NCBI GenBank assembly: GCA_964016885.1
Contig: OZ024752.1
Coordinates: forward strand, 46,748,001-46,812,000
Length of the DNA: 64,000 nucleotides
Reading direction: 5' to 3'
Source: Eledone cirrhosa
Lineage: Eukaryota
A program made the translations under genes and the position numbers. Positions 1 to 64,000 of the stretch are shown here, in pieces (positions within the stretch are counted from its first letter, which is position 1; each line of letters begins with the position of its first letter). Under the pieces are notes generated by a model that searched no databases, was not told the DNA's origin, and was given only the letters and a program-made list of their open reading frames with translations.

Positions 1-248
1 ATATATCATGTAATCTTATAATTTTATATCCATGTTGATATGGGATGAACAGGTTATGACAGTTTGAAACTCAACAGGACAACTAACTATTTTTTGGCAT
101 AGTTTCTTCAGCCTAATGTCAACCACTTTACAGAGTGTACAGGGTGCATTTTATCATGGCAACAACATTGAGAAAGTCATCAATTCTTCTTAAAAATGAA
201 GGAAGTGAAAAATAAATTAAAACAATAGTCTGATGATGCATAGCTTAC

Positions 249-346
249 CTAGAACATAATCTTTCACCAAACTCAGGGATACGCAGCCAGGCGGCGTGAA
301 TTCTGTTTGCCCAAGATCACAGTCAAGAAAATAGACACTTTTCTTT
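249..346 (-). CDS. NOL9: NOL9 exon with Clp1/Grc3 kinase motif; gene continues left of the window
   Basis: 98-nt exon in correct phase; reads KKSVYFLDCDLGQTEFTPPGCVSLSLVKDYVL, nearly identical to the NOL9 signature LECDLGQTEFTPPGCISL. Confidence 0.95.
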
Positions 347-753
347 CTGGAATAAATAAATAGATAAATAAGCAACAACAACAACAGTGGCAGATTCTAA
401 TTTAGGCCCAAGGCCAATATTTCAGGGGAAGAAGTCAAATAAATTGAAGACCAAAAACATGAACTGCAAAGTTGACCTCAGCAAGAAAAGAGGCAGAAAA
501 ATTATTGCAAAAGATTTTGCCTGGCACTTTAATGAATCCGACAAAGTATTGCCCTTACAATACAACATAGGTACAAGGTCAGAAATAACTAAAACCCTTT
601 CAAGATGTCCCAATATAACCACAGTCTAATGACGAAAACCCTTTAAAAAAAATGTCCCTAGATAGCCATAGTCTAATGAGTGAAACCCCTCTAATGTGAT
701 GTCCCAAGATAACCTCAGTCTGTGAAACCAGTAAAGGAAGACTTAATACTTAC

Positions 754-838
754 ATATTAAGGCAGACATTTAACAATCTTCGGCAAAATGTAGACTTCCC
801 TGTATTTGTTGATCCACACAACAAAATTCTTGGATTTT
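754..838 (-). CDS. NOL9: NOL9 exon with Walker A P-loop
   Basis: 85-nt exon, TTGCAG acceptor, GTAAGT donor; reads ENPRILLCGSTNTGKSTFCRRLLNVCLN, matching the NOL9/Grc3 motif ILVCG...GKSTF. Confidence 0.93.
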
Positions 839-1291
839 CTGCAAAATAAATTGAGCTCCATAAATTAGCATATCTAATTTGTCATATTCAGTAAATAGGG
901 TTAGGGTTATTATCGAAACTAGGTTTCATTTTTATTTCTACTGTCAGAGCACTGGACTAAATATTTTACAGTATTTAGTTTACATCCCAATAGAGTCAAT
1001 TTAGTCTTTCAACCTTCAGGGTTCATCATCAATATTTGGTCAAGTCAGAAAATTCTATCTTGTTCATATCCTTTTGGCATTAACAAACGAAAAAACTTGA
1101 GAAGCATGTTGTATGTGTCATGTCCTACAAATTAGCTCTTCAATGAACAGAAAATAGTTAACAGGTACCCTTAAGGTAGACTAAATCTTTGAAGATATTG
1201 CCCCAGTTTAGTCACACTTCAATGACTTAAGCCAGTAAAAATAGTTTTTTTAAATATGTAAATAAATAACAGAAGTAAGATCTTCACAAAC

Positions 1292-1821
1292 CTTTACTTT
1301 TTACAAATGACTCCCATTTTCCCAGAAGATGTTCTTCCTTGGCTGAAGAAATATAATCAGGCATGTTTGATTTAGCAATGAGACCAATACCAAATGGCTG
1401 GAGAGTCTGGTTGTAAGTAGTTTTGTCATCTTCCTTCAGTCCTTGAAAGAGACTCTGGTATGGACGTATGGTACTTATGTAATCAGCAAAACCCCACCGA
1501 AGTCGGCGGATTAGAAGAACTACTGAATTGGAATCAATCCTGTTTAGAAAATTTCCTGTCTCCAAAAGCATCGAAGCAACTTTCTTTTTGGTGCCGGCAA
1601 GACCATCCTTTCCACATGAATGAAGGGTCATCAACTTAAGTGGTGTGTGTTCGTGAGGGGAGTATAATGAATGCCATTGACCATCTGGGGTTATTTTTGC
1701 ATCTAGTATACAAATACAACCAGCTAAAACAGTTATCTCACAGAATCCAGTCAGGTTCCATTCCAATGGATGTTTCAGAATTACAATGGCTTGGTCCTCA
1801 CACCGACTAATCCAAATATGC
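1292..1821 (-). CDS. NOL9: NOL9 coding exon (region preceding the kinase domain)
   Basis: Acceptor TTTTACAG|G, open frame HIWISRCEDQ...WESFVKSK, donor AAAG|GTTTGT in phase 1 matching the next exon. Confidence 0.8.
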
Positions 1822-3899
1822 CTGTAAAATAAATAAACAAACAAGTTAAAAAGTTAAGGATTTCTCACATTAGCTTCTAGTGTTGGTAAATGAAGAAGTA
1901 CGCCTAGTGTATAGTTTGGCCCATAGAGGACACCACTTCTTGGCTTTATTCCAGCGCATGAATAGAACCATATATTATATATCATCATCGTTTAATTTTC
2001 ATCTTCCACGCTAGCATGGGTTGGACGGTTTTTGTCCCACTTGAGGCAAGATTGGTCGGGACACTGTGTCTTGCTCGTACAGAACTGTTTCTGGTAGGTT
2101 TTCTACAGCTGGATGCCCTTCCTAACACCAACCACATATAATCACCATCCTTGCATGGGTTAGCCGGGCCATCCATGTCAGGAGACAAGACTGACCAGAG
2201 TTGGCCATGCCTTGCTCCGATGAGACTGTAAATTTGGCCAGATATTTTACAGCTAGCTATATATATATATATATATATATATATCATTTCATCAGCATTT
2301 CCGTTTAACGTTTGGTCAGGGCTGGCCATGTGTTACACCTTGTTCCAGCAAGGACTGTAAATTTTGCTGGGTATTTTACAGGCGGATGCCCTTCCTAGAC
2401 AGGTTGTCCCATTAGAGGCAAGTTGGGTCAGGTGACCATGCCTTGCTCATATAGGATTGTTTCTGGTTAGATACTCACGGAGGAGATGACGAAGGACCGT
2501 GACAAGTGGAAAGATGCTGAATAGAACCCGTCCCACCCTTGCAAGCAGAGAAAAGCGGACGTAAAATGACGACGATTCAGTATCTTTACTACAACCTCGA
2601 GTCGACCCAAGCTTTGGCAGTGGAGACCACGTGGAAGCCCATCACATGGACTGTACCTCTAATTCAAAGAGCCAACTTTGTCATACTGTGGAATACTCAC
2701 CCACTTAAGCATTAATTTCATGAGCAGGCTGTTCCATTAAAAAAAGGTGTGTATGGTTCTTTATATTTTGATATCTGAATCATTGTGATGAAAAGCACAA
2801 CCAACTTACCAATTCTAATGAATGACTGTCCTTATTTACCTGTGTTTGTAAAGTGATGAAGACAAACATCTGTTAATTAGATTAAAATGAAACTCTGCCT
2901 ACAATCATGACTGAACATGGGGTTTTCACCTTTAAAGTTTCTCTCCATGGTGCAAGCCTGAGCAAAGCTGTTTTTGTGGAAGACACATCAGTTGCCCAGA
3001 AACGAAACTTATATATACAGCAACAGACACAGACTTAATAAAGTAGCTTAAAAATAACTGAAATATATTTTTGAGATAGTTTTTTTTAATCTCTTACCTG
3101 AACCAATCATATGGTTGTTTTTAACTCTTAACCTGTAGTTATCTAGTTTAAAATAGGTATATGATATCCGTGTGTATCTTGTTTAAAATAGGTACACCAT
3201 ATCCCTGTGTGTATTCAGTTCAGAATAGGTATACTGCATCCCTGTGTATCTGGTTTACAATAGGTACACCATATCCCTGTGTTAGCTTAGAACAGGCACA
3301 CCATATCCCTGTGTGTATCTGGTTTACAATAGGTACACTATATCCTTGTTAGCTTAGAATAGGTACACCATATCTGTACCTTCTAAGAGATACAACATGG
3401 TAGGAGGCCAGTTAAACGTACATTTGGGTTTGAGCAGTAAATTTCAATGGCAGAAAACTGGCAATGTTGTTACAACATAGGAAAAAATATCTTGCTATTT
3501 GTTCCAGCTATCTGCACACCAAGTTCAAATCCTGCAGACTTTGGTTTGACTTTTTACCTTTTGATAAAATAAAGACACCTTGTGCTATTTGTTCTGGTTT
3601 CTTATGTAGCCAGTTCAAATCCTGTCGTGGCCTACATGGATGGGTGAGGGACATAATCCATTGCCTGATTTAATATCATCACCACCACCACCAGGTACTT
3701 AGATGTCTTTAGTGTAGGTCCACTCTGTTGAAAACATTCGAGATCAGGCCTCTGTTTTGAGGCTATTTTCCACCTTTTTAGGTCCAGCAGATAATGTGGT
3801 TTTTTTCACATTATATTTTCATAGGAAAGAGTGCAACTTCAACCATTGTTATAGTAGAATTATGTACTTTATTGTATACACCACCATCTTTCTCTCTTA

Positions 3900-5130
3900 T
3901 ATAATAATAATAATAATGAAATATTGTGTACAGTGCTCAGGTGCACCACAACTCATCAAAAAGTGTATGTATAGTACATAGGGTAATGTACAAACGTCAG
4001 GAAAATGAACAGTGCATGAGTCATGATACACACGTGTGCATGTGTATGGAAGGGGTACATCAGGTGTAGTTTTGGCGTATTTCGGGAAGCATGAGTGTCT
4101 TAAAGGATGCAGTGTCTCGACAGCTAACAACTGACTCAGGTAGTTTGTTCCATGCTTCAGCAACTCTGAGCGTGAAAAAATGTCTACGAAAGTCATGGGA
4201 GCTGTGCCGTTTTCTGATTTTGTAGGCATGTCCACGTGTGTTAGACACATGGAGATCAAAAAGGTGCTCAGGGTTGTTGTTGGCGAGATGGTTAATAACT
4301 TTGTGGGTATTTACCAAGTCCATTGCCAGACGTCGGAGCTTCAATGAATCCATGCCCAGGGAAGCAAGGCGTTCAGAGTATGGTAGGTGTCTGATGGAGG
4401 GTATGCGCTTGGTTGCACGTCTCTGAACAGTTTCCAGGTCAATGTTCTGAGCAAGATAGGGGTTCCAGACTGATGATGCGAATTCCAAGTGTGGTCGTAC
4501 CATAGCTGTATACAGTTTTAAATAGATGGCTGGAGAGCGGCTAACAAAGGTCTTGCTGAGTGATGCCAAAACACCCTCGGCCTTCTTGATATCAGTGTTG
4601 TGAAGGGAGTATGTGGATGCTGGATTTTTCCTCCCAAAATCCACAGCCAGCTTCAGTTGCCAGTCTGTGATCCATTGTGTCCAGGTCTGATTGTAGGAAA
4701 GAGTTGTAGATTTCAGGATCAGTCCTTTTGATTTCAAGGTACAGCTTGATGTCATCTGCATATTTCAGTACCGTGGCATTCTGTAAGTTGGCATCTATGT
4801 CATTAATATATGCCACAAACAAAAGGGGACCAAGAACAGATCCCTGTGGTACACCAGATGACATCTCATATGGTGAAGAATGCTGTCCTAGAACCGTGAC
4901 TACCTCTTTTCGGCTGAGAATGAAGGATTTCAACCAGTCGAAAAGATCATCCCTCACACCCATTGCAGAGAGTTTTGCCATAAGTCTTTTGTGTGGCACA
5001 GAATTAAAAGCCTTAGCAAAGTCAAGGTAAACAACATCCACCCATGAGCCGCTGTCAGTGATCCGGGTGATGTCTTCAAGGAACTCGATAAGCTGATCAC
5101 AGCAGCTGGAGTTAGGGATAAATCCAAACT
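3900..5130 (-). mobile_element. 5'-truncated, frameshifted CR1-clade LINE (RT domain and 3' end)
   Basis: VYLDFAKAFNSVPH, GVPQGSVLGPLLF, YADD in ORF 4592-5170; RPHLEFASSVWNP, QRRATKRIP, TRGHAYK, FFTLRVAEAWNKLP in ORF 4060-4761; short ATT-repeat tail near 3900. Confidence 0.9.
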
Positions 5131-6971
5131 TGTTTCTACTTTTGACAAGGCCAGCAACTACCCAGTACATTACTGGTACTTTATTTTATTGACCCCGAAA
5201 GGCAAAGTTAACCTCGGTGGGATTTGAACTCAGTCCGTATATTTATATAAATAATTGTTTCTACTTTTGGCACAAGGCCAGCAATTATGCAGTACATTAC
5301 TGGTACTTTATTTTATCGACCCCCGTAAGGATGAAAAGGATTTGAACTCAGACCGTGACTCTTTGCTGCAAAGCATGGCATCAGGCCCTCTACTGATACA
5401 TATAAATAATAGTAGTAAAACATTTCTATGACCCAGAAAGATAACTTGATTATCATGTTTGTATCTCTTGTCCATTGTAACGATGTCACAATGTATTGGA
5501 GTGTATCCTACTTTTGGAGTCTGAATCTGTGGAGAGGTGATGAAGTGGTAGTCATTAGAATGTTGGAGAATATTCATTCCAGTTTTCTGAGATTGAAGTT
5601 TAACTCTTTTGCATTTAAACCGGCCACATCCAGCCAGAATTCTCTTACCTCTTTCTGTTCAAACAGGACGTAACTGGCTGCTCATACTTATGTGAAGATA
5701 TTGTTCTCAAAATATAATATCAAAACCTCGTAGATTCAATATTATGTGAGATAATTCATCATCATCGTCGTTTAACGTCTATCTTCCACGCTAGCATGGG
5801 TTAGATGGGAATTGTCCCACTTGAGGCAAGATTGATCGGGTGACCGTGTCTCCCTCATACGGAACTGCATCTGGCAGGTTTTCTACAGCTGGATGCCCTT
5901 CCTAACACCAACCACATTTACAGTGTGGACTGGGAGCCTTTTTACTGTCTCCTACACATAAATATGTGAAATAAAGTGTTTACAGTGAAAATACAATAGT
6001 ATATATAGAGTAATGTAAATGCTAGAGGGTTAAAATCTGAAGTCAACTTTGCCTTTTATCGAGGTTGACCAAAAAAAGTACCAGTCCAGTACTGGTATCA
6101 ATTCTGCCAATTTCTCATCTACTCTGGAAAAGATTGGTTGTGTTCAGACCTGGAGAGGAGATGAGCTCCTCTGACAGGTTGAAAATGTCCAAGATACAAG
6201 GACAGGATGACCATACTATCAGCTACATGTCTCTTCAGTCACACCTAGGACAGGATGACCATACCATCAGTTACGTGTCTCTTCGGTCACGTCAAGAACA
6301 TGACGACCACACCATACCAGATACCTCATACCATCAATTACATGTCTATTTGTAGGTAAAGTTATCACACCTCAAATATACTTCACAGCCAAATATTTGT
6401 AAAATTTCATTAGGTTTTAGAAACCTCTCATATAAAGAAATATCTGTTAATATTTTCATTACCATATTTCTAATGAAGTACATTGCATAGGATCTACAAA
6501 TAATTTTGAAAATATTCAAGAATTTTCGATTTGGTAATACAACTTTCTTATTCCTAAGCTGGATTTCAAGTATAATTTAACAAAACTCCTTGCACAAAAT
6601 TACACACACTTTAAAATAAAGTTTTGTATCATAGAATTGGAGACAGTTTCAAGTATTTTAGTATCAAAATAGCTTAACATTTTTTTCTTTTAGTATTTTT
6701 TTCATCAAAATATATTTTCAGGATTTTGATTTTCGGTATTCTAATTTTTGAAAATAATGTTTGGAATAATGGTGTTTGAGGTTATCCCTTTCAGGATTAT
6801 GACCCAAGTCTAAATAAATTAATCTCTCATCTACATAATACAAAAATGGGAGTAAATTGTAGTTGAAGGCAAGAGTTGGGTAATTCACCAACACTTAAAT
6901 ATCATTAATACTTCCTCCAGACAAGGAAGATCAGGTACAACAATAGAGCATCATTTTGTCACTCTAGAACT

Positions 6972-7092
6972 TGGGTTGAGAGCCCCCAGCTATAGAGGCA
7001 GGGTTAAGAGCCCCCAGCTACAGAGCCAGGGTTGAGAGCCCCCAGCTATAGAGCCAGGGTTGAGAGCCCCCAGCTACAGAGCCAGGTGGAGA
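6972..7092. repeat. 28-bp minisatellite, about 4.5 copies
   Basis: Unit GGGTTGAGAGCCCCCAGCTA(C/T)AGAGCCA. Confidence 0.85.
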
Positions 7093-7580
7093 GCCCTCAG
7101 CAACAGAGCCAGATGTGAGTCATTAGCTATCTTGAGTAACACAAAGGCTGTGGAATGCTTTGTCTATTTTATTAAATCTCACTCTTGTATTAAAATAAAA
7201 GTCATGGCTTATGACTCAGCCATTGAAGCAGTTTCAAATAAGATTCAACGCCAAAACCACATTGAGTAAGAAAAAAGTAAACTAAATTTGTTTTCTCATA
7301 TGTATTTTTGTTCAGAATAAATTAAGCATCTCAAATAGACTCAATTATTATTTTTTTTAAACTACAAATGGCTCTTCAAACTGAAAAGGTTCCTTAACCC
7401 AGATCTACAACAACAGATTCTTTTACAATAATATTTCAAGCAAGTTTGTATCTCAAACTTTTCCACTAGCTACAAACTCTCGTGTTCTTAATACTGTAAC
7501 AAATATACTGAACAGTGTAATGTAATATTATATAGACAGTAGTAAAAGTCATTTGCGTCAGACATTAACATGAAAATAAC

Positions 7581-7586
7581 TTTATT
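7581..7586 (-). terminator. Candidate poly(A) signal for the SENP transcript
   Basis: AATAAA on the minus strand at the end of about 1.3 kb of U-rich, TE-free sequence downstream of the SENP stop; another AATAAA lies near 7834. Confidence 0.35.
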
Positions 7587-8701
7587 TGTTGGATGCATTT
7601 AAAAATTAAAGAAGAAAAAAATGAAGGAAAAAAAAATAGGGAAAAAAAAACAAATAAATAAGAGGAGGCAACACAGAAGATAACAGACATGGTAAGAAGC
7701 ATTTAGAAGAAATATGTGAAGAAATTGGCAACATAGAACTCAAAAAAGCAGAGTAACACTTCCAATTGCAGACAAGAAATGAAAATCATATATACATATA
7801 TATACATATATATATATATAAAAAAAGAAAACATTTATTATTTCTTCATTGAGTATGTAATGCTTACTTATCACCTAAATCCAATATTTTCTTTCAGTTT
7901 TTTTGTTTTTTTTTGACGTTATACGTGGTTTTAATCAAAATGTTTTTCCTTAATTAATTTTTTTTTTTTTTGGCATATTTATTTTAACTAGAAGTTTTCC
8001 TATTGGGGGAAGGGCAAATTGAAAAAAAAAAAAACCAGAAGGAATTTGTGATAAATGAAATTTAAATGGTATGCCATCAATCAAAAGAGCAACTAGCTGA
8101 CTTGTGTTTGTTTCATCAATGGTCTTGTTAGAGTTAAGAGAAAGAATACTCTGTATTTTTGCATCAAATGATGGAAGAGAGGTGATAGTATATTGATAGA
8201 GATAGATAGATCTTTATACATTTCCCTACAGCTGTCTTAGTGTCTGTCTTAATGGTGGTTTTGGTTGTTACAACAAACTTAACAGAGAACAGTGTTTCAT
8301 TACAACAATAGCAGCAGAAATGCTAATGGTTTCATGAGCAACACAAGACAGACAGAAAAGAAAGAGTTATAGAATTGTTGACAGTGAAAGAGAAGGAGAG
8401 GACTGGATGGTGCTAAGTGTTGCTTGCTGTTGCCAACAATGGCAGCTGTAATGATGAGATGGGGGACAGGAGAGGAAGGAGGAAAAAAAAATAAAAAAAG
8501 ACAAAACTAACACAGAATTTCAAAGGAGGAGCACTGAAATAATTGTAACGGTAGTTTTATGTTTTCCAATTCTGCATATAAAAATGAACAGACCTAGACT
8601 AATCGTGTACATCTCATCTCTTGTTGTATTTTCAGATTATCATAAGCAATTTCACTGATTGCAAGGTATAAAAGATGTAGACAGGTAGTTATGTATGTAT
8701 A

Positions 8702-8748
<47 letters not shown>

Positions 8749-8899
8749 TTATATGTATGTTTGCAAGTATGTGTGTCTGCATGTCTATTAATGAAGTATG
8801 TATGAACATTTGGAAAAAAAAAAAAAAAAAAAAAAATTCAGATGACAAAAAGGTAGACAGACAGATTAATGACTTATTTTTTGTGAGTGTATAGAAGTT

Positions 8900-11536
8900 T
8901 TACTTTTTCTTTTTTCCTTTTTTACAATGATCTGACCGCACCATACTTTTAAATGCATGTTGCTTGTGAGTTTTGTCCTGCAGTTGACAATTCAAATCAA
9001 ATACATCTGCTGGTAATGGAAATTTTTTCAAGAGATTTTTTCGTAAGTGAAGCTTTTTTAAGTAAGCTCCACTTTCAAGACGGATGCCAAGGTTTTTAGC
9101 TGTACTGGTAAAAAGTCTCCCTTCAGCAGTTTCATCATTGGAGTTGTCCTCCTCACTGCCAACTTGGTTTGAAAACATAACACTATTTCTCAAACAATGC
9201 TTCGCTTTCACAATGTCCCTATCATTTCTCCTGCTTTTTTTCTGGATCACTAAACGTTTTGCCGCACATGTTCTGGATGCTTTTCTCTCCTGTTTAGATG
9301 ATGTCATGCGTTGCTGAGCAGCAGTTTTCAGAATAGAATGACCTTTCAACCTTCGGTTGTACTGATATAGTATGTTTTCTAGCTTAGATGTAACATAGCT
9401 AATTCCTTTTATCACAGAGTTTGATCGATTGGATGCTGCACTTGATTTGCCTTTCAACAGTTCACGTTCGGTCTTACAAATAATTCGCACAAAAGCAGCC
9501 AATGTGAGCAACAATCTCTCCATTTCCATCATAACATGAAACAAGCCCGAGTCTTCTGAACTATCAGAAAGGCTTGAAGTTTCAGTGTCATCAGAGCTTT
9601 TTATATCTTTATCACTTGAAAGAGCACTACTGGTAGTAGTTGTAGAACTACTACTGCTGACCGTACTACTACTAGTACTATCATCACTGAAACTAGTTAA
9701 TTCATCACTCTCAGAGTTCTCTCCAGAATGTTTTTCAATCATTGACATAATGTTTGCAAGGTCTTTATGCCGGATTTTAACTTTCTTGGTTTTCCGGTTA
9801 GAACTTTTCAGATTTTCTTTGAGCAACTGAAGGAGTTGACTCTTAAGCAGATGTCGTTCTTCCTCATTGGCATCATCAAAGAGACTGGCAATTCTTTTAA
9901 TTTCAGAGATCAAATTGGTTCTATGTTTTCTATTACTGTCTTCATCCGCAGACGCAGGTGAAGCCTTTTGTTCAACCTCTCCACCCATAGAACCATTTTG
10001 GGTCCTTTCTACATCTCTGCCACCTTCCATGTCCTTCGAAACAGCAGCTAAGCCCATAGCCTCCTCACTAACCTTTGTAGGGCTCTGGAAGTTGTCAGGC
10101 AGACCATTTTGAATGACAGCTGTGGAGGCATCTGGTGTCAGAATATGACCATTTTCATTTGAGGAAGTCATATCTTCTAATATTTCATCAGATATCATAT
10201 TCTCAACATCCCTTGGACTATGATTAGTTATTTTTTGTTTAAGAATTTCATAAACCATTTTCCGCCGGAAATAGGGCATATCTTCTTGTGTAAAATCCAT
10301 CTTGTCTCCACGGCTGATATATTCAGCATATATACAACTAAAGACACCACAGTCGGACATGTTTTCTTGTAGTGGTATATTCTTCATGTTCACCTTCACC
10401 CAACAGTTCGTATCCATCTCGATATTCTTTTTAGCCTTCATTTCTTCTCTCAAATAATTCAGAATTGCATCCATAGCGTCGTCTCTGTCTTGTAAATAGC
10501 TGTCGTAATAACAGATGCTAGATTGAAGGAAATCAACAGCTATGAGAGTCCAGTGATTTTCACTCTCCAGATGAATTGGTATCAGCATTAAATCATGGTC
10601 AAATATGTCTACATTTTTGGTCCATCGCTTTACACCACTGTAGCCTCGTTTCATAACCATGGGAAAGAAGAATGTGCTTGGAATGTAGACTGAAGGATAG
10701 CCATCTGTTTTACTTCTCTGAACAATGATGTTCATGTAAAAGTTGATGATTTCATCATTAAGCCAGTTGGCCCCAACTAGTGTTGCCATATCACATCGCT
10801 TTATACTTATGCGGAACCCTTGAGTCAGTACCTCTTCAGGAGGAACAGGTTGCAAAGCTCTTTCAACCTCTAAGATACCTTCTTTGCCAAAACTTGCCGG
10901 GTAATAATATTTAACTTTGGAAACACCATATGAACTGTTTTGTTGAGACTGAGAGTGATTGAAATCAGTGTATTGCTGTAGATGACACATTTGAGAAGAT
11001 TGATCTGGATCACTTTGACTGTTTGAAATATGAGTCTGGCTTTTATAATCAATATTATAGATATCATATATTTGAGTTTGATCATTAAACTGCCGAATTG
11101 AACCATCTTGCATGTGAATATGATTCTCAGTAGTAAACTGTTGTTGTTGCTGCTGTTGTTTTTCTTGTTCTGATTGATAATGTTGAAGCGAAGGATGAGA
11201 AATACCTGGGTTATTATGTCCTAGTTGGCTAGCGTCAACAACGCCACCAACAGCTGACAAATTAGAAGAGTTTGCAAGACCAGCATGGTTATTTTTCTGT
11301 AGTACTTGATGGGAATGTGGCTGCTGTTCTTGAAAGTTGTTGCCATGTGGCCATGGATGCAGTAGAACTGATGTCATGTCTCTATCGTGTAGTTTCCAGG
11401 CACTACCATAGTCTTCTTGGCTCACTTCTTGGCATCGTCCGTCATTAATCATTTCCCAATTTCCACTGCCAATAAAAAATTGGGCTTGAATAGTACACAT
11501 ACGATTTTTTAATGTTGCATGTCTTTTTTTTAACAT
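8900..11536 (-). CDS. Sentrin/SUMO-specific protease (Ulp1/SENP, peptidase C48), uninterrupted ORF nested in a NOL9 intron; true 5' end is either an ATG (first at 11536) or a splice acceptor at 11465
   Basis: C48 motifs NWLNDEIINFYM, VKRWTKNVDIF, HWTL (His), YYDS (Asp), QENMSDCGVF (Gln/Cys) at about 10230-10830; more than 2.6 kb without a stop. Confidence 0.92.
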   Translation of the reverse strand: MLKKRHATLKNRMCTIQAQFFIGSGNWEMINDGRCQEVSQEDYGSAWKLHDRDMTSVLLHPWPHGNNFQEQQPHSHQVLQKNNHAGLANSSNLSAVGGVVDASQLGHNNPGISHPSLQHYQSEQEKQQQQQQQFTTENHIHMQDGSIRQFNDQTQIYDIYNIDYKSQTHISNSQSDPDQSSQMCHLQQYTDFNHSQSQQNSSYGVSKVKYYYPASFGKEGILEVERALQPVPPEEVLTQGFRISIKRCDMATLVGANWLNDEIINFYMNIIVQRSKTDGYPSVYIPSTFFFPMVMKRGYSGVKRWTKNVDIFDHDLMLIPIHLESENHWTLIAVDFLQSSICYYDSYLQDRDDAMDAILNYLREEMKAKKNIEMDTNCWVKVNMKNIPLQENMSDCGVFSCIYAEYISRGDKMDFTQEDMPYFRRKMVYEILKQKITNHSPRDVENMISDEILEDMTSSNENGHILTPDASTAVIQNGLPDNFQSPTKVSEEAMGLAAVSKDMEGGRDVERTQNGSMGGEVEQKASPASADEDSNRKHRTNLISEIKRIASLFDDANEEERHLLKSQLLQLLKENLKSSNRKTKKVKIRHKDLANIMSMIEKHSGENSESDELTSFSDDSTSSSTVSSSSSTTTTSSALSSDKDIKSSDDTETSSLSDSSEDSGLFHVMMEMERLLLTLAAFVRIICKTERELLKGKSSAASNRSNSVIKGISYVTSKLENILYQYNRRLKGHSILKTAAQQRMTSSKQERKASRTCAAKRLVIQKKSRRNDRDIVKAKHCLRNSVMFSNQVGSEEDNSNDETAEGRLFTSTAKNLGIRLESGAYLKKLHLRKNLLKKFPLPADVFDLNCQLQDKTHKQHAFKSMVRSDHCKKGKKKK

Positions 11537-11745
11537 AAAGTTATGCAAAAGTTCTCATTTACTCAAATATTATACAGAAAATAAACTATGAAAGACCATC
11601 GATGAAGACAAATGTCTTTAATTAGATTTACATAAGAAATCTTAATTTCTATTGTTTTTAAATATTTAGCCAAAATTCACCAAACAAGATACCCTGGAAG
11701 GAAGTTTTAAAAGCCCTAAAGAATGAATGTTAGAATTTTCTTTTC

Positions 11746-11974
11746 TTAACCCTTTAACATTTAAGCCAGCTGTATCCGGCCAGAATTCTCTCACCTCTTT
11801 CTGTTTAAACCACCCGTAATTGGTTGCTCATACTGATGTTAAGGTATTGTTCTCAAAATAAATAATATCAAAATCTCATAGATTCGATATTAGGTGAGAT
11901 AATTATGTGAGGTAAAGCCTTTACTGCGAAAATACAATTGTAAATATAGGGTAATGTAAATGCTAAAGGGTTAA
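11746..11974. mobile_element. TTAA-flanked piggyBac-like MITE, about 200-230 bp (also 5600-6033, 12154-12351, 14017-14224, 14688-14887, 21999-22217, 25443-25650, 41637-41873)
   Basis: TTAA-CCCTTTA(G/A)CATTTA ... TAAATGCTAAAGGG-TTAA termini and a conserved interior. Confidence 0.85.
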
Positions 11975-14900
11975 TCCTTTTGTTATCATATTTCTAATGA
12001 AAGACACTGCCTAGGATTTCCATATGATTTTGAAAATAATCAAGAATTAGGAGGGGGTTTCGTAACATAAATAATATTCTAATTATTAAGGTGCTAGGAA
12101 CATAAAGATTCTTTCATGAAATTATAATAATAAAAAGGAAGTTTTATACAGCTTTAACCCTTTAGCATTTAAACCAGTCATATCCAGCCAAAATTCTTTC
12201 ACCTCTTTCTGTTCAAACTGGCCACTCGTACTGATGTTAAGGTATTGTTCTCAAATTAAATAATATCATAGATTCAATATAATGTGAGATAAGGCCTTTA
12301 CTGTGAAAATACAATAGTAAATATAGAGTAATGTAAATGTTAAAGGGTTAATTGAGAGGCAAATATTAGTCTAATTATATAGAGAAGTCATAGCAAATCA
12401 CACCACAAAATTCTTCCCAAATCACCTTCTTCAGAGTAAAACTAGTAATATAGAGATAGCTTATAGAATAGCAAAATTGAGAGATCAAACGGTAAGATAA
12501 ATATCACGATTACCCACTGCAGCAGAAAAAAATATACAAAGAATATAATACCATAATACAAAGGACTCTAAAGTATCAAGATGCTAAAATAAACATGTTG
12601 AAAAACTGGAGACTATATAGAAAGAAGAGGCCTCTGTTAAAATGGTTGGTTTTGAGGAAGGGCATCTAGTTGTAGAACTCATGCCAAATATAAAACCTAA
12701 GAGTCAAGACGTGGTTTCCTTACCAATCTAGCCACAGACTGTGACAACCTGTCCAACCCATGCCAGCAAGGAAAGTTTGACATAAAATGATGATGATGAT
12801 GATGATGAATTTTATCCTTTTAGTGTTATGGGTTTTGTAATTATACAGAAATGAACACACTATAGGGTAATTGTCAAAATGTTACAACCTGATGCCCTTC
12901 CTAACACCAACCCTTTAAGTCACGTAGATACGCAAGGTTATATGTGTAACTCAGATAAATATTAAAGTAAAAAATGAACTGATTTCAAGATAGGATTAAG
13001 GTGGCTTTGTTGCCATTAGTTTTTCCATTGCAGATATTATCAGCCACAACTTGCAGACAGAGGAAAGATTTGAACATAGATAAGAAACCACATAGTTTCT
13101 GCCAAACTTCCACCACCCATCCACCCACTCCACTAATCCCCCACCCTTAGACTGGTCCTTTATTTTATTGATCTTGAAAGGATGAAAGGAAAAGTTGACC
13201 TCTGGGATTTGAATTCAGAAAATTGGAATAAATAGTGAGGCATTTAATCCAAAGCTCTTAGGATTTTGTCAATTCAGTGCCTTTCAAGTCCATGGAAATA
13301 TGTGAAAAACTAGCATAATGTATCTTATCTACTGGACCTTCAAAATATATGGCGCATTGTAAAGTCAACATAAAAACAATGATGATGATGATGATATGTA
13401 AGTATATACTGTAACCTTGTGAAGTTGGAAAATTTAGAAGGGTAGAATTTATCAAAATAAAAAAAAAATAAATAAAAAAAGGGAAAGGAAAATGTTAATA
13501 TAATGTATCAATTGTTTTATTTATTTACTTGTTTCAGTCATTAGACTGAAGCTAGTATTCATTTTTAAGTTTTTGAGGCCATGCTGGGGCTGGGGCACTG
13601 CCCTTGTCTGGAACATATTTCACCAGACACTTTTTTGTGGAACTACAAAACGGGCTTACCCAGCTCCCATCTATCAATTTCCACTAACAAAGCATTGAAA
13701 AAAGCCTAGCTTATAGTAAAAAAGATTTGTCCAAGGTACCACAGAGTGGGACTGAACCCCAATGTCAGAGTTACAAAACCACACAACCAGGCCTCCTGTG
13801 TGTTTAAGGGCTTATCCTTCATTTTTGTACCAGCTTATCATACAAATCAAACTTAATAGCTACAAAAATCATGTAGAATTATGTGAGGGGTGATGTAAAT
13901 AAGTAGAGGTGTGGCTGTGTGGTTACACCATATCACTAGTGTTAAAAAAAAAAAAAACAGATGGTATTTATGTCCCTCATAAATAATACATCTTGTGGTC
14001 CTACAAGAACCTTTGTTTAACCCTTTAATGTTCAAACCAGCCAGAATTCTCTAACCTCTTTCTGTTCAAACTGGTTGTAACTGGCCGCTCATACTGATGT
14101 TACGGTATTGTTCTCAAAATAAATACTATCAAAATCTCATAGATTCGATATTATGTGAGGTAAAGCCTTTACCATGAAAATATAATAGTAAATATATAGA
14201 GTAATGTAAATGGTAAAGGGTTAAAACACTAGTTTAATAATGAGAAACTTTTCAAAATCATTTGAAAATCATAGGCAGTTTCTTCTTTCATTAGAAATAT
14301 GGTAAATGAAAGGAATAAAACCATTATTTTTATATTTGATGTAATGACAACGTTGCCATTACAAAATAATTCAACGTTTTCTAGAAAATGGTTTTAAAGT
14401 AACATTGACTTGTTGTGTCGGTGAAAATATTAGTAAACATGAAACAGAAATTTGAAAATATATTTTTAAAGAAGAGTGTAACAATGAAATAGTATAAATT
14501 CTAAGGTGGAATATTGGAATAGCTCAACAGCAGGAGGTCATCATTTATGATGGTAAAACTTTCATATTTTTATTTCCGAATGCAAAGTCTAGATCAAGCT
14601 TTGTGTATTTAAAATTTTTTTTTTGGTTCTGTTTTTTTTTTTTTCGTCTGTTCAGTCAAGAAGAGAAGAGCAGTGCCCATGAAACATTTAACCCTTTAGC
14701 ATTTAAACCAGCCAAATCCAGCCAGAATTCTCTCACCACTTTCTGTTCAAACCAGCTGTAGCTGGCCACTCATACTGATGTTAAGATATTGTTCTCAAAA
14801 TCTCATAGATTCAATATTATGTGAGGTAAAGCTTTACTGCGAAAATACAATAGTAAATATAGAGTGATGTAAATGCTAAAGGGTTAAGGGTCTCTGAGAC

Positions 14901-16062
14901 TGGTATGAGAATGGGAGAGAGAGAGAGAGAGGAAGGAATCCTGAGACTGAAGATCTGGCCACAAAGCTTGTAATAGAGGACACCGTTAAAGGCCACCAAA
15001 GTTCAATGGGTATCGTGATAAACAAAATGATGGATTAAATTTAGCACTCAAGTAAGCCACATTAGAACTTAATTCAGAATGTAAAAAGAGGGACCAAAAA
15101 CCACAAGACAGCTCATGCTCTAAAATCTCAACTAATTAACTGCCCTGAACTGGTATTTTATTTTATCAACTCCCACAAGGATTGAAAGACAAAGTTAACC
15201 CATGACAGGATTTGAACTAAAAGAGCTAAAACAAATAGCTTTTTGTTATATGCCCTAAAGACCCAATCTGCCACCTTTTATGTGAGCAGGAAATAAAACT
15301 ATAGTTGAGTACCATAAAAGGGGACTAGAGAATGTTTGGGGTGATGATGTCCTACCCTACCAAGTCTAACTGTTGGTGGCAAAGAGGAAAGTGAATTTTT
15401 AAATTCTTCGATGTGTCGATGACAACAGTTCACACTGTAAGGTGGCCGTGTAGGAGACACAGTGAAAAGGCTCCCAGTCCACACGGTAAATGTGGTTGGT
15501 GTTAGGAAGGGCATCCAGCTGTAAAAAAACCTGCCAGAGATGCTTCCGTGCGAGCGAGACATGGTCTCTGCATCAAATGGAACAAAACAACTGTCTAACC
15601 CATGCTAGCGTGGAAGATGGACGTTAAACGATGATGATGATGATGATGATACAATATCCTTCTGAGAATATTAGCAGGTAGAATGAACAAAACCCAACCA
15701 TAAAGCTAGGATTTAAAAGAAAAATTTCCTCATTGAACCAAAGATTTTCAGAACACATAAATGTAAAAAAAAAAAAAATTGTTAAAACAGGTTTGTAAAA
15801 TCGATGAAATGAAAATTTTTCCTTTCTCTTCTTAGTCAAAATTAAGTGTTTTAATCCCAAACCACCCAAAACAATCCTAGACCTTATGACACACAAGAGT
15901 TTGTTTTAAACCTTTTCCTCGTAATTTTTTTTATGTAAGAACCATGTTAAGTTATATAGCAGGTTAGTAATGAGAATGGTAAGTATTGATTACTTTCAAA
16001 ATTAATTGAAATATACTATGTATTTCATTAGAAATATGGTAAGAAAACAGTTAAATGACTAT

Positions 16063-16103
<41 letters not shown>

Positions 16104-19100
16104 GAGCAAGACAAGGTCAGCTGACAGGACAACCCGTCTAACCCATGCTAGCGTGGAAGAATGGACGTAAAACGGTGAGGACGATGATAATGATTTCTAG
16201 TATAGGCACAAGGCCAGTAATTTGGGGGAGGGGCAAGTCGATTAAATCGACCCCAGTACGTTACTGGTGCTTTATTTTATCGAACCCCGTAAGGATGAAA
16301 GGCAAAATTAACCTCCGCGGGATTTGAACTCAGACCATAAAGGGACGTAACTCTATGCTGCAAAGAATGGCGTCCGATTCTCTACCGATACTGCCAATCG
16401 ACCGCCCTGGAGAGAGAGAGAAAGAGACCATCAGCAGCATGGGTTGGATGAAAGTTTCTGAGGAAGTATTCTAGTTGTATGCCTTTCTTGATGCCAACCC
16501 TTACTTCTAAGTATGGTATTATTCCATTGATCTTCAGTGGACAAACATCATTGGCTGCTTTTAAGCAGAGTCAACGTGAAGACGTAGAAATAAATATACA
16601 TGCGCGCACACAGTCAGTCATCTGCACAGTTCCCTTCTACCAGATTTACTCACAGTCCAACAATATGATAAAGAATACTTGTTCTTTTGTTCCGACTCCC
16701 TGTAGTTCAAATCCCACCAAAGTTACGTTACCTTTTATCCTTACCAAGACGCTATTAAAGTATCGGTACTAGGATTGATTCTTTGATTCTTCTTTCTCTC
16801 TCTAACATGGAATAGTCTAAATAAAAACTGATACAGTGATCTAGTGAATCAGTTCCTAGTTGATGCTGTGAAGTGATTACTGATAGAAAGGGTGACCAGA
16901 CAGGAAATAAAAACCCATGCCAAAATCATAAACAGTACAACTTACAATATACAAATATCGGTGAATTAGTTAAAACTAGGAATTTTACACTTTTGATAGC
17001 AAACCACCTAAAATCACTCTTCGTAACAAATATGACAAAAGCAGCACATATACACACATACAAATGTAATAGGAATGATACAATTTTTTAATTACAAAAT
17101 GATTTCCAATCACAATAGTTATATCAAACTTATAGACAATAATAGCTGTGAGGGTCCAGGGAAGTTTAATAAGAATGTCAACAATTCAAATCCTGTGATA
17201 GCTACTGAAATTTCTATCAAACGATACAAAATTGGAATAAAATTTAACCCACTAATGTTAAAAATTCATGTAAAATTTTTTTAATAATAATAAATCTTTT
17301 TGATAATCCATTAAATAAGTGCTGTGATTAGCTATGAACTTAAGAAGAATTTAAATATTTTCTAGAAATTTTCTAATTTTTCTTGAATTAAAGAATATTT
17401 ACAAAGAATTTTATTTAGTAATTATAAATCCAACCGTTTCCCTAAAAAATAGTTTATAATTCATTTTATAAGAGAAAAGACTGCACCCACCACCACAAAT
17501 TGAGAAAAAAAAGGGAGTTTGAGAGAATTTTGGCTTAGAGCTCATAAACAATGAGAAATAACTAATGCATAACTATATATTTAATAAAACAAAATAGAAA
17601 AAAAGCACATATTTCATATTTACAAGTATAAAAGTCAGAAATAAGAATAAAAAAATGATTTAATGTTAAAAATGCAATAATTTTAGTGTTACGCTTCAGT
17701 TAAGCTGTCAAAGAAAATCTTTTTAAATAAAATAAAAATAAAATAGTTAAAACAATCCAAATTAAAACATCACCTAAACTTACCCATATTTTCCTCACAT
17801 TAAACAGGTTTTTGGTTGCAATTGATTTGTACAATTAATACAAAGCATTCTATAAAACTATATACATATATAAATATATATATATACATATAAATATAAG
17901 GAACATATGTATATAGAAGTTATCGATTTATCGAGATTTTGTGAAAAACCAGCCTTAAATAACCTATCAAATGCCAATCAATAAACGAAGATTCGTTAGA
18001 TAAAAATTAACCTTGATTACATTGGATTCTGCCATGGGCTTAACTTCAAGAGAACACACTTCACCATAATGTTTTGGCTTAACTTCAAGAGAACACACTT
18101 CACCATGTTTGGGCTTAATTTTAAGAGAACACCACACTTCAACAGACACAAAAATCCCTATATAAAACACTTCATTACATTGAAAACAAAAACAGATTTG
18201 AAAATAGTATTATTTATGTAACCAGAAGATGAAATATTGCAACAGCAGTGTTATGTGTGGCTCTAATTCAAGAACAATAGTCCAGTCTGCATACTAAATA
18301 AGAACAGCATCTATTTATACTAACCCTAACTCTTCTGATACCAAACTACCTGAAACCACCCTTCATTCTACAATACAAAACTATTTGTTTTTAAAGTAGT
18401 CATATTTATCTAAAAACCTTCCATCATAATTCTATTTAAGAAACTAAGTTTTGCTCAAAACACCAGAATTCTCTCACCTCTTTCTGTTCAAACTGGCTAT
18501 AACTGGCCACTCATACTGATGTTAAGGTATTGTTCTCAAAATATCATAGATTCAATATTATAAAGATAAATTATGTGAAATAAAGCCTTTACCATGAAAA
18601 TATAAGTATATATAGAGTAATGTAAATGCTAAAGGGTTAAACATGCTTAATATTTATTCATTGAATACAAATAATGTTATTTTTCACTAAGCACAAGGTG
18701 TATTTTTTTAATGTTAGTTTGTTTATTGTTTTAAGATTTTGTCCAAGAGATTTGATCCTTGTTATCAATTCTTCCTCAAGAGCAGAATTTAAAAAAACTA
18801 TTGACCCATGGAAGACTTTGTAGAAATCTTATTATAATAAAACAACTATAGTAAGGAGCTTTTATCTGAATCATTTCTATATACAGGGTGTCATAAAAAA
18901 ATGTATACACATATTTATTAGAATGTTATTGAAGTCTGTATACATTTTCAGGACAGCCTGTATATATTAACTCTTTTGATACTAACGCGGCCTAAAACAG
19001 CTCTGGTTCTGGAACAACCACCTATCTTAAAGGGTTCTTATTCCTATTTAAATCTTCCAACATAATTTTATATAAGAAATAATAATTTTTGTAAATCCAT

Positions 19101-21364
19101 TAAAATTCTTCATTAATTACATTAGAAATATGGTCATAAAAATTGTTAAGGGAAACTGGAGTTAGGCCTAATATAATTCTGATACTTATGAAAAATGTAA
19201 TAATTTACAGCTCACTCTCATGAAGGTTTTAGCTAGCCTCCTACAAAATTACATCAAATAGGTTTAGTGGGTGTTTTAATGATAGAGGCCACAGTCCTAC
19301 CATGAAAAGCAAAATCACCTGGTTTGGAAATCAAACCCACAACCATAACTATTAGACCATGTGACTTCACTTTATGTCAACTTGAGACAGGATTTGAGCT
19401 CAAAGAAGATACATCAACTAACTCAGTGTTCTAACTACACCAAATATTTTGTCTTTTATACATTAGGAATCATAAATAGAATTGGGATTTCCTCATCATC
19501 ATTTCACAATCAATTATAAAAATTCTGCATTAAAATAATCCACAAATGTTAGGGTCATATACATGAAACATGCACAAGGTCCGAAGACAAAAGAACCAAA
19601 CTCTCACTGCTTCCATCTCTCCCTATCGTGAGCAAATGGGGGACAACATGGAGAGGGCGTTTCCCCCAGAGGGAGACACACTGGAAGAGCCACTCCAGCT
19701 CGCGATGCAAATGTTACAACTTGAAAAACCTCTCTCCAATCTATATCACCATATAAATACGAGACAGACAGCCTAACCTCTTGGCCATGTGTATTTACTG
19801 AAATGTAACTAGTTATTTTACTCAATTTGAGACTTAAAGAACAAAGGTCATTGAACAACAACAACAACAACACACACACACATGAAGAAAGATGTCAAAA
19901 TATGGCAGAAAGACTAACATTGAGCATATCACATATCAACTAATTAGATTAATCAAATAGACAGAGCTTAATTTGTGAAATGATACCTACAGATTAATTT
20001 TAATTAAAAAATTCTACTTAAAAGTTTCACCGATTCAGAAACTGAATTAGATTCTCTAACGATAAAACATGAAGATGCTAAAACTATTAGCGTTTAATGT
20101 TGAGTAAATTGTCACATGAGAGAATAGTGTACTAGTTGTGTTAGTTAGAACATGGTACTAGATTGGACAGAACAGTAGAGGTGTCTAGTCAAATACTAAT
20201 TGTACTAAACCATGGTATTTGTTTGAACTGAACAGTAGAGGTGACTAATCAAATACTAATTGTACAAAACCATGGTACTAGTTTCGACTCAGGAGCAAAG
20301 GTGACTAATCTAAGAATGTCCATTTCACAACAAGCAGCATCAGTTGTCTACAGATGTCCACTGATCTTAGGGGTTTCAATGTTGGGTAAATACTTTACCA
20401 GGGGGAGAGAGGGGGGATAGGACCAGAACAGCTTCATCTTGATGACAAACCACTTTACACATGAACAATGAGAGAGAGAACTGAGCCTCGCTATAAAATG
20501 CTGCACTACAATTCTCAAATATGTTAGTAAATAACTGCTTAAGCTTGTCACATCGTACAAGTATTTCTACCAACACACCATCCCCATATATTACGGGTGC
20601 AGGCCATGGATGTGGTTAACAGATATTTGTTTAATGGAGAGGTATATAGTGTGCATACAATTTTAAAAAATGTATGCGCACTTCAACAGCATTCTAATAA
20701 ATATTGCCTGTACAGGTAATCAAAGTGTGTATACATTTTGGGGGGACACCCTGTATATTGCAAATGCAGGCATGGCTATAGTTAAGAGATATATATTTAA
20801 TGGGTAGCTATATACTTATATATATGATAACACACACACACACACACACAAAGGACCGTGACGAATGGAGAGATGCTGTGGTGAATAGGACCCGTCCCAC
20901 CTTTGCAAGCAGGGGAAAACAGATGTAAAATGATGATGATATATATATATATATATATATATATCCACACACACCAATGACAAAGGAAACATCGAAACAT
21001 CGTCAATACTTTTTTCAAAAATGATAAAAGGGGAGAGAAAGCCGTCATCTGTTGAGATACATAAATATGATCAGAAAACCAACATTGGATGAATTAATAA
21101 GCTAGCTCGGAGGTAACTAGGAAGAAGCAACACTTAAGAATCAACTGCAATGATGTGAATATGATGAAAATAGCTAACAGCAGTATGAGAAATGATAGGG
21201 GTGAACTGTGTTACATAATAACAGGAGTTATTGGGTAATAGTACTGATAAGAAGTGGGAGACAGGAGCAGGGGTGGGAGATGTTTCTCTAAGGAGAAGGA
21301 TGTAATAAACAATGATTATGTATGAAGCTGAATTTCCGGCTTTTAACCACTGAATATAATATAT

Positions 21365-21394
<30 letters not shown>

Positions 21395-21397
<3 letters not shown>

Positions 21398-21650
21398 AGT
21401 ATAAAGGGTGTGCTTAAGTGCAGAGATGCTATAAAAATAGCTTATAAAAAACACGGAAAAAGAAGTTGCCATTGGCTGCTATTAGGAATTTAACCCTATA
21501 TCTTCCTGATACGATATCTGGAAGTTATGGGGTTCAGTTCCTATTAGAGGCCAATGGCAACTTATTTTTCTGTCTTTTAAAGGTCTTCACCCTATTTAAT
21601 AAGCTATCTTTATAGCATCTGTGCTTGAGCACATCCTATATACTTATATA
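21395..21650. mobile_element. Foldback (long imperfect inverted repeat) element in (TA)n
   Basis: Arms such as AGATGCTATAAA / TTTATAGCATCT and AAGTTGCCATTGGC / GCCAATGGCAACTT. Confidence 0.6.
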
Positions 21651-22468
21651 TATATATAATGTGTTTGATCTATCACAGTCTAACATTTTAAATTCCAATC
21701 ACTGAAATTGAGATGTATGTAGGATTAAATAAGATCTGAAGTGAAATTTTAATCATTTGAACCGATTTAGAAATGCTAAAACATAATTTTTTTATATTGG
21801 AATTTCAAAGTAAATTTTTCTTTTTAAACATTATTTATGTAATGTTAGAGTACTTTCATCAATGGAATAGGTGATTAAATATATCTTAACTTATTAAGGT
21901 AAATAAACTGAAAAATTGGTGAAAGGTTTGGAAGTTTAACTGAAGAAATTGTTTGTCAATAAAGAAATTCAGGTTCAAATTTATATTTCACTAGCATGTT
22001 AACCCTTTAGCATTTAAACCGGCCAGAATTCTCTCTCCTCTTTCTATTCAAACCGGCTGTAACTGGCTGCTCATACCTACATTAAGGTATTATTCTCAAA
22101 GTAAATAACATCAAAATCTCATAGATTCAATATTATGTGAGATAATTACATGAGATAAAGCCTTTACTACAAAAATACAATCATAAATATAGAGTAATGT
22201 GAATGCCAGAGGGTTAAACGTTTTTTCTCTCTATGTCTACATTTTAAGATATGTGAAATCCTAACTGTGTGTGTGTGTGTAAATTTCTGAAATGAAAATA
22301 TACATACCCAGACAGAGAAAGAGAAAAATGTTAATATAATGTAGAATCAAGACTTGAACCTATATCTCCTGTTAACCATACGTGTGTTTATCTCAGATAT
22401 AATCTAATGTTCCAACAATATTCTCTTACAACTTTATAAGCTTATAAAAGCTAGATATATTTTTAGGA

Positions 22469-22631
22469 CAGGGATCAGCAAATTCTGTTTATAACGAGCC
22501 ACTTTTGATTGGATTTTCTTATTGTTTTGCCCATGACCCACATGTATATTATATCATCTCTTATATAAAAATCAAAAATAGCCCAAGGCCCACAGAAAGC
22601 TCCTTAATAGCCCAGCTGTTGCTGACACCTG
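22469..22631. mobile_element. hAT-like MITE
   Basis: Ends CAGGGATCAGCAA / TTGCTGACACCTG with imperfect 8-bp TSD TTTTAGGA / GCTTAGGA. Confidence 0.55.
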
Positions 22632-23969
22632 GCTTAGGAGACTATTAGAGAGACAACAGAGGCTTAATCTGGAAAGTACTTGGGTCAAATTAATCCAAAG
22701 GATGTGAATTAAATTCCCACTTTTACCTTCATTAATGACTCCATGCTTTTGTATGTATATGAGTGACAGAAAAAGCAAAAAAACAAAAAAAAAAACAAAG
22801 AGAAACTTACATTGAAAAAGTCCAAGGACTTGATCAGTAAAAGTTATGCATATTTTATAAAATATCATTAATTCTTGACATGACTTCATAGTCGTAAAGA
22901 ATGAAGAAAACAAACACCATATATACTCAGATATAAGCTGACCCCTGTTTTATGTCTGAGAAATGGGCAAAAATCCAAACCAGTGTATGTGTATGTGTAT
23001 ATATACCTTACCCAATTACACCTCTCATAAAAGCCAACCTTACCCAATTACACTTCTCAAAGGCGATGACACACGACCATGACCTCTGGCGTCACGCAGT
23101 AATACAGAGTACCCAACCTCCCATGGGTACAAGCTGAAGCATATAGACAATATGCCCCCACACCCTCCCACACTGTAAAGTGGACGTGTAGGCGCGACGG
23201 AATAAAGCAGCCAGCACTCACTGTAAATGAGGTTGGTGTTAGGAAGAGCATCCAGCCAGGATCAGTCCCCGTATGAGCAAGGCATGGTCAGCCGACCAGA
23301 CACTGCCCACAACAGGACAACCCGTCTAACTCATGCTAGCATGGAAGAACAGACGTAGAACGGTGATGATGATATACTGAGGTAGGTAGTCAACACATCA
23401 CGGTGCAATTTTGAAATTCTCATGAGTGGAGAATATATTTATGAAGTTTTAATATTTTGATATTTAAAATGTCTTACGCGTCGTTTAGAGAATAGTTTTT
23501 GTTTCACAACTCCATCATGTAATGATTCTTGTCCCCAATTTCCGTCCATTTTGAAGGCCTTATTCATTGAAAACTTATCAAAAACAATAGGAAATCCGAA
23601 TTTCATGGCAAAAGTGAAATCCTCATCCTCATTTAAGGTCCATCTTCCACGCTAGCATGGGTAGGACGGGTTGGCCCTTAGGGAGAGAATCAGATTAGCG
23701 GACCATGTTTAGCTCACCCGGAGCAGAAACTGGTGTAATATTCACCTCCAAAGTGAAGCAGGTGTAATATTCACCTCCAAAACAAAAATATTTTAGCACA
23801 TCATTTATGTAGAATTTCAAAGGTGGTGAGAACCAGCAAAATATCAATCTCGAGTATAAGCCGACCCTCATTTTAGCATCTTTTGTTTTGTCTGCCCCCA
23901 CATATTTCTCAGCTTATATACAAGTATACACAGTAAATAACAATAAAGTAATGATAACTAATAACTTAC

Positions 23970-25198
23970 TTGGGTAAATTCTGGTTGGATATTTTTTTCT
24001 TGTCAACACCATGTCTTTCATCACTCATTTGGGCTTCACTGTCTTCCTCATCCTCATCCTCCTCCTCCTCATCTTCCTCTTCCTCGTCGTCTTCATCGTA
24101 CTCTTCAGCATCTTCTACTTCCTCCTCATCGTCGTCGTCGTCATCATCAGCAACCTCTGACCCGTCTTCATCGGACGAAGCTTCATCGATGTTGTCACAA
24201 GAATCTTCCTCCTCCAAAACCTGCTGCTGTTGCTGCTGGTGATGGTGGTGGTGGTGGTGGTGGTGTTTCGATTTCTTTATCTTACCAACACTGCATTCCT
24301 GTTCTTTCTTAGGCTTCACTTTCTTCTTGCTCAGCAGTTGTCTACTATAACCCCACTTATTATCAATGGTGGAAAGCTTGCCCTTCTTCGCTGCAAGTAC
24401 ATTATGTCCATCAGCAGATACATCGCTGTCAGATAATTCCATGTCATCGCTATATATCTGCAGCGAGTAAATTTCCTCAAGCTTTTTTCGTTGTTTTTTA
24501 GATAAAAGTTTTAAACGACTGCTGCTCACATCTAGTTTTGGTTTCAGTGGTTCCTTTCGGCCCCCCTTGTGGGGAGTAAGAACGGATTTCCCAATCCGAA
24601 CCTTCTTTTTGTTGACAATATGATTAGCACCTTTTTGCTGTTTCATTTTCTTCAATTTGCTGGGGGTGTGCATATCGTAAATACAAACCCCATCAGCATC
24701 TTCAAAATTTGCAGGTAATAATTTCTTTTTCTTTTTACCTTTATTCGAAGAATTTGAAGACCCATACAATGGAGCATCTCCAGTTAGCTTCTTCCACCTT
24801 TGTAATTTAGAGCTAGGTTTATCCATATACTGCCTTTTCTTTAGCAGTTTACTTAGCCGGCTGGTCTTCTCTCCATCTGAATCGGTTTCAACGCTGCCAT
24901 TCTTTTGAAATTTCCGTTTTTTCTTTGGTGGAAGCTCCATTGCACCTTCATCTCTGCCCACTTTGTACTGACGGGAAGATGGACACGATAGCTGCTTCAG
25001 TATCTTCTCTTTCAAGTCATTTGATGAATCGATTTTAAGACCACGCCAGTAGCTGGTTACTTTTCCAGACGACACATCAATATCAGGAGTCTCACTTAAA
25101 ATCTTCCTTTTTTTCTTTGCAAGCATCTTTGGTCCATTAACACTGAGTGATGTACACTTATTCTTCTTGCTGGTACCTTTGATTCCGTGAGGTGACAT
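23970..25198 (-). CDS. NOL9: First coding exon of NOL9 (Lys-rich, poly-His/Gln and Asp/Glu-rich low-complexity N-terminus); exon extends as 5'UTR to acceptor at 25393
   Basis: ATG at 25198; strong acceptor (long T tract...AACAG) at 25394-25396; donor CCCAA|GTAAGT at 23970/23969 in phase 2, which joins in frame (AA+G=Lys) to the phase-2 acceptor at 1821. Assignment to NOL9 rests on this splice fit, not on homology of this exon. Confidence 0.72.
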
Positions 25199-25904
25199 AT
25201 CAACAAAAGCAAGCTATCAGCAAATAGCTGCATTCATTATATACAGCACAGTTTAGAAACAAACCTATTTCTAACCTGCTATCTTCTTGCTGCTTTGCTT
25301 CACTTTCCTTCTCTGCTTATTATTATTATTGTTATAATTATTATTATTTAATCTTCAATCATACATGCTGAACAATAGTTAATGTTCACAGGCCTGTTAA
25401 AAGAAAAAAAAAAAAAGGTTTTAATATTTTATTAAATACTGCTTAACCCTTTAACATTTACATTACTTTATATATACTATTGTATTTTCATGGTAAAGGT
25501 TTTATCTCACATCAAATCTATGAGATTTTGATATTTATTTTGAGAACAATTCCTTAACATGAGTATGAATAGCCAGTTATGGCCAGTTTAAACAGAAAGA
25601 AGTGAGAGAATTCAGGCCAGACGGGACCAGTTTAAATGCTAAAGGGTTAAAGAATACAAAGAACATTAAATACCAGAAAATAAATAATTCTTGATAATCT
25701 AGTTAGCATGCATGTATGTACAAGTACTCTAGTTTCAATATTTTTAAGTAAAATCTTTTTCAAAGGAAAATATCAATAAGGTATACAAAGTGTTGACAGT
25801 TGGAAGACAAGGAAAAGAGCAAATCAACAACAGTATATTTGACTGCAGAGTAGATATAGACAGAGAGCATTAAAATATATTAAACTATGTATATTTAAAT
25901 TGAA

Positions 25905-26161
25905 TAGGCTATGTAGCCGGTAAATCATAAATTGACGCAACACACATCGCTATGGCGTTTCACCAACCCCTTCCTTCTGTTGTCTGTATCTGTTTATGTA
26001 TTTTCATATAGATGTGTAAGGAACTAAAGCATAGCAACGTGTGTTAAGAATGGACGATTTTAACTTGTTTCTTTAACAATTGATGGTGGAAAAGATTTCA
26101 AATTGTCTTAACTCGGGCCGCAACTCAGGGTGCCTGACACTCTTACCGGCTACATAGCCTG
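25905..26161. mobile_element. Tc1/mariner-like MITE
   Basis: TIR AGGCTATGTAGCCGGTAA / TTACCGGCTACATAGCCT, TA flank on the right. Confidence 0.65.
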
Positions 26162-26614
26162 TATGTATTTATAATATATTGTTGCAGGTATAGCTGCAAA
26201 GTTTAGAAGTTTGTTTCCATGCACCTCAAATAAGCGTCTTCTACAATACCTTCGGGCCAAGCAATGCCTTGTCAGTGAATTTGGTAAATGGGAGATGTTT
26301 AGAAACTTGTCGTTTGTTGTGTATGAGTCTGTCTGTCTTTACATCCAAAACAATGTTAAGTCAGTGAATTTTTATAACATATTAAAAAGTATAGGTTGGG
26401 AGGCAAACACAGATGGGCTGGCGATGTCCCTTGTCTCAGAGACGACAGGTGGACTATTAGAGTGACAGGGTGGACACCAAGGCAGTGGAGAAGAACTAGA
26501 GGGTGATAGGAAGTGATAGAGGTCAATCAGGGGGATGGGTCCTCCAACAGGAGGGAGAATGCCCTGGATTTTAGGTTGGAGGCGGCTGTAGAAATTTGCC
26601 ATGGATAAAGTGGG

Positions 26615-26670
<56 letters not shown>

Positions 26671-29622
26671 GATTGACTGGTTATTGATTAGACAAAACCC
26701 GCTGATGAAGCCATATGCACCTATTGTGCATTATTGCATAATAAATGCAGGCAGTGGATGCTGTGCACTCTATTGTTGCATTAAGAAACTCGAGTAAGGT
26801 TATAGATTGACGGTAGCCATTTACGTGTGTTGTATTGAAGCGAATAACTATGTCTACTCTGGGATTTTACATAACATTACCTATTGAGTACACTGAGATG
26901 CAACCGGTACTAGCAATGGAACCCATGCTAGTCCTGTCAACTTATATACATATATATATAGTGGATTGGTATAATCATTACAGTATTAGACAAAATGCCT
27001 AGTAATCGATAGAAATAAAGTACCAGTCATGCACTGGTGTTGATTTTACTTGACTCAACCCTAACAACCTAAATTGCTGACCTTGTGTCTACAGTAGAAA
27101 CAATATTGTTCTACCATGTGTATGATACAGGCAGATTTGGAGGTTAATTTTTGCTGTAAAAATGTGTTAAACACCAAAAAATATAAGAGCTGTAAAGTGA
27201 AAATAAAGTCCTGTTGGACTGAGGGCGTTATCTGATTTTAATTTTCTGTTGGGACCATTTAAGTCCCTCAGTATCACTAAAAACTTTACAAAGTGTATAA
27301 ACATGAAAATCTTTATATTCCTACCATCTAAAATTGGTATACAGACTGTGGTGGTGTTATTACAGCTTACACCTACGTAGGTTTAGCTAGCCTCCTATAA
27401 GTCTGCATCTCGTGGGAGGAGTTTTAAATGATAGGAGTCTCAGACATATCATGAAAAAACATAAAAACTTTTACCGAGACCCGACACCAATCAGTTGCAG
27501 GGAAACCCCTCACCCCACTGCTGTTGGTACTTAGTTTTGTTTTTTTCCAGCCAAGTGAACTGCAGTAATGGGAAAAGAAACATCTTGCCCAAGGATACAA
27601 CATGCCAAACAGTCCAAGAACGGAAAGCGCAATCTTATGATGTTGAGTCTAACACCATAACCAAGTAGGCCATGGCTGAACAGGTCATACCATACATCTT
27701 CCTGGTTGTTACTCTAGAGACTAATTTATATCAAGGTACCAAAACACTTTTTCTGAACATCTTACAGTATACAATAAGTCATATTCTAGACTAGCTGACT
27801 GGGCCACACTGCAACATCTATGGAAAGATAGACATACTCATATTTTTCAACAATTAGAGCTCTCAGTAACAAGACAGCAACATGTGGGCCATTGAAATGT
27901 TCTCTGTCAACCTCAGACTTTGTCAAATTTTTACATGTAAGAAAGATATACGTGTGGAAAACTAAGAAGAAAAACACCCCCATCAAAAGTGGGGTACTAC
28001 AAAAAGTTGTTGATCCCAGTAGTAAAATTAGTCTTTCCCAAGCCTAGAGATTCATTAGGACAGCTTATCCCAGTTTTGTTTTTGTTGTGTGTTAAGCAAC
28101 TAAGAAACCCACCCTGCTTAACAGGGCACCAGTCCATTACAGAGTTAGTTCTAGCTGCTGCTACAAGTGGACTGGAGCAACATGAAATGAAGTGTCTTGC
28201 TTAAGACTAAAAAAAGACCCCCCCCAAAAAAATAAAAAAAATAAAAAGCAGGTCCCATTACAAAAAAAAGTTGCTCATCCTTGCACTTATATAGGCATAA
28301 GAATTCAGTGGCTTACAAGGTCCCCCAATATATTACTGGTTCTTACTTTACTGATACTAGATACTGATATGATTCAAATACAAAACTAAATACTATAATG
28401 AATATTTATTCAGACCATTAACAACTCATCCTACTTTCATCTACTTTTGGCACAAGGCCAGCAATTACCCCAGTGCATAACTGGTACTTTGTTTTATCGA
28501 CCTCGTAAGGATGAAAGGCAAAGTTAACCTCAGCAAGATTTGAACTCAGAATGTACCATTAATAACAATTGTTTCTACTATAGGCACAAGGTCAGCAATT
28601 TGAAGGAGAGGGAAAAGTCGATTAAATCAACCCCAGAGCATCATCAATAATAATAGTTTCTTTCTACTTTTGGCACAAGGCCAGCAATTATCCCCAGTGC
28701 ATTCCTGGTACTTTATTGAATCGACCCAGCAATGGTTTCTAATTTAAGACACAAGGCCAGCAATTTGGAGTTAAAGAGGAGGTCGATTATATCAAGCTTT
28801 ACTAGACTGGTACTTTATTATATCAACCCCAGAAGGATGAAAGGCAAAGCTGATATCGTCTAGATATCAACTCAGAATGTAAAAGGGCCAGTACAAATAC
28901 CAAAAAGGATTTTCTCCAATGCTAAGAACCCCTCTATATATATTTTCAGTGAAATCGTAACTAAGAATCGAAACCTACACGAAGTTAAGTCTCAGGGCGC
29001 CTACAAATACTGACTTTTCTTCTTTTTATTAAACATAAAAAGGTAAATTTATGACGAAGATGTAAATGGGGGGCATTCATGCCTCTCCCAAGGATATTAG
29101 TGATGTAAAGGAAGTGAATTGCTTTTACAAAGAAAAAAAAAAAAAAATTAAATCCTTGCCGGTTCAATTTCTTCAGATTGATAAAAGAATATAGCATATA
29201 TACTGGTGTATAGGTCGCACCTCCATTTTACATACATTTACAATTTACCACATATTCTAAAATGAGGTTTCGTAGGTCCGGCAGATAAATCGCATGCTTG
29301 TTTGTTTTCGTAAGTCGTATATTCTTGTGAAATTGTGCGACGTATACACAAATATATAAGAGATATATTGCTAACAGTTATTTCAACGATTAGTTACACA
29401 GACAAGATCAACTCTTAATTGAGGGAGAAGACAGCTTTAACTCCCTACAGAGAGATATTTAGAGCAGTGAAGGCGGTGAAATGTAATGTTGTGATAGTCA
29501 TGATATTTCAGATATATTAATGGCTTGAATAATATATAATATATATATAGTATCTTGGAATCTGAACTGACTCGCAAGCACCGCCTTGCTAAGTGCTTAC
29601 CTTTCTCAAATCTATTGTGATC

Positions 29623-29670
<48 letters not shown>

Positions 29671-31549
29671 AATAAATATATATATATATATATATAAAGA
29701 ACTGTTTAAGATAAACTATTGACAAACTAAATTTAAATAAATAAATATATGGGTGCAGTTATTTATAAAGATATATCAGAAAAAAATAAATTTATTTAAG
29801 AATATCAACTAAGAAATTTAAAATAAGATCCTTGTTCTCCTCGACTTTCAAGCAGAAAAAAAGAAGGTAAAACAATAAACTAGAGAATATAAAATGAGGA
29901 GAGATATTGTAGAATATATAAATTAACCCATTAATGTTGGATGTGTTCCCCAAAAAAAACAGGACATTTAGAAAATTATATACATTACGAACTAATGGAT
30001 TTCAGTGTCAAATAATATTCACATGTTAACTTTTTACGAACCCAAACTATTCTATAAGCATTCTTTTATGACTTTCTTCATCCATACTGTGTTTATTTCT
30101 CATTTGTAATTAAATAAATCGGAATAAATATTAAAACATTTGAGTGTTAATGGGTTAAACGGGTCATGGTTCTGTTTAAACATCAAATAATTATAACGAA
30201 TAATAGTAATAATAATAATAATAAAGACTAATAATATTATGAATATAAACAAATGAAAAAAAGTGGAAGATATATATATACATACTTATAGGGAGGGAAA
30301 AACCAGGAGACTAAAACGAGTTTTTTTTATAATTTGGTTTAGGCCTTGTTGGACACAAATTGAGATACCAAAATGGCTTAGATTTACTCACTAAATCTGG
30401 ACCCCCACTTTAGAACTAGGCAAGGATAAGTTTTCCGTTTTCCAGATAGAAATTATGGATAATCGGGATTTTGGTGGGAAGAACTTTTGATTTGCATCAT
30501 CATATTGTGGGACTTAATTTAATTTGTTATTTAAAAAGAAAGAAAAAATAAGGGTGAGTAAGATAAACGAAATGATTCCATGAGATACGCAGACAAACCC
30601 ACAAACTGCATCATATAAATAGAGGAGGGGGGAAAAAGGTAAAAAGAATTTTTTTTATCTGTTGAAATAAAAATAATTTAATTAAAATAAAACAAAAAAC
30701 ATATTGTAAATAGAAAATAAAGAATATCAGTGCACACACACATTATTTATATACATATATAAATATATATACACATATATATATAAAGTGCATGTATATA
30801 TTTATACACATAGCACATGAAATACAATGGAAACGAATTGTGTCAGAGAATATGTGAAGTATAAAAAATGGTTAGTTTAGAATACACATGTAAAGTTAAT
30901 GATAATAATCGTAATAAAATACATACAATAAATCAATTAGGAGGAGAAAAATTAAAACAAAGCTTACTAAGAGCTATAAATTTTCCTGGCTTCACACAGA
31001 GTTGAAATAGACATTGATATTGAAATCTTAATATTAGTGGAAATTCTACTTCATCGAAATTGGTATTGAAATTAGTATTTTACCAGAAGATTCGACAAAC
31101 AGTATTCCACTTAACCAGACTTCTAAACCTATTTTTAAGCTAAAATTTCAATTGGAATTTGATATTAGTTCGCCACATAACATGTGCGACAACAAGCATT
31201 TCAATTTGGAAATAACAAACGATTGCTGACGAAGCTGGTTTCGTAATTATGAAAACCTAAACGTGTCACAATTTGAGCTTCCAAATTTCCAATGTATTCT
31301 GAAATCTTTGAAAATAGTAACCGTTTGTAAATAAACGTATTTTTATTTAATTTCTGTTTGTTATACAACAATTCAAATAGCAAATATAGCATAACACACG
31401 ATGAAACTTCAGTCCAAATAAAAATTCAAAAGAAAAACATGATAAGGCCGATTTCATAAAATGATTTTGAAACTTTTAGCCATCCGTAATTTATTCTAGG
31501 AACTAGCTGGTTTTGTCAAGGGAGTTAATTTGGTTAGTTCCCGCTATTA

Positions 31550-31830
31550 CCACATCCGACGCACTGCAATATGGGTCTGGCTTAGTGACTTCGACATTTG
31601 ATTGGTTGGCCAAAGAAAAATTTTAACTTAAAAATCATCGACCATTTAACTCCTACAGAATAAACCCCACAATTGAATACTTTAAGAATACAATAAAACT
31701 GGAGGGGTCATATACGGGAAACCTGATGGCTTCAAAATGGCGGTAATTTAACTGACGGGGATGGGAGATCACGTGCTCTCTGGCGTCAAGCAGCTTATAC
31801 GACGCCATTTCAGTAGCTACGAAGCACTCA
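31550..31830. promoter_or_regulatory. Putative housekeeping, possibly bidirectional, promoter upstream of NOL9
   Basis: Locally CpG-rich, repeat-free; ATTGG box near 31601, YY1-like CAAAATGGCGG near 31733 (+) and AAATGGCGTC at 31801-31810 (-), E-box CACGTG near 31770. The first NOL9 exon was not located. Confidence 0.45.
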
Positions 31831-33713
31831 AACGTTTTACACGGTTCTTATGTTTTGGGTAGGGTTTTTTCCCCCCTCGAAGTGGTTTGATTTATTACTC
31901 TAACTAACGCAGTGAGATTTTCGCTTGCTTTTTAATGTAGGCCTTAATAGAAAAAGTGGTTAGTTGGAATATGGTACTGTTATGAGTAGATAAGACCAAG
32001 TTAGCCGGATCAGCCTTGAATGAGAAACCACCGTGAGGTGTGCAAATTATGTGAACACCGGAGTATATTAAGGCCGTTAGATGAGCGATCCTAGTCCTGC
32101 TTCAAGGCATGGAGTTGCACTAAGCATTTTAGATCTTACTGTTCGAAAGATATTGTGTCTGAATGTAGGGGTTTTTTTTTAGTTTTTTTTTTTTTACTTT
32201 TATAAGATAAATCAACGAAATAGGGAAAACGTTGAGAGAAAATATGGTTGCAATATAAGATAGATGGACATTGTTCTTCTGTGAATTAGTGATGGAATGT
32301 ATTTCCATTTGTCTGTCCACTATTGGTCGGAGAGCAATCCAGGACAACGCCCACTGCCGAAAAGGGACTATTTAGAGAAACATCCTTTTCCCCAAAACTA
32401 AACAGACGTGACATTAATATAGATAAATTAAAGATCTATGGATGTTTTGTTTTGTTATTTATTCCGACCATTTCATTCGGCAACGCAGTGATAGTTCATG
32501 TCCTGTTCGATAGCCTGACCTCGAAAAGAAAAGTATCCGCCGTCAGTAATAATAAACCACTCTCATCAGATTAATTGAGTTTTTTTTTTATATTTCATCA
32601 GGGAAATACCTTACTACAAAATTTCGATGTTAAAATATAAACATACTTGTAAAGTAGTGTAAAGCATTCGGGTGATGTTTCCAAGACTAAATTAACAACT
32701 ACATATATTTTATTTGTATATTTATAAATATTAGGCAAGCAAAACCGGGGGGTCGTTCCCAGCGGAAACACCCAGAGACCTGCACGCACACATGCAAGCA
32801 TGTTAACAGTTTTTCATAGCACCATGTTGCTAAATATTAGTCTTATAAATAGTAGATATGGAAGCGATGACAGTGGGAGTTCGGTTCTTCCGTGTTCGGA
32901 CATATTTGTCAAACTGTAGGGTTTATCAAACAATTGCACCATAACTTTTTAAATAATAAAATTTTTAATGTAAATATTATACATTGGTCTGTGTATTTAG
33001 AAAATAAAGGTTGTTGATGTCCTTATATTTATCATTTATTCATATAAAAACCATAAAGTTGTCCTTTTCGGACACGATATTAACGCATATATACAGTGTA
33101 TACACACACATGTTTATATATAGTTGTCTTTTGTATGAGGTACATTAGATTTATTTCGTGTATTATTAAATGTTAAATGTTGATTTGGGTTATTCCACAC
33201 AAATCGATTTTTGTTGCCTTCCTGTAAATACAACATTGATAGATTCCTAATATTAAGGCTTGCAGACACGAGGGAAAAGTGCCACCAAAATAGAGAATAT
33301 TTACACTAACTAATATATATATAATATTAGTTAGTGTACTCACAGGATCATCAGCCAAAACATAATAAATAAATATATATATATATATTTATACTTCGAT
33401 ACATATGTTGAGCTACACAGATTTATATATATATATATAACAAAATTAAATATATAAATGTCTTCTACAGGACTAGAACTGTTTCGTTCGAAGGAAATCA
33501 GTACCTTACTGTGCTTACCCGGGATTCATATATATATATGTGTGTGTGTGTACTATTATATATGTATGTAGGTGAACACATGGATGTGTATATATATTTT
33601 GTGTGATGATCCTGTGAGTACATATGAAACTCCAGAGTAACAAGACTTAGCTATAGTAGTTATTAAATTCTACTTCTGTATTGAGTACTCATTCTCACGA
33701 CTGTCAACATCAC

Positions 33714-33760
<47 letters not shown>

Positions 33761-33767
33761 TGTATAG

Positions 33768-33798
<31 letters not shown>

Positions 33799-34447
33799 TA
33801 TTATATATGTGTGTGTATTACAAATATATATGTGTGTCTGTGTGTGTAAATATGATATGTTCCTAGTTTGTTGACCGGTATAACTACAAATCTGGGTTAG
33901 TACACGATACATGATTAGTTTCAGAGTAAATATGTAGGAAGGGTATAATACTAACAGCTAGTAACCAAAATTCTCTTGGTTCAAACTAGTTTATTCGAAT
34001 GTATGTGTGTATATTTGTAACCCTTCCATTGTAAACATTCAATTTGTCCACCACGTATGTGTTCCAACACGTTTCGCTATGAATTTCAATATACCCATAT
34101 TTATAATATTTTATTTATTTTATTTATAAAATTAATTTCGAAAATTAAAAAATGATAATTTAGCATATTAAAATTCTAAAATAAATAACTTCAAACTATT
34201 TTCAATATACCCATATATATATATATATATAAATATATATAATATATATATATATATAGCAAGATATATATATAATATATATATATATATAGCAAGATAT
34301 ATATATAATATATATATATATAGCAAGATATATATATAATATATATATAGCAAGATATATACGTATGTACGTATTTATTAAAATTATAAAATAAATAACT
34401 TCAACTAATATTTTCAATATACTCATATATTTTTTATTTAGAAAATA

Positions 34448-34494
<47 letters not shown>

Positions 34495-35822
34495 CAAGAT
34501 GCAAGATATATACGTATGTACGTATTTATTAAAATTATAAAATAAATAACTTCAACAAATATTTATTTTTTATAATGAAGTATTTATACCAAACATTTCT
34601 TTGTTTATGTTGACCGTCGCCATGTTACACGACTTAAGAAAAAAAAAAACGTCTTGCACTGAAACAATTATTTAAGCTTTAAAAATAATATATTTGGGTC
34701 AAAAAGAGTAAAATAAAATGATATTTTCTGCTATAATAAATTTATTTTAAAAATCCGTCTTTCTTATTTCTAATATTGTATTTTTATATAGTCTTAAGAT
34801 TTAATTTCTTTTGACCCGACACAAAGCCAATGCAAGGGAGATAATTATTGTATTTAGCAGACAAAAACTCACAGAAAAACTAAAAATAAATTGATTTTAG
34901 GTTGTTCCCCGCCCCCCATTCTTTTATTTAAGATATAGGATAACAGAGTGCTTCTTTTCACACACGTCTGTCGTAATATAATTTAGGGTTGAATAATATT
35001 TATTCCATTTTATAAATACAATTTGTATTTATGGATTGCAAAAAGTACTAATCAATAAAAATATCAGAAAGAAAAAAAATAGTTGATAATAATTATTCAA
35101 AATCAAATACTTTAAATTATGATTTATAATGCCGTTTTGAAGTAGTGCCACTGGTAGTGGTATCGATAATGGTGATCGCTCTCCTTTCTAAATTTTATAA
35201 AGTAAAACTAACAACCAAAATAAAAATCGATAACAACTTCAAAGATTAGAAAACAAGTTTTCTAATCTTTTTCGTATCTGATTTGTTCTTTTTAGGGACT
35301 TTTAAACGTAGATGAATGTAAAAATTGTTGTTGTAGTCTTTATCCTCTCCTCACAAAATGGAGTTTCTAGCCTTTACCCTCTCCTCACAAAATGGAGTGT
35401 TTAGCCTTTACCCTTCTTCTTCCACTTATTCCTGAGAGGGTTGTGGGGGACAGAGTCCTCAAATACTCCTTCCAGTGGGTCCTGTCGAAAGCTATCGTCT
35501 CAAAATGATCCAGCTGGATCCACAAACAAGACCAGCCAAGCTCATGGATGTTATCCAACCATTTTGCTCAGGGTCTCCTGCCAGTTGGTTTTGCCTGTAA
35601 AATCTATCAAACGATTCTTTCCTGAGACATTCTAACCACATGTCTAGCCCACACTGTAAATGTGGTTGGCATTAGGAAGGACATCCAGTCATAGAAACCA
35701 AGCCAAAATCGGTTCTGTATGAGCAAGACATGGTCATCTGACCTCGACTTATCTCAAATAGGACAACTTGTCTAATCCATGTTAGAATGGAAAATGAACA
35801 ATAAACTGTGATGATGATGATG

Positions 35823-35880
<58 letters not shown>

Positions 35881-36028
35881 GGAGTGGGTCGGTAGAGCAC
35901 TCAACTAAAATACTTTTACAGTAATTTAGTTTATATCCCTCTATATTGATGATGGTGGTGGTGATATAATTTACTCTGAATTGATAAAATAACAAATAAA
36001 GACAAATTCCCCAAAGATACCAAAATTG

Positions 36029-36034
36029 TTTATT
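36029..36034 (-). terminator. Candidate IDH1 poly(A) signal
   Basis: AATAAA on the minus strand about 250 nt after the stop, followed by T/G-rich sequence. Confidence 0.55.
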
Positions 36035-36243
36035 CATAAACATTCACAAAATATAAATACTTATATATTACCTGCATCTGAAATATGAATTTCAGATTTT
36101 TTCCTCTTCTTAATATAGGCTAACGTTGATTAATGTTATGATAATAATTAGCCTACATTTTCATTAAAACTTTAAAAGATGATTAAAAATATTTTGAAAG
36201 TAGAAAAGACATTTGAATCCTTATAAGTTAATATGCTTAAATG

Positions 36244-36282
36244 TCATAGTTTACTCTCTGTTATCAAGTTGGACCTGCTCAG

Positions 36283-36285
<3 letters not shown>
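36244..36285 (-). other. Putative stop-codon readthrough extension of IDH1 encoding a PTS1 (UGA-LSRSNLITESKL-stop)
   Basis: TGA CTG AGC AGG TCC AAC TTG ATA ACA GAG AGT AAA CTA TGA read directly in frame after the last sense codon. Confidence 0.8.
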
Positions 36286-50431
<14,146 letters not shown>

Positions 50432-50683
50432 TTTATCAGCGTTGTAATATTATGATGTGTCAATTGACAACTCCGTAGATGGTTTCCTAAACTTAGACTG
50501 TTTCTTTCTTTACACCTACCACCTTTTGATCGACCTGCTTCAATAAATACCACAATATCGAACTAACCCCCTTTATCAGCCGATTGAGAGATGAATTGAG
50601 GGCTGCCGACTGGGTTTTTATTTTTAAAATTATCTTTGTAGTAACTTAGTATCGATGCTTATGCTGATAGTGGTAACGATGAC

Positions 50684-51657
50684 TGTGGTGGTAGTGGTAA
50701 TTAAGGTGGTGGTGGTTGTTGTAGTGGTGGTGGTGGTGGTGGTTGTAGTAGTGGTGGTGGTGGTGATGACGATGGTGGTGGCGGTGGTGGTATGGTGGTG
50801 GTGGTGGTGGTGACGATGGTGGTGGTGGTTGTGGTTGTAGTAGTGGTGGTGGTGGCGGTGGTGGTTGTGGTGGTGGTAGTGATGACGATGGTGGTGGTAG
50901 TAATGAAGGCGGTGGAGGTTGTGGTTGTAGTAATGAAGGTGGTAGTGGAGACAGTGGTTGTGATTGTGGTAGAGGAAGTAGTGGAGACGGTGGTGGTGGT
51001 AGTGGAGGTGGTAGTGGAGACGGTGGTGGTAGTGGTAGTGGAGGCGATGGTGGTGGAGGCGATGGTGGTAGTGGAGACGGTGGTAGTAGTGGAGGCGATG
51101 GTGGTGGTGGCGATGGTAGTAGTGGAGGCGATGGTGGTAGTGGAGGCGATGGTGGCGATGGTAGTGGAGACGGTGGTGGTAGTGGAGGCGATGGTGGTGG
51201 AGGCGATGGTGGTAGTGGAGGCGATGGTGGTGGTAGTGGAGGTGGTAGTGGAGACGGTGGTGGTGGTGGTGGTGGTAGTGAAGGTTGTAAATACGATGTT
51301 GTTGTTGCTGTCGTTCCTTTTATTGTATTTTTTCTTGTTATGTAAATGCTATTACTACTATTACTACCACCACCACCACCACCACTACTACTACTACCAT
51401 ACTACTAACACTACTACTACTACCACCACCATTACTACTACCTTACTACTATCACTACCACCACCGCCACCACCACTACTACAACTACTACCACCACCAC
51501 TACTACTACCATACTACTACTACCACCACCATTACTACTACCTTACTACTATCACTACCACCACCACCACCACCACTACTACAACTACTACCACCACCAC
51601 TACTACTACCACCACCATTACTACTACCTTACTACTATCACGACAACTACCGCTACC

Positions 51658-51691
<34 letters not shown>

Positions 51692-51798
51692 GCACCACCA
51701 CTACTACTACATCCACCACGGCTGCTGTTATATAATTGCCAATACTACCACTACTACAACCACTACAGACACCACCACTACTACTACTACTACTACTG
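50684..51798. repeat. (GGT/GGN)n tract followed by (ACC/ACT)n tract upstream of IDH1
   Basis: G-rich triplets about 50684-51280, C/A-rich triplets about 51345-51798. Confidence 0.9.
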
Positions 51799-52540
51799 TT
51801 AACGCTTTTGTTTTTTGCTTATTGGGGTCTGTAAGTTGTTTGTATTTATTTTTTCAGCTGATGTAATCACGTGACAGCACCTATTTTACAAACCATACGC
51901 CCATTATATAAATTTGTATACATACACACACACACACACATATGTATATATGTCTCTCTATATATATATATATAAATATGTATATATGTATATTATATAT
52001 GCATATATATATATATATATTATATATGCATATATATATATAATATATGCATATATATATATATTATATGCATATATATATATTATATATGCATATATAC
52101 ATATATATATGCATATATATATATATGCATATATATATATATATTATACATGCATATATATATATATTATATATGCATATATATATTATATATACCTATA
52201 AATATGTATATATACATATATATATATGTATATATATATTATACATGCATATATATATGCATGTATAATATATATATATTTATATGTATATATAATATAT
52301 ATATGCATATATAATATATATATATGCATGTATATTATATATGCATATATATTATATATACATATAAATATGTATATATACATATATATATGTATATATA
52401 TGTATATATATATATATATTATACATGCATATATATATATATTATATATGCATATATATATATATTATATATGCATATATATATATATTATATATGCATA
52501 TATAATATACATATAAATATATATATATACATATAAATAT

Positions 52541-52574
<34 letters not shown>

Positions 52575-52737
52575 TTATATACATATAAATATGTATATAT
52601 ATATACATATAAATATGTATATATATATATACATATAAATATGTATACATATATACATATAAATATGTATATATATATATATATATAAATATGTATATAT
52701 ATATATATATAAATATGTATATATATATATATATATA

Positions 52738-53105
52738 CGACCGTGACTTCTGGCGTCACGCAGTAATACAGGGTACCCGACCTCCCATGGGTACATGCTG
52801 AAGCATATAAACAATATGCCCCCCCCCCCCCCCACCGCAAGGTGGTCGTGGAGGTGCCACGGCAAAAAAGCACCCAGCCCACACTGTAAAGTGGACGTGT
52901 AGGCGCCACGAAAAAGCACCCAGCACTCACTGTAAATGAGGTTGGTGTTAGGAAGGGCATCCAGCTGTAGAAATCAAGCCAGATCAGTTCCTGTATGAGC
53001 AAGGCATGGTCAGCCGACCAGACACTGCCCACAACAGGACAACCCGTCTAACCCATGCTAGCGTGGAAGAACGGACGTAAAACGGTGATGATGATGATGA
53101 TGATG
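52738..53105 (+). mobile_element. Second SINE-like family ending in (GAT)n (other copies near 1983-2135, 5757-5955, 15425-15650, 23075-23372, 35645-35822)
   Basis: Shared GTTAGGAAGGGCATCCAGCTGTAG and AACCCATGCTAGCGTGGAAGA..GGACGT.AAACGATGATGAT; 52738-53105 and 23075-23372 are closely similar. Confidence 0.75.
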
Positions 53106-53169
53106 ATATATATATAAATATGTATATATATATATATATATATAAATATGTATATATATATATATATAA

Positions 53170-53200
<31 letters not shown>

Positions 53201-53201
53201 A

Positions 53202-53272
<71 letters not shown>

Positions 53273-53388
53273 TGTATATATATATATATATAAATATAAT
53301 GGAAAAATTCGAACAGGAACAAAACAGAGAGGCAGTACAACGAATGTTTATTAATTTCACGCTCTGGAGAGTGGGGTGATGGTGGGGA

Positions 53389-53420
53389 ACGACGTTTCGG
53401 GCATAAGCCCTTCCTCAGGT
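53389..53420 (-). ncRNA. Minimal hammerhead core, helix I degenerate
   Basis: CTGAGGA-A-GGGC(TTAT)GCCC-GAAA-CG-TC on the minus strand. Confidence 0.45.
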
Positions 53421-53893
53421 GAGAAGTGTGAGGGAACAGAGTGCAAAGGGTGTGTAGGGGAGTGGTGGAGAGACATATAGCGAAAGGAAACGTTTCGAAT
53501 GTAATTAAAAATAAAAATAAAAATAAAGCAGGATCAAAATAAAAGGAATGAAATAAAAATAAATATAAAAGCATGATCAAAATAAACTGAAATTAAAAAG
53601 GGGTAAAACAGGTGGTGGAAGGGTGTGGGGTGTGTAGGGGTGGTGGCGGGTGGAATGGGGAGAGGGAGACGGGGTGTCCGAACGGGGAGGGCTGAAGGTG
53701 GTGTGTGTGTAGGTGTACGTGTGTGTGTGTGTGTGTGTAAGTGAAAGCAAGGGCTGGGGGAAGAACGGGGTTGCATGTTCAGGAAGAGGTGTGTATGGGG
53801 GGGGGGGGTAGGTCGGAGTGTCTGTGCGTGTGTGGATAGAGGGGTATATTTATATACATATAAATATGTATAAATATATATATATACATATAA

Positions 53894-53942
<49 letters not shown>

Positions 53943-54758
53943 TGTATATATATATATATATATAAATATGTATATATATAAATATGTATATATATATATA
54001 TATAAATATGTATATATATATAAATATGTATATATATAAATATGTATATATATATATATATAAATATGTATATATTTATATACATATAAATATGTATATA
54101 TATATATATATATATAAATATGTACATATTTATATACATATAAATATGTATATATATACATATATGTATATATATATATATATAAATATGTACATATTTA
54201 TATACATATAAATATGTATATATATATATACATATAAATATGTATATATATTTCGTTTCTGAATTTGTTTAGCAAGATTCTTTATCTGAAATCGTGTGTT
54301 GAAACCGATATTGTTATACTTTGGGAGGGTCATGTTGCCAATAAGAAACACACGCACCAGTTGCTTTCACTTCAATTTATTATATATCTATAAATTTATA
54401 AATTTACAAATCTATAAATTTCTGGTTGGTTGGTTGGTTCCACAACCAGATAGTTGTTTATATATAGTCATAGTCCTTTCGTCACACACTCTGTGACCTC
54501 TTCAGTGACTGGGGATTCCTTTCTTTGTTTCTGTGCCTTTCCTTTCTTCTGTCCTACGCCATTTTGTTTCATATATATATATATATGATGGCATATATAT
54601 ATATATATGCCGTCGAAACGGCTTGAGCTCAGCCGTCGGGATCCTACTCGTTCATATTACCCACTCTACTACCCTAAGTATCGAGTACTTTGGTGCGTTA
54701 TGGTCCATCTGGTTTCTTACCACATTTCCTTTGTTATATATATATATATATATATATA

Positions 54759-54934
54759 CGAGGGTAATCCCAAAAGTAAGGTCTTCCTTTCGAGGAAAAC
54801 ATGCGTAAAGATCGGCGGATCACTCTGGATGCTCTCCGCATTTTGGTTCCCGAGGTTACCCGAAGCACCATCCACAGGATTTTAACGGAAAAGTTGCAAT
54901 ATCGGAAGGAGACCTTACTTTTGTGATTGCCCTC

Positions 54935-54935
<1 letters not shown>
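54759..54935 (+). mobile_element. Internally deleted mariner element inserted in (TA)n
   Basis: TIRs CGAGGGTAATCCCAAAAGTAAGGTCT / AGACCTTACTTTTGTGATTGCCCTCG; interior reads KDRRITLDALRILVPEVTRSTIHRILTEKLQYRK (mariner transposase HTH remnant). Confidence 0.85.
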
Positions 54936-54991
<56 letters not shown>

Positions 54992-55274
54992 AATGCTTCT
55001 CTCCCACTCTTCACCACACCCATACAATTATACATACATTCATTTGTCTATTCTTTTGCTTTCTATTTATATTTTTATTATCCACTCAAATGTTGCTATC
55101 TCTATTATACATTCATATATTTTTTTCCATTTTCTATTCACTTCTCTTTTTCTAATTTCCCTATATATACACACATATATACATATATACATATATATAT
55201 ATATACACATACTACTCATGCTGGCGTGGACAATGGACGTTAAACGATGATGATGGTGATGATGTATATATATG

Positions 55275-55305
<31 letters not shown>

Positions 55306-55446
55306 ATGTATATATATGCAGGTTATACTTGGAGTAATAATAGTTAAAGAATGAGAATTAACATGGTTGGCTGTACAATAAGGGCTTTATTTAAAGTGCT
55401 GACAATTGTTTCGTTGATCATGTGGGTCTAGAGTTTGCTAATCGCT

Positions 55447-55479
<33 letters not shown>

Positions 55480-55483
<4 letters not shown>

Positions 55484-56090
55484 TTTAAGGAAGTGGCCTT
55501 GATCAATATGTAGAAAAGGAGTAGGCATAAACTCTATATGATGTACACCATGCAAATCTTGTACACAAAAGGTGTAGTGGGATAGCAGGCAAACTAACAG
55601 GAAAGGAAAACTTTGTATATAGTAGATGTTCAGGGACAATTGATAGTAAGTGTGCCAATAATGATAATAAAATAAATAATATTAACCTGTTCCAGTCCTA
55701 TAAATGATCCATAGAAGTGGTTGATAGCTTCTGCTACCTAGCTGATATAATTAGCAGTGAAGGTAGGTGCTCAGAGAACATAGTAGCTAGAATAAGGCCA
55801 GGATGGAAGAAGTTTAGGGAACTGCTACCCCTGCTAATAACAAAAGGTTTCTCCCTACAAATAAAAGAGTGTCTGTATGATGCTTGAGTGTTTAGTTACT
55901 GGGTATAAGAGGTATCAGATATGTGTAGGTGAGAAAACTGTGCTGGTATGGATATGTGATGTGAATGATGATTGGTGGGTGAAGAAGTGTCAGGTAATCC
56001 CAGTAGAAGGAAGCTGCAATAGAGAAAGACTATGGAAGACCTGGATGGAAGTGGGAAAAAAACCAGCCAGCAGGAAACCTAGGGGGTAGA
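55480..56090 (+). mobile_element. Decayed RTE-type LINE fragment
   Basis: Broken frames reading IEVVDSFCYL, ARIRPGWKKFRELLPLL, WVKKCQ..VEG...KTW.E, typical of the RTE ORF C-terminus. Confidence 0.65.
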
Positions 56091-57733
56091 CCCCCGAGCA
56101 AAATGGTTGGATAACATCCATGAGCTCGGCTGATCTTGCTTAGGGGTCCAGCCAGATCAACTGAACACAGTTGTTTTTGACAGGTACTGCTGAAAGCCAT
56201 GCTTGAGGACTCTGCACCTTCACATTATCTATACGTTAAAGATGTGTGTACTGAATGACATACATGATAAATTCTTAATTTATTGAAAAGTAAATTGTCA
56301 GCCAGAGAAAGGTAGCGAAATCCTTGTGACTGTTGTTAGCATCTCTGATGGAGCAAGGGAGATAATTTACAAAATCAAGGATGAATTGATATTTGAATTA
56401 ACATGCAAAGGGAAATTGACAGTATGGAGCATTGGTGGTGAGATACAGAAAGACGTAGACAGACATAAAGTTATGTCTCCTTCACCTATATAGTGAGAGA
56501 GGGGGGGACCAGTGAGCGATATGTACATAAATAGAGAGAGAAAAGGAACGACATTTGTTTAGAGAGAGGGGGAAGGGGTGACAGAAAGAGGGAGCAGACG
56601 TCGCCCCCATCTATTCTTTATAACATCTAAATCAAACTGGATAGTTGTTGACTTATGTAATGTGGGATTCCCACCAAAAACTTCTGCAACATGATAAAGC
56701 TTTGTGGTTTATATTTTAGGATTTAATTGTACATACATTCGAGAAGCAAATGGCGTGTATTAAATTTGATAATGTTTATGGTTAACAAAAGTCAGAAAGA
56801 AGAAAAAAAAGGGGAGAAAAGGAGACGTATGCATTCCTTTAATTACACACCACAACAAGAAATGCTGTTGTTGACTTCTAGAGATTTTCAAGACAAGCCA
56901 AGACACTCACGGTAATAACACGGGTGATGGCGAGGTTAAGGCGCTAGAATAGCCAAGCACCCCCTCGTGAGTCTCATCTGATACTTGAAAGAGATGCCAA
57001 TTGTCTTCTTAAAGCTTGTTCCATTACAATTGATTTTTTTTCTTCCGTATGTGTGTGAACGTAGAATTACATCAGTTGAGAATTCCTGTGTTCTTGTATT
57101 TATTTGCTCATTATTTATTTTATGTGACAAATAGACGAAAATCAAGTGGAAATCTTCAACGAAAGCGATGTCCACTGAAACGAACTTCAATTTCAAACTT
57201 GGTTCAGGGGAGCTTACTTTGTGCAAATATGAAGTAAAAATAACAGAGAGATCACAAGCACAAGTTTTCGTTGAACAAAACACGCCCCTTACAATAACAC
57301 ACACTACTGCATAGATGTAGACAGATAGAGATGTAGATAAGCATTCAGACATACAGATAGATAAATATAACGTGGTAAAGGAATTAGTAAGAATCAACAA
57401 TTACGATTTAGATTCCTATTGCCAACATTTCATAAATAAAAATATTTGTGAATGTTTGACATTTATGATAGAAATAAGAAAACGAAAATATATTATCAGA
57501 TTCGTTGAATTCATTGTGTATATACACGTAGGTTTCATTTGTCGGCTCGTATTATATATTAAAAAAAAAATCTTCAATTTCTTTACTTTACTGACTATGA
57601 TTTCTTGCGGAGAGGGGACTTGCTTCCTCCAGATCCAACATTGATGTCCTGGGCATATTTAGTGCTACCTGTTAACATTGAAATGTGCGTAAAGGTTGAT
57701 AACATTACTTGAAGTATCGTCTTTGGTCTGTAC

Positions 57734-57784
<51 letters not shown>

Positions 57785-58049
57785 TGTCAGACCTACCAAC
57801 CTCTAAAAACCCAAACGGGGAGTATCACGAAAAAAAGTGCCTCAAAACGGAGAGAAATGATGCAAAATGGGGAGATTTGACATTATGACAGCTATAACCA
57901 TTTTCACAAGAGAAGACATTTATCACCCACCGCAAAGCGAGTGAGAGATTTCCCCGTAGGACGGGGAGAGTTGACAGGTATGTATATGGGTAGCAGAGAC
58001 AGTAGCAAGTAGACTGGAAAAATGGGGTTAGCAGAGACAAGTACCAGGT

Positions 58050-58600
58050 AGCTAAGAGAGAAGCTAGACGACAAGTATATACAGGTCTTGGAACGTGAAG
58101 TGTTCCGCATTGCAAGGCAGTGTGTTAGTGAAAATCGTGATATTGTGGGGTGGGGTAGAAATGGCGCTGATGCACTTAGTATCAACTATGTCCAAAAGAA
58201 AGTGGTATAGAAATGTTACTATGAGAGATTGATGAATGTAGAGAATGAATTAGATGAAGAGAGAGACTATCCATAACTTACCCAACAGAAGGACCAGCTA
58301 TTGAAGTTGACATTCATAGGGCCAAAGAACCAATGAAAGAGATGAAGAATGGTAAAGCTGCGAGATCGTCAGAAATAGTTGCTGAGATGCTAAAAGCATC
58401 GGGAGAAGTAGGAGCCGAACTTGTAAATCAGGTAATACAGGACGGAATAATTGGAGCTTAAAACTGGCTGTCCACGGGAACTTCTCTATGCAGATGATTT
58501 GGTCCTTATAACCGAATTCATAAAAGAACTAGAAAATAAGTTTCAACTATAGAAACGGAATCTGAAATCCAAAAGGTCTGAGAGTAAACTTAGCCCAGGT
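58050..58600 (+). mobile_element. Decayed RTE-type LINE RT fragment
   Basis: YYERLMNVEN, MKEMKNGKAA..SEIVAEMLKASG, ELLYADDLVL remnants with stops and deletions. Confidence 0.65.
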
Positions 58601-61469
58601 ATTTCTCGGTTTACTTCTACAGCGGCTTCCTTCCAATTCTTCACCAATCAATTATCATCCATGCGCGCATCAGCTGTCCATACCAAGGCAGTCTTCTCTC
58701 CAGTACACCACTCGGTTTCCTCTTAAACTAAGTTTCTCTCAGTTCATCCAAGCTCTGCCTTTCTCTCACACATCCAACGAAGCATGGCTCCTTCTTTTCT
58801 CTTCAGTCAACGCATGTCTTCTTAAAATATTCTTCATCTCGCAACATTAAAGACAGCATGTTACTTTTACGTCTGGGTTTCAGAATCGAATCGAAATTAT
58901 TTTCTTTTTCATTATCAATACAGAATGTAGGGCGGTGTACTGGTAGTAATCGATAAAGCGTCGGACATGATTTGTGGTATATAGTGACGTCCCTTTACGT
59001 TCTGAGTTAAAAGCCCGCCGAGGTTAAGCTTTGCTTTTTATCCTTACGGGGTCGATAAAATAAAGTACCAGTAACACACTGGTGTTGATTTAAACGACTT
59101 CCCGCTCCCCCAAAATTGTTTGCCTTGTGCCAAAATCAGAAACCATTATCAATACAATATATATATATATATATAAATATTTGCAGTTCTCTGGTTCTGG
59201 GCTCGGCACCACGACCAATATTCTACCGTAACTTTGGTTCGATGGAAACTGGCAATGTATCTGGTGAACCATAGTTTCTCCATTCTTCAACTACTCTCAG
59301 AGAATCTGCAAAGGTCATGCTGCCCTTTCTCATTTGGTTTATTAATAAACAAAATAACGTATCTTTTATTTTGGTTCGTTAGCTTGGGATAAGATTTCTG
59401 GTCATTATTTTTTCTTTTTCGTCCGCGGGGTATGGCTGAAGAACCACTTAGACTGGGGTATAGTGTTTGTCCCCCCCCCCCCTGTTTGATCCTTTTTTTT
59501 TTCTTTTCTTTTCCTTTAATAGGGTTTTATTTTTATGTAATTATATTCTCGAAATAAAAGGCCGAGTATTTACATTGACGACAAAAAAGTTGAAAGTGAA
59601 GTGAATGAAAAGTTGACCATATATTCTCTCATTTCACAAAATACTTACTGTCCCGCCAAAAGAGATCACAGTTTCTAAGCAGTAATTGATATGGTTCTCT
59701 GAATGTTTACTTTTAGTTTTACAACATTCATCAATAAGAAATATTCTTTTCTTTTTGATTGAGGAAATGTATATTTTAGGGAAAAGGAAAACAGAATATT
59801 CTGTCTCTCAGGATTGTTAACGTGTGTATTAAATGAGAAAGGCGATGTTATTAGTAATTGAAACTTCAGTGGACTCACCCACATTTAGCTATAAAATGTT
59901 GGTTTCATTTTAATACTAAAAAATTCTCGATAACTTTCAGTTTAAAAAGAGAATATTTCACTCTCCTCCTCGTGTTTTTTGTCGATATTAATCCCATAAA
60001 TAAATTAAAATTACTTAAATTATCAATGACCCCCCATAATAATTATCAACGAATGCAATTAGTTAGTAAAAAAAATATTTTGTTGCGTCATTAGGGATTT
60101 TTTAAACCACATATACATATATATATATATATATATAGGAACATTTTCAAGACCCCGACGGCAGAGCTCAAGCCATTTCGACGGCTATTTCTGGACAAAA
60201 TAGCCGTCGAAACGGCTTGAGCTCTGCCGTCAGGGTCTAGAAAATTTTCCTATTACCCACTCTACTACCCTAAGTATTGAGTACTCTGGTGCGTTATGGT
60301 CCACCTGGTTCCTTACCATACTTTCTTCCTTATATATATATATATAGTCAAATTTTCTTAATGCGCCTTACATAAGAAACACACGGAGAGGATAAAAACA
60401 TTAAATGTTTATAGAGGTTAATAAAGTGGAAAGATTCAGTTTGTCTTCTTATAAAATGTTTTTATAAGAAGTAATAGAGAGAATATTTAAATATGAGGCT
60501 GATATATATTTTGTCAGTGCACGATATACACAAACAACTTTTCTAAAAACGCACATGTAGGAAAAAAAAATATACACCTCCATATATATATATATATATA
60601 CACACATATATATATATGCACACACACACATATATATATATATATATGCACACACATATATATACACACACACAACAAAGAGAGGACAAGACAACGAACG
60701 GAAACAAAACAAAAAACAATTTTTAAAGAGGAAACCTTAAAAAAATTATCTAAAAAAAAAAAAGATATATAAACGAATGACACAGAAGTATAGGGTCACC
60801 GTCCGTTGAGATGGACTTTGGCAGTTTCGACCCCTACCAACGGTTCCGCTGGTCCACCCGGGGTCACAGTGTCTGACATAAGCCAAACACTGTCCAGTGG
60901 AATAAGAGATGAGAGACAAAACATTAATTTATAGTAATTAAGCTATAAAACACATAAAATGTTGTATATAACATACAAACAAAAGCCCCAAACAAGTTGG
61001 CACATGTGATTCCAACTACATAATTACTTTCTATGTATGATTAAATTAAAAAAAAATATTTCGAACTAAAATTATTCCAAATATTTTTTTTTATAATCAT
61101 TTTTATTTTTAATTTTTAATTAAAGCAAAATTATTTTAATTGAAAGTTATAGAAATTATTAATAATAAATAAAATTTCATCAATAAAATAACAGATTTGT
61201 TATTGAAATCCAAATAATTTTTATAATGTCAACATTTAGAGTTATATCGTAGCATAACTGTGGTTAAGTAAGGCAAGATTATTTTATTATTTTTTCAGTT
61301 GAGATAAATAATTCGATAAAGAAATGCCTCCATTTCCTGTTGGTATTTCAAAATCTAAACTATCAGCAGCAATAATTGTCTTTTGTACAACAACCTCTTT
61401 AGCCATGCTGTTTTCTTCTGTGTCTATTTTAATAACAGGAGAGTTCCTCCAAAGGGACGTAAATCTTAG

Positions 61470-61530
61470 TCATGGTCGCCATTTGCACGTTTATGGCGCT
61501 TATGTGAACACGCTAGTAACTGGAAAACAA
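61470..61530. promoter_or_regulatory. Putative RBM25 promoter/TSS region
   Basis: Opposed YY1-like motifs CGCCATTT and ATGGCG about 100 nt upstream of the ATG. Confidence 0.3.
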
Positions 61531-61587
61531 TGACTCTGAGTGTTGGAAACGACAATTTTCTTTGAAAAAGGAACCAAAAAGGATATT

Positions 61588-63975
61588 ATGTCTTTACCAC
61601 CTCGGCAACCTATAGGAATGCCACCTATGGTACCTGGTATGATGACACAAGGCTATACTTTTCCAACAATGGGTATGGTATCTGTGAGTCCGATGGGACT
61701 CATACCTCCTGTTATACGACCAATCGTAAGTACAAGTTCCACTTCTACATTGACTCAAAGTAAACCAAAAAAGCTAGAAAATAAAGTAAATGACAAAAAG
61801 AAAGATAAACCTCCTGTAACGACAGTATTTGTGGGTAACATCAGCGACAGAGCGCCAGATGCGATGGTTGGACTTATGCTACAGAAATGTGGCGACGTTT
61901 TGAGTTGGAAACGGGTACAAGGAGCATCCGGGAAAATGCAAGCCTTCGGATTTTGTGAGTATGAAGATCCTGAAGCTACACTCAGGTGTATCAGGCTTTT
62001 AAATGATTTTGAAATTGCTGATAAAAAGTTAGTCGTTAAAGTTGATGCTAAAACTAAAACTTTGCTAGATGAATACGAGAAGAAAAAGAGCGATGAAAAA
62101 AAGATTGCTGAGGCAAAGGTGAAAGAGGATGGAGAGAAAGAGAAAAAGGAAGAAGGAGAAGAATCTGAACAGGAAACACCGGAAACAACTAATGGTGATG
62201 GTCTTGATGATAACACTAAATGTGAAGATAGTCTCATTAAAGCAGGGCTTGACGCTATTCTCAGGGAGTTTGCTGATGATTTGGCCAAAGAGCCACCCGC
62301 AGAAAAAGAGAAAGATGGTAAAGGTATGCATAGGAAAAATAAGGAAGAAAAAATTCAAGCCGATAAGGGCCTTGATGATATGGAGTTGGAAGAAGACACC
62401 AAAAATATTATCAACAGAGAAATTAAGAGCTTCCGAGATCTTCATAAAGACGAGGAAGTGAATGACAAAGAGAATCGAAACCGTGACAGTATGTCTCAGT
62501 CTAGCAGTCGAAGACGACACGACGATTCGAGAGCACGGAAAGATAAAGTTCATAAAAGTAAAATTTTCCAAAGAGATCGAAGCCATTCTAGAAGTTCTTC
62601 CCGGACACGATCTAGGTCTAGATCGGAATCTCGGTCAAGGTCTAGGAGGGATAAGTCTCGAGAAAGATCCAGAGAAAAATCACGAGACCGATCGAGGGAA
62701 AGATCAAAGGACAGAGATCGCAGGGGACGTGGTCGAGACTTTGAAGAGGAAGAGGAAGCTTTGGAAAGACGTAAGCTGGAAAAGAAATTTCGTGAGAAAG
62801 AAGCAGCGTACCAGGAACGATTAAAAAACTGGATGCTCCGCGAGAAGAAACGTATGAGAGAGTACGACAAAGAACGAGAACGAGAATCTGCTCGTAAAGC
62901 TGAAGAGTCCAAAGAAGCTCGGCGCCTCAAAGAGTTCCTGGAAGATTACGATGACTTGCGAGATGATCCAAAGTTTTACAAAGGCAGTGCTCTAGCTCGT
63001 CGACTGAGCGAACGAGAAGTTGAAAAGCAATTAGATGCTAGAGACAGACAGAAAGAAAAGGAAGAGCTAGAAGAGATCCGATTGAGACTCTTACAAGAAG
63101 GCCATGAAGATGCTGAAGCCGAAATTGCTAAAATGGAACAAGAAAGAGATGAACACCTGAAACCTAGGCTTCATTTACTTCCACAGTCACCTTCCCCTGT
63201 GAAGAAACCTCGAACTCCTCCTCTTCCAAGTCCCAGGAAAGAAATGAAGAGCGACTGTGAGATTGTGGAGATCAAACGCAGTCCTCCGCCAAAAATGCAA
63301 CCAACATTAAGACCTGTTGAAATCATCCCTTCCATTGCCAACAATTCCAAAAGCCCATCTGCTGGTATGGAAAGGCCACTTCACAAAAGCCTGGACAGCA
63401 ACATGGAACCAAGCATTTCATCAAATGCTAAAGAGGAACCTGCTAAGATTGGCTTCAGTTCGATAAAGCTTGGCAGTTCAGACAGCCCTAGTGAATGTAC
63501 ATCTTTCAAAAAGAAAAGGATAACTGTCGGTGATGTCTTCAGTCAAGACGACGACAACACAGACGCAGTGAAGAAACGCAAACTTGTTCCATTAGATTAC
63601 GACGAAGAGAAATCTGAAAAGAAAACAACCACAGCCGAAGAAAAGAGACAGTTGATAAAAAAACTTATCGAGCAGATTCCGACAGGGAAGGATGAGTTGT
63701 TCTCTTATCATTTAGACTGGAATACAGTGGACCAAACACTTATGAACAAGCGCATTAGACCATGGGTAAATAAGAAAATAGTAGAGTACATTGGTGAGGA
63801 AGAGCCCACTTTAACTGACTTTATTTGCCAAAAGGTAATTGGACGCAGTTCTCCGCAGAGCATCTTGAATGATGTTGCCATGGTTCTCGACGAGGAGGCT
63901 GAGGTGTTTGTCGTCAAGATGTGGAGATTGCTCATCTATGAGACTGAAGCTAAGAAAGCTGGACTTGTCAAGTAA
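61588..63975 (+). CDS. RBM25: RNA-binding protein 25 (Snu71 homolog), 795 aa, no introns in CDS
   Basis: Pro/Met-rich N-terminus, RRM (VFVGNIS...AFGFCEYE), RE/RD/RS-rich middle, LKEFLEDYDD..DDPKFYKGSAL motif, C-terminal PWI domain (IRPWVNKKIVEYIGEEEPTL...LIYETEAKKAGLVK). Confidence 0.96.
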   Translation: MSLPPRQPIGMPPMVPGMMTQGYTFPTMGMVSVSPMGLIPPVIRPIVSTSSTSTLTQSKPKKLENKVNDKKKDKPPVTTVFVGNISDRAPDAMVGLMLQKCGDVLSWKRVQGASGKMQAFGFCEYEDPEATLRCIRLLNDFEIADKKLVVKVDAKTKTLLDEYEKKKSDEKKIAEAKVKEDGEKEKKEEGEESEQETPETTNGDGLDDNTKCEDSLIKAGLDAILREFADDLAKEPPAEKEKDGKGMHRKNKEEKIQADKGLDDMELEEDTKNIINREIKSFRDLHKDEEVNDKENRNRDSMSQSSSRRRHDDSRARKDKVHKSKIFQRDRSHSRSSSRTRSRSRSESRSRSRRDKSRERSREKSRDRSRERSKDRDRRGRGRDFEEEEEALERRKLEKKFREKEAAYQERLKNWMLREKKRMREYDKERERESARKAEESKEARRLKEFLEDYDDLRDDPKFYKGSALARRLSEREVEKQLDARDRQKEKEELEEIRLRLLQEGHEDAEAEIAKMEQERDEHLKPRLHLLPQSPSPVKKPRTPPLPSPRKEMKSDCEIVEIKRSPPPKMQPTLRPVEIIPSIANNSKSPSAGMERPLHKSLDSNMEPSISSNAKEEPAKIGFSSIKLGSSDSPSECTSFKKKRITVGDVFSQDDDNTDAVKKRKLVPLDYDEEKSEKKTTTAEEKRQLIKKLIEQIPTGKDELFSYHLDWNTVDQTLMNKRIRPWVNKKIVEYIGEEEPTLTDFICQKVIGRSSPQSILNDVAMVLDEEAEVFVVKMWRLLIYETEAKKAGLVK

Positions 63976-64000
63976 TGTGACAATTTCTCTCACATTAAAA

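Follow-up and report, generated by a model that had tools for sequence, protein, structure and literature searches.

The fused Su(var)3-9/eIF2gamma locus of insects is the precedent for the gene architecture described here, and its partners are functionally unrelated and belong to different compartments (PMC1435931). Retro-derived sequence spliced to host exons, with the original isoform kept, is likewise described for TMPO/LAP2alpha and the ZNF451 LAP2alpha isoform, where the guest is a DIRS1 retrotransposon ORF (PMC4495291). Vertebrate SENP3 and SENP5 are also C48 SUMO proteases; SENP3 has a gene to itself, and its recruitment relies on a PELP1 motif reported to be vertebrate-specific (PMC12292926). 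Our literature searches brought up no report of a NOL9/SUMO-protease shared-exon case, and the main text of a squid editing preprint (10.64898/2025.12.15.694494) names neither SENP nor NOL9. Here we analyse a 64,000-nucleotide stretch of Eledone cirrhosa DNA (the window) and conclude, with near certainty, that in cephalopods, from Octopus to a distant relative, splicing joins a single exon either to NOL9 or to a SUMO protease.

One coding exon and two acceptors

The shared coding exon lies on the minus strand at 23970–25198, runs from its ATG at 25198 to 23970 (1229 nt; 409 codons plus 2 nt), and ends in phase 2 at the donor CCCAA/GTAAGT, with GTAAGT at 23969. Residues 1–310 are Lys/Arg-rich (25% K+R), with four basic clusters, followed by a His/Gln run, and residues 331–409 are acidic (58% D+E). 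The exon is single-copy, with one match across the Eledone cirrhosa genome, and is 45% identical to that of the distant cephalopod relative. It is preceded by a strong acceptor at 25394/25393 (T-run, TAACAG/G), which suggests that it is probably not the transcript's first exon; positions 25199–25393 on the same strand would then be its probable 5′ untranslated part, as judged from sequence. A profile of the cephalopod NOL9 N-terminus had no match to non-cephalopod NOL9s (152 proteins searched), and no non-cephalopod NOL9 N-terminus is common to any of the 126 SENP-set proteins.

Joined to the distal acceptor at 1821 (TTTATTTATTTTACAG/G), the exon reads ...NQNLP-K-HIW... and continues through another three NOL9 exons, to 647 aa, without meeting a stop, and the paired records of Octopus orthologues agree with this join. 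These minus-strand exons are the second coding exon at 1292–1821, with a cupin-like N-terminal domain (PF24419, E 1.2e-08), the third at 754–838, with the kinase P-loop GSTNTGKS, and the fourth at 249–346; seven further matched NOL9 segments lie past the left edge of the window. In Eledone cirrhosa itself the NOL9 junction is placed from frame and orthologues only and was not seen in the species' own runs.

Joined to the proximal 3′ splice site at 11465 (TTTTTTATTGGCAG/T; 11466–11530, minus strand), the same exon reads ...NQNLP-N-GNWEMIND... and gives a 1264-aa protease. The added part is an intron-less alternative last coding exon (8900–11465, minus strand; 855 codons and a stop TAA at 8902–8900) that comprises a Gln/His-rich linker, the C48 domain, and a C-terminal region that is basic and rich in Ser and closes with KKGKKKK. 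Within the 22,148-nt intron a loose acceptor filter is passed by 70 of 1184 AG sites, so sequence alone is no proof that 11465 is used; among those 70, 11465 precedes the longest in-phase frame (855 codons), the next being 539 codons, inside the same ORF, and 179, the NOL9 exon. Transcript-type records confirm the 11465 acceptor. The phase, both in-frame joins and the AATAAA downstream of the SENP ORF, all proposed by an earlier sequence-only reading, hold on recomputation: AATAAA occurs at 7983, 7839, 7586 and 7173 in a stretch that may serve the protease isoform as 3′ UTR (7168–8899, minus strand), of which the run X8 contig extends only to 8846. In the mechanism that we propose, the spliceosome would use 11465, the proximal and weaker of the two acceptors, together with intronic polyadenylation near 7200–8000, to make the protease, or would skip to the strong acceptor at 1821 to make NOL9, the two outcomes being mutually exclusive for each transcript.

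Records of the two products

Consecutive RefSeq accessions pair the two products in O. sinensis (XP_029637096.1, X1, protease; XP_029637097.1, X2, NOL9) and in O. bimaculoides (XP_014773087.1 and XP_014773088.1), with common prefixes of 386 and 389 residues that end at the same junction. The contig records P0003 (1248 aa on 3963 nt) and P0143 (948 aa, longest contig 3419 nt), in which intron-sized gaps are absent, have 389 residues identical and then continue as protease (P0003) or as NOL9 (P0143); P0143 is placed as sister to Octopus plus Argonauta at 100/100 and is 47% identical. Paired proteins from two RefSeq annotations and from contigs join the host exon both to the guest and to the host's own next exon, and protein records from three cephalopod lineages include both products. 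The protein records searched contained no protease isoform for O. vulgaris or Argonauta, and an Argonauta name, 'isoform X2', was left out of the counts since the label may be transferred.

The comparison with reads and contigs covered 8790–13900, a span without the upstream shared exon, and runs X8, X1 and X4 are RNA-like by behaviour only, no listed run being recorded as RNA. The X8 contig matches 8846–11465 with 0 differences and then has 294 letters unmatched, contigs of X1 and X4 stop matching at 11465 with exactly 30 letters left over in each, and the DNA-like run X5 reads through 11465 into the intron, to 11787. The contigs that leave the genome exactly at 11465 come from Eledone cirrhosa and from a relative; between 8899 and 11465 those of the relative can be aligned with every gap a multiple of three. 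The sequence-only reading had proposed a choice of terminal exon behind one N-terminal exon; its protease half is borne out by P0003, RefSeq X1 and the break at 11465, and its NOL9 half stands through the orthologues' records. The nesting of a SENP in NOL9, which it had suggested tracing across cephalopods, appears as paired products with a common prefix in two Octopus species and the distant relative.

The same data bear on a reading in which the protease is a nested gene in its own right, with a separate promoter and start, the junction being minor read-through or a gene-model artefact. Upstream of the acceptor the frame stays open for 30 codons and there are in-frame Met codons, records P0002 and P0122–P0126 start inside the exon, and the RefSeq X models are predictions. 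However, these ~30 codons are intron, as had been suspected, because they are frameshifted in the relative P0122 and depth is 0 at 11526–11696 in three of four runs, and the three runs without cover there leave the genome exactly at 11465. Similarity between lineages begins at the junction, N-G-[ND]-W-E; no conserved Met stands at the start of the protease exon in the aligned sequences, the Met codons differing between lineages, and the full join is present in P0003. We regard an independent gene as highly improbable, and as largely refuted by the junction-spanning P0003, the break at 11465 and the P0122 frameshift.

Origin and class of the nested protease

An ordinary SENP1 gene lies elsewhere in the genome in 14 matched segments, six of them over the catalytic region, and the nested copy is one open frame without SENP1's introns. 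In an IQ-TREE analysis of 43 rows the nested clade (100/100) falls inside molluscan SENP1 (99/97) and groups only weakly with octopus SENP1 as its sister, at 93/70 on a long branch, a sister grouping that is absent from FastTree on 126 rows. The stem of the nested clade measures 0.81 substitutions per site. We consider it likely, from these sequence comparisons, that the nested protease arose as a SENP1 retrocopy and was captured for use as an alternative last exon, in keeping with the captured SENP that had been proposed earlier. A processed SENP1 mRNA would have been inserted in the NOL9 intron of a cephalopod ancestor, and the retrocopy would then have shed SENP1's own N-terminus, changed fast along the stem, and frozen. 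As regards a poly-A tail or target-site duplication, the AATAAA at 7983 is followed by an A-run; A-runs are common in the region and the insertion event is old.

The Peptidase C48 (Ulp1/SENP) domain occupies 10232–10768 on the minus strand and matches positions 1–216 of the 217 in PF02902 (E 8.5e-39; 134 bits against a cut-off of 20.7). In the 1264-aa product His714 (codon at 10555), Asp731 (10504), Gln776 and Cys782 (10351) line up with human SENP1. The domain scores 214 bits with SENP1 and 211 with SENP2, as against 133 with SENP3, 127 with SENP5, 77 with Ulp1 and 46 with SENP7, which by sequence score makes it SENP1/2-type and not SENP3/5-type, a comparison made by scores only as the trees contained no SENP3/5 sequence. 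By this measure the protease is not, by descent, the SENP3 of the rixosome. A PF02902 search of the genome recovered this exon alone, by a method that misses multi-exon SENPs, and a C48 profile found a fused C48 domain in none of 152 NOL9-type proteins. In NOL9 and SENP sets that rarely share species, there is weak evidence that the arrangement may be limited to cephalopods.

On sequence grounds the C48 domain is very probably an active protease: the eight aligned sequences show no variation in the triad, the oxyanion Gln, or the WLND and HW motifs, and 201 of 232 aligned residues of the catalytic region are identical between O. bimaculoides and P0003 (87%), against 47% for NOL9. This conservation weighs against the reading that the exon mainly tunes NOL9 dose, or serves as a SUMO-binding decoy, with catalysis or substrate choice unlike SENP1. 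The mutually exclusive outcomes would suit such a role, the X8 contig unbroken at the junction beside the broken X1 and X4 contigs is a weak hint of a varying ratio, and the domain is only ~51% identical to that of octopus SENP1. A splicing decoy, however, needs no such domain conservation, and the invariant catalytic residues also count against this reading, which we consider very improbable.

Possible function and known systems

Our best explanation, which we favour by a little, is that a SENP1-type exon in a NOL9 intron serves as an alternative last exon for nucleolar deSUMOylation of pre-ribosome factors (10.1101/647073, PMC12098989, PMC10709353). The shared basic/acidic N-terminal exon would carry the protease to the nucleolus, because SENP targets depend largely on disordered regions beyond the catalytic domain, and human NOL9 has its nucleolar signal in a basic N-terminus (10.1101/647073). 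The chimera would then act in the nucleolus as a SUMO protease built from SENP1, functionally analogous to vertebrate SENP3/5. Nucleolar enrichment is somewhat likelier than not, and action on rixosome-type substrates is somewhat doubtful. The human signal is rich in Arg and is proposed by its authors to be vertebrate-only (10.1101/647073), whereas the cephalopod N-terminus is rich in Lys. In human, LAS1L is bound by the C-terminal domain of NOL9 (10.1101/647073), a domain absent from the protease, and the PELP1 motif that recruits SENP3 is reported to be vertebrate-specific, so that no docking route is known. A tentative extension, somewhat less likely than not, is that a SENP1 retrocopy in the NOL9 gene gave cephalopods, independently, a nucleolar SUMO protease coupled to the rixosome, in the role that SENP3 has in vertebrates, with one splice/polyadenylation choice setting the ratio of pre-rRNA kinase to deSUMOylase under the same address label.

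The main alternative, a real though lesser possibility, keeps the same splicing and has the retrocopy borrow NOL9's promoter, start codon and generic nuclear import, with substrates unrelated to ribosome assembly, in chromatin or nucleoplasm. The insect fusion is concluded to have been a non-selected accident, kept for ~400 million years (PMC1435931), the protease has basic clusters of its own and the conserved KKGKKKK end, and the missing LAS1L-binding domain also fits. Against such an accident, the host and guest enzyme classes here work in one complex in mammals, as PMC10709353 and PMC12292926 describe, unlike those of the insect locus, and a long stem with near-stasis after it points to a new role that has been strongly retained, without indicating which.

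The locus is a conserved example of a single gene that yields two unrelated enzymes by way of a long common exon; in RefSeq the protease appears only as isoform X1, labelled 'uncharacterized'. Directed at the 5′ end of cephalopod NOL9, knockdowns, antibodies or read counts would catch two enzymes. If the protease is nucleolar as we propose, it would be a convergent answer to SUMO control on pre-ribosomes in an invertebrate without SENP3, and would allow a clean test of whether SENP targets are set by a disordered N-terminus alone.

Compared with the known systems, the common part is 79–84 residues in the insect locus (PMC1435931) and about 390 here. The genome also retains SENP1, the ordinary parent gene, which makes the guest an extra paralogue, unlike in insects. 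As in TMPO/LAP2alpha and ZNF451, the original isoform is kept, but the guest here is a cellular enzyme. SENP3 is not a NOL9 splice form and is not orthologous by score; nucleolar place and NOL9-complex substrates would be common to SENP3/SENP5 (PMC12292926, PMC10709353) and the cephalopod protease only if our best explanation is true. Octopus SENP1 (P0054) has the same triad and motifs. SENP1 is multi-exon with a C-terminal domain, whereas the nested protease has a central, intron-free domain preceded by the NOL9 exon and followed by ~430 residues that match nothing in Pfam, Atlas or the genome; for P0001 residues 860–1232 and 1–310 there was no usable match in ESM Atlas, a result that carries no weight.

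One exon, two in-frame acceptors

The shared NOL9 coding exon lies on the minus strand (ATG at 25198 to 23970, 1229 nt) and ends with CCCAA, followed directly by GTAAGT. The sequence-only reading held that this exon is in frame both with the next NOL9 exon at 1821 and with an acceptor at 11465 that opens a nested SENP-type ORF, and both joins translate as open frames. Joining 23970 to 1821 gives NOL9, with a PF24419 match and a frame open across four exons; the O. bimaculoides NOL9 matches 11 segments across the window plus the neighbouring 30 kb. Joining 23970 to 11465 gives a 1264-residue product that contains a C48 domain (E 8.5e-39). The 11465 acceptor itself is unremarkable, the same filter being passed by 70/1184 AG sites of the intron; the longest in-phase frame after any of these 70 sites, at 855 codons, is the one at 11465. 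Genome-wide, only one match to the shared exon exists, and both products must therefore come from the same exon copy.

A separate start for the protease is not supported: Met codons near the start of the protease exon are not common to different lineages, similarity among relatives of this exon starts at the junction, and the open codons upstream of 11465 are frameshifted in a relative (P0122). This frameshift, and a depth of 0 at 11526–11696 in the sequencing runs X8, X1 and X4, bear out the earlier view that these codons are intron. A strong acceptor (25393–25420, minus) precedes the NOL9 start codon by 195 nt, the interval containing four upstream ATGs, and by eye a stretch near 29300 (about 29250–29400, minus) may be a non-coding first exon. 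Downstream of the protease stop, at 7983–7958 (minus), AATAAA is followed 6 nt later by a run of 14 A, which may be either chance or an internal priming site.

Records of both products, and run contigs at the protease acceptor

Closest to the protease exon is isoform X1 of O. sinensis LOC115212363 (P0001, 1232 aa, 83% identity), which begins with an orthologue of the shared exon; the equivalent O. bimaculoides model is XP_014773087.1. In both species the next accession after the protease is 'NOL9 isoform X2', with an equally long contig. Isoforms X1 and X2 are identical over 386 (O. sinensis) and 389 (O. bimaculoides) residues, to NLP/HLP, and then diverge into N-GNWE (protease) or K-HIW (NOL9). 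From the labels, accessions and common prefix, we take them to represent one gene. Such RefSeq models rest on RNA-seq.

Outside RefSeq, P0003 (1248 aa, contig 3963 nt) is a protease product; the NOL9 product P0143 (948 aa), whose longest contig measures 3419 nt, has three further members in its cluster. The two share 389 identical residues before continuing as protease or NOL9. Their contigs leave little or no space for introns, from which we infer spliced transcripts. The proposal that one exon is spliced to either enzyme is thus upheld by the paired Octopus isoforms and by this second pair. P0143 branches next to the Octopus–Argonauta pair as its sister (100/100) and is only 47% identical to them, versus 82% between Octopus and Argonauta, so its source is a cephalopod well outside that group, presumably a squid or cuttlefish. 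If so, the arrangement is older than the octopus–squid split, about 270 million years ago. A second distant cluster (P0002) has the protease exon and is 74% identical to P0003; searches of protein records found no protease isoform of O. vulgaris or Argonauta. Directly after the common prefix P0143 carries about 30 extra residues (390–420), which may stem from a further exon or from a displaced acceptor. The O. vulgaris record P0138 (1293 aa), whose cluster holds both SENP1 and inturned proteins, is probably two neighbours in one fused gene model.

Run contigs were compared with 8790–13900 only, and the runs X8, X1 and X4 are treated as RNA-like on the basis of their behaviour. A contig of X8, a run of this species, matches 8846–11465 with 0 differences and carries 294 further letters that match nowhere on 8790–13900; counted back from 23970, 294 letters reach 24263, within the shared exon's CAC repeat, a natural contig break point. 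Contigs of runs X1 and X4, from a relative, cover 8899 (immediately beyond the stop codon) to 11465, and every gap in the alignment is a multiple of three. They leave exactly 30 letters unplaced, as expected with 31-letter words for a branch where an upstream exon ends; NOL9 or unspliced intron may form the other branch. X5 continues past 11465 to 11787, which is DNA-like behaviour. Just upstream of the protease acceptor, 11700–12380 holds very high-copy repeats (summed depth >100,000 in X8 and X5) that by eye resemble 25480–25640, upstream of the shared exon.

Class and descent of the nested protease

The triad His714, Asp731 and Cys782 and the oxyanion residue Gln776 align with human SENP1. 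The question of SENP1/2 versus SENP3/5 descent, raised by the sequence-only reading, was addressed by scores against solved structures, which fall on the SENP1/2 side (SENP1 214 bits, SENP2 211, SENP3 133, SENP5 127, Ulp1 77, SENP7 46). Judged by sequence, the protease is a C48 member of SENP1/2 type, not SENP3/5, in the subfamily scheme outlined in PMC4281951. For its C-terminal region, searches of Pfam, the ESM Atlas and the rest of the genome gave no match.

An ordinary SENP1 lies at about 142.46–142.49 Mb of G000:C2 in the same genome, with 14 matched segments, 6 of them across the catalytic region; the nested copy has no intron. In an IQ-TREE analysis of 43 domains (the named rows and nine of the unnamed ones, from a set of 126), the seven nested sequences form one clade (100/100) with a stem of 0.81, placed within molluscan SENP1 (99/97) and, not firmly, as sister to octopus SENP1 (93/70). 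The clade stays apart in a midpoint-rooted FastTree of all 126. Between O. bimaculoides and P0003, identity is 86.6% over the catalytic region (201/232), 45.5% in the shared exon, 43% in the linker and 36% in the C-terminal part, and the NOL9 core stands at 47%. Rapid change followed by stasis fits a new function under strong conservation.

In the NOL9 intron that houses the protease exon, 4060–5185 (minus) holds fragments of a broken reverse transcriptase (RVT_1), spread over two frames. Elsewhere, 61540–63975 (plus) is a single, apparently intron-free 811-codon open frame that encodes RRM and PWI domains, which we take to be RBM25-like and which may be another retrocopy nearby; exons at 41130–42277 (minus) presumably resemble NADP isocitrate dehydrogenase.

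Host, guest and comparable loci

Seven other lophotrochozoan NOL9s have basic N-terminal extensions (21–26% K+R across 130–360 residues), not alignable to the cephalopod N-terminus; since such extensions occur there, the simplest reading is that the shared exon belongs to NOL9, with the protease as guest. The protease would result where the proximal acceptor is chosen together with intronic polyadenylation, and NOL9 where splicing skips to 1821. The specificity of SENPs is said to follow mostly from their location, which unstructured regions set (PMC12098989), the basic N-terminus of human NOL9 is described as its nucleolar signal, sufficient to bring GFP there (10.1101/647073), SENP3 is reported to act on PELP1, LAS1L, TEX10 and NOL9 (PMC10709353), and SENP3 and its PELP1 docking motif are described as arising in vertebrates (PMC12292926). 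On these grounds the chimera would take the SENP3 role by another route, and the nucleolar, SENP3-like function of the earlier proposal is plausible. Against it, the human signal is called vertebrate-only and Arg-rich, whereas Lys predominates in the cephalopod exon, and the NOL9 C-terminal domain, said to be required for binding LAS1L (10.1101/647073), is absent from the protease. The chief rival reading makes the protease an accidental guest whose job is unrelated.

The NOL9/protease arrangement is real and conserved. Gene models of the locus are already public; our search of the literature, which left subscription journals and supplements outside, found no paper on it. In insects, Su(var)3-9 sits within eIF2gamma in a matching architecture (PMC1435931), and that of LAP2alpha resembles it (PMC4495291).

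Follow-up and report, generated by a model that had tools for sequence, protein, structure and literature searches.

The IDH1 gene of Eledone cirrhosa, which lies within the 64,000-nucleotide stretch of DNA analyzed here (the window), ends with a UGA stop codon that is followed in frame by a short tail closing on SKL, a canonical PTS1. The question raised by this locus is whether readthrough of the stop makes a second, peroxisomal IDH1 beside the cytosolic enzyme, as was originally predicted from the sequence of the window. The background to that prediction is firm. A UGA followed by CU is enough to permit readthrough both in Ustilago and in HeLa cells, and readthrough of LDHB and MDH1 was proved in the same work (Stiebler et al. 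2014, PMC4207609). These authors also predicted IDH readthrough PTS1s in Drosophila (SHL), Apis (SKY), Tribolium (ARL) and Aplysia californica (SKL) (PMC4207609, Fig. S3 and Table S2); their IDH list names no cephalopod, and the one IDH sequence that the paper describes testing is the regular C terminus of Ustilago Idp1. The points that the original prediction drew from the literature agree with these sources, namely the leakiness of the UGA-CU core (in fungal and HeLa reporters), the AKL end of human IDH1 (Fig. S3), the Drosophila NADP-IDH readthrough PTS1 (all PMC4207609), and the use of UGA-CUA-G by LDHB and MDH1 to reach a PTS1 (PMC4207609; Schueren et al. 2014, PMC4359377). The literature that we covered contained neither a report from a cephalopod nor an experiment on readthrough in an animal IDH; either could exist in subscription papers or supplements.

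The window encodes a 12-exon IDH1 with an in-frame tail beyond its stop

The gene occupies the minus strand, with 12 exons spanning 50431 to 36283 and GT-AG boundaries at all introns (Table 1). Its spliced coding sequence of 1233 nt encodes 410 residues, has a single, terminal stop and gives the C terminus ...ILMAST. The protein is 93.7% identical to IDH1 of O. bimaculoides, 92.7% to that of O. sinensis and 91.7% to that of Argonauta, and 80-81% identical to those of four other lophotrochozoans. Two exons from the window matched TIGR00127 in a profile search, and O. bimaculoides IDH1 scored 772 bits against this profile (cut-off 397). The predicted product matches eukaryotic NADP-IDHs over its full length and is probably the cytosolic NADP-dependent isocitrate dehydrogenase. 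An in-frame TAA lies 21 nt upstream of the ATG in exon 1, which was placed by homology; a search of 48250-64000 for a first exon with a mitochondrial presequence returned one unconvincing candidate, at 58110.

Table 1. Features of the IDH1 locus, in coordinates of the window
Feature	Position	Strand	Basis or remark
Coding exon 1 (ATG; MSKIK and first base of Gly)	50416..50431	-	Inferred from homology: resembles Octopus IDH1 N terminus MTKIKGG; GT donor in right phase
Coding exon 2	48204..48243	-	
Coding exon 3	44013..44119	-	
Coding exon 4	43545..43631	-	
Coding exon 5	42029..42189	-	TIGR00127, E 1e-30
Coding exon 6	41184..41327	-	
Coding exon 7	40605..40672	-	
Coding exon 8	39742..39810	-	
Coding exon 9	38900..39051	-	
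Coding exon 10	37961..38101	-	
Coding exon 11	36931..37093	-	TIGR00127 match; within spliced X4 contig
Last exon, coding part, ending ...ILMAST-TGA	36283..36367	-	Joint 36931 to 36367 in X4 contig, depth 105
Regular stop with leaky-type context, TGA CTG	36280..36285 (TGA 36285-36283)	-	Read from sequence
Weak in-phase CAG, candidate alternative acceptor	36275..36277	-	10 of 20 pyrimidines upstream, vs 12-18 at the 11 acceptors in use
In-frame tail, 12 codons (CTG AGC AGG TCC AAC TTG ATA ACA GAG AGT AAA CTA), LSRSNLITESKL	36247..36282	-	
PTS1 tripeptide SKL	36247..36255	-	
Second stop, TGA	36244..36246	-	
Likely poly(A) signal AATAAA	36029..36034	-	X4 contig end at 36015, a weak hint

The 3' end reads exactly as the original prediction had it, with TGA-CTG and then an open frame to SKL-TGA on the minus strand, and the two product lengths that it gave also stand: 410 residues for the regular form and 423 for the extended form, counting one residue at the stop (a 13-residue extension). 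The residue preceding SKL is acidic, a feature that weakens PTS1s, and we counted it against the readthrough reading. The third base of the codon after UGA is G rather than the optimal A, so that the context is CUG-A and not CUA-G. The optimal mammalian context is UGA-CUA-G, and UGA-CUU-G gives 0.27% in HeLa cells; we found no published figure for UGA-CUG readthrough, which subscription papers could hold. Folding of the RNA around the stop revealed no stable structure (z = +1.09, +0.85 and +2.13 against shuffles in three folds). Structure-stimulated readthrough of the kelch/alphavirus type calls for a stable fold downstream of the stop; none was found at IDH1, and the leak thus appears to depend on the short context alone. 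When the last exon was translated through the stop and used in a protein search, the five matches among 10 candidates were all Octopus proteins that terminate at the first stop. The search thus recovered no tail-bearing protein from a cephalopod, which is weak evidence either way.

Several other features were evident in the window. The last IDH1 intron carries, at about 36500-36760, a very high-copy repeat, probably a SINE or MITE, at which the summed contig depth rises to ~60,000 compared with 7 beside it. An uninterrupted open reading frame of 811 codons with RRM and PWI domains, presumably RBM25-like, lies on the plus strand at 61540-63975, directed away from (divergent to) IDH1; this intronless copy may be a retrogene. 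A reverse-transcriptase fragment (RVT_1, E 2e-23) at 4595-5185 of the minus strand is likely what remains of a LINE, and an exon at 1287-1853 of the same strand encodes a NOL9 N-terminal domain (E 1e-8).

TGA-CT and an in-frame PTS1 are coupled across IDH1 3' ends

Counting both strands of the window, an in-frame [SAC][KRH][LM]-stop follows 12 of the 7185 other stop triplets (~0.2%), and one of 103 TGA-CT triplets has an in-frame canonical PTS1, that one being the IDH1 stop itself. Because we estimate that a genome-wide scan could yield about one such case by chance, we put the weight on a comparative test. JGI metagenome contigs were scanned for the conserved motif of the IDH1 last exon, and the resulting loci, at least 117, were read to their first and second stops; five lacked a first stop, six lacked a second and 14 were duplicates, leaving 92. 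Forty-two of the 92 listed loci were set aside as ciliate-like, our own label for loci with in-frame TAA/TAG codons and TGA stops, because their genetic code differs. Of these, 41 were recognized by a quick-method tree of IDH1 C termini and one (L003) by hand. The tree (149 columns, 52 of 108 forks open) was used only to separate one 53-row clade, and L009, L052 and L076 form spurious long branches in it. Neither TGA-CT nor a PTS1 was found in any of the 42 ciliate-like loci among the matches listed. The 50 other listed loci include no cephalopod and are not all proven animals; their nearest named proteins, a rough guide often based on 21-27 residues, are from insects, crustaceans, bivalves and gastropods or are brachiopod-like or nematode-like.

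Among these 50 listed matches, a canonical PTS1 ends the extension in 21 of 27 loci with TGA-CT versus 1 of 23 with other contexts (Fisher p 8e-8, which is not a true probability, the loci being related, unnamed and picked by one motif). The lone exception in the latter listed group is a TGA-CAG case. The conservation that the original prediction called for is thus evident as a coupling of frame, TGA-CT and PTS1 among the matches listed, to which Aplysia and the three insects may be added (PMC4207609). The other six listed TGA-CT loci end AKY (3), SQL, ANL and SCL. A broad PTS1 pattern that all 27 of the listed TGA-CT loci fit was drawn up after seeing the data, and for that reason only the strict pattern was used as the test. 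The coupling is confined to one frame, with canonical PTS1s in 0 of 26 and 0 of 24 of the listed TGA-CT loci when read in the +1 and +2 frames, respectively, and 2000 shuffles of these listed loci gave 0.07 on average and never more than 2. The extensions of the listed TGA-CT loci span 4-18 residues and 25 sequence clusters. Only their two ends are conserved, as would be expected if selection acts on stop leakiness and on the tag at the terminus, and from these sequences the pairing of TGA-CT and an in-frame PTS1 looks selected. Not every listed locus shows the trait, since 18 of the 44 listed non-ciliate-like loci that lack a PTS1 at the regular end also lack TGA-CT. A PTS1-like regular end is present in six listed metagenome loci, five of them without TGA-CT.

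A few loci merit separate description. L002 has a regular AKL end plus a TGA-CTA extension ending SKL, and L039 (TGA-CAG...SRL) and L116 (TGA-AAG...PKL) have PTS1-like tails after other contexts; these three may be transitional states. In the hymenopteran-like L012, L034 and L086 the extension ends AKY, close to the Apis SKY (PMC4207609), and the sequences suggest a Tyr-ending PTS1 variant in this group.

These data bear on the possibility that the Eledone tail is accidental or a leftover from an ancestor in which it was used, and that no meaningful amount of peroxisomal enzyme arises from it in this species. In its favor are the CUG-A context and the fact that the readthrough reading rests on sequence, together with one screen in S2 cells in which Drosophila Idh was scored not peroxisomal (Baron 2016, via the review PMC7477296); the review adds that tagging may have interfered with that localization. 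Idh is also unnamed in the text and two small supplements of the fly ribosome-profiling paper of Dunn 2013 (PMC3840789), whose full gene tables may differ and which in those parts names only CG1969 as a PTS1 extension. Against a relic or chance origin, the tripeptide alone has the low background given above, and here an intact SKL, an open frame and TGA-CT occur together. Moreover, the homologous extensions are unalignable, so an unselected relic would be expected to have decayed. Nor is CTG foreign to the coupled loci. The codon after TGA in the 27 listed TGA-CT loci is CTA in 15, CTG in 7, CTC in 3 and CTT in 2, and all seven of the listed CTG loci have a PTS1-like end, canonical in five. 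We consider a relic or accident unlikely.

A second hidden PTS1 and the one NADP-IDH locus recovered in the same genome

The Eledone genome holds a second hidden PTS1, in the textbook case MDH1. By sequence, the last MDH1 exon (contig C28, locus 62408068-62411277, positions 1468-1491 of the minus strand within it) reads TGA CTT, and not TGA CTA, followed by LHDSKL to a TAA. A Pex14_N domain was also found in the genome (E 1e-4, over the cut-off). Searches for a second NADP-IDH gene, in which the best candidates were scored exon by exon, found none, as TIGR00127 and two exon queries matched the IDH1 locus only. With NADP-IDH found at one locus, neither a PTS1-bearing paralogue nor IDH2 was recovered. 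Possible explanations are loss of IDH2 in octopods or a miss by the search, and we treat the absence as a lead, not a result; the literature within our scope, which took in few subscription papers, yielded nothing relevant on IDH2 in molluscs.

Named IDH1 proteins gave a complementary picture. In groups hand-picked by source name from two homology searches, with some species counted repeatedly, a canonical PTS1 stood at the C terminus of 0 of 42 mollusc proteins, 17 of 19 vertebrate proteins ended xKL (4 of them canonical), and three hemichordate proteins ended SKL. Three fly-like database proteins run on past the usual end as W-L...SHL, and one other runs on as W-LCQCKL-W, with a second W directly after CKL; to judge from their sequences, they probably stem from gene prediction in which TGA was translated as Trp. 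The complementarity between molluscs on one side and vertebrates and hemichordates on the other, the lack of a PTS1 paralogue in our searches, Pex14, the W-containing proteins and the 2014 predictions all count for readthrough to a PTS1.

Other candidate routes to the SKL tail

Contigs from four sequencing runs (X1 to X4), which represent at most two samples from one study and some of which may have served to build the assembly, were compared with the 3' end of the gene. Those of X1 and X2 showed 0 differences over 35950-36587, and that of X3 showed one over 35950-36607, which is absent from the listed variants. In X4, a 1804-nt contig of depth 105 joins 36931 to 36367 without the 563-nt GT-AG intron and matches 36015-36367 with 0 differences, leaving the stop and extension unchanged. 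This contig is presumably RNA-derived, although it is not recorded as RNA. It indicates that IDH1 is expressed, that the normal acceptor is in use and that the stop and tail are unaltered in the majority form; contigs such as these hide rare editing and rare splice forms.

The original prediction had named A-to-I editing of UGA to UGG as a second possible route if the host is a coleoid. Such editing of some transcripts would place Trp at the stop and expose the PTS1 without ribosomal readthrough. The host is a coleoid (its IDH1 is 92-94% identical to those of octopods), coleoids edit heavily, rare variants would be hidden in contigs, and the W at the stop position of the four database proteins is what TGG would also give. 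Nevertheless, position 36283 is unchanged in the spliced contig, and the A to be edited has a 5' G neighbor, which ADARs disfavor. There is no stable local fold and no duplex at the site (z = +1.1, +0.9 and +2.1). Editing also leaves the conservation of CT after the stop in the 27 TGA-CT loci among the matches listed unexplained, and one of the W proteins has its second W after CKL, as expected of a gene call made with code 4. The editing route thus found no support in the unchanged contig, the folds or the retention of TGA-CT across lineages, and we regard it as quite improbable.

Less probable still is splicing to the CAG within the tail, which would join exon 11 to ...SNLITESKL and so make a PTS1 form. 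The CAG lies where the original prediction placed it and is in phase with the upstream donor, and splicing-derived PTS1s are known in other genes (PMC4207609). Its use would remove 27 residues, including the conserved TFEF-DK-AENL motif of the C-terminal helix, whose deletion was also foreseen; its pyrimidine tract is the poorest of the 12 sites compared, and the sole spliced contig uses 36367, with no joint to the CAG. Decoding of the UGA as selenocysteine, which has the identity of the codon in its favor, is the least probable route. The stop position is outside the catalytic fold, and the 10 weak Rfam matches in 34500-36500 (E up to 10) include no SECIS family; all of them score below their gathering thresholds and fall outside the 3' UTR.

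Discussion

Readthrough of UGA-CUG most probably makes a 423-residue, predicted peroxisomal IDH1 beside the 410-residue cytosolic enzyme in Eledone. This reading, which was also the original prediction, is supported by the comparative coupling, the MDH1 gene of the same genome and the literature. Starting from the observed layout and its conservation, we infer a pathway in which a near-cognate tRNA would decode UGA in its CU context at a low rate, roughly 1%; the 13-residue extension would then expose SKL, PEX5 would import the extended protein into the peroxisome and the imported enzyme would supply matrix NADPH.

In its sequence the putative isoform resembles those of the LDHBx/MDH1x type, with UGA-CU, a short open tail to a PTS1, a conserved coupling of the two and an unchanged spliced mRNA. 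In human LDHBx and MDH1x, too, UGA-CU readthrough uncovers a PTS1 hidden behind the stop of a cytosolic redox enzyme, and the MDH1 layout in Eledone is alike. However, the human isoforms are experimentally shown (~1-1.6% for LDHB), use UGA-CUA-G and are NAD-linked, whereas the IDH1 case is known from sequence (PMC4207609; PMC4359377). The closest relatives, the IDH genes of Drosophila, Apis, Tribolium and Aplysia, share the enzyme family, UGA-CU and a short tail to a PTS1, which in Aplysia is also SKL; they differ in having TGA CTA rather than TGA CTG, and both theirs and ours are predictions. In vertebrates one IDH1 gene also serves as cytosolic and peroxisomal NADP-IDH (human AKL; PMC4207609, Fig. 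S3), but there the tag is on every molecule, and here it lies behind a stop. The pre-duplication yeast IDP similarly reaches peroxisomes by translational bypass of a stop and a cryptic PTS1 in the 3' UTR, although by a +1 frameshift and not by in-frame readthrough (Yanagida et al. 2015, PMC4526572); in the present data, the other frames have no PTS1.

The mechanism of readthrough to a hidden PTS1 is in itself established, so that a specialist would find the present case expected, and the presence of Aplysia in the 2014 supplement, where a mollusc case was already predicted, lowers its novelty. What is new is that the case comes from a cephalopod, that the arrangement extends broadly over invertebrate-like loci and that no IDH2 was found in the genome. 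Among the matches listed, our comparison widens the prediction from four named species to 25 further sequence clusters. A possible, if rather doubtful, extension is that UGA-CU readthrough of IDH1 is an ancient recoding event common to most protostomes, where it would correspond to the PTS1 that vertebrates and hemichordates have hard-wired, and that in this octopod IDH1 is the only NADP-IDH gene and the leaky stop the only encoded route to an organelle. Readthrough could also explain the non-peroxisomal score of fly Idh, and the natural series of CTA, CTG, CTC and CTT after UGA provides a ready test of the level of leak that selection needs. If the readthrough reading is correct, a peroxisomal isoform is missing from the IDH1 annotations of invertebrates, and the supply of peroxisomal NADPH in molluscs and arthropods would be set by the fidelity of translation termination.
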